A stretch of DNA of 64,000 bases, from contig NZ_CP134949.1 in assembly GCF_032116555.1 (NCBI RefSeq), positions 2,046,001 to 2,110,000 of the forward strand. The letters are read 5' to 3'. Positions 1 to 64,000 of this stretch are shown piece by piece. The translations under genes were made by a program, and so were the position numbers. The stretch is from Halorarum halobium (GTDB taxonomy: Archaea > Halobacteriota > Halobacteria > Halobacteriales > Haloferacaceae). How positions within the stretch are numbered: the stretch's first letter is position 1; each line of letters starts with the position of its first letter. The notes under the pieces are model-generated. The model was not told the origin of the DNA. It made no database searches and worked only from the letters and a program-made list of their open reading frames with translations.

Positions 1-44
1 GCGGCCGTCAGCCCCGCGATGCCGCCCCCGACGATGGCAATCAT
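1..44 (-). CDS. FAD/NAD(P)-dependent oxidoreductase, N-terminal fragment (runs off window)
   Basis: Minus-strand ATG at 44 reads MIAIVGGGIAGLTA, a Rossmann GxGxxG motif. Confidence 0.7.
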   Translation of the reverse strand, partial: MIAIVGGGIAGLTA

Positions 45-151
45 GCCACGGAGTCGGCGCGGGCGGGCTAAGTCGCTTGTGGATGCTGCTCGGACAGGGC
101 GTGGTGGTCCGTGCTCTCGACTACGGTCCTCGTTCGACCGTCGCTTCCACC

Positions 152-530
152 GCCTCGAAAGCCCCCGCGGCCGTCGGCTCGGTGCGGCCGCTGTCGTTCG
201 AAAATCGAAGAGTTTCGTGATGCTGTCGGATTCCGACGGAATCCGACCGCTGACGGGAAACCGTCGGTTTCCCGTACTGACGAACGGCGCTCGCGCCCTG
301 CGGTGCTTGACGGTCCGCGCCAAATAGCTCAACCGTCCAATGCGGTCGGCGCGTGCCGACGGGCCTCCGTTCACGCGAGCGAGCCTGCGAGCGAGGGTGA
401 TCTCACGAGACCGCAGGTCTCGGGGAGTGCCCGCCGGATGCGCGCGAGGGATGAGTCGGGGAGACGAGCGAAGCGAGTCGATCGAGCGAATCGGCTGGGG
501 AGCCGAGCGCCGCGGGAGGGTTTCGAAGGG
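152..530. repeat. Palindromic intergenic element, copy A
   Basis: Terminal motif GCCTCGAAAGCCCCCGCGG with a degenerate inverted copy at ~509-527; triloop hairpins at 225-247, 253-275 and 406-422; segments shared with copies at 12.1, 31.1, 41.5 and 63.5 kb. Confidence 0.75.
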
Positions 531-676
531 TGCGGCACGATAGAGCGCCTGAACCAGAAGCCGAGAGCCGCTGGAACTTCCGGGATCACGGCACCCGAAC
601 GGAAACTGACCACCTCGGATCCGAACCATGATCGCGGCACGCTTTTCCCACCCCGAGCGAAACCACGAAGCAGTAA

Positions 677-1579
<903 letters not shown>

Positions 1580-1605
1580 GGGTCGACCCGATGCTCGCCC
1601 GACGC

Positions 1606-2700
1606 TCAGAAGTCCAGCCCGCGCGGCGCGGCCGACGGCGCGAGCGGGCTGGCAGGCAGCCGAGCGGGCACGTCGGGATCGTTGTACGCGCCCGGCGCGA
1701 CGTCGTTCGGGCCCTCGGGGTAGAACAGCGACGCGAGCAGGTGGAGGTGCGACCGGCCGACGCCGAGTTCGAACTGGCCGCCGCCGTACAGCGAGACGTC
1801 CCGCTCCGCCGCCCACTCCAGCGTCTCGAACAGCGACTCGATCGACCCGAACCGTGATGGTTTGACGTTCAGCCACCGCGGCTCGAACGGCAGCGACTCG
1901 ACGCTGTCGACGCCCGTGATGGGGTAGTCCCACGAGACGCGGCCCTCCTCGCCCTCGAAGACCGGGCGCGTCTCGTCGGTGAGGTTCGGGTCCTCCAGGA
2001 CGGCGTCCGGGAACGCCTCGGCGACGCGCCGGTAGAACCCCGCGTCGGGCTCCTGATCCACCTCCGTCCCCTCGTACAGACCCTTCAGGTCGAGAATCTT
2101 CACCCGCTCTGCGGGCAACCCCTCGAACACCTCGTCGGGCCAGTCGCTCGTCGGGTCGAGCTTGAACTCGATGCCCGGCACGCGCTCCGAGAGCTCCCTC
2201 ACACGGTCGACCGTCGGCGGGTCGCCAAGCCGCGTCGAAGCGACGAACCGGACCGGGTCGCGCTCGCGGCCGAGCGCGCTCGCGAGGTCGGTGTCGGCCT
2301 GCCGCAACGCCAGGTCGAGCGCCGCGCTCTCGACGGCCCAGCGACGGTACGGCTTCGCCGTCTTCCGCTCGGGGTCGCCCCGCGGGAACAGCGCGACCGA
2401 GTCGAGGTGCTCCGAGAACGACGAGACCGTCCACTCGCCGAGGAGCGCCGAGAAGTCGGCCGCCGCGTCGCCGGCGGCGGGCACCGCCGTTCCGGTCGCG
2501 GCCGCCGGGTCGTCGTACAGGGCGTCGTGGTCGGGCGCGTCGTAGCCGACGTCCTCGCCCCGACCGAGTTCCCCGTTCCCGCGGAGCCGGAACGTGGTCG
2601 AGACGCGCTCGAACCCGGACGAGGTGTCGCGGGCGCGGCGGAACAGGGCGACCGAGTCGATGGCGACCGGGAGGTCGGCGATCGCGTCGTACAGCGTCAT
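1606..2700 (-). CDS. Enolase-superfamily-like hypothetical protein
   Basis: FKLD, EDP, SWD and NVKPSRFG motifs in an acidic 364-aa ORF. Confidence 0.65.
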   Translation of the reverse strand: MTLYDAIADLPVAIDSVALFRRARDTSSGFERVSTTFRLRGNGELGRGEDVGYDAPDHDALYDDPAAATGTAVPAAGDAAADFSALLGEWTVSSFSEHLDSVALFPRGDPERKTAKPYRRWAVESAALDLALRQADTDLASALGRERDPVRFVASTRLGDPPTVDRVRELSERVPGIEFKLDPTSDWPDEVFEGLPAERVKILDLKGLYEGTEVDQEPDAGFYRRVAEAFPDAVLEDPNLTDETRPVFEGEEGRVSWDYPITGVDSVESLPFEPRWLNVKPSRFGSIESLFETLEWAAERDVSLYGGGQFELGVGRSHLHLLASLFYPEGPNDVAPGAYNDPDVPARLPASPLAPSAAPRGLDF

Positions 2701-2771
2701 ACCGGCCCCAGGTTCGCCTCCCCCTTAATCGGGTCCCCCGATCCGTGATGGCGACGCCGGCCGACCCACGC

Positions 2772-3536
2772 TCAGTCCAGTTCGCCGGCCCGCCTCTTCG
2801 CGCGCCACGTCGCCAGCGCGAGCGCCGTCCCGGTTACGGTGAGCGCGACCGCGCCGGCGGCCGCGACGAGGTGGATCTCCGGCGGGTGGGTGTAGCCGCC
2901 GAGCGCGGCGTCGTACGTCTGGCCGGGGATGAACGTGTGGTGTGGCGTGCCGACGATGGGGACGAAGTAGTCGACCAGGTCATTGAGTCCGTACCAGACG
3001 ACCGCGACGGCGATGGGCCCGATCGGGAACTCCGAGACGCGGTGGAGGAGGAACGCCTGCACCACCATCGCCAGGTGTGAGAAGAACAGGAACAGGTACA
3101 TCGGGACCGTGGTCCCGGCCAGGAAGCCGTCCGAGAACGCGAGCAGGACGAACGGCGTCCAGAACCCCAGCTTCCAGCAGCCGAAGAAGGCGAGCACGTT
3201 CCAGTACTCGCTCGGCCTGCCGAGCCACCACAGCCCCAGCGCGACGGCGATGAACAGCGTCGCCACCGGGCTGTCGGGCACGAACGCCCACATGACGGTC
3301 GGCGTCGCGGCGAACTGTCCGGTAAAGAGCGGGTCCGAGAGCGGGACCGGGTGGAAGCCGTAGTACCAGAAGCCGAACGCGGTCCCCACGAGGTTGACGA
3401 GCGCGATGACGCCGGCGAGCCGGAGCCCGAAGTTCTCCAGCCAGCGCGGGAGCGGGGCGACGTACCACGGCAGGTCGTCCGGTTCGGGCAACCCGTCCGC
3501 GTCGAACAGCGACCGGACGTCGGCGGTGGAGACCAT
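2772..3536 (-). CDS. DUF1405-family membrane protein
   Basis: Multiple TM segments, PDSP and KLGFWT motifs. Confidence 0.75.
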   Translation of the reverse strand: MVSTADVRSLFDADGLPEPDDLPWYVAPLPRWLENFGLRLAGVIALVNLVGTAFGFWYYGFHPVPLSDPLFTGQFAATPTVMWAFVPDSPVATLFIAVALGLWWLGRPSEYWNVLAFFGCWKLGFWTPFVLLAFSDGFLAGTTVPMYLFLFFSHLAMVVQAFLLHRVSEFPIGPIAVAVVWYGLNDLVDYFVPIVGTPHHTFIPGQTYDAALGGYTHPPEIHLVAAAGAVALTVTGTALALATWRAKRRAGELD

Positions 3537-3680
3537 GCGGAGTCAGCGTGAGCGAGGGCCCGACCCGACATAGCGGTGGCGGTCCCCGGCCGATCGGCCG
3601 CTCGCAGGGCCGACGAGGACGAGTCGAGGAAAGCCAGCCCAACCGGGAGGGCTATCCCACCCCCGTCCGAACCGGCGGGC

Positions 3681-4385
3681 GTGCCACCGGAGGAGTCGTC
3701 GGACGGGGAGCGATCGAGGGGGCCGATCCCGCGAAAGCTGGCCGAGTTCTACCTCACGACGCCGTGGACGGTCGTGCTGTTGCTCGTCGCGAACGCGTTC
3801 GCGTTCCTGATCGGCGTCCGGTACTACGTCGAGACGATGACGCCGGTCCCGACGTACGCGTGGCCGCTGTACGGCGACTCTCCCACTGCCATCGCGCTCG
3901 GGACGCTCGTGCTCGCCGCCGTGGTGCCGTTCGCGGGCCGCCGTCTGGTCGACGTGCCCCGAAACTACCTGCTCGACGGCCTCGTCACGCTCGCGGTCGT
4001 CTGGCTTCTCAAGATGGGACTGTGGACGTTCCTCGCGCTGAACGTCCCGCTCGTCCGTCCGGACCTCCCGGTCGACCTCTACGTCGGGTTCGGGCCGGAC
4101 TCGCTGTGGGCCTACTGGGGCATCCTCCTCACCCACTTCGCGTTCCTGCTCTGGGCCGGCGTGCTCGCGCACGTCGGTCGGACCAGCAGGCGGACGCTCG
4201 CCGCCGCCCTCGTGCTCGCGCTCGTGAACGACGTCTTCGACTACGGTTTCCTGCTGGGCCTCCCGCTCTCGAACTACCCGCCAGTCCGGTACGAGCCCGG
4301 CTGGCTGCTCGCGGCCGCGACGGTGGGCATCTCGTTCCTCTCGGTCGCCGTCGCGGCGCGGCTGCTCCCGCGCGTCGAGCCGTAG
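3681..4385 (+). CDS. DUF1405-family membrane protein (divergent paralogue; start uncertain, 3576 or 3681)
   Basis: GDSP, KMGLWT and NDVFDY motifs parallel those of the neighbouring gene. Confidence 0.7.
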   Translation: MPPEESSDGERSRGPIPRKLAEFYLTTPWTVVLLLVANAFAFLIGVRYYVETMTPVPTYAWPLYGDSPTAIALGTLVLAAVVPFAGRRLVDVPRNYLLDGLVTLAVVWLLKMGLWTFLALNVPLVRPDLPVDLYVGFGPDSLWAYWGILLTHFAFLLWAGVLAHVGRTSRRTLAAALVLALVNDVFDYGFLLGLPLSNYPPVRYEPGWLLAAATVGISFLSVAVAARLLPRVEP

Positions 4386-4496
4386 TTCTCGGTGCGGAGT
4401 CGTAGTCCTCCGGCGGACTCGGAGGGCAAACGTGCGGTCGACCGGCGTCCGTGCGGACGAACGCCTTTTATGTACCCGGTCGCTTACCTCACGTGT

Positions 4497-5165
4497 ATGG
4501 ACTCCGCGGTACTTCTGGATCTCCTCGGCAACGAGAACCGCCGGCGCATCCTCCGGCTGCTCTCGCACAAATCCTGCTACGTGACCGAGATATCCGAGTA
4601 CCTCAGCGTCTCGCCGAAGGCCGTCATCGACCACCTGCGGAAGCTGGAGGAGGCCGGCCTCGTCGAGAGCCACACCGACGACCGCCGACGGAAGTACTTC
4701 CACATCGCCCGCGACATCCGGCTCGAAGTGAGCGTCTCACGTCACGGCTTCGGGGCCAAGAGCGCCTACCCCGCGAACCCGAGCCTCGACATCACCGGTC
4801 GCTGTCCCCACATGCGGATCGACGACGACGTGCCGGGCGAACCGCCGACCGAGAACGACGACCTCGCGGAGCTCGCGGCCGAGTTCGACCGGCTCCAGCA
4901 GCTCGAAAACGAGCTCTCGCTCGCACAGCGCTGGGTCCACGGCCGGATCGCGGAGACGCTCGACCGGGTGAACGACCGGCTGGGCGTCGAGGCCGACTCG
5001 CGCTTCTTCGCCGAGTTGCTCGCGGCGGTGGTGGCGACGGACGGCTCGAAGGCAGCCGTCGCCGACGAGGTGAGCGCCGACGAGGAGACGGTCGAGGAGG
5101 GACTGCGACAGCTGACCGAGGGCGGACTGTTGCAAAACAGCGGCGGCTCCTGGGCGCTCGCCTGA
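4497..5165 (+). CDS. ArsR-family transcriptional regulator
   Basis: MDSAVLLDLLGNENRRRILRLL...HLRKLEEAGLV wHTH; TTTTAT TATA-like box ~30 nt upstream. Confidence 0.85.
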   Translation: MDSAVLLDLLGNENRRRILRLLSHKSCYVTEISEYLSVSPKAVIDHLRKLEEAGLVESHTDDRRRKYFHIARDIRLEVSVSRHGFGAKSAYPANPSLDITGRCPHMRIDDDVPGEPPTENDDLAELAAEFDRLQQLENELSLAQRWVHGRIAETLDRVNDRLGVEADSRFFAELLAAVVATDGSKAAVADEVSADEETVEEGLRQLTEGGLLQNSGGSWALA

Positions 5166-5182
5166 GTTCGCCCGGGTCCGGG

Positions 5183-5722
5183 CTAGACGTCCCGCGTCAG
5201 CCCGTCGCGCAGGTCACGGCCGAAGTAGTAGCCGGTGAGCGACAGCAGCAGGCCGACACCGACGCCGACGCCCACCCCGGCCGCCGCGCCGGTGAGGCCG
5301 AGTTCCGCGACGAGGTTCGTGCCGAGCAGCAGGCTGCCGCTCGTGAAGAGGCTGAGCAGGAACACGCCCGTCGCCGAGAGCGCCCCGGCCAGGCCGACCT
5401 CCAGATACGCGCGGCGCGACCTGAGCAGCCCCAGGCCGAACGTGGCGACCACGAGCCCGAGATAGCGCGTCAGCCCGCCCACCAGCGGCACCGCGCCCCC
5501 GACGACGAGGCCGCCGACACAGACGACCAGCGAGAGGAGGAACCCGCGGAGCGAGACCGGCGAGCGGCCGAGCAGCCCCCCGCGGCCTCGTGAGGAGTCC
5601 GCGGCCGTCGAGGAGGCGTTCTCGTCGCTCGTGTCGCCTCTCTCGCCCGCGTCGTCGCCGGCGTCCCCGTCGCCGACGTCACGTTCGGCGAGGTCCTGGA
5701 GTTCCTCGACGCTCTTTCCCAT
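5183..5722 (-). CDS. Hypothetical membrane protein
   Basis: ATG at 5722 (MGKSVEELQD), acidic N-terminus, about four TM helices, C-terminal GRDLRDGLTRDV. Confidence 0.7.
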   Translation of the reverse strand: MGKSVEELQDLAERDVGDGDAGDDAGERGDTSDENASSTAADSSRGRGGLLGRSPVSLRGFLLSLVVCVGGLVVGGAVPLVGGLTRYLGLVVATFGLGLLRSRRAYLEVGLAGALSATGVFLLSLFTSGSLLLGTNLVAELGLTGAAAGVGVGVGVGLLLSLTGYYFGRDLRDGLTRDV

Positions 5723-5978
5723 GGTCGCGTGTGGGTCGGCTGGGGGCATGATTCTTGTGTCGGGCTTGTCGGTGGTGTGTCGGTGAGGGTTTTGGGTCGT
5801 CCTGGCTGTTGGCTTCCGTGTTGGGTGAACCGTCCCTTCCATGCCTCGAAAGCCGAGACAAGACCGAACACGATGCTGGAGACGATCCCAAGCGTAACAG
5901 CCGAGCCGGTCGCGCCGTTCGATCCGTCGACACGGACCCGCCACGCCGTTTATACCCCATCCGCCCCTATCGCCGGGC

Positions 5979-6137
5979 ATGCCCGCCACGAAGGAAGTCA
6001 AGTGTACCAGCGGCGACTGCGAACTCGACATGTTCGAGAACCACTACACGTACGACGTCGCCGAGGACCACTCCGTCTCGGACCTGTCGTGCCCCCTCTG
6101 TGGCGAGACGGACTCGCTCGAGGTCATCGAACTATGA
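5979..6137 (+). CDS. Small CPxCG-type zinc-finger protein (52 aa, not in ORF track)
   Basis: MPATKEVKCTSGDCELDMFENHYTYDVAEDHSVSDLSCPLCGETDSLEVIEL*; TTTATA box ~25 nt upstream; ATGA overlap with next gene. Confidence 0.85.
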   Translation: MPATKEVKCTSGDCELDMFENHYTYDVAEDHSVSDLSCPLCGETDSLEVIEL

Positions 6138-6724
6138 GCGAGCAGACCGACCGAGCGCGCGACCTGAAGGAGGTCGGAAAGTCCGCCGTCAGCACCGTCC
6201 TCGACCGCGTCGGGCGGGGCGTGGGCAAGGTGCAAGAACGGACGCCGCTGCCCTACGACCTGCTCGAATCCGAGGACGCCTACCTCGTGGTGTTCGACGC
6301 GCCCGGCGCCACGCGGAGCGACATCCAGGTGCGGTTCAACGAGGGCGCAGTCGAGGTGCGCGTGGACCGCTTCCGCGACTTCCACGAGGGGTTCGAAATG
6401 CGCTTCCCCGGTCGGGGGCTGGCGCTCGACGGTCGGGCGACGCTCCCCGCCCACGCGTCGGTCGACGCCCGCGGTGCCGAGGCGACGCTGACCGACGAGG
6501 GGACGCTCCAGGTCCGAGTGCCCAAGACGGAACTGGAGTCGGCGACGAGCGTCACCATCGACGACGAGGAATCCGAGGCCGAGGACGTCGCCTCGGAACC
6601 CGATGAAGCCGCTTCGGAACCTGAAGAATTCGAAGCGGGGACGGAAGACGAGGAAGCTTCGAACGAGGCCGGACTCGCGGACGACGGAGACGCGGGCGGC
6701 GGAGACGCTGACGACGAGGAGTAG
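6134..6724 (+). CDS. Hsp20/alpha-crystallin family protein
   Basis: DLLESEDAYLVVFDAPG...A.L..GTLQVRVPK alpha-crystallin signature; acidic tail. Confidence 0.85.
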   Translation: MSEQTDRARDLKEVGKSAVSTVLDRVGRGVGKVQERTPLPYDLLESEDAYLVVFDAPGATRSDIQVRFNEGAVEVRVDRFRDFHEGFEMRFPGRGLALDGRATLPAHASVDARGAEATLTDEGTLQVRVPKTELESATSVTIDDEESEAEDVASEPDEAASEPEEFEAGTEDEEASNEAGLADDGDAGGGDADDEE

Positions 6725-7846
6725 TTACGACCCGTCCCGCTCGACGGCCATTCCTTCCCGAATCTCGAACTCCTCCCCGCCGGAGAACCGGCCGGGATCG
6801 AACGCCGGGACCCCGTCCGAGTCGCCGAGCACCTGTGCGGCGATTTCTTCGCCCGTGGCCGGCGCGCGCATGAAGCCGTGGCCCTGCCAGCCGGCGGCGA
6901 CGTAGAGGTCCTCGCGGAGTTCACCGAGCAGCGGATCGCCGTCCGGCGTCGCGGTGCAGAGTCCCGCCCAGGCGCGCTCGACCTCCTGGTCGTACCCGGC
7001 CCGGGTGCGGAGCGCATCCCCGAGGTCCTCGAGGAACCAGCCGTCCGCGTCCCGGTCCCACTCCGCCGGGTCGGACTCCACGGGCACCGTCCCGTCGCCG
7101 CCGAGCAGCCCCGTCGGGTGCGGCCGAAAGTAGACGCCGGCGGTCGCGTCGTAGCACATCGGCCCGTCGTACGCGACCGACGAGGTGAGCGCCTGCACGC
7201 GATACGGTTTCACCGGGACGTCGACGTCCGCGTCGGCGAGGACCCGCTTGGTGTGCGCGCCGGTGGCGACGAGCACGGCGTCGTAGTCGGTACACGCGCC
7301 GTCCTCGGCCTCGATTCCCGGCCCGTCCGGATCGACCGCGACCGGCTCGTTCGCGCGGAGTTCGACCCCCGCCCCCGTGGCCCGGTCCGTCATCATCCCC
7401 ACGTAGGACGCGGGGTCCGTCCAGCCGGCGTTCCCCGCGACCGCCGCGGCGGCGACGTCGTCGGTCCGGAGCGCGGGGAACCGCTCGGCGAGTTCGTCGG
7501 GCGCGACGGCGTCGACCGGCCGACCGTGGGCACGCATCCGGGCGGCGCTCCTGGGGATCGCATCCGCGACCTCGTCGTCACCCTCCCGCGCGAGGAACAC
7601 GTACGGACACTCGTGGAACTCGAATCCGCCGGTGCCCGAGAACTCCCGAAAGCGCTCCATCGAGCGCGCGCCCAGTTCGGCGTCGACGTCCTCCGCGTAG
7701 GCGTCGTACAGCACGCCGGCGGCCCGGCCCGACGACCCCGAACCCGGTTCGTCGCGGTCGTACAGCGTCACCGACGCGCCGGCCGCGGCGAGGTCGTGGG
7801 CGGCCGTGACGCCCACCGCGCCGGCGCCGACGACGGCGACGTTCAC
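6725..7846 (-). CDS. FAD-dependent oxidoreductase (DAO/sarcosine-oxidase-like)
   Basis: VVGAGAVG, GSSGRAAG, TPDGDPLLG and GHGFMRAPATG motifs. Confidence 0.85.
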   Translation of the reverse strand: MNVAVVGAGAVGVTAAHDLAAAGASVTLYDRDEPGSGSSGRAAGVLYDAYAEDVDAELGARSMERFREFSGTGGFEFHECPYVFLAREGDDEVADAIPRSAARMRAHGRPVDAVAPDELAERFPALRTDDVAAAAVAGNAGWTDPASYVGMMTDRATGAGVELRANEPVAVDPDGPGIEAEDGACTDYDAVLVATGAHTKRVLADADVDVPVKPYRVQALTSSVAYDGPMCYDATAGVYFRPHPTGLLGGDGTVPVESDPAEWDRDADGWFLEDLGDALRTRAGYDQEVERAWAGLCTATPDGDPLLGELREDLYVAAGWQGHGFMRAPATGEEIAAQVLGDSDGVPAFDPGRFSGGEEFEIREGMAVERDGS

Positions 7847-7880
7847 CGTCCCGTCCTCCGACCCGGCGTGTCCGGCCGAC

Positions 7881-8648
7881 TCATCGGTGCGGTTCGGGCA
7901 ACAGCGCGTCGAACGGTCGTTCCGCGAGCCAGCCGACGAGCGCGTCCAGTTCGCTCACGGACTGCTCGTACAGCTTCCGGCCCTTCTCGGCGGTGCCCTC
8001 GGTCGGGCGACCGACCGCGCCCGACTCGGTGAAGTCCGCGGCGTCGAAGCCGACCCGCGCGCCGTGGACCGTCTCCCCCCACGAGTCCGCAGCGCCCTCC
8101 TCGGCGTCCCGAAGCGCCGACTCCCGGACGAGCTCCTCGGCCAGGTGGGCGATCATCGCGGTCTCCATCGCGTCGGCGTGGCCGATGCCCGACTGGTCGA
8201 ACAGCTCCTCGTCGAGGCCGTCGAGGCTCGACCACCAGTTCCAGGGCGCGGCGAACGCGACGCGCTCGTCACGGAGCCGGCGGGCCGCACGCGAGAGCGC
8301 GTCCGCGTTGCCGCCGTGGCCGTTGGCGACGACGAGCTTTCGGACGCCGTGGCTCGCGACGGAGGCGAGGATCTCGCCGACGTAGTCCTCGAACGTCTCG
8401 GGTTCGGCCCAGAGCGTCCCGTCGAACTGCCGGTGGTGGGCCGAGACGCCGACCGGAACCGTCGGGAGGACGACGGCGTCCTCGCGGTCGAGCCCGCGCG
8501 CGACGGCCTCCGCGGCGAGGAAGTCGGTGCCCAGCGGGAGCGCGGGGCCGTGCTGTTCGACCGAGCCGGTGGGGAGGACGGCGACCTCGACCTCGTCCTC
8601 GAACAGGTCGCCCGCCTCCGTGGTCGTCCGCTCGTGCAGGAGTCGCAT
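7881..8648 (-). CDS. Creatininase-family amidohydrolase
   Basis: PTGSVEQHGPALPLGTD, NGHGGN and GHADAMET motifs. Confidence 0.9.
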   Translation of the reverse strand: MRLLHERTTTEAGDLFEDEVEVAVLPTGSVEQHGPALPLGTDFLAAEAVARGLDREDAVVLPTVPVGVSAHHRQFDGTLWAEPETFEDYVGEILASVASHGVRKLVVANGHGGNADALSRAARRLRDERVAFAAPWNWWSSLDGLDEELFDQSGIGHADAMETAMIAHLAEELVRESALRDAEEGAADSWGETVHGARVGFDAADFTESGAVGRPTEGTAEKGRKLYEQSVSELDALVGWLAERPFDALLPEPHR

Positions 8649-8683
8649 GTCCGAGCCTCCGCGGGGAGCCACTTAGCCGGTCG

Positions 8684-8731
8684 GGTGGTGGTTGGTCGCG
8701 GTGGTGGTTGGTCGCGGTGGTGGTTGGTCGC
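8684..8731. repeat. Perfect tandem repeat, 3 x 16 bp (GGTGGTGGTTGGTCGC)
   Basis: Three exact consecutive units at 8684, 8700 and 8716. Confidence 0.95.
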
Positions 8732-8749
8732 GGGAGAACCGACCGGCCG

Positions 8750-8870
8750 GCCGCGGCGAGCGCGCGCGAAGAGTACGGGATAGTTTCCCGAGCGAGCCTG
8801 CGAGTGAAGGTGCGTACCGAGGAACCGCCCGAGTGAAGGGTGAAGCCGCGGTTCGTCGTCGGACGGGACC
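8750..8870. repeat. Degenerate fragment of the palindromic intergenic element (copy B)
   Basis: Shares CGAGCGAGCCTGCGAG with copy A (376-391); non-coding. Confidence 0.4.
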
Positions 8871-8941
8871 GAACGGGGCTGCCGTGTCGTGTCGGCGTCC
8901 GCGGGGACTACCTCCGCCCGCACTCGTCCGAGGGGTAGCGA

Positions 8942-9184
8942 TCAGTCCCGCCCGACGAGCACGTACAGCAGCGCCACCGCCGGCGCGCCGACGATCCACG
9001 CGAACAGGCCGGCGATCACCGTCGCGATCGCCCAGACGATCGCGCTGTCGTTGCCACGCGCCGTCGCGTCCTGATACACCCAGTAGGCGACGCCGATCGG
9101 GATGAGGAGCCCGAAGACGCCGAACATGAGGAAGATGATGAGCAGTTCCGGGCCGCCGGGGATCGCACCGAAGAGGGGAACCAT
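8942..9184 (-). CDS. Small membrane protein (80 aa)
   Basis: MVPLFGAIPGGPELLII...VYQDATARGNDSAIVWA; paralogous to 9438-9662. Confidence 0.75.
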   Translation of the reverse strand: MVPLFGAIPGGPELLIIFLMFGVFGLLIPIGVAYWVYQDATARGNDSAIVWAIATVIAGLFAWIVGAPAVALLYVLVGRD

Positions 9185-9437
9185 GTCAGGACCGTGCCAC
9201 GGCCTCCCCATCAACGTTACCGTTCGATCCCGTCCTCGTCCCGACCGCCCACGGCCGGCGACGACGTGGAGAGTTCCGACCACGAACCCGGAGAGGATCG
9301 AGCCGAGTCCGGCGACGCGGACAGCCGGGACGAGCCTGAACGGCAACTCGGTCGCGAGCGTTCCGCCGCCGAGCAGCGCGCCGAAGAGCGGGACCACGGT
9401 CGCTCGCCCCGCCGACCGGACGAAATCGGGCGGTGGG

Positions 9438-9662
9438 CTACCGCCTGACGACGACGAGGTAGTAGATCACGTACGCGACGAGGAACCCGACGAGCGAGAG
9501 CAGCAGCGACGCGACGGCCATGCCCACCGCCCACAGCGCCGCGTTGTCGGTCCGCCTGCTCGCGTCGCGGTAGATGAAGTAGCCGACGACGAGCGCGATG
9601 ACCACGTTGAACACGAGCAACTCCACGCCGCCGGGAATCTGCAGCATCGCGCCGGTGAGCAT
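9438..9662 (-). CDS. Small membrane protein (74 aa)
   Basis: QIPGGVELLV...IYRDASRRTDNAALWA; hydrophobic. Confidence 0.75.
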   Translation of the reverse strand: MLTGAMLQIPGGVELLVFNVVIALVVGYFIYRDASRRTDNAALWAVGMAVASLLLSLVGFLVAYVIYYLVVVRR

Positions 9663-9734
9663 GGTCGTGTCCTCGGCCGGCCGACGGAAATAGTCGGTGG
9701 CCGAGGGGACCGCGTCGGGCCGGCTTAGCCGGTC

Positions 9735-10706
9735 TCAGTCCAGGACCGTCGCGGGGTCGGTCAGGTCGGCGCTCATCACGAAGTCCGGTTCCCCCGAGAC
9801 GGGGAAGCGGGCGGCGGCGACGTCGCTCACCCAGCGGGCACCCTCCGGGATCAGGACGCGGGTGTTGTCCAGGCCCGCCTCGCCCGCGTCGCGTGCGACC
9901 GCCCGGAGGATCGCCCCGGCCGCCGCGGGCGTCTCCCACGCGCCGACGCCGTAGATTCCCCAGGTCTCGACCTCGCCGTCGTCGGTCTCGCGTTCGTAGT
10001 CGTACGCGCGGTAGCTGAACCCGCGCGTGCCGCCCTCGTCCCGCGCGACGAACAGTCGGTCGTCCTCGGCCGCCGCGCGGAGTTGCTCGCGGCGCAGTTC
10101 CGAGCAGGCCCAGGACTCGTTCGCGTCCATCGCCAGCCCGCGGAGGTGCGTGCGGGCGTCGCTGTCGGTCCACCAGGCCCACGCGGCCGCGGGGTCCGCA
10201 GTCACCTCGACGTCGGGCGTTCCGCCTCCCTTGGGGGTCGCGTCCGGGTCGGGGTCCGGCTGTGCCCAGCGGAACTCGGTCGCCGGCCTGAAGCCGACCG
10301 CGCGCGACTGGCCGAGGCCGGCGACGTTCCACGAGAACACCATGTTCCGGCAGACCGCCGCGCCCCGCTCGCGCGCCCAGTCCATGAGCGCGGCCGAGAG
10401 CGACGGGGAGAGCCCCTCGCCGCGGTAGTCCGGGTTGACGCGCATCCCCTGGGCCCACGCCTCGGTGTCGGTGAGCATGGCGCCCTGGATGACGCCGGCG
10501 ACGTCGTCGCCGTCGTCGACGTCGATGACGAACGTGCGCTGGTCGGGGCCGTCGGTCTCCACCCAGTGGCCGAACACGTCCGGGAGGTAGTCGCCGTGCC
10601 GGTCGCCCCAGGTGTCCCGCGTGAACGAGACGACCGCGGCCTCGTCGTCGGCCCTGGCCTGCCGGACGACGAACTCGCGGTTCGGCGTCCGGTCGCTCAC
10701 GCCCAT
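9735..10706 (-). CDS. GNAT-family N-acetyltransferase (start 10706 ATG or 10700 GTG)
   Basis: GMRVNPDYRGEGLS acetyl-CoA motif; overlaps the gatD stop. Confidence 0.85.
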   Translation of the reverse strand: MGVSDRTPNREFVVRQARADDEAAVVSFTRDTWGDRHGDYLPDVFGHWVETDGPDQRTFVIDVDDGDDVAGVIQGAMLTDTEAWAQGMRVNPDYRGEGLSPSLSAALMDWARERGAAVCRNMVFSWNVAGLGQSRAVGFRPATEFRWAQPDPDPDATPKGGGTPDVEVTADPAAAWAWWTDSDARTHLRGLAMDANESWACSELRREQLRAAAEDDRLFVARDEGGTRGFSYRAYDYERETDDGEVETWGIYGVGAWETPAAAGAILRAVARDAGEAGLDNTRVLIPEGARWVSDVAAARFPVSGEPDFVMSADLTDPATVLD

Positions 10707-11956
10707 GGCTTCGACTCCTCGGTCAGTTCGCCGGCGAGGTTCCGCCCCATCGCCTCGGCGGGGTTCTCGACGTTGGCGAGCGCCCACATCAGCTTCACCT
10801 TCGCCGTCCCCGGGAGGGTGTCACCCGCCTCCACGACGCCAGCGTCCAGCAGGTCCCGACCGGTGTCGTACACGCGGACACAGACCCGGCCCTCGAGACA
10901 CTGGCTCGTCATGGCGACCGTCGCGCCCCCGTCGACGAGTTCGGCGAGCCGCGGGATGCGATCGGTGTGGACGTGGCCGAGGCCGGTGCCCTCGATCACG
11001 ATGCCGGCCTTGCCGTCGAGGTAGTCGAAGGCGGCGGGGTCCATGCCGGGCGTGAACTTCACGAGTTCCACCGCGGGCTCGAGGTCGGGCGCGATGTGGA
11101 GGGCGCGCTCGCCGCGCTCCGCGTACGTCTTCCCGTCGGCGATGGTGACCGTCTCCGACTCGTAGTCGACGCGGCCGAGCGGTTCCGCCCCGACCGTCTC
11201 GAACGCGTCCCGGCGCGAGGTGTGGTTCTTCCGGACGCGCGTGCCGCGGTGGAGCGCACAGTGGTCGTCCGAGGGGGTCCCGTGCATGCAGACCATCACC
11301 TCGGCGCAGTCGGCCTTGGCGGCCTCGACCGCACAGACCGCGTTCATCACGTTGTCCGAGGAGGGCCGGTCCGCGGAGCGCTGGCTCCCGGTGAACACGA
11401 CGGGAACGGGCGTGTCGAGCATGAACGACAGGGCGGAGGCCGAGTACTGCATCGTGTCGGTGCCGTGCATCACGACGACGCCGTCCGCGCCGGCCTCGAT
11501 CTCCTCGTGGACCGCGCGAGCGAGGTCCGTCCAGATCCCGGGGTCCATGTTCTCCGAGAGGATGTTGGCGACGACGCGCCCGCGGTAGTTCGCCCGGCCG
11601 GCAAGGTCCGGGACGGCCCGGAGCACGTCCTCGGCGTCGAACTGGGCGGTGACCGCGCCGGTGCGGTAGTCGACCGTCGAGGCGATGGTGCCGCCCGTCG
11701 AGATGAGCGAGACGGTCGGCAGGTCCTCGTCGAAGGCGATCTCGGAGGCGTCGCCATCGTCCTCCTCCTCGTCGCCGACGGCGTGTGCGTCGCGTTCGAG
11801 TACGTCGACCGTCGCGTCAGCGCGGGCGATGCCGACGTTGTAGCCGCCCTCGAGCTTCACGACCAGGTGTTCCGCGTCCGAGGAGGGCATGAGGACGCCC
11901 TCGTCCGTCACGTCCGCGTGCGCGACGCGGACGCGGTCTCCGGGGCTCGGTGTCAT
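10697..11956 (-). CDS. gatD: Glu-tRNA(Gln) amidotransferase subunit D
   Basis: KLEGGYNVG N-domain; STGGTIAS, HGTDTM and GSQRSADRPSSD asparaginase-like motifs. Confidence 0.95.
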   Translation of the reverse strand: MTPSPGDRVRVAHADVTDEGVLMPSSDAEHLVVKLEGGYNVGIARADATVDVLERDAHAVGDEEEDDGDASEIAFDEDLPTVSLISTGGTIASTVDYRTGAVTAQFDAEDVLRAVPDLAGRANYRGRVVANILSENMDPGIWTDLARAVHEEIEAGADGVVVMHGTDTMQYSASALSFMLDTPVPVVFTGSQRSADRPSSDNVMNAVCAVEAAKADCAEVMVCMHGTPSDDHCALHRGTRVRKNHTSRRDAFETVGAEPLGRVDYESETVTIADGKTYAERGERALHIAPDLEPAVELVKFTPGMDPAAFDYLDGKAGIVIEGTGLGHVHTDRIPRLAELVDGGATVAMTSQCLEGRVCVRVYDTGRDLLDAGVVEAGDTLPGTAKVKLMWALANVENPAEAMGRNLAGELTEESKPWA

Positions 11957-12065
11957 GTCCGGGAGTGGTGCGGCGTCGGACTTCAAACTGCCCTTGTGGG
12001 TGTTCGGGGTCGGACCTGTTCGGGCGACCCGGCTTCATCGGCCGCGTTCGACTGACCGACGGTCG

Positions 12066-12341
12066 CGGTGGCGCGCGGCGGCCGCCCCTCGTGGGCGGCC
12101 AACTCGCGCGAGGGACGAGAAGCGCAGCGAACGAGCGAAGCGAGTGAGTGAGCATCGCAGGAGGCTGGGGAGGGCGAGGTGCGGTGCCGTGCGGTCGCGG
12201 TGCGGCCCGGGTGGGACTGAAAGGGGCCGCGGCTCTCGACGGGGGCGCGGACCGACGAGCACCGCAGGAAGGAGGTCGGAGGCCGAGTGACGAGGAGCAC
12301 AGCGGCCGCACCGAGTCGAGAGCCGCGGGGGCTTTCGAGGC
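12066..12341. repeat. Palindromic intergenic element, copy C (right arm)
   Basis: GGTGGGACTGAAAGGGGCCGCGG and terminal GAGTCGAGAGCCGCGGGGGCTTTCGAGGC match copy D. Confidence 0.8.
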
Positions 12342-12508
12342 AGCCGAAGTGACAACTCAACCATCACGGACGCAGAGTACCGCGGGGGGCTTTCTAGGGA
12401 TGCGGCACTGTAGCGGAACCAGCCAACTTGTCGACAGCCGCGGGGGCATTCGAGGCGATCGAAGCGAGGATCGAGCCTCGGCACCCAAGACACCGAGGCA
12501 TTCGAGGC
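12321..12508 (+). repeat. Four degenerate ~21-bp repeats spaced by 35-37 bp
   Basis: AGCCGCGGGGGCTTTCGAGGC (12321), ACCGCGGGGGGCTTTCTAGGG (12379), AGCCGCGGGGGCATTCGAGGC (12436), ACCGAGGCATTCGAGGC (12492). Confidence 0.75.
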
Positions 12509-12555
12509 GTGCGTCACAACGACCGAACCGAAAACACGACCACTGAGGACCAGCC

Positions 12556-14034
12556 CTAATCCGCGGAGACGCCGAACTTCGCGGCGTTCTCCTCGGCTGC
12601 CGGGGAACTGACCAGCGAGACGCCGACCGTCAACAGGAGGCCGAAGAGCATGCACCAGAGCGCGTAGTCCCACGTGAGATACGTCGCGGGGAGCGGGAGG
12701 AACACGTGGAGGAGGTAGAGGACATGCCCGCCGACGACGCCCGACGCGATCCCCCAGCGGGTCACCCCGCCCCAGTAGAGCGCGAGCAGCACGGGCAGCG
12801 TCAGTTGCGCGTAGCCGCCAAAGGCCGTGTCGCCGAGCGCGACGAGGAAGTTCAGCCCGGTGCCCGCACCGACGAACAGCGAGGCGAGGAACGTCAGCGC
12901 CGCGAACGCCGCGACGCCGACGCGGCCGATCCAGCCCTCGCGGGCGTCCGAGGCGTCGGGCGCCACGAACGGCCGGTAGAGGTCGCGGGTGAAGTACGAC
13001 GAGCCCGAGAGCAGCATCGAGTCCGAGGAGGACATCATCGCGGCCATCGCGCCCGCGATCACGAGCGCGGCGAACCAGACCGGAGTGTACTCGGTCAGCA
13101 GCGCCGGGATGACGTTGCCGCCCTCGGGAACCTGCACGCCGAGGCCCGCCGCCCACGTCCCGAGCAGGAACGTCGGCACGAACAGCAGCAGGACGAGCAC
13201 CGGCCAGAGCGCGAACGAGCGCTTCAGCGTCGCCGAGTCCCGGGCGATGAAGAACCGCTGGTTCACCTGCGGGAACATCGTCACGCCGAACGCGATGACG
13301 ACGGCCGTCGAGATGACGTACTGGGGGGAGTAGAGCCCGCCGCCCAGCGCGAGGAACTCGGGCCGGTTCGTCGCCAGCGCCGAGGAGACCGAACCCAGCC
13401 CGCCGGCCGCCGAGAGCACCCAGGCGACCGCGACCCAGACGACCCCGAGCATGAACAGCCCCTGGATCGTGTCGGTCCAGGCGACCCCGCGCATCCCCGC
13501 GAGCCCGACGTACAGCACCATGAACACGGTGATGAGCGCCGCGCCCGCCCAGTAGGGGACCGCGCCGTTCGTGAGCCCCGCGATGGCCTGGCCGGCGCCG
13601 ACCTGCTGGAGCATCACGTACGGGAACAGCCACAGGAGGCCGACGACGGCGACCAGCCCGCGAAGCGACTGCGAGCCGAACCGGTCGCCGAGCATCTCGC
13701 CCAGCGTCACGTAGCCGTGTTCCTGCCCGACGAGCCACTGCTTGTAGCCGATGACGTACCAGAGGATCGCGAACAGCACGCCGTCCATCAGCCCCATCAC
13801 GAGGATCCACTCGGGCCCCGCCGAGAACGCGACGTTGGGCCCGCCGAAGAACGTGAACGCCGAGAGCAGCGTGGCGAACGTCGTGAACAGCAGCACGACC
13901 GTCCCGACCGAGCGGCTGGCGAGGTAGTAGTCCTCCGCCGTGCGCTCGGTGAGCCGGTAGGCCAGCAGGCCGATGGCGAGCGCGACGAGCAGGTAGCCGA
14001 TGACGATCCCCAGCGAGACCGCCAGGTCAGCCAC
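12556..14034 (-). CDS. Sodium:solute symporter (SSS) family permease
   Basis: About 13 TMs; SAFTFFGGP, GMRGVAWTD and AAMMSSSDS motifs. Confidence 0.9.
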   Translation of the reverse strand: MADLAVSLGIVIGYLLVALAIGLLAYRLTERTAEDYYLASRSVGTVVLLFTTFATLLSAFTFFGGPNVAFSAGPEWILVMGLMDGVLFAILWYVIGYKQWLVGQEHGYVTLGEMLGDRFGSQSLRGLVAVVGLLWLFPYVMLQQVGAGQAIAGLTNGAVPYWAGAALITVFMVLYVGLAGMRGVAWTDTIQGLFMLGVVWVAVAWVLSAAGGLGSVSSALATNRPEFLALGGGLYSPQYVISTAVVIAFGVTMFPQVNQRFFIARDSATLKRSFALWPVLVLLLFVPTFLLGTWAAGLGVQVPEGGNVIPALLTEYTPVWFAALVIAGAMAAMMSSSDSMLLSGSSYFTRDLYRPFVAPDASDAREGWIGRVGVAAFAALTFLASLFVGAGTGLNFLVALGDTAFGGYAQLTLPVLLALYWGGVTRWGIASGVVGGHVLYLLHVFLPLPATYLTWDYALWCMLFGLLLTVGVSLVSSPAAEENAAKFGVSAD

Positions 14035-14248
14035 GGTCCACCTCGAGGTCGACGCCGCGGTCCCACGCGCCGCGGGTGAAGCCGTAGAACGTCACCGACG
14101 CCACCGCCATCCAGCCGACGTGCCACCAGAGCCAGACGGGAAGCCCGGCGACGGTCGTCGCGTCGCCCCACAGGAACCAGGGCACCGCGAGCGCCACCAG
14201 CACCGCGAACGCGAGTACCCACAGGAAGTCCGTTCGATTACGGGTCAT
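14027..14248 (-). CDS. DUF3311-type small membrane partner of the SSS transporter
   Basis: Two-TM protein with GLPVWLWW, overlapping the symporter start. Confidence 0.8.
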   Translation of the reverse strand: MTRNRTDFLWVLAFAVLVALAVPWFLWGDATTVAGLPVWLWWHVGWMAVASVTFYGFTRGAWDRGVDLEVDRG

Positions 14249-14386
14249 CGAAGCGTGATTGCCGCGTCCACCCCCTAAGTGTTACCCTTCGTTCTCCGTA
14301 TGCCGGTATCGAAGACAAATTTTCTTCAACCTGGCGAGTGTGGTGGAACACTGGCTTTATGCGGCGAACGGCCGGACGTGGGCGTG

Positions 14387-15568
14387 ATGGAGTACGTGCA
14401 GGAGCGCGTCGCGACGCTCCACGAGTTCGACGCGGGGGCCGGGACGGGCCGGGGCTCGGGGGCCGGCGGCGGATCGACGACGGGGGGTTCGGCGACCCCG
14501 GCGGGCACGACCGCGGGCGGGAAGTCGTGGTCGCTGCCGACCGGGCGAACCGCCGTCGTCGTCCCGATGACCGAGCAGGAGTACCCCGGACTCGCCGCCG
14601 AGCGAGTGCTCGGGGAACTGGAGTCGCTCGACCTCGGGCGGGTCGTGGTCCCGCTGCGCGCCTCGCCCGACCGCGTCGGTGCCGTGCGCGACTGGCTCGA
14701 CGGCTTCGACCTGCCGCTGGAGCTCCTCTGGTGTGACGGCCCGCGCCTCGGCGACCTGCTGGCCGACGCCGGCGTCGACGGCGACCGCGGGAAGGGGCGC
14801 GACGTCTGGCTCGCGCTCGGGCGCGCGCTCGCCGAGGACTACGTGGTCGTCCACGACGCGGACACCACCTCCTACTCGCGCGAGTACGTCCGCCGCCTGC
14901 TGTTCCCGCTCGCCCACGGCTACGACTTCTCGAAGGGGTACTACGCCCGCATCGAGGAGGGGAAGCTGTACGGCCGCCTGTTCCGGCTCTTCTACGCACC
15001 GCTGGTTCGCGCGCTCCGGGACGAACACGACGACGCGCTGCTCGCGTACCTCGACTCGTTCCGCTACGCGCTCGCCGGCGAGTTCGCGGCGACGGCCGAG
15101 GTGGCGGCCGCCATGCGCGTCCAGCGAACGTGGGGACTGGAGGTCGGAACCCTCGCGGACGCGTTCGCCACGGCGGGGTTCGACGGGTCGGCACAGGTCG
15201 ACCTGGGGAGCTACGCGCACGACCACCGCGCGGTCTCCGGGCCGACCGGGCTCTCCGACATGAGCGAGTCCGTCGGCGCGGCGCTGCTGCGCGCGGTCGA
15301 GGAGCGGGGCGTCACCCCCGACTACGGGACGCTGCGCGCACGATACCGCTCGGTCGCCGACTCGTTCGTCCGGGCGTACGGCGCGGACGCGGCGTTCAAC
15401 GGGTTCGAGTACGACGCGGCGGGGGAACGTGAACAGATCGAGACGTACGCCGAGGCGGTCGGTCCGCCCCGGGAGGACGCCCGCCTCCCGCCCTGGACCG
15501 ACGCGCCCGTCGACCCCGACGACGTGCTGGCGGCCGCGGCCGAGGACGTCGCCGCGGTCACGACCTGA
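14387..15568 (+). CDS. Glucosyl-3-phosphoglycerate synthase-like GT-A glycosyltransferase
   Basis: MEYVQERVATLH start; GKGRDVW, HDAD, KGYYAR, YGRLFRL, YALAGEF and WGLEVG motifs. Confidence 0.8.
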   Translation: MEYVQERVATLHEFDAGAGTGRGSGAGGGSTTGGSATPAGTTAGGKSWSLPTGRTAVVVPMTEQEYPGLAAERVLGELESLDLGRVVVPLRASPDRVGAVRDWLDGFDLPLELLWCDGPRLGDLLADAGVDGDRGKGRDVWLALGRALAEDYVVVHDADTTSYSREYVRRLLFPLAHGYDFSKGYYARIEEGKLYGRLFRLFYAPLVRALRDEHDDALLAYLDSFRYALAGEFAATAEVAAAMRVQRTWGLEVGTLADAFATAGFDGSAQVDLGSYAHDHRAVSGPTGLSDMSESVGAALLRAVEERGVTPDYGTLRARYRSVADSFVRAYGADAAFNGFEYDAAGEREQIETYAEAVGPPREDARLPPWTDAPVDPDDVLAAAAEDVAAVTT

Positions 15569-15658
15569 CGCCGTTCCCTCTGAGACTCGTGCCGGTCGCG
15601 TGCCGAGAGGCGCGGCCCCGACTGCAACGTTGAAGGGCCACGGTCGCACACTGGGTGC

Positions 15659-16258
15659 ATGGACCTGGACGGGGTCGCCCGCCACTCGCCGGTGACGGTC
15701 GCCGACGCCGAGGAGCGAGCGGCCGTGCTGGCCGCGGTCATCCACCGGAGCGGGGAGCCACACGTCCTGTTCACCAAGCGGGCCGAACACCTCAGCAGCC
15801 ACCCGGGCCAGATGAGTTTCCCCGGCGGCGGCGTCGAGTCGGTGGACGAGGACCTCGAGGCCACGGCGCTCAGGGAGGCCCGCGAGGAGATCGGCCTCGA
15901 GGCGCGCGAGGTCGACGTCGTCGGTCGGCTCGACGACGTGCCGACCGTCTCGGAGTTCGCGGTCACGCCGTTCGTCGGCACCGCACCCGACCGCGAGTAC
16001 CGGCCCAACGACGGGGAGGTCGCGGAGATCGCGCTGCTCGCCGTCTCGGACCTGATCGACCCGGCGAACTACGAGTCCGAGCGGCGCGACCACAGCCACT
16101 ACGGGCCCGTCCGCATCCACTTCTTCCACGTCGACGGCTACACGGTCTGGGGCGCGACCGGCCGGATGCTCGTCCAGTTGCTCGAACTCACCACGGACTG
16201 GCGGATGCCCGCGGAGGTCGACCGCGTCGTCGATCCGGACGCAGACCTGCCGCGGTGA
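15659..16258 (+). CDS. Nudix hydrolase (CoA pyrophosphatase-like)
   Basis: HPGQMSFPGG...ALREAREEIG Nudix box, VWGATG. Confidence 0.9.
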   Translation: MDLDGVARHSPVTVADAEERAAVLAAVIHRSGEPHVLFTKRAEHLSSHPGQMSFPGGGVESVDEDLEATALREAREEIGLEAREVDVVGRLDDVPTVSEFAVTPFVGTAPDREYRPNDGEVAEIALLAVSDLIDPANYESERRDHSHYGPVRIHFFHVDGYTVWGATGRMLVQLLELTTDWRMPAEVDRVVDPDADLPR

Positions 16259-16284
16259 CGGGCAAGCCCGTTCGAAGACGAAGC

Positions 16285-16440
16285 TCAGACGTAGCTCACG
16301 ACCACGAGCGCGCCGAAGAACAGGACGAGAAAGCCGACCAGCACGAGGACCGTCTTGAGCCGGTCGGACTCCACGTAGCCGTCGCCGGGGCGAGCGCCGC
16401 CCTCTCCCCCGTCACCCAGGATGCCGCCGCCGATGTCCAT
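16285..16440 (-). CDS. Small single-TM protein (51 aa, not in ORF track)
   Basis: MDIGGGILGDGGEGGARPGDGYVESDRLKTVLVLVGFLVLFFGALVVVSYV*; TATTTA-like box upstream; paralogue of next ORF. Confidence 0.7.
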   Translation of the reverse strand: MDIGGGILGDGGEGGARPGDGYVESDRLKTVLVLVGFLVLFFGALVVVSYV

Positions 16441-16479
16441 GGACGACCTCCCGACTCGCCGGGTAAATAGCTTCTTCCG

Positions 16480-16632
16480 TTACAGGTAGCTGAGGGCGAC
16501 GAGGAGGAGGAAGAACGCCGCGAGCGCGCCGAACAGCACGAGGATGGAGACGACCCGGCCGGACTGGAGGACGTCGCGGCCGCCGTGCTCGGCGGCGGTG
16601 AGCCGGTCGCCGAGGAGGTTGCTGATGTCCAC
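16480..16632 (-). CDS. Small single-TM protein (50 aa, GTG start)
   Basis: (M)DISNLLGD...LQSGRVVSILVLFGALAAFFLLLVALSYL*; aligns by eye with 16285-16440. Confidence 0.7.
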   Translation of the reverse strand: MDISNLLGDRLTAAEHGGRDVLQSGRVVSILVLFGALAAFFLLLVALSYL

Positions 16633-16941
16633 ATCGCCTGGTCGTCGTTCGTTGCCAAATAGCCGTCGTCCGTGCCCGGTCGTCCCGACCGCCCGCACGG
16701 CCACGTCGAATCTGACGCGGACGCCACGCTTATTGCGGTGACGCGAGTCGACTCTGACATGGCCGCACAGGCGATGGATCGCGTTCCGCGATCGTTCTGA
16801 CCGTTCTCACTCGATGAGTCACGCACAGCACCCCGACAGCGTCGCGTCCGCCGTCGGCGGCGCGGTCGTCGCTCGCGCCGCCAGCGGCGCGGTCGGCGTT
16901 CGCACAGCCGGTGGCCTCAGTGCCGCCCGCGGAGGTCGCCG

Positions 16942-17733
16942 ATGAGGTCCCGCACCGAGCACGGCGACCGTCGCTCCGCCCGGCTGGGACTCGACGGCGT
17001 CGCGCTGAAACCGACCGAGTGCGACGTCTCGGTCGCGCCGGAGCTCCCGTACGACCTCGTCTGTCTCGACTACGAGGGGCGGGAGTCGCTGCCGGCGTTC
17101 GACCTGCTCGCGGAACTGGCGCGGGGAACCGACCTCATGCTGACGATGCCGGTCCGCGCGGACGGCTTCGACCCGCGCGGCGACGACTCGCTGGCCCGGG
17201 CGCTCCCCGAGGGCGTCGGTCGCGTGCTCGTCGCCGGTCACCCCGCGTACCTCTCGGACGAGGAGAAGCGCCGCGCGGTCGCGCCCCGACTCGGGGACGC
17301 CGTCCGCGCGACCGCCGATCCCTGGGTCGGAACCGAGGGAGTCGAGCGTGTCGCGCTCGCCGCGGGCGGGGTCCAGTACGAACTCCTCTCGCGGACCACC
17401 GAGCGCGACCTCCGCGCCCTCCGGGCCGCCGGCTTCGGCGGCGGCCTCGCGGTGTACGCGCCGACGGTTCCGACCGACGACGAGGACGCGATCCTCGACG
17501 CGGTCGGTGCCTACGCGGCCCGCCGGAAGCCGGTCCGGCGAGCGCTGCCCGAGAACGCGGCGACCGACTCGACCGCGACCGGTCGCGCCCGGGAGGTGCT
17601 CTCGAAGGCGGTCCGCGACTTCGCGCTGGTCGGCACGCCCGCGCGGGTCGGTGACCGGGTGGCGGCGCTGAAGGACGCCGGAGCCGACTACGTCGTCGGC
17701 TACCCCGCCGCCGGCGTCGAGACGCTTCGATAG
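16942..17733 (+). CDS. Haloarchaeal luciferase-like (TIM-barrel) hypothetical protein
   Basis: LDGVALKPTECD, PVRADGFDP, VAGHPAYL, WVGTEG and YVVGYPA motifs. Confidence 0.7.
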   Translation: MRSRTEHGDRRSARLGLDGVALKPTECDVSVAPELPYDLVCLDYEGRESLPAFDLLAELARGTDLMLTMPVRADGFDPRGDDSLARALPEGVGRVLVAGHPAYLSDEEKRRAVAPRLGDAVRATADPWVGTEGVERVALAAGGVQYELLSRTTERDLRALRAAGFGGGLAVYAPTVPTDDEDAILDAVGAYAARRKPVRRALPENAATDSTATGRAREVLSKAVRDFALVGTPARVGDRVAALKDAGADYVVGYPAAGVETLR

Positions 17734-17837
17734 GCGTTTGGGGAACCGGGGAGTTTCGAACGTCGCTGCTCGCGTGAGCCTGTCCGCCCGGCCGCGCGCG
17801 GCTGCCAGGAGTCGAGGCCGACGCCGGCCAACCCGGC

Positions 17838-18311
17838 TCAGACCTGCACGACCCACGCCCGGTAGTCCGCCGGCCGCTCGTACACCTCGCGGAACGCCCG
17901 GTCGAGGAAGTCGGCGAGCCGGTTTGCATCCGAGCGCGCCGAGACGCGAACGTTCGTCCCCTCGGCCTCCTGGGGCGACTCCAGTTCGTCGATCCGGAAC
18001 TCGGGATACGCGTCGAGCAGGTCGTTCAGCCGCTCCAGTTCCGCGTCGGTGCAGTCGAGGTTGAACGTCTGCTCGGCGAACTGGATCCACGGCGGGACGC
18101 GTGGCTCCCCGTCGGCGTCCTCGGACCCGGCTCCGTCGTCGCCGCTCGCTTCACCGTCCTCACCCGCCGCGTCGGCCTCGAACCCGGCCACCTGTTCGGG
18201 TTCCCGCACCTCGACCGTGAGGAACGCGCTGCCGCGCGTCCGGTGGGCGGTCACGGCGTCCGCGAACAGCTTTCGCCTGTCGGTCGGGTCGTCCGCGTCG
18301 AAGCGAGTCAT
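17838..18311 (-). CDS. Conserved haloarchaeal hypothetical protein
   Basis: MTRFDADDPTDRRKLF start, acidic, PPWIQF and YRAWV motifs. Confidence 0.75.
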   Translation of the reverse strand: MTRFDADDPTDRRKLFADAVTAHRTRGSAFLTVEVREPEQVAGFEADAAGEDGEASGDDGAGSEDADGEPRVPPWIQFAEQTFNLDCTDAELERLNDLLDAYPEFRIDELESPQEAEGTNVRVSARSDANRLADFLDRAFREVYERPADYRAWVVQV

Positions 18312-18455
18312 GGCTCGACGTACGGTGAAGCGGGGTAAAAACCGGACGCTCCGCGGGGCGGCGGTCGGACCATCGCCCCGCCGTTCCGCCGCTCCGTCCG
18401 GGCAAGCCGGGCGGGATTCAGCACGCCTTTTACCGTGGCGGCGGACGCTGTGTCC

Positions 18456-19082
18456 ATGAGCGATCACCGAATCCTGTTGCTGGGCCCGCCGGGTGCCGGC
18501 AAGGGGACCCAGAGCACGCGCCTCACGGACGAGTACGACCTCGATCACATCACGACCGGCGACGCGCTCCGGGCGAACAAGGAGATGGAGACGGAGTACG
18601 GCACGCCCGGCGAGTACATGGACGCCGGCGAACTCGTCCCCGATCCGGTGGTCAACGAGATCGTCGTGACGGCCCTCGAGGACGCAGACGGCTTCGTCCT
18701 CGACGGCTACCCCCGGAACATCGAGCAGGCGGAGTACCTCTCCGAGCAGACCGACCTCGACGTCGTCGTCTTCCTCGACGTTCCCGGGGAGGAGCTCGTG
18801 GATCGGCTCACGGGTCGTCGCGTCTGTGACGACTGCGGCGCGACCTACCACGTCCGCTTCGACCCGCCCGAGGAGGAGGGCGTCTGTGACGAGTGTGGCG
18901 GCGAACTCGTCCAGCGCGAGGACGACACCGAGGACACCGTCCGCGAGCGCCTGCGCGTCTACCGCGAGAACACCGAACCGGTCGTGGAGCACTACCGGGA
19001 GAAGGGCTCGCTCGTCGAGGTCGACGGCGAAGGCTCGCCCGACGAGGTGTTCGATCGCATCCGCGACGTGATCGAGGGCTGA
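18456..19082 (+). CDS. adk: Adenylate kinase (zinc-lid type)
   Basis: [11 protein letters not shown]-loop, LDGYPR, CxxC...CxxC lid, QREDD. Confidence 0.97.
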
Positions 19083-19092
19083 CCCAGGCCGT

Positions 19093-19108
19093 TTTTGGCA
19101 AACCTAAA
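19093..19108. promoter_or_regulatory. TTTAGG-N4-CCTAAA palindrome (DtxR-family-like operator), box 1
   Basis: TTTTGGCAAACCTAAA, 11/12 match, ~30 nt upstream of the GT2 ATG. Confidence 0.7.
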
Positions 19109-19139
19109 CTATCAAGTACGGGGCCACCTACCGGCAGGT

Positions 19140-19943
19140 ATGAACACGAACGCGGCAACCGAGGCCGGTTCCCGGACCGGGGCCGGACACGGAGACGACG
19201 TCGACGCGACCGGTCCCGTCGAGGGAACGCCCCGAGTCGACGGGGCGACCGGCGGCGACGAGTACACGTTCGACGACCTGAGCGTGGTCATGGGCACCTA
19301 CAACGAGGAGGCGGCCATCGAGCACGTGCTGGACGACGTCGACGCCGTCACCGACGGCCGGGCCGAGGTCGTCTGCGTCGACGGCTCCGACGACCGGACG
19401 CCCGACATCGCCCGCGAGCACGGCGCACGGGTCATCGAGCAGGAGCCGCGGGGCTACGGCGTCGCGGTCGAGGCGGCGCTCTCGGCCGCCGAGCGACCGG
19501 TCGTCGTCACCACCGACTGCGACGACACGTACCCGATGGAGGAACTTCCGTCGTTCCTCGCCGCGATCAACGACGGAGCGGACGTCGTCAGCGGCGACCG
19601 CCTCTACTGGGGGGCAGCCGAGATGCCGGCGCTGAACCGGCTCGGCAACCACGCGTTCGCCGCGCTGGCGAGCGTCCTCGCCGGCGAGCGCGTCCACGAC
19701 ACCACCACCGGCATGCGAGCCTACCGCCGCGAGGTGATCGAGGCCATCGACTGGACCGAGAACACGGGGCTCTCGGCGGAACTGCTCGTCCGGCCGCTGA
19801 TGCGCGGCTACGAGGTGACCGAGCGACCGATCCCCTACGACGAGCGCCGCGGCGAGACGAAACTGGATCCGTTCGCCGGCGGCGCGGCCATCGGGAAGTC
19901 CATCCTGACGGTGTGTCTCGAGGAGCGACTCCGACGGTTCTGA
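19140..19943 (+). CDS. GT2 dolichyl-phosphate hexose transferase-like glycosyltransferase
   Basis: GTYNEE, VDGSDD, GYG.A, TTDCDDTY (DxD), DTTTGMRAY and YDERRGETK motifs. Confidence 0.85.
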   Translation: MNTNAATEAGSRTGAGHGDDVDATGPVEGTPRVDGATGGDEYTFDDLSVVMGTYNEEAAIEHVLDDVDAVTDGRAEVVCVDGSDDRTPDIAREHGARVIEQEPRGYGVAVEAALSAAERPVVVTTDCDDTYPMEELPSFLAAINDGADVVSGDRLYWGAAEMPALNRLGNHAFAALASVLAGERVHDTTTGMRAYRREVIEAIDWTENTGLSAELLVRPLMRGYEVTERPIPYDERRGETKLDPFAGGAAIGKSILTVCLEERLRRF

Positions 19944-19972
19944 GTCGGCAGCCCGGGGGAACCAGCTTCGTT

Positions 19973-21649
19973 CTACGACAGTTCCGCGTCCAGATCGTCC
20001 GCGACCCGGAGCGCCAGCGCCGCGATGGTGAGCGTCGGGTTCATCGCGCCGCTCGTGACGAACGCGCCCGAGGACGGGAGCCAGCAGTTCTCCAGGTCGT
20101 GAGTCCTGAGCCGCGGCGTCACCACGCTCCCGTCGGGGTCGGTTCCCATCCGCGTCGTCCCCATGTGGTGGAACGCGGGACCGGTGCTGTCGGGGCCGAC
20201 GGTCCACCGGACGTCGACCCCGAGTTCCGACAGGACGGCGTGCTGGATCTCGTTGGCCCGTTCGAGCGTCCGCCTCGTTCGGTCGTCGAGCGACCAGCGT
20301 ATCTTCGGCACCGGGTTGCCGTGGTCGTCGGTCCGCGAGGGGTCGAGCTCGATCCGGTTCTCCGCGCGCGGAAGCTGTCCGACCAGCCCGCCCATGGCGA
20401 CGTGGGTGCCGTACGAATCGCGGAGGGTCCCCAGCAGGTCGTCGCCCCACTCCTCGGCCGAGAGCGCCATCTCGACGGGCGAGGGGCCGGCGTAGTTCAG
20501 GAACTCCAGCTTGATGGGGCCCAGATCACCGTCGGCGGGTGGAATCGAGCCGGCCGTCCCGGACGCGCCGGCCCCCGGTCGGTCGTAGAACTGGTGGGAC
20601 TCGCTGGTGAGAAAGCCGACGTGGTTCTGCCGGGTCGGCTCGTCGAGCACCCCGCCGGCGCCCGCGAACAGGTGGTCCATGAAGTAGCGGCCGACCAGCC
20701 CCGAGGAGTTCGCCAGGCCGTCCGGATGCCGGGCCGACTCCGAGAGCAACAGCAGTCGCGCCGTCTCCACCCCGCCGCAGGCGACGACGAACTGGCGGGC
20801 CTCCTGCCGATGCTCCGTCCCGTCCGGCGTCGCGTACACCGCCGCTTCGACGCGGTCGCCGGACTCGTCGTGTTCGAGCCGCTGGACGGGCACCCGGGTC
20901 AGCAACCGCGCGCCGGCCTCCTCCGCCCGCTCGACGTGGCGCTCGGCGCTGTACTTCGCCCCCGAGGGACAGACCGGTTTGCAGGTTCCGTAGCCGACGC
21001 AGGCCGAGTCGTCCCCCCGCGACTCGGAGAGCCGGGCGTTCGGCACCGAGTGTGTCGCCACCCCCAGCCGCTCGCACGCCTCGGCGAACAGCGAGTCGCT
21101 GTAGGACGGCGGGAACGCGGGCAGGTCGTACGGCTCCTCGCGCGGCGGCGCGAACGGGTTGTCGGCCGCGCCCGAGACGCCGAGCGCCCCCTCCGCGGCC
21201 GCGTAGTACGGCCGCAGGTCCTCGTAGTCGATGGGCCAGTCGGCGGCGACGCCGTCGCGCGTCCGCCGTCTGAAGTCCGACTCGTGGAGCCGCATCACCA
21301 TCCCCTGCCAGTGGAGCGTCGACCCGCCGACGCCCTTCACCCGGGCGGCGTTCAGCGGGTAGTGCCGGTCCCCGCCGGTCGTGTACGCGTCGCGCTCGCC
21401 GCCCATCTCCCAGACGGAGTCGGGTCCGTACGCCGGCCTGATGTCGCGCTCCATCCGCTCGGTTCTGTCGCCATCGAATCGTTCGCCGGCCTCGAGCACG
21501 ACGACGTCGTGGCCCGCCCCGGTGAGCCGGTGTGCGACGAGCGCGCCCGCGGGGCCGCTGCCGACGACGCAGACGTCCACGCGCCCGCTCGGCGTCCGGT
21601 CGGCGTCGGCGGACGCGGCCGGGTCGTCACCGTCCGTTGACTCACGCAT
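19973..21649 (-). CDS. GMC-family FAD oxidoreductase (gluconate/glucoside dehydrogenase catalytic-subunit-like)
   Basis: GSGPAG, VGGSTLHW, CVGYGTCKPVC Cys cluster, HHMGTTRMG and NPTLT motifs. Confidence 0.9.
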   Translation of the reverse strand: MRESTDGDDPAASADADRTPSGRVDVCVVGSGPAGALVAHRLTGAGHDVVVLEAGERFDGDRTERMERDIRPAYGPDSVWEMGGERDAYTTGGDRHYPLNAARVKGVGGSTLHWQGMVMRLHESDFRRRTRDGVAADWPIDYEDLRPYYAAAEGALGVSGAADNPFAPPREEPYDLPAFPPSYSDSLFAEACERLGVATHSVPNARLSESRGDDSACVGYGTCKPVCPSGAKYSAERHVERAEEAGARLLTRVPVQRLEHDESGDRVEAAVYATPDGTEHRQEARQFVVACGGVETARLLLLSESARHPDGLANSSGLVGRYFMDHLFAGAGGVLDEPTRQNHVGFLTSESHQFYDRPGAGASGTAGSIPPADGDLGPIKLEFLNYAGPSPVEMALSAEEWGDDLLGTLRDSYGTHVAMGGLVGQLPRAENRIELDPSRTDDHGNPVPKIRWSLDDRTRRTLERANEIQHAVLSELGVDVRWTVGPDSTGPAFHHMGTTRMGTDPDGSVVTPRLRTHDLENCWLPSSGAFVTSGAMNPTLTIAALALRVADDLDAELS

Positions 21650-22265
21650 CGTCGGTCCCCGCGGGCGTCCTCGTGCCGGGGTCCGATCCGGTCGTGTCGT
21701 CGGTCCCACCGCCGGTGTCGGCGGCGGCGTCCCCGTTCGTCGGCGGTTGCCGGTAGCTCACCGTCCCGCCGGGGAACCCCTGCGGGTTCTCGATACCGAC
21801 GAGCTCGCCGCCGGTCGGCGTGGTGTAGAGCGCGTACAGCAGTTCGTTGACGAGGAAGTGCCGGACGCGTTCGGGGTCGTCGCCGTCCGGAACCGGGTCG
21901 GCCGTGTCGACGGCCATCTCTCGGAGGTGGGCGTCGCGGGCCGCCGGGTCGAGGTCGGCGAAGCGCGCGTCGCGCCACGCCTCGGCGTACTCGTCCAGCG
22001 TCTCGACCGCGTCGGCGACGCCCTCGCGGTGGTTCGGTCGGTCCCGGACCCTGCCGACGCAGTACGTCTCCACGAACTCGGGCACCCCCGATACCGTACT
22101 CGGGTAGACCGTGCGTGCGACCGCCACGAGCGCCTCCCGCTCCGCGGGCGTGAACCGTCCCTCCGTCGCCTCGCCGTCTCCCCACTCGAGCCCCGCACAG
22201 CCCCCGGCGACCGCCGCACCACCGGCGGCCAGCGCCGCGAGCGCGTCACGACGGCTCAGCTGCAT
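21642..22265 (-). CDS. Gluconate 2-dehydrogenase subunit 3-like Tat lipoprotein
   Basis: SRRDAL twin-arginine motif plus AGGC lipobox; FADLD..ARDA.L; GFPGG near C-terminus; overlaps the GMC start. Confidence 0.85.
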   Translation of the reverse strand: MQLSRRDALAALAAGGAAVAGGCAGLEWGDGEATEGRFTPAEREALVAVARTVYPSTVSGVPEFVETYCVGRVRDRPNHREGVADAVETLDEYAEAWRDARFADLDPAARDAHLREMAVDTADPVPDGDDPERVRHFLVNELLYALYTTPTGGELVGIENPQGFPGGTVSYRQPPTNGDAAADTGGGTDDTTGSDPGTRTPAGTDDA

Positions 22266-22274
22266 GGCCGACGG

Positions 22275-22290
22275 GTTAGGGTAGCCTAAA
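22275..22290. promoter_or_regulatory. Operator palindrome, box 2
   Basis: GTTAGGGTAGCCTAAA, 10 nt upstream of the 22265 ATG. Confidence 0.75.
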
Positions 22291-22337
22291 CAAATGGCTT
22301 GTCATCCGGACGAGGGCGGCGCCGGTCGGCGGGCCCG

Positions 22338-24641
22338 TCAGCCGGTCCGGTCCGGGGCCGTCCGGTCCGACGCCGTCGGGTCCGACGCAGCGGAGTTCGA
22401 GGCCGTCCCGTTCGGCGCCGTCCCGTCGATCGTCGTCCCGTTCGACGCGGACAGGGCAAGTTCGACGGAGACGCCGTCGGCCGCCGCCTCGGGGACGTAG
22501 GCCGCCTCGCCGCCACAGAGTCGCGGCGTGGTGCAGACCTCCGCGTACGGCGTCAGCGCCCGGACCTCCTCGTCGTCGAGGAGGACGGGCACGTCGAGCC
22601 GGTAGCTGAACGCGCCAGTCCCGCCCGTGCTGACGTACACCACGAGTTCGAGCGTCTCGCGGCCGGTGACCGGAACTGCGGTGTCGTTACCGACGGGGGC
22701 GACCGCCCCGTCCACGGTCGCGCGCCCCGCGGCGACCGTCAGCGACAGCGGGAGCGAGGACGGCGTGCAGTTCGCCGCGTACAGCGCGCTCCCTTCCTCG
22801 CTCCGGAGCCGGAGCGACACCGACTGCGCGTTCGCCGGGACCCCGAGCGTCGCGTTGAGCCGAACTTTCCCGCCCGAGACGTGCCGGACCCGCTGGATGC
22901 GCGGCTCGACGGTCACGCCGGCGGTCGGGGCCCAGTCGCCGCGGTAGGTGTACCGATGCACGGTCCGCTCCGGGAAGGCATCGACGACGGCGAACTGCTT
23001 CTCCCGGAGCGCGTACACCGCGTCGCCGTCGTAGTCGGGGTCGTTCCGCAGCGCCTGGAACGGGTGGTTGAGCCAGTCGCCGTAGGGGGTGGGGAGGAAC
23101 ACGAGCGCGTCCTCGAACGACCGGTCCACGAACGGTTCGTACGCCTCCTCGTAGGCGGCGGTGACCTCGGCGTTGCGGTCGATCGGCCCGCCCAGGGCCG
23201 TCGCCGCCGGAACCGCGAACGCCGCCGCGCTGAGCACCGTGACGGCGGCGAGGACGGCGGCCGCGCGCGACTCGGAGGACGCCCGGTCGCGCACGTACCC
23301 CGGGAGCCGTCGACCGAGGATGACCAGCGCGTGGGCGGCGAACAGCCCGGTCGGGACGAGCAGGTCGAAGTGGTAGTACGGTCCGAGCCCCGCGATCAGC
23401 CCGTCGCCCGGCGCGGTCAGGTTCCCGAGGACGTTGAAGTTCCCCCAGAAGAAGACGTTTCCGAGCGGGACGGAGACGGCGAGCCCCGCGAGCGCGACCT
23501 GTCGAGAATCGACGCGGTCGATGCCGGTTCCGCCTGCGATCCGGGCACCCAGGTCACTGCCGGCGGCGGAGCCGACCGCACGCGCGCCGAACAGACCCAG
23601 TCCGATCGCGGCGAGCAGCGTTCCCGCACGACCCCCGGCGACCCAGTCGGTGAGGAACGCGGCGAGCACGCGCGCGTTCGCCTCCAGCGCGAGTTCCGGC
23701 GTGTACTGAACCTCGTGGCCGAGGATCTCTCGGTGCCCGAAGCCCAGGCCGTCCGCGGGAGCGAACGCGACGTACGGGAACACCAGCGGGTCGCCCGTGA
23801 GGACGGCGTTGTACGCGAGCGCGGCCGCGACGCCGCCACAGCCGAGCGCCGCGGTGACGAGGTTCCGGGAGAGCGCGCCCCGGTCGAGTTCGCTGACGAA
23901 CTCCCCGCGGTCGAACCCGTCCGCGGCGAGGCCCCGAACCGTCGACCCCGAACCGAGGATGCGCCACCCGGCGTGGGCGACGAACGGCGCGGCGAACAGC
24001 GTCGCCGTGTACGGCCGGGAGAAGAACGCGACGCCGACGGCGACGCCGGCGAGCGCGGCCCACCACGCGCTCCCGGTTCGGTCGGCCCGGAGGTACGCCA
24101 ACGCGAACAGCAGGTTCCAGAGCGTCGTCGCGGCGTACGGGAGGAACACGCCCGACTGGACGACGAACAGCGGGGAGGCCAGAACGAACGCGGCCGCGAG
24201 GACCCCGTGGCGGGCGTCGAACGCCTCCCGCACCGTCAGGTGGGTCAGGCCGACGACCGCCGCGGCGATGCCGACGAGCGCGACCTGCGGCCCGCCGAGC
24301 AGCGTGCCGCCGGCGAACATCGCGGCCGGGACTGGCGCGTACTTCGGGTACAGCGTCGCCGCGTCGGTCTCGACGAAGAACCACGGCCGGAACGGGTCGA
24401 CGACCGGCGGGTCGAGGACGAGTTGCCCCTCGAGCAGCATCGCCGCCTGCTGGAGGTAGACGGCCTCGTCGTGGTTCGACGAGTGGTACGGAAACAGGCC
24501 GGTCGCGACGAGCGCGGCGACCAGTGCCCCGGCAACCATCAGGAGAACGGCGACCGCGTCGGCCCGCGTCGCCCCCTCCACCGCCCGGCGGCGCGCCGTT
24601 CGGAGGCGCCGTCGGACCGCGTACACGAAGCCACCCGTCAT
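22338..24641 (-). CDS. GT-C (ArnT/PMT-like) polytopic glycosyltransferase with C-terminal extracellular domain
   Basis: NHDEAVY acidic motif after TM1, many TMs, SRP motif; ATGA overlap with the ABC ATPase. Confidence 0.75.
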   Translation of the reverse strand: MTGGFVYAVRRRLRTARRRAVEGATRADAVAVLLMVAGALVAALVATGLFPYHSSNHDEAVYLQQAAMLLEGQLVLDPPVVDPFRPWFFVETDAATLYPKYAPVPAAMFAGGTLLGGPQVALVGIAAAVVGLTHLTVREAFDARHGVLAAAFVLASPLFVVQSGVFLPYAATTLWNLLFALAYLRADRTGSAWWAALAGVAVGVAFFSRPYTATLFAAPFVAHAGWRILGSGSTVRGLAADGFDRGEFVSELDRGALSRNLVTAALGCGGVAAALAYNAVLTGDPLVFPYVAFAPADGLGFGHREILGHEVQYTPELALEANARVLAAFLTDWVAGGRAGTLLAAIGLGLFGARAVGSAAGSDLGARIAGGTGIDRVDSRQVALAGLAVSVPLGNVFFWGNFNVLGNLTAPGDGLIAGLGPYYHFDLLVPTGLFAAHALVILGRRLPGYVRDRASSESRAAAVLAAVTVLSAAAFAVPAATALGGPIDRNAEVTAAYEEAYEPFVDRSFEDALVFLPTPYGDWLNHPFQALRNDPDYDGDAVYALREKQFAVVDAFPERTVHRYTYRGDWAPTAGVTVEPRIQRVRHVSGGKVRLNATLGVPANAQSVSLRLRSEEGSALYAANCTPSSLPLSLTVAAGRATVDGAVAPVGNDTAVPVTGRETLELVVYVSTGGTGAFSYRLDVPVLLDDEEVRALTPYAEVCTTPRLCGGEAAYVPEAAADGVSVELALSASNGTTIDGTAPNGTASNSAASDPTASDRTAPDRTG

Positions 24642-25870
24642 TCCGCAACGCCGTCGGCGGCCGGATACCAGGCGAGCGTGTGATCGGCCACGAGCTCGAC
24701 GGTCACCCGCCGGTCCAACGCGAACTCGGTCGCGTGGTTGTGTTCACACCTGACGACCCGACCGCCGTCGAGTTCGACGTCGTAGACGAACGACGGGCCC
24801 GTGTACGTCCGGCCGACGATGACGCCGTCGCCGTCGCCCCCGGCCGGGACCGCCTCGAGGTCGTCGGGACGAACGAGCACGTCGACGTCGGCCCCGTCGT
24901 AGTCGGGGGTGAGTCCCTGAAGCAGCTCCTCGTCGAGCGTGCCCAGCGCGGTCTCGACGCTTCCGCCCTCGAAGCGGCCGGGCAGGAAGCTGGCCTGACC
25001 GATGAACTCCGCGACGAACCGCGACTCGGGGTGTTCGAACACGGCTTCGGGCCGCCCAACCTGCTGGAGCGTCCCGTCGTGCATGACGGCGACGCGGTCG
25101 GAGATGCTCAGCGCCTCCTCCTGGTCGTGGGTCACCGAGACGGCCGTGACGCCCGCCTCCTTCAGGATCCGTCGCACGTCCTCGCGCATCCGCACCCTGA
25201 GCCGCACGTCGAGGTTGGAGAACGGCTCGTCGAGCAGCAGCACGTCGGGTTCGGGCGCGAGCGAGCGCGCCAGCGCGACGCGCTGGCGCTGGCCGCCCGA
25301 GAGCGTGTCGGGCGACTGGTCCGCGTACTCGGTCAGGCCGACGAGCTCGAGCAGATCGGCGACCCGCGCTTCGGTCTCGCCGTCGTCGGCGTCCTGCAGG
25401 CCGAAGGCGACGTTCTCGGCGACCGAGAGGTGGGGGAACAGCGCGAACTCCTGGAACACCATGCCGACGTCGCGGTCCTCGGGGTCGGTCACGACGCCCT
25501 CGCCCGCGACCGTCTCGTCGGCCACGACGACCACGCCGTCGGTCGGGGCCGCCAGCCCGGCGATCATGCGGAGCGTCGTCGTCTTTCCGCAGCCGGACGG
25601 CCCCAGCAGGGTGAGCAGTTCGCCGTCCCTGACGGTCAGGTTCAGCCCGTCGACGGCCGTCTCCGTGCCGTACTCCTTCCGGACGCCCTCCAGCCGGAGC
25701 ACCGGCTCGGCGTCGTCGTACGGTCCCCGCGGGGGGTCCTCGGCCGTTTCCGAGCCGCCCGCGGCGCCGGCGGGTGGTCCCTCGCCCGATCCGGCGTCCG
25801 CGTCGTCGTGGCCATCGCTGGTCCCCGTCGTCCCGCCCGCCGTCACCTCGTCGAGCGTCCTTTCAGCCAT
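24638..25870 (-). CDS. Fe3+-type ABC transporter ATP-binding protein
   Basis: GPSGCGKT, LSGGQRQR, LLLDEP and C-terminal TOBE-like domain. Confidence 0.92.
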   Translation of the reverse strand: MAERTLDEVTAGGTTGTSDGHDDADAGSGEGPPAGAAGGSETAEDPPRGPYDDAEPVLRLEGVRKEYGTETAVDGLNLTVRDGELLTLLGPSGCGKTTTLRMIAGLAAPTDGVVVVADETVAGEGVVTDPEDRDVGMVFQEFALFPHLSVAENVAFGLQDADDGETEARVADLLELVGLTEYADQSPDTLSGGQRQRVALARSLAPEPDVLLLDEPFSNLDVRLRVRMREDVRRILKEAGVTAVSVTHDQEEALSISDRVAVMHDGTLQQVGRPEAVFEHPESRFVAEFIGQASFLPGRFEGGSVETALGTLDEELLQGLTPDYDGADVDVLVRPDDLEAVPAGGDGDGVIVGRTYTGPSFVYDVELDGGRVVRCEHNHATEFALDRRVTVELVADHTLAWYPAADGVAE

Positions 25871-27497
25871 CGGTCCCCTCCTGGCGCAACAGGAGCACCA
25901 TCGACAGGCCGGAGACGGCCACCAGCACGAGCGCCGGCAGCGCGGCCCGGCCGTAGTAGCCGGCCTCCTGAACTCGCCAGATGTACGTCACGAGCGTTGT
26001 AAATCCTGTCGGATGGAGGATGAGCGTCGCCGGCAGCTCCTTCATCGTGGTGAGAAACACCAGCGCGGCCCCCGCGACGAGCCCCGGCGTGATCAGCGGC
26101 AGCGTCACGCGGCGGAACGCGCCGCGCGGCGGCTCGCCGAGCGTCCGCGCCGCACCCAGAAGGTCCCCGTCGACGCCGAGCACCGACGAGCGGGTGGTGC
26201 CGACCGCCTGCGGGAGAAAGCGGACGACGTACGCGAACACGAGCAGCGGGAGCGTCTGGTAGAGCCCCGGCGCGTAGCTGGTTCCGAAAAACACCAGCGC
26301 GAGCGCGAGCACGACGCCCGGCATCGCGTAACCGACGTACGTCGAGCGCTCCGAGAGCCGTGCGGCGAGCGAGTCCGAGCGTCCGGCGTAGTAGGCGATC
26401 GGCAGCGCCAGCACCACGGTCACGAGGGCCGCGAGCAGCGACGCCGACACCGAGTTCAGCCCGAACGCCCAGTCGAACGCGATGCCGCCGCCGGCGTAGC
26501 CCGGGCCGCTCCGGAGCAGCCACATCGCCAGGATGCCGACCGGGAGCGCGAGCGTGAAGGTCGCAACCGTCGCGGGGAACAGCATCGCGGGCCAGCGGAG
26601 CCGACCCAGTTCGATGACAGTCGAGGACGACGCGGCCGACCCGTAGCCGTCGGACTCCTCGGGGCCGATCCGGGATTCGAGCGCGAGGACGAACGCGGTG
26701 ACACAGAGCAGTTCCAGCGCGAGCACCGTCGCCCGCGCCTGCCCGAACGCGCCGAGTTCGACGTAGATGACGCGCGTGAACACGTCGTACTGCATGATCG
26801 CCGGCGTCCCGAAGTCCGAGAGCGCGTACAGCGCGACCAGCAGCGCCCCCGCGGTCACTCCCGGGGCGATCTGTGGCAACACCACGCGACGGAACGCCGA
26901 GCGGTAGCGGTGGTTCAGCGTCCGTGCCGCCTCGAGTTGCGTCGTGTCGAACGACAGCAGCGACGCCCGCGTCGTGAGGAACACGTAGGGGTAGACGAAC
27001 AGCGTGAGGACCAGCACCGCTCCCTCGAGCCCGTAGATGGTCGGAATCCGGACGCCCAGCGGCGCGAGCAGGTCCGCGAGCGCCCCGCGCGGGCCGAACG
27101 CCGAGACGTACGCGAACGCTCCGAGGTAGCTCGGCACGACGAGGGGGAGCGCGGCGACGACGGTCCAGAACCGGCCGAACGGCAGGTCAGTCTGGACCGT
27201 GAGGACCGCCAGCGGGACCCCCAGCGCGAGCGACCCGCCGGTGACGAGCGCGACGACCAGCAGGCTGTTCACCAGCACCTCGACCGCGGTGGGTGACGTC
27301 GCCAGACCGACGGCCTCGACGAGCCCCACGTCGGCGGCCCTGAGAACGAGCCAGAGCACCGGCGAGACGACGGCGGCCGCGACCGCGACGGCCGCGGCGG
27401 CGAGGAGGAGGCCGGCGGCGTCGCCGTCCGCAGCCTCCCGGGCTCGCCGGGTCAGGGTCCCCCCGACCCCCGCCGCATCGTCGCCCCCGGAGGCCAT
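25863..27497 (-). CDS. Fe3+-type ABC transporter permease (FbpB-like, duplicated domain)
   Basis: Two EAA-like loops (EAARTLN, GAARTLG), SDFGTP and KELPATL. Confidence 0.9.
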   Translation of the reverse strand: MASGGDDAAGVGGTLTRRAREAADGDAAGLLLAAAAVAVAAAVVSPVLWLVLRAADVGLVEAVGLATSPTAVEVLVNSLLVVALVTGGSLALGVPLAVLTVQTDLPFGRFWTVVAALPLVVPSYLGAFAYVSAFGPRGALADLLAPLGVRIPTIYGLEGAVLVLTLFVYPYVFLTTRASLLSFDTTQLEAARTLNHRYRSAFRRVVLPQIAPGVTAGALLVALYALSDFGTPAIMQYDVFTRVIYVELGAFGQARATVLALELLCVTAFVLALESRIGPEESDGYGSAASSSTVIELGRLRWPAMLFPATVATFTLALPVGILAMWLLRSGPGYAGGGIAFDWAFGLNSVSASLLAALVTVVLALPIAYYAGRSDSLAARLSERSTYVGYAMPGVVLALALVFFGTSYAPGLYQTLPLLVFAYVVRFLPQAVGTTRSSVLGVDGDLLGAARTLGEPPRGAFRRVTLPLITPGLVAGAALVFLTTMKELPATLILHPTGFTTLVTYIWRVQEAGYYGRAALPALVLVAVSGLSMVLLLRQEGTDG

Positions 27498-28633
27498 CAG
27501 AGCACGCCGGTCTCGCGGAGCAGTTCCAGCGTCGGCTGGACGTCCGAGAGTTCGGTCAGGTCCAGGTCCGGCGGGTTCAGTTCGTCGATGGTCGGGAGCC
27601 CGCCGACCGGCGGGATCCCCGGAATCATCGGGTAGCCGTACGTCCGTGTGGCGAAGAACTCCTGGGCCTCCGCCGAGAGCAGGTGGCGGATGAACGTTTG
27701 CGCCAGGTCACCGTTGTCGCTCGGCGCGAGCTGTGCGGCGCCGGCGACGTTGATGAGCGCGCCAGCGTCGCCGCTCGTGAACGCGAGGTCGAGCGGTGCG
27801 TCCGGCCTGCTCGCCCGCACCCGGAGCGCGTAGTAGTGGTTCGCGAAGCCGGCGGCGATCTCGCCCTCCGCGACCGCGTTCGAGACGAGGAACTCGTCCG
27901 GGTACTCCGTGATCCCGGCGTCGAGCATCCCGTTCAGCCACTCGCGCGTCGGCTCCTCGCCCTCGATGACCCGCATCGCGGTGACGAACGCCTGGAAGGC
28001 GCCGTAGGTCGGCCCCCAGCCCATCGCGTCCTGCAGCGGCGACGCGCCCGGGAAGTCCATGACCGTCTCCGGGATGTCGTCGGACGAGAGCGCATCCGTG
28101 TTGTACGGCACCGCGCGTGCGCGGCCGGCCGTGCCGACCCACTGGCCGTTCGGGTGGAACGTCTCCGGAACGGGCTCGACGACCTCCGAGGGGAGTTCCG
28201 CGGTGAGGCCCTCGTCGGCGACCGCGCCGAGCGAGCCGGCGTCGACCGACCAGAACACGTCGGCGGGCGTCGACTCGCCCTCGGTGATGATCGTGTTCGC
28301 GCCCTCCGCCGCGCCGTAGCCGCGGATCCGCCCGGTGAAGTCTGGGTAGATGTTCTCCAGCAGCGTCACGAGGTCGCGGTAGAGGCCGCCCTCGCCCCCG
28401 CCGAGGTAGATGTCGAGTTCGCCGCTCAGCTCCGGCAGGTCGGAGAGTCGCGTTCCCTCCAGCGGCGGGCGCGACTCGACGAGCGGGCCGGAGCCGCGGA
28501 AGTCCGAGAAGGCGACGTTCCGCGAGGGCGTCCGCGAACTGCCGAACTGACAGCCCGCCAGCCCCGCGGTGCCGGCGGCCCCCACCGCCGCGAGGAAGCG
28601 CCGCCTGCTCCGTGATCCGTCGGTGTCGGTCAT
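27497..28633 (-). CDS. Fe3+-binding protein (FbpA/FutA-like), Tat lipoprotein (alternative start 28708)
   Basis: SRRRFL plus LAGC lipobox; PADVFW, GRAR..YNT and NHYY double-tyrosine motif. Confidence 0.88.
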   Translation of the reverse strand: MTDTDGSRSRRRFLAAVGAAGTAGLAGCQFGSSRTPSRNVAFSDFRGSGPLVESRPPLEGTRLSDLPELSGELDIYLGGGEGGLYRDLVTLLENIYPDFTGRIRGYGAAEGANTIITEGESTPADVFWSVDAGSLGAVADEGLTAELPSEVVEPVPETFHPNGQWVGTAGRARAVPYNTDALSSDDIPETVMDFPGASPLQDAMGWGPTYGAFQAFVTAMRVIEGEEPTREWLNGMLDAGITEYPDEFLVSNAVAEGEIAAGFANHYYALRVRASRPDAPLDLAFTSGDAGALINVAGAAQLAPSDNGDLAQTFIRHLLSAEAQEFFATRTYGYPMIPGIPPVGGLPTIDELNPPDLDLTELSDVQPTLELLRETGVL

Positions 28634-28639
28634 CGTCGA

Positions 28640-28655
28640 ATTTGGTTCGCCTAAA
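28640..28655. promoter_or_regulatory. Operator palindrome, box 3
   Basis: ATTTGGTTCGCCTAAA, 10/12 match, 7 nt upstream of the 28633 ATG. Confidence 0.6.
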
Positions 28656-28700
28656 GCCGTTAACTCCTGCGGTTCGCTGCCGTCCGCACGGCCGGAGGGG

Positions 28701-29945
28701 TCAGTCATCGGCGGTCACCACCCGCGTCCGCTCGACGGTCGAGAGCGCGTCCAGGCAGTCGAGCCAGTCGCGCATGTACTCGCCACAGTGGTTCAGGAAC
28801 GCGCCGTTGGCGTACTCGCTCCAGTCGCCGGTCGCCAGGCGGTCGGCCATCGCATCGAAGACGGCCGCGTACTCGTCGGCGTCGGCGACAGCGTCGGCCC
28901 GTCCCTCGCTCGCGTCGACTCCCGCGGGGGAGACGTCGTCGACGATCTCCCAGAGGTGCTCGTTCAGTTCGAGCCCCGGCACCTCGTCGTTGAGGTCGTC
29001 GAACGTCGGTCGCGGCGCCTTGTTGTGCTCACAGAGCGGGCCGCCGGTGACGACGTCGTCCCCGAGCAGGTCCGCCGCGCGCTTGAGGAACACGCCCGAC
29101 CAGATGTCGTCGAACCGGCCGACGTCCCACTCGTTGTCGTCCATCGGGAGCTGGTAGAACGCCGGGACGACCTCCCGGCGGAACGCGAGGTTCATCGAGC
29201 AGACCGTGAGGTACTGACCCGGCGCGGCGACGAAGTCCGCCTCGAAGTCCTCGGCGGTCGTCCTGGTCTCGGCCTGTCCCCGCAGGTCGCCGTCCATCAG
29301 GATGCGGACCGCGTCGAGGTCGGGCACGTTGGTCCACAGGCCCTGCGAGGCGACGACGCTATCGACCTGGGCTGTGCCCGTCTCGACCGTCTCGTCCATC
29401 GCTGCGTAGGGGTAGCCGCGCGGGTAGAGCCCGTGTTCGTCGGCGTTCTCGTGGAGCACGTTGACCCAGTTCTCGTCCGAGCGGACCTCGGTGAGTTCGC
29501 CCTCGTACTCGAGGGTCGCCAGGTGCTCGCCGAAGAAGTCCTGGTCGGAGTGGGGGAGCGTGTCGTCGTCGATGAAGACGCCGAGGTCGAACTCGTTCGC
29601 CCAGAGGTACAGCAGGCCGAAGGAGGTCTGGGCGTGGCTGGCGGCCGGGACGAGGTGCTCGAACTCGTCCACGTCGTGGTCGGCGAGCCACTGTTCGCGG
29701 CCGTTGCCGTCGAACACCGCGCCCGAGACGCCTTCCTCCCGGAGCATCGCCCGCATCTCGTCAACGTCACAGAAGTCCTCGGTGACGAGGACGACGTGCA
29801 GGCGGTCGAGGTCGAAGCCGTGCTCGCGGGCGTTCTCGAAGTAGGCTCGCATGCACTCGTACTCGCGGATCGTCGGGACGACGACGCAGACGTCCGGTCG
29901 CTCGCCGCCGGGCGCTTCCGTCGATTCGGTCGTCTCGGTAACCAT
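28701..29945 (-). CDS. Reversibly glycosylated polypeptide (RGP/GT75, 'alpha-1,4-glucan-protein synthase')-like protein
   Basis: FIDDD, PRGYPY, GLWTNVPDLDA, CSMNLAF and GRFDDIW motifs parallel plant RGP/UAM motifs. Confidence 0.8.
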   Translation of the reverse strand: MVTETTESTEAPGGERPDVCVVVPTIREYECMRAYFENAREHGFDLDRLHVVLVTEDFCDVDEMRAMLREEGVSGAVFDGNGREQWLADHDVDEFEHLVPAASHAQTSFGLLYLWANEFDLGVFIDDDTLPHSDQDFFGEHLATLEYEGELTEVRSDENWVNVLHENADEHGLYPRGYPYAAMDETVETGTAQVDSVVASQGLWTNVPDLDAVRILMDGDLRGQAETRTTAEDFEADFVAAPGQYLTVCSMNLAFRREVVPAFYQLPMDDNEWDVGRFDDIWSGVFLKRAADLLGDDVVTGGPLCEHNKAPRPTFDDLNDEVPGLELNEHLWEIVDDVSPAGVDASEGRADAVADADEYAAVFDAMADRLATGDWSEYANGAFLNHCGEYMRDWLDCLDALSTVERTRVVTADD

Positions 29946-29964
29946 GTGTCGTTCTCGGAAATCG

Positions 29965-30007
29965 TTTAGGTTGTCCTAAAGTCTGTCGTTTATTAGGTAG
30001 TCCTAAA
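29965..30007. promoter_or_regulatory. Tandem operator palindromes, boxes 4 and 5
   Basis: Perfect TTTAGGTTGTCCTAAA (29965-29980) and ATTAGGTAGTCCTAAA (29992-30007) upstream of the RGP-like gene. Confidence 0.85.
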
Positions 30008-30090
30008 CCGAATCGAGGCGTCGACGTTCGCCCGCGGTCCGCGGTCGAAGAGTACAACCTTCATACGTGCCGGTCGCATACCGGGTCTCA

Positions 30091-30993
30091 ATGGCACGTA
30101 TCGAATCGCGCGTCCGGGACCTCGCGGAGGACCCGGAGATGCGCGAGGCCATCGAACTCGTCCTCGAGCGCGCGGAGGACGGGGAGGTGCAGTGGGTGGA
30201 CGTGCGCGATGAGATCTCCAGCGGCGAGTGGGGTCGGCTGATCGAACGCGGCATCCTGGAGGACGGCGAGGCGGGCTTCGCGCTCGCGGACCGGGAGGCC
30301 ATCGAGGCGGGGCTCGAATCCGAGGGCGGCGACTCCGACATCCCCGAGGTCCCCGACGCCGAGGGGTCGTCCTGGAGCAAGTGGGACAAGGGCGCGGCCG
30401 GCGTCACCGTCCTGTTCTTCATCGGCTACTCCTACGGGCCGGTCAGGGACATCATCGGGGGCGGCATGGACGTCCTCCTCGGGCCGCTCCAGGAATCGCT
30501 CCCGCTGTACGCGGTCATCATGGTCATCGCGACGCTGACGGGGCTCTACTCGACGCTCCTGCGTGCGAACCTGATGGACATGGACCGCATGGCGGCCTAC
30601 CAGGAGCGGATGCAGGACATCCAGAGCCGGATGAAGGACGCCCGCAGCCGCGGTGACGACGACGCGGTCGACCGCATCCAGGAGGAGCAGATGGACGCGA
30701 TGGGCGACCAGCTCGGCATGTTCAAGGAGCAGTTCCGCCCGATGGTCTGGATCATGGTGTTCACCATTCCGTTCTTCCTCTGGCTCTACTGGAAGGTCGG
30801 CTTCCGCGGCGCGAGCGGCGACCCGACGGCGGAGTTCGCCAACGTGGTCCTCCCGCTCGCGGGCGAGGTGGCATGGACGGACAGCCTGCTCATCATGCCG
30901 ACCTGGATCATCTGGTACTTCCTCTGCTCGATGGCGTTCACGCAGATCATCCAGAAGGGGCTGAACATCCAGATGAGCCCGACTACTTCCTAG
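30091..30993 (+). CDS. DUF106 (EMC3/TMCO1, Oxa1 superfamily) membrane protein
   Basis: TM, coiled coil, MFKEQFRPM and WIIWYFLCS motifs. Confidence 0.9.
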   Translation: MARIESRVRDLAEDPEMREAIELVLERAEDGEVQWVDVRDEISSGEWGRLIERGILEDGEAGFALADREAIEAGLESEGGDSDIPEVPDAEGSSWSKWDKGAAGVTVLFFIGYSYGPVRDIIGGGMDVLLGPLQESLPLYAVIMVIATLTGLYSTLLRANLMDMDRMAAYQERMQDIQSRMKDARSRGDDDAVDRIQEEQMDAMGDQLGMFKEQFRPMVWIMVFTIPFFLWLYWKVGFRGASGDPTAEFANVVLPLAGEVAWTDSLLIMPTWIIWYFLCSMAFTQIIQKGLNIQMSPTTS

Positions 30994-31127
30994 GGGTTCG
31001 ATTGGAGCGGGTTTTCTGATCGGTTCGGTTTATCACCGGTCACAAAGCTGTTTGGACGGTTGTGAGTCCTTCTCGAAAGTTCCCGTGGCGCTCTCGTCTG
31101 GCGGCTTCTCTGTTGTCGTGACGCACG

Positions 31128-31630
31128 CCTCGAAAGCCCCCGCGGCGCTCGACTCGGTGCGACTGTTGCGCTCCTCGGCTCGCTGCGCTCGTCTGCGGTG
31201 CTTGACAGTCGCGCCGTCGTCCAGCGCCGCGGCCCCTTTCAGTCCCACCCGACCGCCCCGCACAGCCACACGCCTCCCCAACCGATTCGCTCGGTCGGCT
31301 CGCTTCGCTCGCCTTCCTTACTCATCCCTCGCGCGCGTGCCGGCGGGCCTCCGTGCCCGCCGGCACGCGCCGACCGCATCTGATGGACGAGCCACGTGGC
31401 GCGCGGCGGTCGTGCTGACGCGCGACCGCTCGTGCGAGGGACGAGCACCGCAGCCGAAGGCGAGGAGCGCAGGAGGCTGGGGCGGGCGAGGTGCGGTGCC
31501 GTCCAGGTGGGACTGAAAGGGGCCACGGGTCTCGGCGAACCCCGACGACGCAAGCACTGCAGCGCGACCGAAGGGAGCGCGAAGCGCGCAGCGAGGCGCG
31601 GGAGTCGAGACCCGCGGGGGCTTTCGCGGG
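31128..31630. repeat. Palindromic intergenic element, copy D (full-length, nested inverted arms)
   Basis: 25-bp terminal inverted repeat 31131-31155/31602-31626 with 2 mismatches; inner IR 31227-31249/31506-31528. Confidence 0.85.
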
Positions 31631-31762
31631 TTGCACTACGATTCTCTCGATTGCGAGCCGGTCGAGCCGATCGTCGGCTACCTTTGGGGAACCAGTCGAC
31701 TTACGCCCGCCACCTCGTCATGCTACCCACCTTTATACAACCCGGCTCCGTAGGACGGTTTC

Positions 31763-33259
31763 ATGCGAGACCAACGCGACCTCTCGTCCGTCGCAGGGGA
31801 CGACGTGGTCGTGGTCGGGGGCGGCTTCGGCGGCCTCTCGACCGCCTGCTACCTCGCGGACGCCGGCGCGAACGTGACCGTCCTGGAGAAGAACGAACAG
31901 CTCGGCGGCCGAGCGTCGGTGCTGGAGGCCGAGGGGTTCCGGTTCGACATGGGCCCGTCGTGGTACCTGATGCCCGACGTGTTCGAGACGTTCTTCGGCC
32001 ACTTCGACCGGACGCCCGCGGACTACTACGAACTGGCGCGGCTCGACCCCCACTACCGCATCTTCTTCAAGGACGGCGACCGGATCGACATGGTTCCCGA
32101 CCGCGAGACGAACCGCGAGACGTTCGAGTCCTACGAGGAGGGCGCCGGCGAGGCGTTCGAGAGCTACCTCGAAAAGTCGAAGGAGAACTACGAGGTGGGG
32201 ATGGAGCACTTCGTGTACGAACACCGCGACCGCCTGCGGGACTTCGTGGACCTCGACGTGCTCCGCCATGCCCGGGGGCTCTCGCTGCTCGGGACGATGC
32301 AGGGCCACGTCGAGGAGTACTTCGAGCACCCCAAGCTCCAGCAGTTGATGCAGTACACGCTCGTGTTCCTCGGCGGGTCGCCCCACAACACGCCGGCGCT
32401 CTACAACCTGATGAGCCACGTCGACTTCAACCTCGGCGTCTACTACCCCGAGGGCGGCATCGGCGCGGTCGTCGACGGCATCGCCGACCTCGGCACCGAA
32501 CTCGGCGTCGAGTACGTCACAGACGCGCCCGTGAACTCGATCAGGGGCTCCCGCGGCGGCTTCGCGGTCACGACGCAGGACGGCCGAACGTTCCTCGCCG
32601 ACCGGGTCGTCTCGGACGCCGACTACGCCCACACCGAGCAGGACCTGCTCGCCCCGAAGAAACGCCAGTACGACGCCGACTACTGGGAGTCACGGACGTA
32701 CGCGCCCTCCGCGTACCTGCTGTACATGGGCGTCGAGGGCGACCTCGACCCGCTGGCCCATCACACGCTCGTCCTGCCGACCGACTGGGACGACCACTTC
32801 GCGGACATCTTCGAGGACCCGGCGTGGCCCGACGACCCCGCCTACTACCTCTGTGCGCCCTCCGCGACCGACGATTCGGTCGCCCCGGAGGGCCACAGCG
32901 CCCTGTTCGCGCTCGTCCCCGTCGCCGCCGGACTGGACGACACCCCCGAGCAGCGGGAGCGCTATCGGCGCCTCGTACTCGACGACGTCGCCGAGAACGC
33001 CGGCGTCGACCTCCGCGACCGCATCGTCTTCGAGGAGTCGTTCAGCGTCGACGACTTCGCCGACCGCTACAACTCGGTGCGTGGCACCGCGCTCGGGATG
33101 GCCCACACCCTGAGACAGACCGCGCCGTTCCGGCCGAACCGCCGCTCTTCCGCGGTCGACGGGCTCTACTTCACCGGCTCGTACACCACCCCGGGCATCG
33201 GCGTGCCGATGTGTCTCATCAGCGGCCTGCTCACCGCCGAAGTCGTGGGGCGGGAGTGA
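31763..33259 (+). CDS. crtD: Carotenoid 3,4-desaturase (phytoene desaturase family)
   Basis: GGGFGG, FDMGPSW and PGIGVPMCLISG motifs; first gene of the crtD-lyeJ-cruF arrangement. Confidence 0.85.
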   Translation: MRDQRDLSSVAGDDVVVVGGGFGGLSTACYLADAGANVTVLEKNEQLGGRASVLEAEGFRFDMGPSWYLMPDVFETFFGHFDRTPADYYELARLDPHYRIFFKDGDRIDMVPDRETNRETFESYEEGAGEAFESYLEKSKENYEVGMEHFVYEHRDRLRDFVDLDVLRHARGLSLLGTMQGHVEEYFEHPKLQQLMQYTLVFLGGSPHNTPALYNLMSHVDFNLGVYYPEGGIGAVVDGIADLGTELGVEYVTDAPVNSIRGSRGGFAVTTQDGRTFLADRVVSDADYAHTEQDLLAPKKRQYDADYWESRTYAPSAYLLYMGVEGDLDPLAHHTLVLPTDWDDHFADIFEDPAWPDDPAYYLCAPSATDDSVAPEGHSALFALVPVAAGLDDTPEQRERYRRLVLDDVAENAGVDLRDRIVFEESFSVDDFADRYNSVRGTALGMAHTLRQTAPFRPNRRSSAVDGLYFTGSYTTPGIGVPMCLISGLLTAEVVGRE

Positions 33260-33266
33260 CCGCCGG

Positions 33267-34145
33267 ATGAGCGCACCGACGACCGTGGACGAGGTCGGCA
33301 ATCGACTGCGGTACCTCCTCGTCCTCTCACGCCCCCGGTTCTGGCTCTACCTCGCGGGACCCGTGCTTGTCGGCGTCGCCTACGGCGCGGGAAGCGTCGA
33401 CGACCTGGTGACGACCGGATCGGTGCTCCTGTTCGCCTACTTCCTCGTCCCCGCGAACCTGCTGCTGTACGGCGTGAACGACGTGTTCGACCGCGAGGTC
33501 GACGCCGACAACCCGAAGAAGGAGGGGCGGGAGGCGCGCTACGGCGGCGGCCGACTCGTGCCGACGGTCGTCGTCGGCTCGTTCCTGCTCGGCCTCGCGC
33601 CGTTCCCCGCCACGCCGCGGGTCGCCTGGCCGTACCTCGCGGGGTTCCTCCTGCTGGGCGTCGAGTACAGCGCCCCGCCGTTCAGGTTCAAGACGACCCC
33701 GCCCCTCGACTCCGTCTCGAACGGGCTGTACGTGCTCCCGGGCGCCGCCGCCTACGCGGCCCTCGCAGGCGCTCACCCGCCGCTCGCGGCGCTGGTCGGC
33801 GGGTGGCTCTGGGCGATGGCGATGCACACGTTCTCGGCGATTCCCGACGTCGAACCCGACCGCGAGGCCGGAATCCGGACGACCGCAACGGTGCTCGGCG
33901 AGGGACGGACGCTCGCCTACTGTGCCGCCTGCTGGCTGCTGGCCGCGGCCGCGTTCGCGCTCGTCGACCCGCGGCTCGGCGGCCTGCTGCTGGTCTACCC
34001 GGTTCTCGTCGCCGGCATCCGTCGGGCAAACGTCGACGTGGCGCGGGCTTACTGGTGGTACCCGGCGATCAACGGCGTCGTCGGGTTCCTGCTCACCGTG
34101 GGCGGGCTCTCGCGGCTCGTCTCGCCGGGGGCGGTGTTGCCGTGA
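33267..34145 (+). CDS. lyeJ: Lycopene elongase (UbiA prenyltransferase family)
   Basis: SRPRFWLY, NDVFD, YSAPP.RFK and IPD..PD motifs; synteny. Confidence 0.88.
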   Translation: MSAPTTVDEVGNRLRYLLVLSRPRFWLYLAGPVLVGVAYGAGSVDDLVTTGSVLLFAYFLVPANLLLYGVNDVFDREVDADNPKKEGREARYGGGRLVPTVVVGSFLLGLAPFPATPRVAWPYLAGFLLLGVEYSAPPFRFKTTPPLDSVSNGLYVLPGAAAYAALAGAHPPLAALVGGWLWAMAMHTFSAIPDVEPDREAGIRTTATVLGEGRTLAYCAACWLLAAAAFALVDPRLGGLLLVYPVLVAGIRRANVDVARAYWWYPAINGVVGFLLTVGGLSRLVSPGAVLP

Positions 34146-35029
34146 GCACCGCCGCGTCGACTGTGCGGGACTGGTGGCCGGGCGACAGGGCCGAACTGGA
34201 GTCCCGGCTGGACGCGCTCGTCAGGGAGAACCGGTTCACCATCTCCGTGTTCTTCCCGCTGAACGGGATCGTCCTCCTGCTCGCGAGCGCCACCGTCGCG
34301 GCGGTTCCCGACTGGCTGGCGTTCACCGGGACGCTCATCCTGCTCGGGACGGTCGTGATGCGCTCGCCGCTCGTCGCCGGCCTCGCGCCCCTGGTCGACC
34401 GGCGGGCGGCGACGGGGATCGGCCTGCTCGCGCTGTACGCGTACGCCATCGAGTACGTCGGCGTCCACACCGGCTGGCCGTACGGCCCGTTCGAGTACGG
34501 CGTCTCGCTCGGGCCGATGGTGTCGGGCGTGCCGCTGGGGCTTCCGGTGTTCTTCCTCCCGCTCGTGGCGAACGCCTACCTGCTCTGTCTCCTGCTTCTG
34601 GGCGACCGGGCCGAGCGTGGCCCGCTCCGGCTCGCCGCCGTCGTCGCGCTCGTCCTGCTGCTCGACGTCGTGCTCGACCCCGGCGCGGTCGCGCTGGGGT
34701 TCTGGAACTACGAGGGCGTCACGACCGAAGGAGCCCTCGCGGTCCTCGCCGGCGGCGGCTTCTACGGCGTGCCGCTCTCCAACTACGCGGGATGGGTGCT
34801 CTCGGCCACCGTCGCGGTGGTGACGCTCGATCTCGCGTTCGACCGCGCGGCACTGGTCCGGCGGCTGGCCGAGTGCGAGTTCATGCTCGACGACATGGTG
34901 AGCTTCGTCATCCTCTGGGGCGGCGTGAACGCGCTCTTTGGCAACCTCGTGCCCGCGCTCGTCGCCGCCGGGATCGGGGTGGGGCTGGTCCGCGCTGACC
35001 GCTTCGACGCGTCGCTGCTCCGGCCCTGA
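34142..35029 (+). CDS. cruF: Bisanhydrobacterioruberin hydratase
   Basis: GTG start overlapping the lyeJ stop; RENRFTI, TGWPYG, DPGAV and VPLSNYAGW motifs. Confidence 0.88.
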   Translation: MSTAASTVRDWWPGDRAELESRLDALVRENRFTISVFFPLNGIVLLLASATVAAVPDWLAFTGTLILLGTVVMRSPLVAGLAPLVDRRAATGIGLLALYAYAIEYVGVHTGWPYGPFEYGVSLGPMVSGVPLGLPVFFLPLVANAYLLCLLLLGDRAERGPLRLAAVVALVLLLDVVLDPGAVALGFWNYEGVTTEGALAVLAGGGFYGVPLSNYAGWVLSATVAVVTLDLAFDRAALVRRLAECEFMLDDMVSFVILWGGVNALFGNLVPALVAAGIGVGLVRADRFDASLLRP

Positions 35030-35155
35030 CCGTGACCCCGACGGGTCGTGAGAGTGGTTCCGAGGGGTCGTGAGAATGGCCCGACGAGTCCTGGGAACCG
35101 TCGGGGCTGAAACCCGTGGAGCGCGTCGAACCGTCGGTTCCCGTCGGTCCCGGAT

Positions 35156-36109
35156 TCAGCGGACCGGAAGACAGCCGCCCAGCCTGGTGTGCTCCCTGTC
35201 GGTTCCGTCATACTCGACCGCACTCACCGCCCGGAAGACGGCGACCGGGTCCTTCGTGTGCGCCCACGCCAGCCGGGTGCGAGCGAACAGCCAGACCTTT
35301 CGGAGCGTCCCCAGCGACGGGGTCGCGGTGAGCGTGTCGTACTCGCGGCGGCGGATGAGCCGGTGGTGGTCCGCGTACAGGACCGTCGCGAGCAGCACGG
35401 CGAACTGGCAGTCCCGCGGGAGGTACTTGATCCCCTTCACGCCCTCCTCGTACAGCGACTCCGCGCGGCCGAGTTCGTGGCGGATCGCCGCGGCGAAGTT
35501 CCCGTCGAACTCGAGCCGGCGGAGCTGCGTCTCGGTCACGCCGTGGGTTCGCAGCGTCTCCTGCGGGAGATACACCCTGTCGCGTTCGAGGACGTCCTCG
35601 CGGACGTCGCGAAGGAAGTTCGTGAGCTGGAACGCCTCGCCGAGCGCAGTCGCGTGCGGGAGCGCCGCGTCCGGGTCGTCCGGCTCCATCACGGCCGTCA
35701 TCATTCGCCCGACTGCGGAGGCCGAGCCGTCCATGTACGCCTCCAGCTCCTCGTACGTCTCGTACCGATCCACGGAGACGTCCGAGGCCATCGCGTCGAT
35801 GAACGTCTCCACGTCCGACTCGGCGATGTCGTACGTCTCGCGGATGTCCGCAAACGCCTCCAGCACCGGGTCGTCGGTCTCGGTTCGGCCGAGCGCGGCG
35901 TCGCGCAGTCGGTCGAGTTCCGCGCGCTGCTCGGCCGGCGGGGCCGTCTCGGCGGCGTCGACGACCTCGTCGGCGACGCGGAAGAACGCGTACATGACGT
36001 ACGTCGGGTGGCGGACCCGCTCGGGCAGGACGCGGGTCGCAAAGTGGAACGTCTTGCCGGTGCGCTGCTGGATCCGCTTGCTCCGCGCGACCGGGTCCTC
36101 GGCTACCAT
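35156..36109 (-). CDS. crtB: Phytoene synthase
   Basis: TGKTFHFA, YAFFRVADEVVD, AFQLTNFLRDVRED and RVYLP motifs. Confidence 0.92.
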   Translation of the reverse strand: MVAEDPVARSKRIQQRTGKTFHFATRVLPERVRHPTYVMYAFFRVADEVVDAAETAPPAEQRAELDRLRDAALGRTETDDPVLEAFADIRETYDIAESDVETFIDAMASDVSVDRYETYEELEAYMDGSASAVGRMMTAVMEPDDPDAALPHATALGEAFQLTNFLRDVREDVLERDRVYLPQETLRTHGVTETQLRRLEFDGNFAAAIRHELGRAESLYEEGVKGIKYLPRDCQFAVLLATVLYADHHRLIRRREYDTLTATPSLGTLRKVWLFARTRLAWAHTKDPVAVFRAVSAVEYDGTDREHTRLGGCLPVR

Positions 36110-36238
36110 GACTGTGCGAGTCGGCGGGTGCCTGGCTGACAGCGGGTCCCTCCGCACATAGTAAGTGTACGACGTAAGGGACGGCGAGACCATAACAGTT
36201 TGTGGCCGATTCGGGTGCCGTGGCCCCCGACGCCCGAC

Positions 36239-36400
36239 TTAGCGGTGGAAGAACGTGTCCGCACAGTCCATCACGACGCCGTGTTCGGGACAGACGTACT
36301 TGCAGTGGCGGTGGGTCATCGACGAGCCGCAGAACGGACAGGGTCGCGTTCGGACCGTCTCGACGTCGTCCGGCGTCTCGACGTCGTCCGACCCGTTCAT
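36239..36400 (-). CDS. Small CPxCG zinc-finger protein (HVO_2523-like)
   Basis: RPCPFCG...HRHCKYVCPEHGVVMDCADTF. Confidence 0.85.
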   Translation of the reverse strand: MNGSDDVETPDDVETVRTRPCPFCGSSMTHRHCKYVCPEHGVVMDCADTFFHR

Positions 36401-36487
36401 ACCTGTCGATGCGGGCGAGATCGCTTCAGTGTTCGGTCCACGCGGATCCGCGGTAGCCCTTTCAGAGATGGGGCCCAAGCGTCCCCG

Positions 36488-38017
36488 ATGAACCGACCGA
36501 CGGGCCGACGACTGCTGGTATCGCTCGCGGCCGGTGCCGGCGTCCTCGCCGGCACGTTCCTCGTCGCGGGGTTCACGCCGCGGTGGGTCGTTCTCGCGCT
36601 CGCACGGACCGCCTTCTTCCTCGCGCCCGATGCGTTCGTCACGTTCGGCATCCAGCGGCTCGGCGACCTGGCACGGCCGCTGCTCGTCGTCGGCACCGCG
36701 CTCGCGTCGCTGCTGCTGTTCGGCGGGCTGGCGCTCGCCGCGACGCTGGTGGCCGGCGCGCTCGGCCGGGAGCGTGCCGAGGTCGTGTTCGCGGTCGGAG
36801 TCGTCGAGACGCTTGCGGCGTTCGCGCTCACGGTCGCCCCCGTCCCCGCGCTCGTCGGCGGTGCGGTCGGCGCGGCGGTGGTCGGACTCGGCGGCCCGGG
36901 CAGCGGCGGCGACGTCGACGTCGCCCGGCGCGACCTGCTCCGGTCGGTCGCCACCGCGGCCGCAGCGGTCGGGCTCGCCGGCGCGCTCGGTGCCCGACGA
37001 GCGATGGGGAGCGGCACCGACGGCGCGGACGGACGAACGATCAGCGAGGTGGAGGACCCGCTCGTTCGGGAGCTCCTCTCGACCGCCGCGGAGCGGTCGC
37101 TCCCGCTCGATGGCGTCGACCCGCTCGTCTCCGAGCGGTTCTACGAGGTCGACGTCAATTCGGCCGACCCCGACGTCGACCCGGAGTCGTGGACCCTCTC
37201 GGTCGGCGGCGAACTGGGCGAGTCACGCGAGTACGACCTGGCGGACCTGCGGAACCGGCCCGCACGGCACCGGTTCGTCTCGCTCCGGTGTGTCGGCGAC
37301 TCGCTCAACGGGAGCAAACTCGACACGGCGCTGTGGACCGGCGTCCCGGTGATGGACCTCCTCGAGGAACTTGGCGTTTCCGACGAGGAGCCCTGCTGTG
37401 TGTACGTCCGGGCCGACGACGACTACTATCAGGAGTTCCCGCTCGACGCGCTCGAATCCGCGTTCCTCGCGTACGGGACGAACGGGCGGCCGCTCCCGAC
37501 GGGCCACGGCTTCCCCGTTCGACTGCTCGTCCCCGGCCACTGGGGCGAGATCAACCTGAAGTGGATCACCGACATCGAACTCGGCCGCGAGGAGCGGACG
37601 GGTTACTGGGAGAAGCGGGGCTGGCACGGCACCGGCCCGGTGAACACGGTGGCGAAACTCCACGGCGTCGACGTCGACGGCGGAACGGTCACGGTCGGCG
37701 GCCACGCCCACGCGGGCACCCGCGGAATCTCGGCCGTCGAGGTGTCCACCGACGGCGGCGACACCTGGACGGAGGCCGTGCTCTCGGACCCGCTCCCCGC
37801 CGCGGTTGCTGCCGACGCGGAGCCGTCGGACCCGTCCGTCGGCGACGGCGAGGCGGCCGACGCCTGGCGGATGTGGCGCCACGAGTACGAGGCGAGCGAG
37901 CCACACGAGGTCATCGCGCGCGCGACCGACGGCGATGGCGACCTGCAGGAGCGCGAGGAATCGGAGGCGTTCCCGAGCGGGGCGTCCGGGTGGGTGTCCC
38001 GACGGGTCTCCCCCTGA
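36488..38017 (+). CDS. Membrane-anchored molybdopterin oxidoreductase (sulfite oxidase family)
   Basis: N-terminal TMs; LRCVG, WTGVP, HGFPVRLLVPG..G..NLKW and YWEKRGW motifs. Confidence 0.88.
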   Translation: MNRPTGRRLLVSLAAGAGVLAGTFLVAGFTPRWVVLALARTAFFLAPDAFVTFGIQRLGDLARPLLVVGTALASLLLFGGLALAATLVAGALGRERAEVVFAVGVVETLAAFALTVAPVPALVGGAVGAAVVGLGGPGSGGDVDVARRDLLRSVATAAAAVGLAGALGARRAMGSGTDGADGRTISEVEDPLVRELLSTAAERSLPLDGVDPLVSERFYEVDVNSADPDVDPESWTLSVGGELGESREYDLADLRNRPARHRFVSLRCVGDSLNGSKLDTALWTGVPVMDLLEELGVSDEEPCCVYVRADDDYYQEFPLDALESAFLAYGTNGRPLPTGHGFPVRLLVPGHWGEINLKWITDIELGREERTGYWEKRGWHGTGPVNTVAKLHGVDVDGGTVTVGGHAHAGTRGISAVEVSTDGGDTWTEAVLSDPLPAAVAADAEPSDPSVGDGEAADAWRMWRHEYEASEPHEVIARATDGDGDLQEREESEAFPSGASGWVSRRVSP

Positions 38018-38058
38018 ACCGCAGGCATTATTAACTGTAGATCCCGATTTGCTAATCG

Positions 38059-38916
38059 ATGGGAGCCACACTCGACGGCGACGGGGGGAGACGGCACGGG
38101 CGGGCCGCACTGCTCGGCGCGCTCAGCACGGCCGCGCTGGTCGGTGCGTCCGCGCTCACGCTCGCCGCCGGTCACGAGAAACTGTTCGCCATCGCGTGGG
38201 TCGCCTTCCTCGGGATGGCGCTCGCGGGCTGGCTCGGCACGCGCGCGTCCGGGGGGAACACGGGCGCGCTCGTCTGGGGGTACGGGCTTGCGAGCGGCGC
38301 GATGGTGACGAGCGCGGCGGTGTTCCTGCTCCCGCAGGCGATGGGTCAGCATCTCACCTACGGGGGGTTCGGCGTCGCGCTCGGCCTGCTGGCCGGCTTC
38401 GGGGCGCACACGCTCGGCCACCGGCTCGCGCACATGGATCTCCCGCTCGACCGGACGATGGCGGAGCTGACCGCCCACGCCGTGGCCGCCGGGGCGATCA
38501 TCGGCATCGTTTACGGCAACATGCCGGAGCTTGGTCCCGTGCTCGGCCTGGCGATCGTCTCGCACAAGGGTCCGGCGGGCTACGCCGCGGTGACCCGCTA
38601 CGCCCGTCGGGGCGGCGACTGGCGCGCGATCTTGCTCCCCGCGGCGGGCGTCGGCGTCGCCGCCGCCGCGTCCTCGGTTCTCGCGTTGCCCGCGTCGGCC
38701 CCCGTCCGCGGGGTCGTCTTCGGCTTCGCGACCGGGGTGTTCCTCCACGTCGCCATGGACTTTCTCCCCGAGTGTGAGATCGGGAGCGAGGTCCACGAAT
38801 CGCTCTCCCGCGAGGGCGACGCCCACGCGATGCTCGACCGGATGCGCACCCACGCCGTCGCGAGCACGCTGCTTGGCGGACTGGTCGTGTTCCTCGCGTG
38901 GCTCGTCGTCGCCTGA
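38059..38916 (+). CDS. ZIP-family metal transporter
   Basis: About 8 TMs; SHKGPAG and GVFLHVAMD motifs. Confidence 0.8.
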   Translation: MGATLDGDGGRRHGRAALLGALSTAALVGASALTLAAGHEKLFAIAWVAFLGMALAGWLGTRASGGNTGALVWGYGLASGAMVTSAAVFLLPQAMGQHLTYGGFGVALGLLAGFGAHTLGHRLAHMDLPLDRTMAELTAHAVAAGAIIGIVYGNMPELGPVLGLAIVSHKGPAGYAAVTRYARRGGDWRAILLPAAGVGVAAAASSVLALPASAPVRGVVFGFATGVFLHVAMDFLPECEIGSEVHESLSREGDAHAMLDRMRTHAVASTLLGGLVVFLAWLVVA

Positions 38917-39084
38917 GTTCTCACCGGCCGATTCGTCCTCGTCCGGCTCGACCTCGCCGGACTGCCTACACCGGTGGTACCCGTCGCACGCTCCGGGAGG
39001 CCGGAGCGAGCGGGAGCGGGCCGATGTGGGACCGAATCACGCGGAAGCGCCACCGTTTTCCCGACCCGCCGGCAGCGGTGAGCC

Positions 39085-39639
39085 ATGCCAGGACCCGTCT
39101 TCCTGCGGGGCGACAGCGTCACCCTCCGCCCGGCCGAGGAGGAGGACCTCGCGTTCATCCGGCGGTGCATGAACGACCCTCGCGTCTGGCGACCGGCGCT
39201 CGACGTGAACCCGATGAACCGCGAGCAAGGAACCGAGTTCCTCGAGCGGGTCGTCTCCGACGAGGACGGGGTCCAGTGTCTCGTCTGTGACGGCGACGAG
39301 CCGCTGGGCTTCGTTTCGCTGACCGGGAGCCGGTACGGCCCGGACGAGACGTCCCGGTCGCGCTCGGCGGAACTCGCCTACTGGCTCGCTCCCGAGCGCC
39401 ACGGACAGGGCTACGGCTCCGACGCGGCGGCCCGGATGGTCCGGTACGCGTTCGAGGACCGGAACCTGCGCCGCGTCGGCGCCCGCCTCGGGAGCTTCAA
39501 CGACGCCTCGGCCGCGCTGCTGGAGTCGCTCGGGTTCGAGCACGAGGGCACGCTGCGGGAGGCCGCGTGGTTCCGCGGCGAGTACCACGACGTGCTCCGG
39601 TACGGGCTGCTCCGCGAGGACTGGCGCGACCGACGGTAG
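39085..39639 (+). CDS. RimJ/RimL-type GNAT acetyltransferase
   Basis: ELAYWL...GQGYGS and NDASAALLESLGFEHEG.LRE motifs. Confidence 0.9.
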   Translation: MPGPVFLRGDSVTLRPAEEEDLAFIRRCMNDPRVWRPALDVNPMNREQGTEFLERVVSDEDGVQCLVCDGDEPLGFVSLTGSRYGPDETSRSRSAELAYWLAPERHGQGYGSDAAARMVRYAFEDRNLRRVGARLGSFNDASAALLESLGFEHEGTLREAAWFRGEYHDVLRYGLLREDWRDRR

Positions 39640-39660
39640 CGCCCGGGACCGACCTCCTGG

Positions 39661-39954
39661 TCACCGAAGTCGGCGCACCTGCACCGAGATGCCGTATCCC
39701 GCGAGCAGCAGCAGCGCGAGGTTGAACACGGCGTGGAACAGCGACCGGTACTCGCGGACCACCCAGCGGTCGATGGTGGTCGACGCGGCGAGGTAGAACC
39801 GGAGGCCGGCGACGAGCGCGAGCAGGACGAGCCCCGCCAGCGCGAGCCGGTTGAGCAGGTACCGGAGGTCGCGGCCGCCGCTCGCCTCGTCGTCCTCGTC
39901 CGTCGGGCGGTTCTCCGTCGGTTCCGTCGAGGTGGATGAGTGGGTGTCAGTCAT
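39661..39954 (-). CDS. Small two-TM hypothetical protein
   Basis: Overlaps the stop of the PGF-CTERM gene; two hydrophobic helices. Confidence 0.7.
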   Translation of the reverse strand: MTDTHSSTSTEPTENRPTDEDDEASGGRDLRYLLNRLALAGLVLLALVAGLRFYLAASTTIDRWVVREYRSLFHAVFNLALLLLAGYGISVQVRRLR

Positions 39955-40954
39955 CGGGATTCCTCCGTGCGAGCAGCGCGGCGGCCAGCAGCGCGAACAC
40001 CGCCAGGCCGGCCGTGAAGCCGGGCGTCTGGGTGGCGGTCGCGCGGGCGGGCTGTTCGGTTACGCGGTCCCCGGCCCCGTCGTCGGCGAAGTCGCCGACG
40101 CGGAACTCGACCTCGCGCTCGGTCTCGTTGGCAGAGATGGTCTCGCGCGGGTCCAGGTTGGCGACCGAGCGGGCCGAGTCGACGAGGACGCCGTCCTTGT
40201 ACAGCGCGGCGTCGACGTAGTAGTTGTACTCGGTCGGCACCGTCAGCGTCGCCGCCTCGTCGGCCGTCCGACCGGGGCGGATGGAGCCGACCTCGATCTC
40301 CGTCCGGTCGGCGACGAGGTTCGAGTCGGCCTGCCGGAGGATGAGCTCCACGCGCAGGTCCTCGCTCGCCTCGTCGCCGGCGTTCGTCAGCGAGGCGGCG
40401 ACGCGGAGCGTCGTCCGGTTGCCCGTCGCGGAATCGACCGAGACGGCCAGCGGCGGAACGACGTCGCTCTCGGTGAACCGGACGTCCGTCTCGGCGTAGG
40501 CCGGGACGAGCGCCCGCATCCCCTGCACCTCGGTGGTCGACCGATCGACGAGTTCCCCGTCCCGGAAGATCGTGGTCTCCAGCCGGTAGCCGCCCTCGCG
40601 TTCGACGCGGAGGCTGGCGTTCACCGGCACGGAGCCGTCGCCCCGCAGGGTGCTCATCTCGACGGTTTGCTCGTCGGCGAGCAGTCCCGACTCGGCGTCG
40701 TAGGCCCGGAACCGAACGGTGACGTTCCCGGTCGGGTTGCCGTCGTGGTCGATGCGTGCGTGGAGGCGGAGTTCCGCCGTCGCGCCGCCCACGTCGCCCG
40801 GTGCGACGGCGACTTCCTCGACGCCGACGGGGCCCGGCCGGATCGGGTCGTCAGCGGCGGGGGAGGCGAGGACCCCCGGTCCGAGCATGGCTCCGAGGAG
40901 GGCGAGCGCGAGCAGGACGGCGGCAGATCCCGCCAGATACCTCTCGCGTGACAC
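39947..40954 (-). CDS. PGF-CTERM-anchored cell-surface protein (archaeosortase substrate)
   Basis: GTG start with signal peptide; two repeated beta-rich domains; TPGF-TM-RR C-terminus. Confidence 0.85.
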   Translation of the reverse strand: MSRERYLAGSAAVLLALALLGAMLGPGVLASPAADDPIRPGPVGVEEVAVAPGDVGGATAELRLHARIDHDGNPTGNVTVRFRAYDAESGLLADEQTVEMSTLRGDGSVPVNASLRVEREGGYRLETTIFRDGELVDRSTTEVQGMRALVPAYAETDVRFTESDVVPPLAVSVDSATGNRTTLRVAASLTNAGDEASEDLRVELILRQADSNLVADRTEIEVGSIRPGRTADEAATLTVPTEYNYYVDAALYKDGVLVDSARSVANLDPRETISANETEREVEFRVGDFADDGAGDRVTEQPARATATQTPGFTAGLAVFALLAAALLARRNPDD

Positions 40955-41084
40955 GGGAGCGGCTTCTCGAACTCGGGGTATATGCTTTGTGCACTGACCT
41001 GTTGGGCGGGGCTCGGGCGGGCGTCGGCGCTTTCGGACGCGAGCCGCCGGTACCGTTATCGGCCCCGCGAGCCGTCTTCCGTCC

Positions 41085-41483
41085 ATGCTGTTCGTGCTTG
41101 CCACCGACTCGGTCTCGACGAGCGCCGTCGTCTGTTCGTACCTGCGGGACCGCCTGCGCGCGGACGACGAAGTTCACGCGGTGAACTCGAAGGAGGGCGG
41201 GGGTGCCACGGCCGCCGACGAGATGCGGGCCGGGGAGGACGCCCTGGAGGCCGTCGTGGACGAGCTCGGCGACGACGTGACCGTCGAGACCCACCAGTAC
41301 GTCCGCGGGAACGAGCCGGCCGAGGACGTGCTGGCACACGCGGAGAAGGTCGACGCGGACGAACTCGTCATGGGGATTCGCAAGCGGAACCCGACCTCGA
41401 AGATCGTCTTCGGGAGCGTCGCCCAGGATCTGCTGCTGGAGTCGAACCTGCCGATGCGCGTGGTCCCCCGGGAATCGGTGTGA
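41085..41483 (+). CDS. Universal stress protein
   Basis: VLATD start, GIRKR...FGSVAQ, PMRVVP end. Confidence 0.88.
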   Translation: MLFVLATDSVSTSAVVCSYLRDRLRADDEVHAVNSKEGGGATAADEMRAGEDALEAVVDELGDDVTVETHQYVRGNEPAEDVLAHAEKVDADELVMGIRKRNPTSKIVFGSVAQDLLLESNLPMRVVPRESV

Positions 41484-41542
41484 TCGGCGTTCGAGTCGTT
41501 CGGAACGGTCGGGCCACGTTGGAACTGCATTCGCGTGAGGAC

Positions 41543-41700
41543 CGCCTCGAAAGCTCCCGCGGTGCCCGACTCGGTGCGCCTGCTGTGCTCCTCAGTCGCT
41601 CACTTCGTTCGCTCGTGAACGCCGCGCGCCGCGCGGGCTGATGGGCTGTTGGGGTCCGTGCGTGCCACCGCGGCTCCGTCCGCGCCGGCACGCGCCACCC
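41543..41700. repeat. Palindromic intergenic element, copy E (partial)
   Basis: CGCCTCGAAAGCTCCCGCGGTGCCCGACTCGGTGCG terminus; CCGGCACGCGCC as in copy D. Confidence 0.7.
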
Positions 41701-41773
41701 CACTGGGACGGTCGAACGGCCGAACCGAATCCGAAAGTCCGTCGGCAGCACCACTCGACCGCGCGGAACCGGC

Positions 41774-43000
41774 CTACCGAACCAGTTCCTCGGCGAGCGT
41801 CGGCACGAACATCCCGACGTCGGTCACCATCCCCACCGCCTGCGCCGAACCCCTGTCGAGCAACTGCGTGACGGTTGCCGGGTTGATGTCGACGCAGACG
41901 ACCCGGGTCGTCGAGGGGAGACAGTTCCCCACGGCGACCGAGTGGAGCAGCGACGAGAGCATGAGCACGAGGTCCGCATCGTGGGCTTGCTCCCTGATGG
42001 CGTTCTGTGCCTCCACCGCGTCGGTGATGGTGTCGGGCAGCGGCCCGTCGTCACGGATCGAGCCGGCGAGCACGAACTCGCGGTCGTTCGTGACGCACTC
42101 GTACATCACGCCCTCGTCGACGAGCCCCTCCTCCACCGCCGCCTCGATGCCGCCCGCCCGCGCGACCTGGCTGATGGTGTAGATGTGGTGCTTGTGGCCC
42201 TTCCGGGGGTGCTCCATCGTCTCCACGTCCATCCCGAGCGAGGTGCCGTACATCGAGCGCTCCATGTCGTGGACGGCGAAGCCGTTGCCGGCGGAGACGG
42301 CGTCGACGTAGCCCTCGCGCACCAGTTCGGCGAGCGCGGGGCCGGCGCCCGAGTGGATGACCGCCGGGCCGGCGACGACGAGCACGTCACCGCCCTCCGC
42401 CTTCGTCTCCGCGATGGATTCGGCGACCCGGCGGATGGTCGACTCGGACGGGCGCTCGGCCGAGACGCCGCCGCGCATGAACCCGAACGGGCCGGACGAC
42501 CCCCGCGGTCGCTCGGGCGGCTTGACCCTGATACCGGCATCGCCCGTGACGACGTGGTCGCCCGCTTCGATGGCGTTGAGCACCTTCGTTCGTGCCCGCG
42601 TCGGTTCGCCCTCGTCCTCGACGACCACCGCACAGTCCATCTCAATGTTCCCGACCGGCACCCACTCGCCGTCGACGCGCACGTCGGTCGGGTGGTTCGT
42701 CGTCGAGTAGAACCCGTCCGGGACGACGCGGTCGGCCGGAGCCGGCTGCAGGGTCGCGTCCGTCGGCGCAGCCAGGGTCGCGCCCGACTGGTGGAGTTCG
42801 TGCAGGATCGGATGCAGGCCGGCCTCGTCGGCGGCGAACACTCTGAGCCGACAGTAGGACGCCTCGTCGCTGTGTTTCCCGACCCGGAACTCCTCGACCT
42901 CGAACTCCCCGCCCATGTCCATCACGACGGTGAACGCCCGCTCCATCAGCCCGGAGTCGATGATGTGACCCTCGAGTTCGACCACCTCGCTCGTGCTCAT
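41774..43000 (-). CDS. TIGR00300/LOR-SDH-domain ornithine cyclodeaminase-like protein
   Basis: LEGHIIDS, FYSTTNHPT, EMDC, GSIRDDGPLPD, LHSVAVGN and DRGSAQ motifs. Confidence 0.88.
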   Translation of the reverse strand: MSTSEVVELEGHIIDSGLMERAFTVVMDMGGEFEVEEFRVGKHSDEASYCRLRVFAADEAGLHPILHELHQSGATLAAPTDATLQPAPADRVVPDGFYSTTNHPTDVRVDGEWVPVGNIEMDCAVVVEDEGEPTRARTKVLNAIEAGDHVVTGDAGIRVKPPERPRGSSGPFGFMRGGVSAERPSESTIRRVAESIAETKAEGGDVLVVAGPAVIHSGAGPALAELVREGYVDAVSAGNGFAVHDMERSMYGTSLGMDVETMEHPRKGHKHHIYTISQVARAGGIEAAVEEGLVDEGVMYECVTNDREFVLAGSIRDDGPLPDTITDAVEAQNAIREQAHDADLVLMLSSLLHSVAVGNCLPSTTRVVCVDINPATVTQLLDRGSAQAVGMVTDVGMFVPTLAEELVR

Positions 43001-43060
43001 GACTGGTTCTGGGAGGCGGGCCGTTGAAAAGGTAGCTTCGACGGCGAGTACGGCCCGGCG

Positions 43061-43990
43061 CTATCGAGCCCGCTCCCCCTCGTCGAACGTTGCCCGCAGG
43101 AAGGCGAGCTGGTGGTCGAACAGTTCGGGGAACGCCCCGTGAGAGGCGTCGAAGTGGCCCATCCGCTTGGAGACGAGCGTCGCGTCCGGGAGCGTCTCGA
43201 CCAGGCTCTCGACCGCGCCGTACGGGTGGAGTTCGTCCTCGGTGCCGGCGATCACGAGCGTCGGCGCGGTCACGTCCGCAGCGACCGCGATGGGACGGTA
43301 GCGCGGAAGCGCGAGCAGCGTCCGGGCACGCGTTCGGTTCCGCCAGCGCGACTCCCGCGGGATGAGTCGGACGTACGCGTCCTTCGCGCCCGGTTCGTTC
43401 AACAGCGCGAACTCGTCGGGGTCGCCGTACACCTTCACCTCGTGCGTTCGGCCGAACCGTCCGCCGAGCCGGTCACGGAGCCCCGACGCCAGCGCGCGGA
43501 GAACGTACCGGGGGGACTTCGCCCGGAGGAGTTTCCGGCCGTCCAGCAGCGGAACCTGCGTGACCACCGCGTCCACGTCGCTCCGCTCGGCCGCGAGCGT
43601 CAGCACGTAGCCGCCCGAGAGCCCGGTCCCCCAGAGTGCCCGTGCGTCGCCGACGCCCCGAAATCCCGCCGCGGCACGGTCGAGCGCGGCCCGCCAGTCC
43701 TCGAGCTGGCCGTCGGGAAGCACCAGTGGCTCCCCCGCCGAGCCGTCGAAGCCGCGGTAGTCGAACGTGAACGCGGCGATGCCGGCCGCGGCGAACCGCT
43801 CCGCGTAGCGCGGGAGCCCGAAGTTCGCCTCGGCGGCCAGCCCGTTGGCCATGACGACGAGCGGCGGGTCGGTCCCCTCCGCTGGGAGATACAGCGTCCC
43901 CGTACAGGAGTCACCGTCCGAGTCGAACGCGACCCGCCGGGTGGCGAACGACTCGCGGGAGGGTTCCCGTTCCAGGCGGTCACCGGCCAT
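43061..43990 (-). CDS. Alpha/beta hydrolase
   Basis: FDYRGF.GS.G, WGTGLSGG nucleophile-elbow-like motif, GHF. Confidence 0.8.
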   Translation of the reverse strand: MAGDRLEREPSRESFATRRVAFDSDGDSCTGTLYLPAEGTDPPLVVMANGLAAEANFGLPRYAERFAAAGIAAFTFDYRGFDGSAGEPLVLPDGQLEDWRAALDRAAAGFRGVGDARALWGTGLSGGYVLTLAAERSDVDAVVTQVPLLDGRKLLRAKSPRYVLRALASGLRDRLGGRFGRTHEVKVYGDPDEFALLNEPGAKDAYVRLIPRESRWRNRTRARTLLALPRYRPIAVAADVTAPTLVIAGTEDELHPYGAVESLVETLPDATLVSKRMGHFDASHGAFPELFDHQLAFLRATFDEGERAR

Positions 43991-44304
43991 ACCGTACGGT
44001 ATCACGTCGGGCGACTTACCGGTTCCGGGCAGTAGCGGTCACGCGCGGTTCCGGTCGGCAGAACGGACGGCGAGGTCTGGCGGACGGGGGGATGACATGT
44101 CAGAGGCACACGTGTCCGCCGGACCAATCGCCACCGAAGTGGGAACGCCGGCTGACTTAATTGCTCGGTGAAATCAGGTTCACACGACTTCGGCTGCCGG
44201 TCCGGATCGCCGCCACCCGCTCGGAATTCGGCGACCTCGGGAGTCCGCTCACCGTCCGAGGACGGATCGACGGATGCCGGTCGACATCTCGCCGCCGCGG
44301 GGTC

Positions 44305-44736
44305 TCACCGGCTCTCGTCCGCCCGCGGGAGACTGACCACGGGGACCGGCGATTCCGTGACGAGTCGGAGGGCGACGTCGCCCGAGAGGTACCGAACCAG
44401 CCGACCGCCCTCACGCGGGGAGAACACGACCGCGGTCGAACCGGTCGCCGCCGCGGTTTCCAGGATGCCGTCGACGACGTCCTCGTCGAACACGCGACGG
44501 GACTCGACGGTCGGGCCGTCGAGCACGGCCTCGAACGCGGCGTGTGACTCGTCGATGACGCCCTCTCCCCCCTCGCCGCCAGCATCGGCCGGCGTGCCGT
44601 CGGCCCTCTCGACGACGTGGACGACCGTGACGCGGTCGACGTCGGCGGCGTATCGGTCGAGCGCCCGCGCCGTCATTCGGGCGTCGTCCGGCGACACGAC
44701 GGGGACGAGGACCGACCGTAGGAGCTCGGTACTCAC
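44305..44736 (-). CDS. Universal stress protein
   Basis: VLVPV start, SGDVALRLV, PVPVVSLP end. Confidence 0.85.
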   Translation of the reverse strand: MSTELLRSVLVPVVSPDDARMTARALDRYAADVDRVTVVHVVERADGTPADAGGEGGEGVIDESHAAFEAVLDGPTVESRRVFDEDVVDGILETAAATGSTAVVFSPREGGRLVRYLSGDVALRLVTESPVPVVSLPRADESR

Positions 44737-44910
44737 GCGCGCTCACCCGCAAGGGGGTCCCGGCACCGGGAAGTCCTGATCTGGTTCACGGCCGGCAGGT
44801 CGGTCCCGGCTCGTTTAATGATGGCCCTCCACGACCGCTACTTCGTGGCGGTCGATCGGCTAGGTCGAAACTCGACGGAAAACCGGATCGGCGAGTCGGT
44901 CGAACGCGTC

Positions 44911-45102
44911 TCAGCGAACGTCCGACAGCGACACGGCGTCCTCACAGCCCGCGGTCAGCCAGGCTGTCTCCAGCGCGTCGGGCGAGTAGACGGTTACCGA
45001 ACTGGGGTGGTCGCCGTCGTCGAGGAGGTAGCTGAGGTCGAACTCCGGCAGCTCGTCCAGCGTGCGGTCCGTCCCGTTCGGTAGCCCGTCCGTCGCGCTC
45101 AT
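44911..45102 (-). CDS. Small conserved haloarchaeal hypothetical protein (63 aa)
   Basis: MSATDG...DDGDHPSSVTVYSPD...TAWLTA...AVSLSDVR; TATATA box upstream. Confidence 0.7.
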   Translation of the reverse strand: MSATDGLPNGTDRTLDELPEFDLSYLLDDGDHPSSVTVYSPDALETAWLTAGCEDAVSLSDVR

Positions 45103-45273
45103 CAGCCGTACGGGCGAACTCGCCGTATATACCTCTTGTTCGCCGCGTATCAGGGTTGAGAGATTGCGTCGCCGGGAGAGCCGAACGCCCGTTTCTGTTC
45201 GCTGTCGCGTGGGGGTCTCCGACCCCACGTCCCCTGGTATGATATGGAACCAACACTTGGTCCCCGATGATCC

Positions 45274-46116
45274 ATGGGCCACCAGCGTGAGACCGGAGTC
45301 AGTGCCGAACCCGACGATGTGGAGGCGGAACTCCGCCTCATACGCGAGGACATCCGGGAGTCCTCACGTCACCTCGAGGAGCAGAGCCAGCGGAAACGAG
45401 CCGAGAACATCCACGTCCTCGTGGCGGTGTCGGTCCTGGGCGGCTACGCCACGATCTATCAGTCGGTCTCGATCGAACCGGCGATCTGGTCGGCGGTGCT
45501 GCGGACGTTCGTCGGCCTGTCCGCGATATTTCTCCTCGCGAAGCTCACGACGATCACGTTTCGCCCGGTGTCGGATCGGGAACTCGTCACCTACGTCGAC
45601 GAGATCATCGAACCGATCGTCTACATCCTCTCGTTGTACGGCATCATCTCGGCGAGCATCGTGATTCACCTCCTCGAGACGTTCGACCTGCGTCAGAACG
45701 CGCTCGTCAACGCGCTCGGAGCCGGCTTCGTCGCCGCCTCGCTGCTGGTAGCAACGACGTACTACGTTCGGCTCACGGTCGGTACCATGTACGAGGAGCG
45801 GTACGGGCGCGCCGAGGACGTGTACGAGAACATCGACGACATCCTGACCGGGCTCGTCCGGCAATCCGCGATGGCACCGACGCAGGCGCGCGCGTTCCGC
45901 GCCCGTCTCGACGAACTGCTCGTTCCCGACGGCGAAGCAACCGTCCTCGACGAACTGCGGGTTCTCGTTCCCTGGAGCGGACACGAACCGGTCGGGGAAG
46001 CCGCACAACTGATGCTGTTGAACAAGTTTCGGAACCTCCAGAACATGCGGCGGATCCCACCCGAGGAGCTCGAAGCGATCGATGAGTATCTCCAGGAACT
46101 CGAAACGGACACCTGA
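45274..46116 (+). CDS. Hypothetical membrane protein (about 4 TMs plus soluble C-terminus)
   Basis: 280-aa acidic ORF with visibly more A/T-ending codons than its neighbours. Confidence 0.7.
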   Translation: MGHQRETGVSAEPDDVEAELRLIREDIRESSRHLEEQSQRKRAENIHVLVAVSVLGGYATIYQSVSIEPAIWSAVLRTFVGLSAIFLLAKLTTITFRPVSDRELVTYVDEIIEPIVYILSLYGIISASIVIHLLETFDLRQNALVNALGAGFVAASLLVATTYYVRLTVGTMYEERYGRAEDVYENIDDILTGLVRQSAMAPTQARAFRARLDELLVPDGEATVLDELRVLVPWSGHEPVGEAAQLMLLNKFRNLQNMRRIPPEELEAIDEYLQELETDT

Positions 46117-46121
46117 GGTCC

Positions 46122-47930
46122 CTATTCGACGTTGACGGACTTTGCCAGGTTTCGCGGTTTGTCGATTGGCCGACCGAGTTCGCGGGCGACGTGATAGCTC
46201 AGGAGCTGGAGTTGCACGTTGGCCATGAGCGGCGCGAGTTCCGGATGGGTCTCCTGGACCTCGAGCACCTCCCGAGCGATTTCGTCGACCCATTCGTGGG
46301 CACCGTCCGAGATGGCGATGATCGGTGCGCCCCGCGAGCGAATCTCTCGGAGCTGTGATCGAAAGTCCCGCTTTTCCGTCTCGCCGCCGGTCACGAGGGC
46401 GACGACCGGCGTCTCGGACGTGACGAGCGCGAGCGGGCCGTGTTTCAACTCGCTTCCCCGGTAGCCGTACGTGTCGACGTAGGAGACCTCGCGCAGTTTG
46501 AGCGAGCCCTCACGGGCGGCCGGATAGTTGAGCCCCTTTCCGAGGACGAAGAACCGTTCGGAGCCCGCGAACTCGGCTGCGACGCTCGCCGCCGTCGACG
46601 AGGCGACGTCCTGGCGAACGTAGCCGTCCAGGTTTCGCAGGGCATCGAAGTACGGGTGGAAGTCGCGGTCGGACTCCAGGGCTCCCGTCAACACTTTGTG
46701 CAGGAGGTTCAGCGTGATCGCCTGGCCGGTGAACGTCTTGGTCGCTGCGACGCCGATTTCGGGGCCCGCACGGACGTACACCGTGTGATCACACTCGCGC
46801 GAGAGCGACGAGCCGAAGACGTTCGTGACCGCGATCGATTCGACGGCCCCCATCTCCCGGGCGACGTCGAGGACGTCCGAACTCTCCCCGCTCTGTGAGA
46901 CGAAGATTGCCAGCCCCTCGTCGGCCTCACGTTCCGCGTCGTGATGCTCGCCCGGCGAGACGGCGGTCGCTGGAACCCCTGAGCCCCGGAGGAGCGACGC
47001 CGCGTACAGACACGCGTGATACGACGTCCCGGCACCGACCAGTTCGATCCCGTCGAAATCGGACGCCGAGACGTCGATGCCGACGTCGACGTCGTTCCGT
47101 AGTTCGTCGATCCGACCGTCGAGACAGCCCCGGACGGCCTCCGGCTGCTCGTGTATCTCCTTGAGCATGTAATGCTCGAAGCCACCTTTCCCGGCCTCCT
47201 CGGCCTCCCAACTGATCGTTTCCGTCTTTCGCTCGGCCAGGTTGCCGTTCGAGTCCCTGATCTCCACGTCGTCGGGCGCGATCTCCGCGACGTCACCGTC
47301 CTCGAGGTAGACGACGTCCTCCGTGTGATCGAGGATGGCCGGAACGTCGCTCGCGACGAAGTTCACGTCATCGCCGGTTCCGAGCACGATCGGTGACCCG
47401 TTCCGGGCGGCGTACAGCTTTCCGAACCCCCTCACGGCCATCAGTACCGAAAACGACCCCGTCAGCTTCAGCGTCGCGCTCCGGAGCGCCGTCAGCGGCG
47501 TGTAGCCGTCGGCGAGATACTCTTCGACGAGATGCGGCACGATCTCCGAATCCGTCCCGCTCGTGAACTCGTGACCGTCGGCCACGAGTTCCTCCGTGAC
47601 CGATTCGTGGTTTCCGATGATTCCGTTGTGGACCACGGCGACCCGACCGTCGCAGTCCACGTGCGGGTGCGCGTTGTCGTCGGTCGGCGGGCCGTGGGTC
47701 GACCACCGAGTGTGGCCGATGCCCGCCTGGAACCGTCGACCGCGATGGTCGTCCAGTTCCTCGTCGAGGCGGGCGAGTTCGCCGGTCCGTTTTTCGATCA
47801 CGAGATCGTCCTGAAGGAGACCGACGCCGGCCGAATCGTACCCCCTGTATTCGAGATTTTCCAGACAATCGACCACGACGTCCACGTCGATCGAGTTCGG
47901 TTCCCCCACACAGCCGATGATTCCACACAT
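46122..47930 (-). CDS. glmS: Glutamine--fructose-6-phosphate aminotransferase (divergent copy)
   Basis: MCGIIG, EYRGYDSAG, GHTRWSTHG, HNG, SQSGE, KHGP and PRNLAKSV motifs. Confidence 0.93.
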   Translation of the reverse strand: MCGIIGCVGEPNSIDVDVVVDCLENLEYRGYDSAGVGLLQDDLVIEKRTGELARLDEELDDHRGRRFQAGIGHTRWSTHGPPTDDNAHPHVDCDGRVAVVHNGIIGNHESVTEELVADGHEFTSGTDSEIVPHLVEEYLADGYTPLTALRSATLKLTGSFSVLMAVRGFGKLYAARNGSPIVLGTGDDVNFVASDVPAILDHTEDVVYLEDGDVAEIAPDDVEIRDSNGNLAERKTETISWEAEEAGKGGFEHYMLKEIHEQPEAVRGCLDGRIDELRNDVDVGIDVSASDFDGIELVGAGTSYHACLYAASLLRGSGVPATAVSPGEHHDAEREADEGLAIFVSQSGESSDVLDVAREMGAVESIAVTNVFGSSLSRECDHTVYVRAGPEIGVAATKTFTGQAITLNLLHKVLTGALESDRDFHPYFDALRNLDGYVRQDVASSTAASVAAEFAGSERFFVLGKGLNYPAAREGSLKLREVSYVDTYGYRGSELKHGPLALVTSETPVVALVTGGETEKRDFRSQLREIRSRGAPIIAISDGAHEWVDEIAREVLEVQETHPELAPLMANVQLQLLSYHVARELGRPIDKPRNLAKSVNVE

Positions 47931-48120
47931 AGTGTTGACTCGTACGTCCGCCGTCGGTTCGACCGACGGGGCCCGACTTCAGTCCGGTAGCTGACAGCAC
48001 GGACGGACCAGGGGGATATAATGGTTTCATCGGTGACTCGTTCAGCCGGCGATCGACCGACGCGGCCGGCACTCCGAGCGGGTGAGTCGCGTCGTGAAAA
48101 ATCGAACCGCGGAGTCGAGC

Positions 48121-49590
48121 CTACTCCGAACCGAACATCGAGCGCATCATCGGATGCATCTCCATGAGCTGCTCCTCGGCGATCTCCTCGTACAGCTTGT
48201 ACGTGATGGAGACCGTGAGCAGCAGGCCCGTCCCGGAGACGCCACCGAGGGTGCCGAGCATGTTCGCCAGCACGGCGAGCAGGCCCACGAGCGCGCCGCC
48301 GATGACTGTCACCTGCGGGATGTAGCGCTCCATGACCTTCTCGATGACCTGCGGGTTACGCCGGAAGCCGGGGATCTGCATCCCCGAGTTCTGGATCTGC
48401 TGGGCGGTCGACTTGGGCCCCATGCCCGTCGTCTCGACCCAGAAGATGGCGAAGATCGCCGACCCGACGACCGTCACGACGAGGTCGACGAGCACGCGCA
48501 ACGCGATCTCGGCCGGTTCGGCGGCCGGCGCGTAGACGAACCACATCCAGTCCTGTCGGGACTGGATCGGGGCCAGGTAGTAGAACAGCCCGCCGACGAC
48601 CTGCCCGTCGGCGTACTGGCCGATCCAGGCCGGCATCGACGCCAGCTGCTGGTTGAGGATCTGGCCGAGGAACTGGACGTTCGCCTGCAGCGCGCGGATG
48701 AGGATCATCGGCAGGACGCTCGCGTAGATGAGCTTGACCGGGAAGCGTCCCCGGGCGCCCTTCACGCGGGCGTGGCTCAGCGGGATCTCGATGCGAACGC
48801 TCTCCGCGTAGACGACGATGGCGAAGATGAGCACCGTCGTGAACAGCGCGAGGATGTTCCCCGGCTCGAAGAGGATCGCCTCGATGAGCGACCCCTCGAG
48901 CTGGACGCCGCCGGTCACGATGCCGAACCACGCCGGGAAGAAGCCGGTGACGTTCCCGAGCGCCTGCGTGGAGAACAGCCCGGCGACGAGCTGCTGGCTC
49001 ACCGACGCGATGATGAACAGCCCGATCCCGGAGCCGACGCCCCACTTCGAGATGACCTCGTCCATGAACAGGATGAGCACCCCGCCGACGAACATCTGTG
49101 CGAAGATGAGCGTCTGGACGCCGGTGGTCGCCCCCGCCGAGCCGAACAGCGTCTGGGCGACCTGCGGGTCGGCCGGCAGGTAGTTGCTGGCGAACACCAT
49201 CGGGAGCCCCGTCAGACAGATCATCACGACGACGAGCAGCTTCTGGAGGCCCTGATACAGCACCTGGTCGCGCGGGTCGTCGGTGTCGAGCCCGAGCAGG
49301 TCCGCGCCGCCGAGCAGCTGTAGCACGATCGACGCCGTGACGATCGGGCCGATCCCGAGCTGCATGATCGACCCCGACTGGCCGGCGAGGATCGACCGGA
49401 ACTGTCCGTAGAAGTCGCCGCTCGCGGTCTGGGTCGCCAGCCCGAACAGCGTCACGTTCGTCAGGAAAAAGTACATCACGAGGACGCCCGCGGTCCAGGC
49501 CAGCTTCCGCTTGAAGGGCACGTGGCCCTCCGGCCTGGTGACCGTGGGCATCCGCGTGAGTACCGGTTCCGCGGCCTCCTTCCAACTCAT
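48121..49590 (-). CDS. secY: Preprotein translocase SecY/Sec61alpha
   Basis: LGIGPIVTASI, KWGVGSG, IPGFRR and GTGLLL motifs. Confidence 0.98.
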   Translation of the reverse strand: MSWKEAAEPVLTRMPTVTRPEGHVPFKRKLAWTAGVLVMYFFLTNVTLFGLATQTASGDFYGQFRSILAGQSGSIMQLGIGPIVTASIVLQLLGGADLLGLDTDDPRDQVLYQGLQKLLVVVMICLTGLPMVFASNYLPADPQVAQTLFGSAGATTGVQTLIFAQMFVGGVLILFMDEVISKWGVGSGIGLFIIASVSQQLVAGLFSTQALGNVTGFFPAWFGIVTGGVQLEGSLIEAILFEPGNILALFTTVLIFAIVVYAESVRIEIPLSHARVKGARGRFPVKLIYASVLPMILIRALQANVQFLGQILNQQLASMPAWIGQYADGQVVGGLFYYLAPIQSRQDWMWFVYAPAAEPAEIALRVLVDLVVTVVGSAIFAIFWVETTGMGPKSTAQQIQNSGMQIPGFRRNPQVIEKVMERYIPQVTVIGGALVGLLAVLANMLGTLGGVSGTGLLLTVSITYKLYEEIAEEQLMEMHPMMRSMFGSE

Positions 49591-49593
49591 GGC

Positions 49594-50088
49594 TTACGCC
49601 TCTTCCTCGTCCTTTTGAGTATCTTCCGCTTCCGCCTCGGCCTCCTCGGCGCGGTCGGTGAGCGAGGCGGAGCCGCCCGCCTCCTCGATGAGCGTCCGCG
49701 CCTCGCCGGTGAACGCGTCGGCGGTGACGTGCAGTTCGCCGCGCACGGAGCCGTTCCCGAGCACCTTCACGACGTCCGCCTCGTGGCCGTCCTCGGCCAC
49801 GTCGCGGGCGTCGATGGCGTAGCCGTCGCCCCGCTCCTCGGCGAGGCCCTCCGCGGCCAGCAGCGCCGCGTCCTCGTCGAGCTTCTGGGCGGTGACCTCG
49901 ACGACGTCCTCCTGCACGGAGGGCGGTCGCTTGAAGCCGTGCTTGCCGAGCGGCCCGTAGAGGTTCCGCTCGTGCTTCTTCCGGCCGGCCGCGCCCCGGC
50001 CGCCGCGGTGACCGGCGCCGCGCCGGTTCTTGTGGCTGCCGCCGCCGTGCGTGCGCGAGCCGCGCTGTCGCCTCTTCTTGTTCGACAT
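49594..50088 (-). CDS. rpl15: 50S ribosomal protein uL15
   Basis: RGSRTHGGG...GGRG.AG and VKVLG.G. Confidence 0.97.
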   Translation of the reverse strand: MSNKKRRQRGSRTHGGGSHKNRRGAGHRGGRGAAGRKKHERNLYGPLGKHGFKRPPSVQEDVVEVTAQKLDEDAALLAAEGLAEERGDGYAIDARDVAEDGHEADVVKVLGNGSVRGELHVTADAFTGEARTLIEEAGGSASLTDRAEEAEAEAEDTQKDEEEA

Positions 50089-50546
50089 TATCGCATCGCC
50101 TCCAGGAGCGCGTCGATGTCCTCGTGACGGCCGAGTTCGCCGCCGTTCTTCTCGGCGTGCTTGATGCCGCGGTGGCCCTTGCGCGGGGGGTGGAGCCGGA
50201 TGGCCGGGGAGAGCCCCTGCTCGCGCAGGGTCGTCTCCTCGGCGACGAGCGCCTCGGCGAGCGCGCCGACGTCGTCGTAGTCGGTGTGCTCGTCGACCCA
50301 CTCGTCGTCGACGTCCGCGTCGCCCTCGAGCGCCTCGCCGCGGCGCTCGATGAGCTCGGCGACGGTCTCGGCCGAGGGCTCGCCGAAGGCGACGTAGTCG
50401 TTCACCTTGGCGATCATCCCGCGGTAGGTGTCCTCCTCGGGCACCAGCGTCGCGTGGTTCACGGCGTGGAGGTTCAGCATCTGCAGGGTGTCACGCTGTG
50501 CGGCCGAGGTGTCGACCTCGCCGCGAAGCTGGACGACCGCCTGCAT
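50088..50546 (-). CDS. rpl30: 50S ribosomal protein uL30
   Basis: AVVQLRG and RLHPPRKG; operon order. Confidence 0.97.
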   Translation of the reverse strand: MQAVVQLRGEVDTSAAQRDTLQMLNLHAVNHATLVPEEDTYRGMIAKVNDYVAFGEPSAETVAELIERRGEALEGDADVDDEWVDEHTDYDDVGALAEALVAEETTLREQGLSPAIRLHPPRKGHRGIKHAEKNGGELGRHEDIDALLEAMR

Positions 50547-51199
50547 CACTGGGCCCCCTCGCCGGCCTCCCGCTGGACGCGCCGTGCCCGGTCGGGCGTG
50601 CGCGCCTGCGACGCGTTCGTCAGCGCGTTGAACGTCGCCTTCGCGAGGTTGACCGTCGTTCGCGTGTTGCCGTCGGAGCTGGTCCAGGCGTCCTGCACGC
50701 CGGCCAGCTCGAGGATGTTGCGCACCGTCTCCGCGGCCGCCAACCCGAGCCCCTGCGGGGCCGGGCGGATCTCGACCGTGACGGAGCCGGCCTTGCCGGT
50801 CGCCGTCCGGGTGAGCGAGTTGACCCCGCCGGCGGAGTCCTCCCAGCTACCCGAGCCGCGGTCGACCTTGATGATGTTCAGCTTGGCGACCTCGATCGCC
50901 TTCTGGATCGCGCCGCCGACCTGGTCGTCGCGGGCCTCGGCGTAGCCGAGGTAGCCGTCGCGGTTCCCGATCGCACAGACGCAGCGGAACTTGACCCGGC
51001 GACCCGAGTCGGTCATCCGCTGGACCATGTTGATGTCGAGGACCTCGTCGTCCAGGCTCCCGAGGAGCTGGTCGACGATCTCCGGCTCCTTCAGCGGGAG
51101 GCCGGTGGCGAGCGCCTCGTCCATCGAGGTGACGTCGCCGTCCTGTACCTTGCGGCCGAGCCGCGTTCGCGGCTCCCAGCCGTCGTTGTTTCTGCTCAT
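50546..51199 (-). CDS. rps5: 30S ribosomal protein uS5
   Basis: [18 protein letters not shown] and PAPQGLG. Confidence 0.97.
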
Positions 51200-51757
51200 T
51201 TACTCGAAGTCCTCCGTTAGCGCCTCACGGACCTCGTCGAAGTGGTCCGGGAGATCCGCGGCGTCGAACTCCCCCGAGTAGAGCGGCTCGTCGAGCGACT
51301 CCGCGTAGGCGGCGATGTCCTCGCCGCGGTTGCGCGGCCACTCGGCCAGCACGTCCTCGCTGTGGGGGATTTCGAGCCCCGCGTCGATTGCACCTTCCTG
51401 TACTGCGAACGTCTTGTTGCCGGGGGTCGCCGTGTTGAGCCCGATGTCGAGCACGGCCTCGTCGAGGCCGGCGTCGACCGCGCGCAGGCCCGCGAGATAG
51501 CCCGTCAGGTACGCGCTGGGGATGTTGCCCGTGGGGGCTTCCCAGCCGTACTCCGACAGGTCCTCGCTGGACGCTGCGGCGTGGGTCTCGTCTCCGCTCG
51601 GACCGGGGGTGACCAGCTGCGCCCTGACGTGCCTGTTCGACACGCGCGCGACGAGTCGCGGCTTGCCGGATTTCAGCAGGCGCAACCTCTGGTGGTAGTC
51701 GGTCCGAACCTCGCGGCGGCGCCGCATCGGCACCTTGTATCGTGGTCCGGTTGCCAT
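51200..51757 (-). CDS. rpl18: 50S ribosomal protein uL18
   Basis: RRRREVRTDYHQRLRLL. Confidence 0.97.
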   Translation of the reverse strand: MATGPRYKVPMRRRREVRTDYHQRLRLLKSGKPRLVARVSNRHVRAQLVTPGPSGDETHAAASSEDLSEYGWEAPTGNIPSAYLTGYLAGLRAVDAGLDEAVLDIGLNTATPGNKTFAVQEGAIDAGLEIPHSEDVLAEWPRNRGEDIAAYAESLDEPLYSGEFDAADLPDHFDEVREALTEDFE

Positions 51758-52218
51758 TAGTCGTCCTCCAGTGTCACGTCGTAGTTGTTCACGACGTACG
51801 ATTCGAGCCGGCGCACGTCCTCGAACTCCCCGCCGGAGGCCTTGTCGTACAGCTCGCGGTACTGCGAGCGGTCGAGCGGGCCGTCGTCGCGGAGCTCCTT
51901 CAGGCGTGCACGCTGTGCGCGGATGCGGGCGATCCAGTCGGTCTTCTCGCTCTGCCGGCCGCCGGCCTTCCCTCGTCGGGAGCCGGCGCCCTTGCGGTGA
52001 CCGTACGCGCGCTTCTCGTCGCGCTCGCGGGCGCGGCCGCGGGAGTTCGCCTTCGCGTCCTCCGCGCGGATGTTGCCCTGCTGGATCTGCTCGCGGATGT
52101 CCTCGCGCGTGATCGAATCCGCCAGCTCGGACTGTGCTTCGGGGTTGAACCAGACGCGGCTCTTGCCGACGTCGAGGACGTCGGCGGCGAGCCGTCGCTG
52201 GGCGCTCAGATCACTCAT
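51757..52218 (-). CDS. rpl19e: 50S ribosomal protein eL19
   Basis: [12 protein letters not shown]...RVW, TREDIR. Confidence 0.97.
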
Positions 52219-52948
52219 CGTCGACCTCCACTTCGATGTACGTCGGGTTGAGGACGCGGATCTCGCGGTCCTCGCAGACGTCCTCGATGTTCTCGCGCTT
52301 GCGGTCGCCGACCTTCGAGGCGATGCGCACCGCCTCGGTGTCGGCGTCGACGCCCTCGAGGTCGTCCGTGTTGTGGACGCGGACCTCCTCGAAGCCGCTC
52401 GGGTGCAGGCCGCGTGCGCCCTTCGGCGTTCGGTAGCCGGCGGCGACCTTCGGGCCCTTGCCCTTGATGCCGCGGCGCTGTTTCGAGAGCCCGCCGCGCG
52501 GGCGTCGCCACGAGGTCGGCGTCCGTTTCTTCTTGTGGTAGTCCTGTCGGTTGAACTGGGGCATGCCCTCGCGGTGCTTCTGTGCGAGCGCACGCGCCGT
52601 CTCGTCGTCGAGGTCGGGGGTCTTGTCGACGTGGCCGCGCGGCTGCAGCTCCGTCTCGACCGCCTCGTCCTCCTCGGCCTCCTCGGCCTCGGGTTCCTCC
52701 TCCTCGATCTCGGCTTCGGTCTCGTCCTCCGACTCGACCTCGAGCCCGCCGACGTCGGCCTTGATGCGGGCCGCGAGGGCGTTCCCGACGCCCTCGATGT
52801 CGGCGAGTTCCGACTGGGACGCGGCCTTCACGTCCTCGACGGTCTCGTAGCCGGCCTCGCGGATCGCGTCCGCCTTCGAGGGGCCGACCCCGGAGATGTC
52901 CTCTAGCGACTCGACGTCCTCGGTCGTCTCGGCGTCGTCGTCAGCCAT
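52211..52948 (-). CDS. rpl32e: 50S ribosomal protein eL32 with N-terminal HhH/acidic extension
   Basis: [15 protein letters not shown] and [16 protein letters not shown] HhH motif. Confidence 0.96.
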
Positions 52949-52951
52949 GGA

Positions 52952-53488
52952 TCAGGCACCTCCGGTCGGTTTCTCGGTGATGTACACGCCGTCCTGGAAG
53001 ACGCGCGTGTCCTTGTCGGTCACGCGGGTGAGCTGCTCGATGTTGGCGGCCGTCTGGCCGACGTCCTCCTTCGAGGGACCCGTGAGGGTGAGCTCCTCCC
53101 CGTCGATCTGTACGTCCGTGTCGCCGCGGATCGCCGCGCGGCGCGGAGCCTTCTCCCCGAGGAAGTTCGTGATGACGACGTCCTCGCCCTCCACGGAGAC
53201 GTCCATCGGGAAGTGGGCGTAGAAGACTTCCATCTTGTACTCCCACTCGTCGGTGACGCCGTGGATCATGTTTCCGACGTGGCTGCGGAAGGTGCCGACC
53301 GTCGCGGTCGTCTTCCGGTCCGCGTCGTCGTCGTGTTCGATGGCCACCAGGCCATCCTCGACGGAGACGCTCACGTTCGGGTACCACAGGCGACGCGTCG
53401 TCGAGCCGTTCGGCCCCTCGATCGTGAGATCGAGGTGGTCGAGCTCGGCCGACACGTCCTCGGGTAGTTCGATTTCTGTTCGTGCCAT
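52952..53488 (-). CDS. rpl6: 50S ribosomal protein uL6
   Basis: YAHFP, NFLGEK and DTRVFQDGVYI. Confidence 0.97.
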   Translation of the reverse strand: MARTEIELPEDVSAELDHLDLTIEGPNGSTTRRLWYPNVSVSVEDGLVAIEHDDDADRKTTATVGTFRSHVGNMIHGVTDEWEYKMEVFYAHFPMDVSVEGEDVVITNFLGEKAPRRAAIRGDTDVQIDGEELTLTGPSKEDVGQTAANIEQLTRVTDKDTRVFQDGVYITEKPTGGA

Positions 53489-53490
53489 TG

Positions 53491-53883
53491 TCAGTAGACG
53501 TATGCGATTACCTGGCCACCGATGCCCTGTTCGCGGGCCTCGTAGTGGCTCATGACGCCGTGGGAGGTGGTCACGATGAGCGAGCCGTAGTCGCGGGCGG
53601 GGAGGTAGCGCTTCTCCCAGCGCTCGTAGTCTTCCGCGCCCACGGAGTATCGGGGCTTCACCGCGCCACACTCGTTGATGGCGCCCTTCAGTTCGACCTC
53701 GAACAGGCCGGCTTTCCCGTCCTCGACGTACTCGAAGCCGTCGACGTAGCCGCGGTCGTACAGCACTTCGAGGATGGAGCCGACGATGTTCGAGGCGGGC
53801 TGGACCGTGTACTCCAGATGGCCGACGCTCTCGGCGTTGTCGAGTCCGCCGAGCGCGTCGGAGAGTGGATCGTTACCTGCCAT
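53491..53883 (-). CDS. rps8: 30S ribosomal protein uS8
   Basis: DPLSDAL...TTSHGVMSH.EA...GG. Confidence 0.97.
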   Translation of the reverse strand: MAGNDPLSDALGGLDNAESVGHLEYTVQPASNIVGSILEVLYDRGYVDGFEYVEDGKAGLFEVELKGAINECGAVKPRYSVGAEDYERWEKRYLPARDYGSLIVTTSHGVMSHYEAREQGIGGQVIAYVY

Positions 53884-53885
53884 TG

Positions 53886-54077
53886 TTATCGGTACTTACG
53901 GAAGCCCATGTCCCGGGCGACCTCGCGGAAGCACTGGCGACAGAGGTTGATGTCGTACTTGCCGACGAGCCCCTGCTTGCGCTGACACCGGCGGCACTCG
54001 TGGCGCTGGCCGGTGCGTTTCTCCGCGTGCTCGCCCGTGGATTCGGGCCCCTTCTGTTCGATGTCTGCGTCGCTCAT
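53886..54077 (-). CDS. rps14: 30S ribosomal protein uS14 (zinc-binding)
   Basis: CRRC...LCRQCFRE. Confidence 0.97.
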
Positions 54078-54598
54078 TCGTTCACCTCGACCTCGAACTC
54101 GCGTTCGAGGAACGTCGTCGCGTCCTCGACGGACATCCGGTGCTTGGTCGGCAGCGACCGGGTGACCTTGTCCCGCTTGGAGACGCGGTAGCCCGGGCGC
54201 GTGAGCGCGACGGTGACGTCGAGCCCGTAGATGCCGATGCTCGGGTCGTACTCCTGGCTGGGGAACTCGGTGTGTTCCTCGACGCCGAAGCTGAAGTTGC
54301 CGTTGTCGTCGAACTGGTCGGCCGAGAGGTCGACCAGTTCCAGCGCCGTGTCGAGGAACGCGAGGGCGTCCTCGCCGCGGAGGGTGACCTTCGCGCCGAT
54401 GGGGTCGCCGGGACGGATGTCGAACTCGCCGATGGCCCGCTTGGCCGTCGTGCGAACCGACTCCTGTCCGGTGACCTCCTCGAGGATCTCCTCGGCGTTC
54501 GCGAGTTCGCGCCCGCCCTGGCCGACGCCCATGTGGACGACGACCTTGTCGATGCGCGGTGCGCGCATCTCGTGGAACTCCGATTCGGCCTCGCTCAT
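54074..54598 (-). CDS. rpl5: 50S ribosomal protein uL5
   Basis: [15 protein letters not shown] and [10 protein letters not shown]. Confidence 0.97.
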
Positions 54599-55296
54599 TC
54601 CTCATCACCCGTGAAGTTCTCGTCGATGACGACGACGTACTCCTCGACGGTCTCGAAGTCCTCGTCGTCCTCCCGTGCCACGGTGACGCCGTTCGCGCCC
54701 GAGCCGGGGGTGACGGTGATCTCCTCGACGGTTCCGATCTCGCCGGAGTGGGTCCCGTCGACGACGGTGACGAGCGCGCCCTCCTCGTAGGGGAAGTGCG
54801 CCACGATCTCCTTCGACTCGTTGTCGACGACCAGCGAGTCCTTGCCCGCGTACTCGCCGTCCTCGGTCTGGAGCGTCGTGCCGTCGTGGAGCGTGTACTG
54901 GAACGTGCCGCCGGCGACCTGCGTCTTGCCGGCCACCTTCCCGAGCCGCGAGGAGGCGGACTCCTCGTCGATTGGGGTCAGCGCGAGCCGACCGCCTTCG
55001 CCCGGGAACACGCGGAAGTACTCCTCGCGCTCGCGGAACGCCAGGATGTCGAACATCCCGACCGGGCGGGCCTCGTCCGAGACCGCCACGCCGTTGACGA
55101 GCACGGAGTCGTTGTCGAGCGCGTAGCGCGCCTCCTTCTTCGAGTCGACGTAGCCCAGCACGTCCCGGAGGACGATGAGCAGGGGCACGCCGGCCTCGCC
55201 GTGCGGGCCCGCGCCCGCCTTGACCGTGAACGTCCCTTCCTTGCGTTCGACCGGCCAGGCGTTCGGGGCCGACAGTCGCTTCTGGTGGTTGCTCAT
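54595..55296 (-). CDS. rps4e: 30S ribosomal protein eS4
   Basis: HQKRLSAP...AGPH, LHDG. Confidence 0.97.
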
Positions 55297-55659
55297 CTAT
55301 GCTGCCTCCTCGTCCGATTCGAGACGCGCCTCGCGGCGGTCGTCCTCGAGGTCGAGCTCCGTGACGCGGACGTTCGACGTGTCGAGCGGGCGGGGAACCT
55401 CCTCCCCGTCCGCCGACTCGATAGTGACGTCCTCGACGTGGATCGTCGCGTCGCGGAGGTCGACCGCCAGGACCTCGCCCTCCTCGCCGGCGAAGTCGCC
55501 GCGCATGACCTCGACGGTGTCGCCCGCGTTGACGCGGACGTTCCGCTGGTCGTACTCCTCCCGGAGCTCCTCCGAGAGGGTCGCGCGGACCTGCTTGTGT
55601 CGCTCGTGAAGGGGCGCGTCCCGCTGTCGGGTGCGCTGTTTGTGCGGTTGCGTGGTCAT
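55297..55659 (-). CDS. rpl24: 50S ribosomal protein uL24
   Basis: QPHKQR and GDTVEVMRG (KOW). Confidence 0.97.
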
Positions 55660-56054
55660 ACGATCTGTGTCGCCGTTGATGCGATGCTCCCGAAGCGTTC
55701 GGCGACCTCGCGCGCGATGGGACCCTTGATCTCGGTCCCGCGCGGCTCGCTCATGTCGTCGATGACGACTGCAGCGTTGTCCGCGAACTTCACGCGCGTG
55801 CCGTCGGGGCGACGGATGGGCTTCCGTTGACGCACGACGACGGCCTCGAGGACCTGTCGGCGCATCTCGGGCGTGCCCTTGGTGACCGAGACGGTCACCT
55901 TGTCGCCCACTCCCGCTTTGGGGTGTCTGTTCTTGGTCCCGGTGTAGCCGGAGACGCTGATCACTTTCAGCTCACGCGCGCCGGTGTTGTCGGCACACGT
56001 GACGAGCGACCCCTTCTCGAGTCCCTGCGTGACGTCGGCCTTGAGGGCTTCCAT
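55656..56054 (-). CDS. rpl14: 50S ribosomal protein uL14
   Basis: CADNTGA, FADNAAV and KGPIAREV. Confidence 0.97.
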
Positions 56055-56380
56055 CAGGAATCACCCTCCTGGATCTCGACGACCACGTGGGATTTCGTCT
56101 TCGAGAGCGGTCGCGTCTCGGCGATGCGCACCTCGTCGCCCTCCTCGACGTCGAGGCAGGGCGAGCAGTGCGCGGGGACGCGGCTCCGTCGTTTCATGTA
56201 GCGGTCGTACTTCGGTACGAAGACGTCGTACTCCCGCTCCACGACGACGGTCTTGTCCATCGCTGTGGAGGCGACCGTCCCCTCGAGCGTCTGCCCGCGC
56301 ACGGATAGCGTCCCGTGGTACGGACAGTTCTCGTCGGAGCAGGCCTCCTCCGGTTCGTCTGTGTTCAGTCCTATTGCCAT
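56054..56380 (-). CDS. rps17: 30S ribosomal protein uS17
   Basis: CPYHG.LSVRG, PKYDRY and ETRPLSKTK. Confidence 0.97.
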
Positions 56381-56949
56381 GTCGAATCACCCGCACGTTC
56401 CGTGCGGAAGGCGGGTCGTGAGAGCAGTCTGTCCCCATCCACCGTAACGTAGACCGTACCCTCGCAACCGCCCGACTGACCGGCTGTGACCCCGGCAGTA
56501 TCGTCCTGCCCGCGCCCGACGGACAGCGTGTCGGGCGCGGACGACGGAAGTTCGGATACGGACCCCGGGGGCTTGCGCGCCCCGGCGGCTTCATATGTGG
56601 GCTCGCCCGCCGCGGTCGGATCCGCGGGAGCGAATTGGACGGAATCGTCCTCCGAGGGGAGCGCGAACTCGAACGTCGCGCCCCGTTTGGGTACACGCCT
56701 GTCCCCCGAGGCTCCGGCGGCGTCGCCGTCATCAGAACCGCACAGCGGTTCTGATTGGCTCACGAGAGCTTTGCTCTCGTGAACGCCTCGCCGAGACGCC
56801 TGCGGCGTCTCGCGGATAGATATGGTCCGCTGGCTCTCGGACACGACGCGCCCGGCGATGCCGACGTGGGCGTCGCTGGGCGCGGCGGCCACCCGAACGG
56901 GCAGCCCGATGAGTTCGTGTCGCGTGAGCGTTTCGGGGGTCAGTGGCAT
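56371..56949 (-). CDS. rnp1: Ribonuclease P protein component 1 (Rpp29/POP4) with two internal insertions
   Basis: HELIGL.V.V, G.VV.E, VPK...FEF and VDG..L..RP..R motifs; position between rpl29 and rps17. Confidence 0.9.
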
Positions 56950-56950
56950 A

Positions 56951-57169
56951 TTACTCCTCGGCGTCGTCGATGTCGCCTTCCTCGCGCCGGATCGTCTTGA
57001 TCCGCGCGATCGTCGTTCGCAGTTCGCCGACGCGGCCGGGGTTCTCCGGCGCGCCGCCCGCGGCCTGGACGGCCTTGGCGTTGAGCAGTTCCGTCTCGAG
57101 TTCCTCGAGCTCGGCCTCCCGCTCCGCGGGCGTCATGTCGCGAATCTCCTCGACGTGAAGGATCGCCAT
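56951..57169 (-). CDS. rpl29: 50S ribosomal protein uL29
   Basis: EIRDM...ENPG...IARIKT. Confidence 0.97.
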
Positions 57170-57171
57170 GA

Positions 57172-58203
57172 TCAGGCCTCCTCCTCGTCGCCCTCGTCCG
57201 CCTCGTCGGCGGCCTCGGTTTCGCTTTCGCTCGATTCGTCCTCGGACTCGTCGGCGTCGGCTTCCGCCTCCTCGGCGTCAGCGTCGTCGGCGGATTCCTC
57301 CTCCTCCGACTCCATCTCGGCCACGAGCTCCTCGGCCTCGGCTTCGACGTCCTCGTCGAGCTCCTCGAGCTCCTCGGTCGGCTCCTCGTCCGGCTCGCCG
57401 GTGTCGGCGGCGCCGTCGCCGTCCTCGGTCTCGTCCGCCTCGATGACCTCCTCGACGATCTCCTCGTCGATGACGTCCTCGGGCTCGTCGGTCGGCACGT
57501 CGACGTCCTCCTCCTCGTTGGACGCGTCGGGAACCTCCTCGGGTTCCTCCTCAAGCAGGGACTCGACGCCCGCCTCCTCGACCTCCTGGTCGACCTCGGG
57601 GGCCTCGGCGTCCTCGTCGAGTTCGAAGTCGTCGGGGAGCTTCGCGCCCGGCGGGATGATCTTCACCGTGACGCCGATGGTGCCGAGCTTCATCACCGCG
57701 ACGCCCTGGCCCTCGTCGACGACATCCTTCGCGGGTTCGCCGTTGTGCTTGACGTAGCCGCGGTTGAACTTCTCGACGCGCGAGCGCGCGCCGGTGACCT
57801 TCCCGCTCAGGACGATCTCGGCGCCCAGCGCGCCCGCGTCCATGATGCGGTCGATCGTCGTGTGGCCGGCCTTCCGGAAGTACCAGCCGCGCTCGAGCGC
57901 GTTCGCCAGCCGGTCCGCGACGATCTTCGCGTTGAGGTCGGGTTCGTCGACCTCCTGTACGTCGATCTGGGGGTCGTCCATGTCGAACCGGTTCTCCAGT
58001 TCGGTGGTGACCTTGCGGATGTTCTTCCCGCCCTTGCCGATGACCATGCCGGGCTTTTCGGCCTTCAGGACGATCTGGGTCCCCATCGGGGTCTTGGCGA
58101 CGTCCATGCCGCCGTAGCCCGCGCGGCCCAGTTCCTCCTCGAAGAACTCGTTGATCTGGCTCCGCTGGAGCCCGTCCTCGATGAACTGGTGCTCGTCCGC
58201 CAT
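57172..58203 (-). CDS. rps3: 30S ribosomal protein uS3 with acidic tail
   Basis: [14 protein letters not shown] motif, GAEIVLSGK. Confidence 0.97.
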
Positions 58204-58670
58204 TATTCGGCCTCCTCCGGTTCTGTCAGTATCATCTCGATGTCCACCTGCGTGGAGTTCCAGGGCGACGCGCGACCCATCGCTCGGGGCTTGCGACCCT
58301 GCTGTTCGCCGACCTTGTGGGCCGCGACGTGGTCGATGACCATCTCGTCGGGCTCGAAGCCGGCGCGGTCGGCGTTGTTCTTGACGTTCTCGAGGAGCTT
58401 CTGCAGGTCCTCGGTCGCCTTCTCGGGGTAGCGACCCGCGTCCCACCCGTCGATGTCCGAGCGGTGGCCGACGCCGGTGTTGTGCTGTCGGAACGGGACG
58501 GAGCGGTCGCCGGCGAGCACCGCGTCGAGGTACTCCTCGGCGTCCGCGACCGTCTCGCCCTTGATGGCACGGGCGACGGCCTTGCTGTGCTTCAGGCTGA
58601 GTTGCCGCTCCCGGAGCATCCCCTTCGCGGAGGCGTCCGGGTCGGCGTCGACGCTGTAGTTGATTCCCAT
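58203..58670 (-). CDS. rpl22: 50S ribosomal protein uL22
   Basis: GRYPEKA and PRAMGRA. Confidence 0.97.
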   Translation of the reverse strand: MGINYSVDADPDASAKGMLRERQLSLKHSKAVARAIKGETVADAEEYLDAVLAGDRSVPFRQHNTGVGHRSDIDGWDAGRYPEKATEDLQKLLENVKNNADRAGFEPDEMVIDHVAAHKVGEQQGRKPRAMGRASPWNSTQVDIEMILTEPEEAE

Positions 58671-58672
58671 GG

Positions 58673-59095
58673 TTACTTGAGGGGCACGAACTTCGAGGAC
58701 CGGGTCGCGCCGAGACCGGCCTGACCGTGTTCGACGGAGTTCCGCGTGAGGTGGAACTCGCCCAGGTAGTGCCCGATCATCTCGGGCTCGATCCGGACGC
58801 GTTCGAACTCGTGTCCGTCGTAGACCGCGAACGTCAGCCCCACGAACTCCGGCACGATGGGCATGTCCCGAACGTGGGTCCGGAGCGGGTCGTTCGCCGT
58901 CTCCTCCTCGGTCGATTCCCGGGCGTCCTCGAGCAGTTTCAGCTGCTCGGTGCCCAGTCCTCGGGTGATGGTTCGCCGCTGTCGAGCGGGCAGCAGTTCC
59001 GCGACGTCCTCCAGCTCCATCTCCTGCAGTTCGTCGAGCGTGTGGCCGCGGTAGGTGAACTCACCCTCGCGGCCGGTTCTGTACTCGGAGCTCAT
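58673..59095 (-). CDS. rps19: 30S ribosomal protein uS19
   Basis: MIGHYLGEF and [11 protein letters not shown]. Confidence 0.97.
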
Positions 59096-59098
59096 GGT

Positions 59099-59824
59099 TC
59101 AGTTGTCCCCTCCACGGCCAGTGCGCTTGGAGGCGATGTCGCCCACTTTCCGTCCCGGCGGTGCGTTCCGCGAGACGGACTTGGGCTGGCCAGGGTGCTG
59201 TCGGCCGCCGCCACCGAACGGGTGGTCGACGGCGTTCATGGCGACCCCGCGAACGCGCGGGTACTTCGTGCCGCGCGATTTCATCTTGTGGTGCTTGTTG
59301 CCGGCCTTCACGAACGGCTTCTCGGTCCGACCGCCGCCGGCGACCACGCCGATGGTGGCGCGGGCCTCCGGGTTGAGTCGCTTGACCTCGCCGCTCGGCA
59401 GCTGGACGACCGCGACCGTGCGGTCGTGGGTGAGCAGCGTCGCGTTGACGCCCGAGGCGCGGGCGAACTTGCCCCCGTCGCCGGGCTTGGACTCGACGTT
59501 GCACACCGGAACCCCCTCGGGGATCTCCGCGAGCGGGAGCGTGTTGCCGGGCTTGATCTCGGCGGAGACGCCGACCTGGATCTCCTCGCCGACCGTGACG
59601 CCCTCGGGGGCGAGCACGAGGCGGCGGTCGTCGTCCTCGAACTCCACGTCGGCGAGCGGCGCCGAGCGGGCCGGGTCGTGCTCGATGCCGACCACGGTGC
59701 CCGAGATCGTGGCGTCGTCCTCCTCGAGTTTCTTGTGGTGCTTGTCCGACTTGTAGCGGTGCGACGGCGCACGGAACGTGGAGCCGCCGCGACCGCGTCG
59801 TTGTCCCTGAATTCTTCGTCCCAT
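59099..59824 (-). CDS. rpl2: 50S ribosomal protein uL2
   Basis: HDPARSAP and RGVAMNAVDHPFGGG. Confidence 0.98.
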   Translation of the reverse strand: MGRRIQGQRRGRGGSTFRAPSHRYKSDKHHKKLEEDDATISGTVVGIEHDPARSAPLADVEFEDDDRRLVLAPEGVTVGEEIQVGVSAEIKPGNTLPLAEIPEGVPVCNVESKPGDGGKFARASGVNATLLTHDRTVAVVQLPSGEVKRLNPEARATIGVVAGGGRTEKPFVKAGNKHHKMKSRGTKYPRVRGVAMNAVDHPFGGGGRQHPGQPKSVSRNAPPGRKVGDIASKRTGRGGDN

Positions 59825-59826
59825 TC

Positions 59827-60078
59827 TCAGAACACCCCGATCCGCGAGGCCACTTCCTGGGCGTCGTCGTCCTCGCCGAGCGCGACGGTGGCCTTCTTTC
59901 GCCCCTTCGGCGTGACCTGCGTGTTCACGTCGGCGACGGTCACGTCGAACTGCGACTCGACCGCCTCGATCACGTCGGGCTTGGCGGCGTCGATGTCCAC
60001 GATGAACTGCAGCTTGTTGCCGAAGTCCATCTCGTCCATCGCCTTCTCGGTGACGAGCGGGTGTTTGATAGTCTTCAT
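59827..60078 (-). CDS. rpl23: 50S ribosomal protein uL23
   Basis: HPLVTEKA and KKATV. Confidence 0.97.
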   Translation of the reverse strand: MKTIKHPLVTEKAMDEMDFGNKLQFIVDIDAAKPDVIEAVESQFDVTVADVNTQVTPKGRKKATVALGEDDDAQEVASRIGVF

Positions 60079-60821
60079 CGCTCCGCCACCTCCTCGAGCG
60101 CGCTCTCGGTAAAGAGCGTGAGTCGGCCGGCGTGCGTGCCGGGCGCGAGGTCCTCAGCGTTCACTTCCGCGGCGGTCGTCACGTCGGCGCCCGCGAGGTT
60201 GCGGGCGGCCTTGGACGGCTCGCCGGCGGTCACGAACAGCAGCGACTTCGGCTGCTGGTACTTGCGACCGCGGGCCTTGCCCTGGCCCGAGCGAACCGAG
60301 CGTCCGTTCTCGGCGCGCTCGACGTCCGCGTGGACGCCGAGCGATTCGAGGAGGTCGACGACCTCCTTCGTCTTGACGAGGTCGTCGAACTCGTCCGAGA
60401 CGACGAGCGGGAGCGTCGCGTCCTCGTCGAACGCGTGGCCGCGTTCGGCGACGAGTTCGGCGTCCGCGGTGGCCGCGAGGGCCGAGCGGACGGCGAGTTT
60501 GCGCTCCTTGTCGTTCACCTTCTTCGACTGGTCCTTCTCGGCCTTCGGCGGGTGCGCCTTGCGCCCCTTCACCGTCTGGGGCACGCGCCGGCCCTGCCCG
60601 TTCTGTCGGGGCACGTGGGCCATCCCGCGGCCGGAGCCGAACGACTCGGCGGGCGTGCGGAGCCCGGCGAACTCGTCGGCCCCGTAGGCCTGCTTCCTGT
60701 TTGCCTGCGCGGCGACGACGGCCCGCCGGATCAGGTCCGGTCGGAACTGGGTGTCGAAGACCTCGGGGAGGTCGACCTCACCCGTCTCGTCGCCGTTCAG
60801 GTCGTGTACTGTTGCCTTCAT
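60075..60821 (-). CDS. rpl4: 50S ribosomal protein uL4
   Basis: RPDLIRRA, AESFGSGRG and LAPGTHAGRLT. Confidence 0.97.
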   Translation of the reverse strand: MKATVHDLNGDETGEVDLPEVFDTQFRPDLIRRAVVAAQANRKQAYGADEFAGLRTPAESFGSGRGMAHVPRQNGQGRRVPQTVKGRKAHPPKAEKDQSKKVNDKERKLAVRSALAATADAELVAERGHAFDEDATLPLVVSDEFDDLVKTKEVVDLLESLGVHADVERAENGRSVRSGQGKARGRKYQQPKSLLFVTAGEPSKAARNLAGADVTTAAEVNAEDLAPGTHAGRLTLFTESALEEVAER

Positions 60822-60824
60822 GGG

Positions 60825-61841
60825 TTAGCCCTGGTTCGATGCGGTGGAGACGTAGCGCACCTCGGGGTCGAGGCGCGGCTGGTCGTTCGGCCGGATGGCC
60901 GGGCGGAACCGCAGGAGGCGCTTGTCGGGGCCCGGCAGCGAGCCCTTGACGAGCGCGTAGTGACCGTCCACCTCGCCGTAGTTCGGGAAGCCGCCATCGA
61001 CCGAGGCGTCGTCTCCCTCGCCGAAGTCGATGAGCCGCTTGTTGAGTTCGGTCCGCTGGTGGTAGCCGGTCTGTCCCTGCTGGGGAACGGTCGAGCGCAC
61101 GCGCGAGGGGTTCCACGGGCCGAGGTTGCCGATCCGGCGCCGCCAGCCCTGGCGTGCGTGCTTGCCCTTCCGCTTCTGGACGCCCCAGCGCTTGACGGGG
61201 CCCTGGGTGCCCTTCCCCTTCGTGACGCCCGAGACGTCCATGTACTCGCCCGCGCGGAACACGTCGCCGAACTCGTGCTCGCCGCCGTCCTCGACGAGGT
61301 CGAGGGCGTACTCGAGCCGGTCCGACAGCGCGTCGCCGCCGACGCGAGTCTCCATGACGTCGGGCTTCTTCTTCGGGACGTTCGCCATCGACGCCGGCTC
61401 CGTGTGGGTGATGAAGCGCAGGTCGTCGACGACGCCGTCGTCCACGAGTTCGCGGAGTTCGGTCGCGTCGTCCTCGAAGGTGTCCTCCGCCGGCAGGTCG
61501 AGCGTCCGGTCGAGTTCGTCGTGGAACTCGGGAGCCCAGACCTCGGTCACCGGCTTCTGTCCGTACGGCGTGTCCTCGTATGCTCGCAGGGCGACCGCCC
61601 GCATGGGGGGCACCTCCACGACCGTCACGGGAACGGACTCCTCCATCCCCTCGCGCGGGGAGTCGGATTCGTCGTTCACCATGACGACGTGGGTCATGCC
61701 CGCCTTGTAGCCCGCGAAGCCCTGGACGCCGGCGGCGCCGTCGTCCTCGGGCCACGAGCGGATGCGGGGGACTTCGCTGTTCGCGCGCGTACGCGGACCG
61801 AAGCCCATCGAGCCCTTGCGTGGTCTGCTTGGTTGTGGCAT
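60825..61841 (-). CDS. rpl3: 50S ribosomal protein uL3
   Basis: PRKGSMGF.PR, GYKAGMTH, TKGKGTQG and GYHQRTE. Confidence 0.98.
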   Translation of the reverse strand: MPQPSRPRKGSMGFGPRTRANSEVPRIRSWPEDDGAAGVQGFAGYKAGMTHVVMVNDESDSPREGMEESVPVTVVEVPPMRAVALRAYEDTPYGQKPVTEVWAPEFHDELDRTLDLPAEDTFEDDATELRELVDDGVVDDLRFITHTEPASMANVPKKKPDVMETRVGGDALSDRLEYALDLVEDGGEHEFGDVFRAGEYMDVSGVTKGKGTQGPVKRWGVQKRKGKHARQGWRRRIGNLGPWNPSRVRSTVPQQGQTGYHQRTELNKRLIDFGEGDDASVDGGFPNYGEVDGHYALVKGSLPGPDKRLLRFRPAIRPNDQPRLDPEVRYVSTASNQG

Positions 61842-61851
61842 GTGTGTTGGC

Positions 61852-62685
61852 TTACTCCGTGAGCGTGAGGGGCGAGAGCGTGGTGAAGACCGCCTCTTCG
61901 GTCCGCACGACCTCGCTCCCCTGTCGCGGAATCGTATTCAGCCAGAGGTCGAACCCCGAGTCGTCCTGTACCCCGGGTTCGACCGGCACCTCCTCGGGGT
62001 CGACCCCGAGGATGGCCGGAAGCCCTCGGCCCGGCGCGCCGAACGCGACGGCGACACGCTTGTCGCGCAGTCGCGCGCGGAGGTCGCCCAGTCCTGACAC
62101 GGACAGCGGTCGTCCGTGCCGTGACGTGGCGACCCCCACGTCGGCGGCGGCGAGGGCGTCCGAGATGTCCTCGCCCGCGACGCGGAACCCCGGCGAGGGG
62201 CCCTCGACGACGCGGGCGCGGACGGGTTCTCGCGAAGAGACCCTGACGGTGACGCGCTCCCCCTCCGTCGCCTCCCGTTCGGGAGGCAGGCGAAGGGAGA
62301 TCGGGTGTTGCAGTCCGCAATTGACCCGAACGCGGCCTTCAGGTCCGACCTCGGTCACGATTCCGTCTCGCAACTCCGACCCGTCGGGGCCGGAGGTGTC
62401 GGGCCGCATGGGTGGAAGCACGCCGACGTGCCGGAGCTCGTCGCGCATCCCCCAGACCTCCTTCCGGAGGTAGGGGGGCGTCGCGCAGTACTCCAGCACC
62501 GTGGTGACGTACTCGCCGCCCCAGCGGCGTTCGCCTTCCCCGTCGGGGAAGACGACCAACCGGTCGGCCCGGAAGATCGTCGCCGCGCGGGCGACGTAAC
62601 CGAGTTTTCGCGTGGCCTCGCGGCCGTCCTCGGCCTCCCGGACGAGCGACGACGGCACGAGGACGTCGAGTCTCGTGTCGTCCAT
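61852..62685 (-). CDS. SPOUT-family RNA methyltransferase (DUF171/MTH1 type)
   Basis: TRKLGYVARAATIF, TPPYLRK, FGAP and NTIP.QG...VRTEEA; usual position upstream of rpl3. Confidence 0.9.
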   Translation of the reverse strand: MDDTRLDVLVPSSLVREAEDGREATRKLGYVARAATIFRADRLVVFPDGEGERRWGGEYVTTVLEYCATPPYLRKEVWGMRDELRHVGVLPPMRPDTSGPDGSELRDGIVTEVGPEGRVRVNCGLQHPISLRLPPEREATEGERVTVRVSSREPVRARVVEGPSPGFRVAGEDISDALAAADVGVATSRHGRPLSVSGLGDLRARLRDKRVAVAFGAPGRGLPAILGVDPEEVPVEPGVQDDSGFDLWLNTIPRQGSEVVRTEEAVFTTLSPLTLTE

Positions 62686-62917
62686 GTCGCTCACACCGGA
62701 CTGTATCGTACATCTCCTCAGCCACGCCCTAAAAGAACATCGGAACGCTGTGGGCGAGTGACGGCCTCTCACACCCGATTACGGGCGATTTGCATGTGAG
62801 GTGGTGTCGTGGGCCAGTGGCGGCCGTGTGTGAGAAACCCCCACGCCCGCGTGCGGTTATTCGGATTCCATCCGACAGCGTTAAGTTGGTCCCTCGGGAA
62901 TCGTTGGGTGTAGCAGG

Positions 62918-62988
62918 GCGCTGGTAGTGTAGTGGTATCACGTGACCTTGCCATGGTCACAACCTGGGTTCAAATCCCAGCCAGCGCA
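62918..62988 (+). tRNA. tRNA-Gly(GCC), no intron, CCA not encoded
   Basis: GCGCTGG/CCAGCGC acceptor stem, TGACC-TTGCCAT-GGTCA anticodon arm, CTGGG-TTCAAAT-CCCAG T arm; TTAAG box ~35 nt upstream. Confidence 0.97.
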
Positions 62989-63019
62989 GTTCTGTCGCGT
63001 CCAATTCGGGAGCCGAGCG

Positions 63020-63298
63020 TCACTCCATATCCTCTCCCGAGTCGCCGCCGTATCCGACCGCGTTCTCCGTCTCGACCGTCTTCAGCCCGTCCAGCTCACA
63101 GAACTGGTCGACGGCAGTCTGGGGAAGCCGGAGCCGGTAGGAGTCGAACCGGAGCTCCGCCTCGACCTCGCCGTTCAGGTCAGCCACTGCGTCCCGGAGG
63201 TCGTCCGCAGAGAGCGACCCCAGTTCGACGACCAGCACGACGTCCTCCTCGGGGTGCGGGTCCGTTCGGAGCCGTCGGACCGGATGACTCAGGTACAT
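63020..63298 (-). CDS. Small acidic hypothetical protein
   Basis: 92-aa ORF with ATG start and haloarchaeal composition. Confidence 0.65.
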   Translation of the reverse strand: MYLSHPVRRLRTDPHPEEDVVLVVELGSLSADDLRDAVADLNGEVEAELRFDSYRLRLPQTAVDQFCELDGLKTVETENAVGYGGDSGEDME

Positions 63299-63449
63299 AC
63301 TCTAGGGGTCGGGTGGACGACCAAGCCCGTTTCGACTCCGCTACTGAGTCGGTGGAACGCTAGCGAGTCGTGTGTGCCAGCTCGGTGGGACGACCCCGAG
63401 AGCCCCGCCGACGTTCGATTCGATATCGGCTCGGCCGTCGGGGCCCAGT

Positions 63450-63730
63450 CCTCGAAAGCCCCCGCGGCCCCGTTCAGTCCCACCCACACCGCAACCACAC
63501 GGCAAACCGCAGTCCCACGCCTCTCTTCCCTCGGAGCACATTCCTCGGAACTCTCCCTCGCATCGCTCGCGTGAGCAGCCGATTCGGTCGGCTCGCTCCC
63601 TTCGGTCGCTCCCCCACTCATCCCTCGCGCGACGGGTGGCCGCACACGAGGCGCGGCCGCCGCGCGCCTGAGAACGGGGTTCGCAGTTGATTTGCGACGG
63701 TTCGAAACGCAGCGAGCGCCCGCACCGAGG
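63450..63730. repeat. Palindromic intergenic element, copy F (left arm, internally deleted)
   Basis: CCTCGAAAGCCCCCGCGGCCCCGTTCAGTCCCACCC fuses the terminal and inner motifs; CCGATTCG...CTCATCCCTCGCGCG matches copy D. Confidence 0.8.
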
Positions 63731-63791
63731 ACCACGCGCCCGCGAACCTACGGGCCCCACAGTTAGGTGGCCGCGCGCCGAAACGGCAGCC

Positions 63792-64000
63792 ATGACAGTC
63801 ATCGCGCTCTTGAGCGTCGCACCGGTCACCGAGGGAAGCATGGCCGGCGAAGTCGCCAGGGCCGTCGCCGCGCTCGACGATTTCGAGGTGGGCTACGAGA
63901 CGAACCCGATGGGGACCGTGATCGAGGCCGACTCCATCGAGGAACTGATGGCCGCCGCCACCGCCGCCCACCAGGCCGTCGACGGCGACCGCGTGAGCAC
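63792..64000 (+). CDS. MTH1187/YkoF thiamine-binding family protein (partial)
   Basis: MTVIALLSVAP...YETNPMGTVIEA; runs off window. Confidence 0.85.
   Translation, partial: MTVIALLSVAPVTEGSMAGEVARAVAALDDFEVGYETNPMGTVIEADSIEELMAAATAAHQAVDGDRVS

Follow-up and report, generated by a model that had tools for sequence, protein, structure and literature searches.

A candidate iron-controlled module of sugar enzymes, an exported dehydrogenase and an Fe3+ importer in Halorarum halobium

Introduction

Why should genes for sugar transfer and sugar oxidation share a chromosomal block, and the same type of regulatory site, with the genes of an Fe3+ importer? The question is raised by eight genes of the haloarchaeon Halorarum halobium, located in a 64,000-nucleotide stretch of its genome (contig NZ_CP134949.1, positions 2,046,001 to 2,110,000; below, the window). 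The original prediction, made from the DNA letters, regarded them as an iron-regulated system in which a surface sugar is oxidised so that it captures or reduces iron for the transporter, or in which glycosylation matures the transporter. The TroR operator, as well as TroR binding to and de-repression of homologues of these genes, have already been published. The literature searched holds no description of the module or of a link between the sugar genes and iron or an iron importer.

The gene block

The block (window 19140-29945) consists of four transcription units, all headed by an operator (Table 1). The intergenic gaps inside it do not exceed 72 nt, and the gene coordinates agree with the predicted overlap of stop and start codons at every junction from the binding protein to the GT-C protein. 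All the protein families had been assigned correctly. The start of the binding-protein gene, previously placed at 28708, has been moved to the ATG at 28633, which leaves 66 nt, including an operator, between this gene and the RGP gene.

Table 1. Genes and operators of the block, in window coordinates
Feature	Position	Strand	Evidence or location
TroR-type operator 1 (TTTTGGCAAACCTAAA)	19093..19108	.	palindrome match; 31 nt 5' of GT2 ATG
GT2 dolichyl-phosphate hexose transferase (HVO_1613 family)	19140..19943	+	NF041391, PF00535
FAD dehydrogenase large subunit (GMC superfamily)	19973..21709	-	PF00732, PF05199, PDB 6a2u, 7w2j
Small Tat-signal subunit, Gluconate_2-dh3 family	21758..22265	-	PF13618 E 7.8e-9; atlas clusters
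TroR-type operator 2	22275..22290	.	palindrome match; 9 nt 5' of small-subunit ATG
GT-C fold glycosyltransferase, PMT_2 + DUF7846	22338..24641	-	PF13231, PF25230, AF2 model, Foldseek
ABC transporter ATPase with TOBE domain	24638..25870	-	domain/family profile matches
Fused double permease, two BPD_transp_1 domains	25863..27497	-	domain/family profile matches
FbpA-type Fe3+-binding protein, predicted Tat lipoprotein	27497..28633	-	PDB 7w3w, 3wae; conserved residues
TroR-type operator 3	28640..28655	.	palindrome match; 6 nt 5' of binding-protein ATG
GT75 (RGP) NDP-sugar pyranose/furanose mutase homologue	28701..29945	-	PF03214; PDB MtdL 7xpr; catalytic residues
TroR-type operator 4, exact match	29965..29980	.	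19 nt 5' of RGP ATG
TroR-type operator 5	29992..30007	.	tandem with operator 4, 27 bp centre to centre

Iron regulation

A scan of the window for the palindrome TTTAGG-N4-CCTAAA, with up to two mismatches allowed, finds five sites against 0.12 expected. All five are within the block, and none of 100 shuffles of the window reached this number. The sites precede every transcription unit, as had been predicted. In the whole genome, the exact palindrome occurs 6 times, and 22 times with at most one mismatch; 59 palindromes with permuted half-sites, used as a control, give a median of 0 and 1 and a maximum of 2 and 15, respectively. Elsewhere in the genome the sites flank the genes of nine Peripla_BP_2 (siderophore-type) binding proteins, FecCD, an ABC ATPase, ferritin, ZIP, a 2Fe-2S ferredoxin and a multicopper oxidase, the last adjoining an operator pair at C1:548445. 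Two DtxR-family genes are present in the genome.

The assignment of the palindrome to the DtxR family holds, but the comparison with the IdeR/DtxR box does not: that box is 19 bp long and the palindrome is of the 16-bp TroR type. Judged by its letters, the palindrome of the block is the TroR operator published for Haloferax volcanii, and the predicted regulator of the block is of the TroR type. The TroR motif, TTTAGGC-NNN-CCTAAAANAN, was validated in H. volcanii by ChIP-seq and reporter mutagenesis (PMC10783522).

The TroR regulon of H. volcanii (Martinez Pastor et al., Nucleic Acids Res 2023, PMC10783522) has the same operator, including tandem sites, and its further members also correspond to those here: Fe3+-hydroxamate-type binding proteins, dpsA, a ZIP gene and a thioredoxin-reductase-like gene. 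Its ChIP-seq and RNA-seq tables also list HVO_1293/1294, HVO_1613 and HVO_1704-1708. According to Table S3, TroR peaks are found at HVO_1293 (the small subunit, ahead of the GMC gene HVO_1294), HVO_1613 (GT2), HVO_1704 (RGP) and HVO_1705 (the iron-binding protein, 5' of the GT39 gene HVO_1708). TroR is therefore present on all four homologous units, which are spread over three separate loci in H. volcanii, whereas they form a single block in Halorarum halobium. The motifs of H. volcanii are situated about 100 nt 5' of the starts (PMC10783522), whereas here they end 6-31 nt from the predicted starts. The sugar genes are not discussed in the main text of PMC10783522, where the only 'glycosyl' is in the reference list and 'GMC' is missing.

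The published RNA-seq tables give expression changes of the homologues (PMC10783522). Deletion of troR raises HVO_1704, HVO_1708, HVO_1294 and HVO_1613 (log2 fold change +1.57, +1.42, +1.30 and +1.21), and removal of iron raises HVO_1294 (+2.09) and HVO_1704 (+1.81). HVO_1705-1707 show no induction in the absence of iron (log2 fold change -0.9 to -1.1, not significant), and HVO_1293 reaches only +0.77, also not significant. In the supplement of PMC11349517, by our reading of its columns, the areas of HVO_1705 and HVO_1613 in the membrane fraction increase about 2-5 fold upon iron starvation, and the HVO_1708 protein displays no clear change. The predicted control of the block by iron through a DtxR-family operator is supported both by the H. 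volcanii TroR data and by the sites at iron genes throughout the genome.

The Fe3+ importer

The binding protein has the Tat motif SRRRFL, the lipobox LAGC and the sequence NHYY at residues 265-268. Its best relatives of known structure are ferric-binding proteins (PDB 7w3w, E 3.5e-54; 3wae, E 5.9e-44). Residues Y210, N265, H266, Y267 and Y268, three tyrosines among them, are conserved in 71/71 orthologues. The system resembles the FbpABC/FutABC/HitABC importers in its fused double permease and TOBE ATPase, and the entire mature length of the binding protein aligns with solved FbpA, with the Tyr and Tyr-Tyr positions kept. It differs from them in three respects: 1) the protein is predicted to be anchored as an archaeal Tat lipoprotein; 2) a GT-C gene always follows; 3) the region of the N-terminal His/Glu, which are ligands in Haemophilus and Neisseria FbpA, is not kept in our reading of the alignment.

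It is conceivable that the transporter imports a sugar derivative produced by the neighbouring enzymes, in the manner of AfuA, originally annotated as iron-binding but subsequently found to bind sugar phosphates. The surrounding genes encode sugar enzymes, and the NCBIfam matches of the transporter subunits are all under the equivalog cut-offs. This possibility is nevertheless highly improbable in view of the ferric-binding relatives, the invariance of the three tyrosines and of the NH of NHYY, and the iron operator in the promoter, which TroR occupies in H. volcanii.

The sugar enzymes

The RGP protein matches PF03214 (E 5e-15) and the structure of MtdL (PDB 7xpr, E 1.9e-25), and its catalytic residues are retained both in the alignment to MtdL and among its orthologues. 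Residues D109-111, R159, D195, S228, R257, D260 and H287 of MtdL correspond to DDD, R176, D209, S250, R277, D280 and H307, whereas Q229, R289, H292, D87 and R90 are replaced by M, K, R, H and T. MtdL/Hyg20 and the plant UDP-arabinopyranose mutases, all GT75 enzymes, belong to antibiotic or cell-wall pathways, in contrast to the iron regulon here. The GT2 protein scores 403.7 bits with the dolichyl-phosphate hexose transferase equivalog NF041391 (cut-off 375), and its orthologues in 48/58 loci are 71-82% identical.

The GT-C protein has an invariant N56-H57-D58-E59 loop, of which NHD is present in 79/79 orthologues. Its AF2 model (pLDDT 85.7) ends in the DUF7846 β-sandwich, a generic fold (best Z 5.7). 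Foldseek matches the model to AglB, ArnT, STT3, AftA, AftB, AftD, Emb and Pmt4, with ArnT giving the best target-normalised TM-score (0.51); with TM-scores of 0.3-0.5 and identities of 9-16%, the model appears close to no single GT-C family. The logic of ArnC/ArnT, Ppm1/Pmt and the mycobacterial decaprenyl-phosphate-arabinofuranose/GT-C arabinofuranosyltransferases is the same as that predicted here: a GT2 enzyme loads polyprenol phosphate, and a GT-C enzyme transfers the sugar outside. The GT-C protein here differs in that it has the extra DUF7846, that domain profiles detect no MIR domains in it, and that none of the Foldseek matches is a close relative.

Actinobacterial Ppm1 and Pmt are a precedent for lipoprotein glycosylation, and the GT-C enzyme might similarly use a Dol-P-sugar to glycosylate the iron-binding or other exported lipoproteins, leaving the dehydrogenase with a separate iron-related task. 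The GT-C protein carries a PMT_2 domain, and its gene, which overlaps that of the ATPase, is transcribed together with the transporter in almost every locus. For the homologue of the binding protein in H. volcanii, the nature of a Tat lipoprotein has been proven (PMC12462473). However, simple maturation does not explain why the mutase and the dehydrogenase share the phyletic pattern and the operator, and binding-protein homologues occur in 27 genomes without the mutase. The supplementary files consulted for the H. volcanii glycoproteome, which may be incomplete and come from cells that were not iron-starved, do not contain HVO_1705 either. We regard this explanation as distinctly unlikely.

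The predicted Tat-exported dehydrogenase

The GMC large subunit, whose start is uncertain (a later Met is at 21649), has no signal peptide and contains a C-x5-C-x3-C motif, with C237, C243 and C247 conserved in 18/18 orthologues. Its nearest solved relatives are the α subunit of FAD-glucose dehydrogenase (FAD-GDH; PDB 6a2u, E 1e-81) and the large subunit of fructose dehydrogenase (7w2j, E 1e-66), in which electrons travel from FAD via a 3Fe-4S cluster to a cytochrome subunit. The small subunit is, like that of the Burkholderia cepacia and Gluconobacter enzymes, a Gluconate_2-dh3 family protein with a Tat signal. It had been called a Tat lipoprotein; the Tat motif (SRRD here) is indeed found in 59/63 orthologues, but the lipobox (AGGC here) has its cysteine in only 2/63. 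The B. cepacia and Gluconobacter enzymes differ from this one in having a cytochrome subunit, whereas the block contains no gene for a cytochrome or other third subunit; the Cys next to the first motif Cys in B. cepacia is a valine here, and the genes here are under iron control. The kind of dehydrogenase, its cysteine motif and the lack of an adjoining cytochrome gene together favour reduction of iron over its capture.

Capture would mean that a surface or lipid-linked sugar, once converted by oxidation into a keto or acid sugar, binds Fe(III) and passes it to the importer. This reading draws on the same co-regulation and co-conservation as reduction does, and in a cell without an outer membrane a tethered ligand would stay with the cell. 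In a variant, the oxidised sugar would be the synergistic anion of the binding protein, which has tyrosine ligands only, like the Thermus FbpA aligned to it; the latter requires carbonate-type anions. Yet sugar acids, taken singly, bind Fe(III) weakly, the relatives of the dehydrogenase are built to pass electrons, and its conserved cysteines argue that electrons matter. Binding of Fe(III) at the surface, the anion variant included, is rather unlikely.

Conservation across Halobacteria

Synteny was analysed in 80 named loci retrieved via the GT-C gene. All 64 loci with enough flank contain RGP, binding protein and permease, and the order RGP-binding protein-permease-GT-C is kept in 63/64. Downstream of GT-C, the small subunit and GT2 are each found in 48/58 loci, and just 15/58 have an adjacent GMC gene; in about 10 loci the small-subunit gene and the GT-C stop codon overlap. 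An operator is located upstream of RGP in 64/65 loci, of the binding protein in 63/70 and of GT2 in 53/60, but of the small subunit in only 24/62. Operators are nearly absent before the internal genes (GT-C 0/78, GMC 0/18, permease 1/71, ATPase 1/62).

Among 201 genomes of the class, RGP and the GMC orthologue each occur in 155 and both in 153, that is, in 153 of the 157 holding either; the binding protein is present in 155/155 RGP-positive genomes. In five genomes with a GT-C locus devoid of GMC, an orthologue lies elsewhere and is preceded by an operator in 5/5, whereas the 61% GMC paralogue has no operator. Both the glycosyltransferase genes and GMC are thus co-conserved and, by the TroR tables, co-regulated with the transporter, and the predicted coupling extends across the class. 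Of the 46 genomes without both mutase and dehydrogenase, 27 have a homologue of the binding protein (E below 1e-100 in 7), so the transporter does not strictly depend on the sugar genes.

A preprint localises HVO_1708 to midcell and recovers it in a pull-down with the division protein CdpB1 (bioRxiv 10.64898/2026.07.16.738847), which points to the envelope, not to iron. The sugar genes might remodel the envelope under iron starvation, in shape, division or stress protection, and merely share a regulator and a neighbourhood with the importer. The gene order kept through many genera and the binding protein in every mutase-positive genome are tighter than a shared regulator needs, and this explanation appears improbable.

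A possible role of the module

By combining these observations, a role of the sugar pathway in iron supply can be inferred. Upon iron starvation, the TroR-type operators would switch on the importer, the sugar pathway and the dehydrogenase. The GT75 mutase would make an NDP-furanose, GT2 would place this furanose, or a hexose, onto dolichol phosphate, and GT-C would move the sugar across to an acceptor outside the membrane. The dehydrogenase, carried out of the cell by its Tat small subunit, might then oxidise the sugar displayed on the membrane's outer side with Fe(III) as the electron acceptor, and the released iron would be captured by the FbpA-type protein.

This reductive release of iron outside the cell is the favoured of the explanations considered, but is put forward tentatively. 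The multicopper oxidase gene next to an operator pair and the overlap of the small-subunit gene with the GT-C stop codon are counted in its favour. As the binding protein belongs to the Fe3+ type and has tyrosine ligands, however, reduction is not obviously needed and re-oxidation would have to follow, and an iron-sulfur enzyme would be costly under iron starvation. The lack of induction of HVO_1705-1707, the infrequent adjacency of GMC and the mutase-less genomes with a binding-protein homologue are also counted against it. Irrespective of this step, the eight genes very probably constitute one iron-controlled functional module, and it is probable that the module serves iron acquisition.

The gene block and its setting

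No gap between the eight genes of the block (19140-29945) is longer than 72 nt, and there is thus no further gene inside it. All eight genes of the original prediction were confirmed, with one correction: the start of the binding protein was moved to 28633, which leaves 66 nt, containing a palindrome, between it and the gene of the GT75 homologue (RGP, the mutase). The overlapping stop and start codons described at successive junctions from the binding protein to the GT-C are borne out by the gene coordinates, and the palindrome said to precede every transcription unit indeed does so, each site lying directly ahead of a first gene. The window spans C1:2046001-2110000 of a genome in three contigs and has a G+C content of 70%; third-position G+C is high in all eight genes.

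The 11-kb block lies between the genes for adenylate kinase and a DUF106/EMC3-type (YidC-like) insertase, which in many archaea are adjacent at the end of the ribosomal-protein cluster. Neither gene was found within 10 kb in any of 80 related loci, and the position of the block therefore looks specific to this lineage. The desaturase gene past the insertase gene is unrelated to the finding.

Features of the block, its flanks and related sites. Positions without a prefix are those of the window; C1 is the H. halobium contig that carries it, and L015 is a Halopiger locus. The last column counts the related loci with an operator (up to two mismatches) ahead of the gene.
Feature	Position	Strand	Assignment	Loci with operator
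Adenylate kinase	18435-19082			
GT2	19140-19943	+	equivalog NF041391, haloarchaeal dolichyl-phosphate hexose transferase, 403.7 bits (cut-off 375)	53/60
GMC (FAD dehydrogenase large subunit)	19973-21709	-	GMC_oxred_N + GMC_oxred_C	0/18
Small subunit	21758-22265	-	PF13618 Gluconate_2-dh3, E 7.8e-9, translated from the ATG at 22265; N-terminus MQLSRRDAL...AGGC	24/62
GT-C	22338-24641	-	PMT_2 + DUF7846	0/78
ATPase	24638-25870	-	ABC ATPase with TOBE domain	1/62
Permease	25863-27497	-	fused double permease	1/71
Binding protein	27497-28633	-	solute-binding protein; SRRRFL and LAGC	63/70
RGP (mutase)	28701-29945	-	RGP/GT75, E 5e-15	64/65
Insertase	30091-30993		DUF106/EMC3-type (YidC-like)	
CrtI/D	31763-33259		bifunctional phytoene desaturase/3,4-desaturase, NF058655, 763 bits	
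Site pair	29965/29992			
Site pair	C1:188365/188401			
Site pair	C1:545995/546032			
Site pair	C1:1559133/1559169			
Site pair	C1:1770773/1770809			
Site pair	C1:2982356/2982392			
Site pair	C1:3044987/3045023			
TroR-type pair at hemC	C1:188365-188416			
TroR-type pair at multicopper oxidase gene	C1:548445-548494			
Multicopper oxidase	C1:547119-548264	-		
Peripla_BP_2	C1:548484-549764	+		
Epimerase/dehydratase	L015:3671-4600		NAD-dependent, PF01370, E 7.8e-54	
UPF0104	L015:4648-5880		LPG_synthase_TM membrane protein, PF03706, E 5e-41	

The palindrome as an operator

With up to two mismatches allowed, the window holds five copies of TTTAGG-N4-CCTAAA where 0.12 would be expected, and all five are inside the block. 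The end of the site is 31 nt from the ATG of the GT2 gene, 9 nt from that of the small subunit, 6 nt from that of the binding protein and 19 nt from that of the RGP, where another copy is found 27 bp further upstream. The five sites differ by 0-2 mismatches from the 12 core bases of the motif published for the regulator TroR of Haloferax volcanii, TTTAGGC-NNN-CCTAAAANAN, which is often tandem, with copies about 30 bp apart (PMC10783522). According to the parts of that study consulted, the motif is present in 32 of the 32 intergenic ChIP-seq peaks on which motif discovery was run, and reporter mutagenesis showed it to mediate repression by iron (PMC10783522). There are two DtxR-family genes (PF02742) in the H. 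halobium genome. Judged by these sequence matches, the palindrome of the block is a predicted TroR operator. An IdeR-type 19-bp box was rejected because only 4 bp separate the hexamers.

Throughout the genome there are 6 exact sites, 22 with at most one mismatch and 33 with at most two. A null set of 59 palindromes made from permuted half-sites had medians of 0 exact sites and 1 with at most one mismatch, and maxima of 2 and 15. One control palindrome, GATGTT-N4-AACATC, is also frequent in this genome (2 exact, 15 with at most one mismatch, 166 with at most two), and may be another regulatory motif or a component of a repeat. Near the other genomic TTTAGG-N4-CCTAAA sites there are nine Peripla_BP_2 genes, a FecCD permease and its ATPase, ferritin/Dps, a ZIP transporter, a 2Fe-2S ferredoxin, a multicopper oxidase and a thioredoxin-reductase-like gene. 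As genes of iron uptake and storage lie beside these sites, the palindrome marks an iron regulon.

Tandem sites are mostly 36-37 bp apart; ahead of the RGP gene, in this genome as in several relatives, the distance is 26-27 bp. Two spacings, of about 3.5 and 2.5 helical turns, are thus preferred. One TroR-type pair lies between the multicopper oxidase gene, whose product could be an iron-regulated ferroxidase, and a Peripla_BP_2 gene that is followed by an O-methyltransferase-like gene. Another separates the porphobilinogen deaminase gene (hemC) from a Peripla_BP_2 gene, an arrangement that suggests a link of haem synthesis to the iron regulon.

Conservation across Halobacteria

The 80 related loci, retrieved with the GT-C as the query, span numerous genera, including Halopiger, Halosimplex, Haladaptatus, Haloarcula, Halalkalicoccus, Halorussus, Halovenus, Halorientalis, Salarchaeum, Halobacterium, Haloglomus and Halorutilus. 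Every one of the 64 loci with at least 5.6 kb of upstream sequence has RGP, binding protein and permease; in 63 of these 64 they precede the GT-C in this order on one strand, and in 48 the ATPase gene is found between permease and GT-C. Where at least 9 kb of downstream sequence is available (58 loci), 48 loci have the small subunit, 48 have a nearby GT2 and only 15 have the GMC gene. In about ten loci there is an overlap between the small-subunit gene and the stop codon of the GT-C.

The dehydrogenase follows the module even when it is not linked to it. All five sampled genomes without a GMC gene at the GT-C locus carry an unlinked orthologue, 70-76% identical, and all five of these have an operator at their own 5' end or ahead of the adjacent small-subunit gene; a 61% identical paralogue has no operator. 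The mutase (single copy, 67-78% identity) and the GMC orthologue are each present in 155 of 201 genomes of the class, together in 153, with two genomes having one alone and two the other. The counts of loci and genomes overstate independence, as related genomes are kin. The expectation that the glycosyltransferase and GMC genes are co-conserved with the importer thus holds, both in gene order and in co-occurrence. Chance adjacency of the genes is ruled out by the synteny across loci, the co-occurrence and the operators of the unlinked dehydrogenases. The 8.7-kb spacing between mutase and dehydrogenase seen in this block recurs in four genomes from one other genus.

Homologues of the binding protein are found in 182 of the 201 genomes, including all 155 mutase-positive ones and 27 without the mutase (7 with E <1e-100, the others 1e-60 to 1e-81). 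This distribution makes the sugar and dehydrogenase genes look like an accessory to the importer: they are never present without it, whereas its family can stand alone.

In six of the 80 loci a UPF0104 membrane protein gene is in the neighbourhood, upstream of RGP in L015, L042, L068 and L074 and downstream in L039 and L048; in L015 it has its own TroR-type site. Its product is a candidate flippase for the lipid-linked sugar. In H. halobium, UPF0104 is ruled out as a module member, both copies being without an operator at up to three mismatches. For H. volcanii, the tables consulted give an 11.6-fold rise of the UPF0104 protein HVO_1859 during iron starvation (PMC11349517). Directly upstream of the UPF0104 gene and RGP, L015 has an epimerase/dehydratase gene, whose product could supply the nucleotide sugar.

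Regulation of the H. volcanii homologues

The H. volcanii genes were taken as orthologues because annotation, order and size agree and the mutase is single-copy across the class; the orthology is thus assigned by annotation and synteny.

Published regulation of the H. volcanii homologues, from the ChIP-seq and RNA-seq values in Table S3 of PMC10783522 (log2 fold changes; n.s., not significant). Empty cells under troR deletion for HVO_1293, HVO_1705, HVO_1706 and HVO_1707 mean that no value is listed there.
Gene	Description	TroR ChIP peak	troR deletion	Without iron
HVO_1293	Tat-signal protein ahead of GMC HVO_1294	20, at promoter		+0.77, n.s.
HVO_1294	GMC	downstream of 20	+1.30	+2.09
HVO_1613	GT2	22	+1.21	
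HVO_1704	arCOG 'RGP family'	23	+1.57	+1.81
HVO_1705	iron ABC binding protein	24		-1.14, n.s.
HVO_1706, HVO_1707	between HVO_1705 and HVO_1708	downstream of 24		-0.9 each, n.s.
HVO_1708	GT39	downstream of 24	+1.42	+0.97

HVO_1613 and HVO_1704 are among the 26 genes of TroR's 'high confidence regulon' as given in that study (PMC10783522). In the proteomic tables consulted, the membrane-fraction signals of HVO_1705 and HVO_1613 are, as the columns read, about 2-5 fold up under iron starvation, and HVO_1708 protein has no clear change (PMC11349517). By analogy with these homologues, binding of the regulator and a response to iron are predicted for H. halobium. The co-occurrence, the operators of its own and the ChIP peak at HVO_1293 make the dehydrogenase pair a full member of the module.

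The importer and its substrate

The closest solved relatives of the binding protein are ferric-binding proteins (7w3w, E 3.5e-54; Thermus FbpA, 3wae, E 5.9e-44), 27 further chains of this kind are matched in the PDB, and the homology spans the whole domain. In the alignment with Thermus FbpA, its GPTY is opposite PTY and its NHYY opposite NHYY. Y210, N265, H266, Y267 and Y268 are found without exception in the 71 orthologues; Y210 and the pair Y267-Y268 are presumably the iron ligands. A substrate other than iron is accordingly given hardly any probability. In the N-terminal region, where the Haemophilus/Neisseria class has its His and Glu ligands, GGGEGG is opposite SGRGQS of Thermus FbpA, the sole protein aligning there. 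The alternative that the binding lipoprotein is itself glycosylated is improbable; HVO_1705, together with HVO_1293, HVO_1294 and HVO_1708, is absent from those supplementary files of the glycoproteome that were examined (PMC8241124).

The sugar enzymes

The closest solved relative of the mutase is MtdL, a GT75 GDP-sugar pyranose/furanose mutase (E 1.9e-25). The DDD (DXD) motif, the nucleophilic Arg, D195, S228, R257, D260 and H287 are retained, the list of catalytic residues being taken from the portion of PMC9937993 consulted. These residues, including the Mn-binding His, are retained in all of the 65-70 orthologues in which each position is aligned, whereas the phosphate and sugar contacts Q229, R289 and H292 of MtdL are M, K and R in the mutase of the block. 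The substitutions may point to another nucleotide sugar.

The GT2 covers the full NF041391 profile (1-213). The AF2 model of the GT-C (pLDDT 85.7) has a multi-span GT-C_A fold, and Foldseek matched it with a probability of 1.00 to AglB, ArnT, STT3 and PglB (target TM-score 0.51 for ArnT), and also to AftA and Pmt4, although none of them is a close match; the fold search identified the general GT-C_A fold and no closest family, and the comparison with PDB sequences gave chance matches only. The acidic motif in the first outer loop is conserved, with N56, H57 and D58 in 79 of 79 orthologues and E59 in 78. The GT-C lacks the make-up of a GT39 protein O-mannosyltransferase (PMT), in which luminal MIR domains accompany the PMT domain: no MIR family is matched, PMT_2 is limited to residues 102-218 (30.6 bits), Pmt chains rank 24th and lower among the structural matches, and the C-terminal domain is DUF7846. 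This domain has two invariant cysteines; folded alone (pLDDT 86.6) and compared with 48,161 chains, it gave generic beta-sandwiches (best Z 5.7) and no functional lead.

The dehydrogenase pair

The closest relatives of the GMC protein are the alpha subunit of the B. cepacia FAD-glucose dehydrogenase (6a2u, E 1e-81) and the large subunit of fructose dehydrogenase (E 1e-66). Its stretch ACVGYGTCKPVC aligns with TCCGNNNCMPIC, the B. cepacia cysteine motif, whose cysteines are matched by C237, C243 and C247, retained in 18 of 18 orthologues. In the solved enzymes we take this motif to be the site of a 3Fe-4S cluster that relays electrons to the cytochrome subunit. The small subunit matches PF13618 at 36.4 bits (against 23.4) and nothing among PDB sequences. 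Twin arginines, that is a Tat signal, are found in 59 of its 63 orthologues and a lipobox cysteine in only 2. The GMC protein has no signal peptide and is probably exported by hitch-hiking with the small subunit, for which the bacterial relatives of the dehydrogenase are the precedent. A GMC large subunit and a small Tat subunit are thus shared with the FAD-glucose and fructose dehydrogenase complexes, whereas the gene for their membrane cytochrome c subunit is absent from the block (19140-29945).

A possible mechanism

The units of the block have in common the sites of one regulator on all four, one phyletic pattern, one conserved neighbourhood, and intact catalytic and ligand residues. We infer a chain in which the mutase would produce an NDP-furanose, the GT2 would load the sugar on dolichol phosphate, the GT-C would transfer it on the outer face, and the Tat-exported dehydrogenase would oxidise the transferred sugar.

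The role of this chain in the iron regulon could be the delivery of electrons to Fe(III), a possible reading that is put forward tentatively. It is favoured on four grounds: handing electrons on is what the enzyme class exists for, the motif for their relay is conserved, the cytochrome that is the usual partner is missing, and iron is the sole common theme of the regulon. The freed iron would then be captured by the tyrosine-rich binding protein; similar capture of released iron has been proposed for FutA2 in cyanobacteria and for the reductase-oxidase-permease systems of yeast. A tethered, self-made sugar would be a sensible choice for a cell that lacks an outer membrane. The multicopper oxidase gene at another operator pair fits electron delivery and recapture, and proves nothing. 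However, this is an Fe3+-type importer, lack of iron does not induce the transporter mRNAs in H. volcanii, and an iron-sulfur enzyme is costly during starvation. Moreover, HVO_1708 has been observed at midcell with a division protein, according to the part of a preprint consulted. A remodelling of the envelope unconnected with uptake is as improbable as glycosylation of the binding lipoprotein. That the oxidised sugar itself chelates iron is unlikely.

Electron delivery, extended to the whole block, would amount to a new haloarchaeal form of reductive iron uptake, a proposal that is itself somewhat unlikely. Cytoplasmic reducing power would be exported as a Dol-P-linked (possibly furanosyl) sugar, which the GT-C would set on the outer membrane face. 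The Tat-exported FAD/iron-sulfur dehydrogenase would dock at the GT-C by way of its small subunit and burn this sugar outside, and the electrons would strip Fe(III) from its ligands for the FbpA-type importer.

Novelty and biological meaning

Iron is very scarce in hypersaline brines, and to our knowledge archaeal iron uptake is known almost solely through siderophore genes and their regulators. Neither the parts of the block nor the regulator are new, and the homologues can be found as regulon members in published supplementary tables. Literature searches found no paper describing the combination as a system. In the main text of the TroR paper, as far as consulted, 'glycosyl' appears in the reference list only and 'GMC' is absent (PMC10783522); the main text of a paper on the Halobacterium iron network mentions neither glycosyl nor sfuB, oxidoreductase or ABC transport (PMC5737653).

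Direct testing is possible, since each gene has a homologue in H. volcanii, a genetic model in which, by the tables consulted, the promoters are bound by TroR. The module is found in about three quarters of the sampled Halobacteria, and is predicted to join a dedicated lipid-linked sugar pathway and an extracellular dehydrogenase with an iron importer. Should this link be functional, it would represent a new route of iron acquisition, and a first role would be found for the archaeal GT75 proteins, the orphan Dol-P-hexose synthase HVO_1613 and the whole GT-C family with DUF7846. Archaeal glycosylation would then be switchable by a metal.
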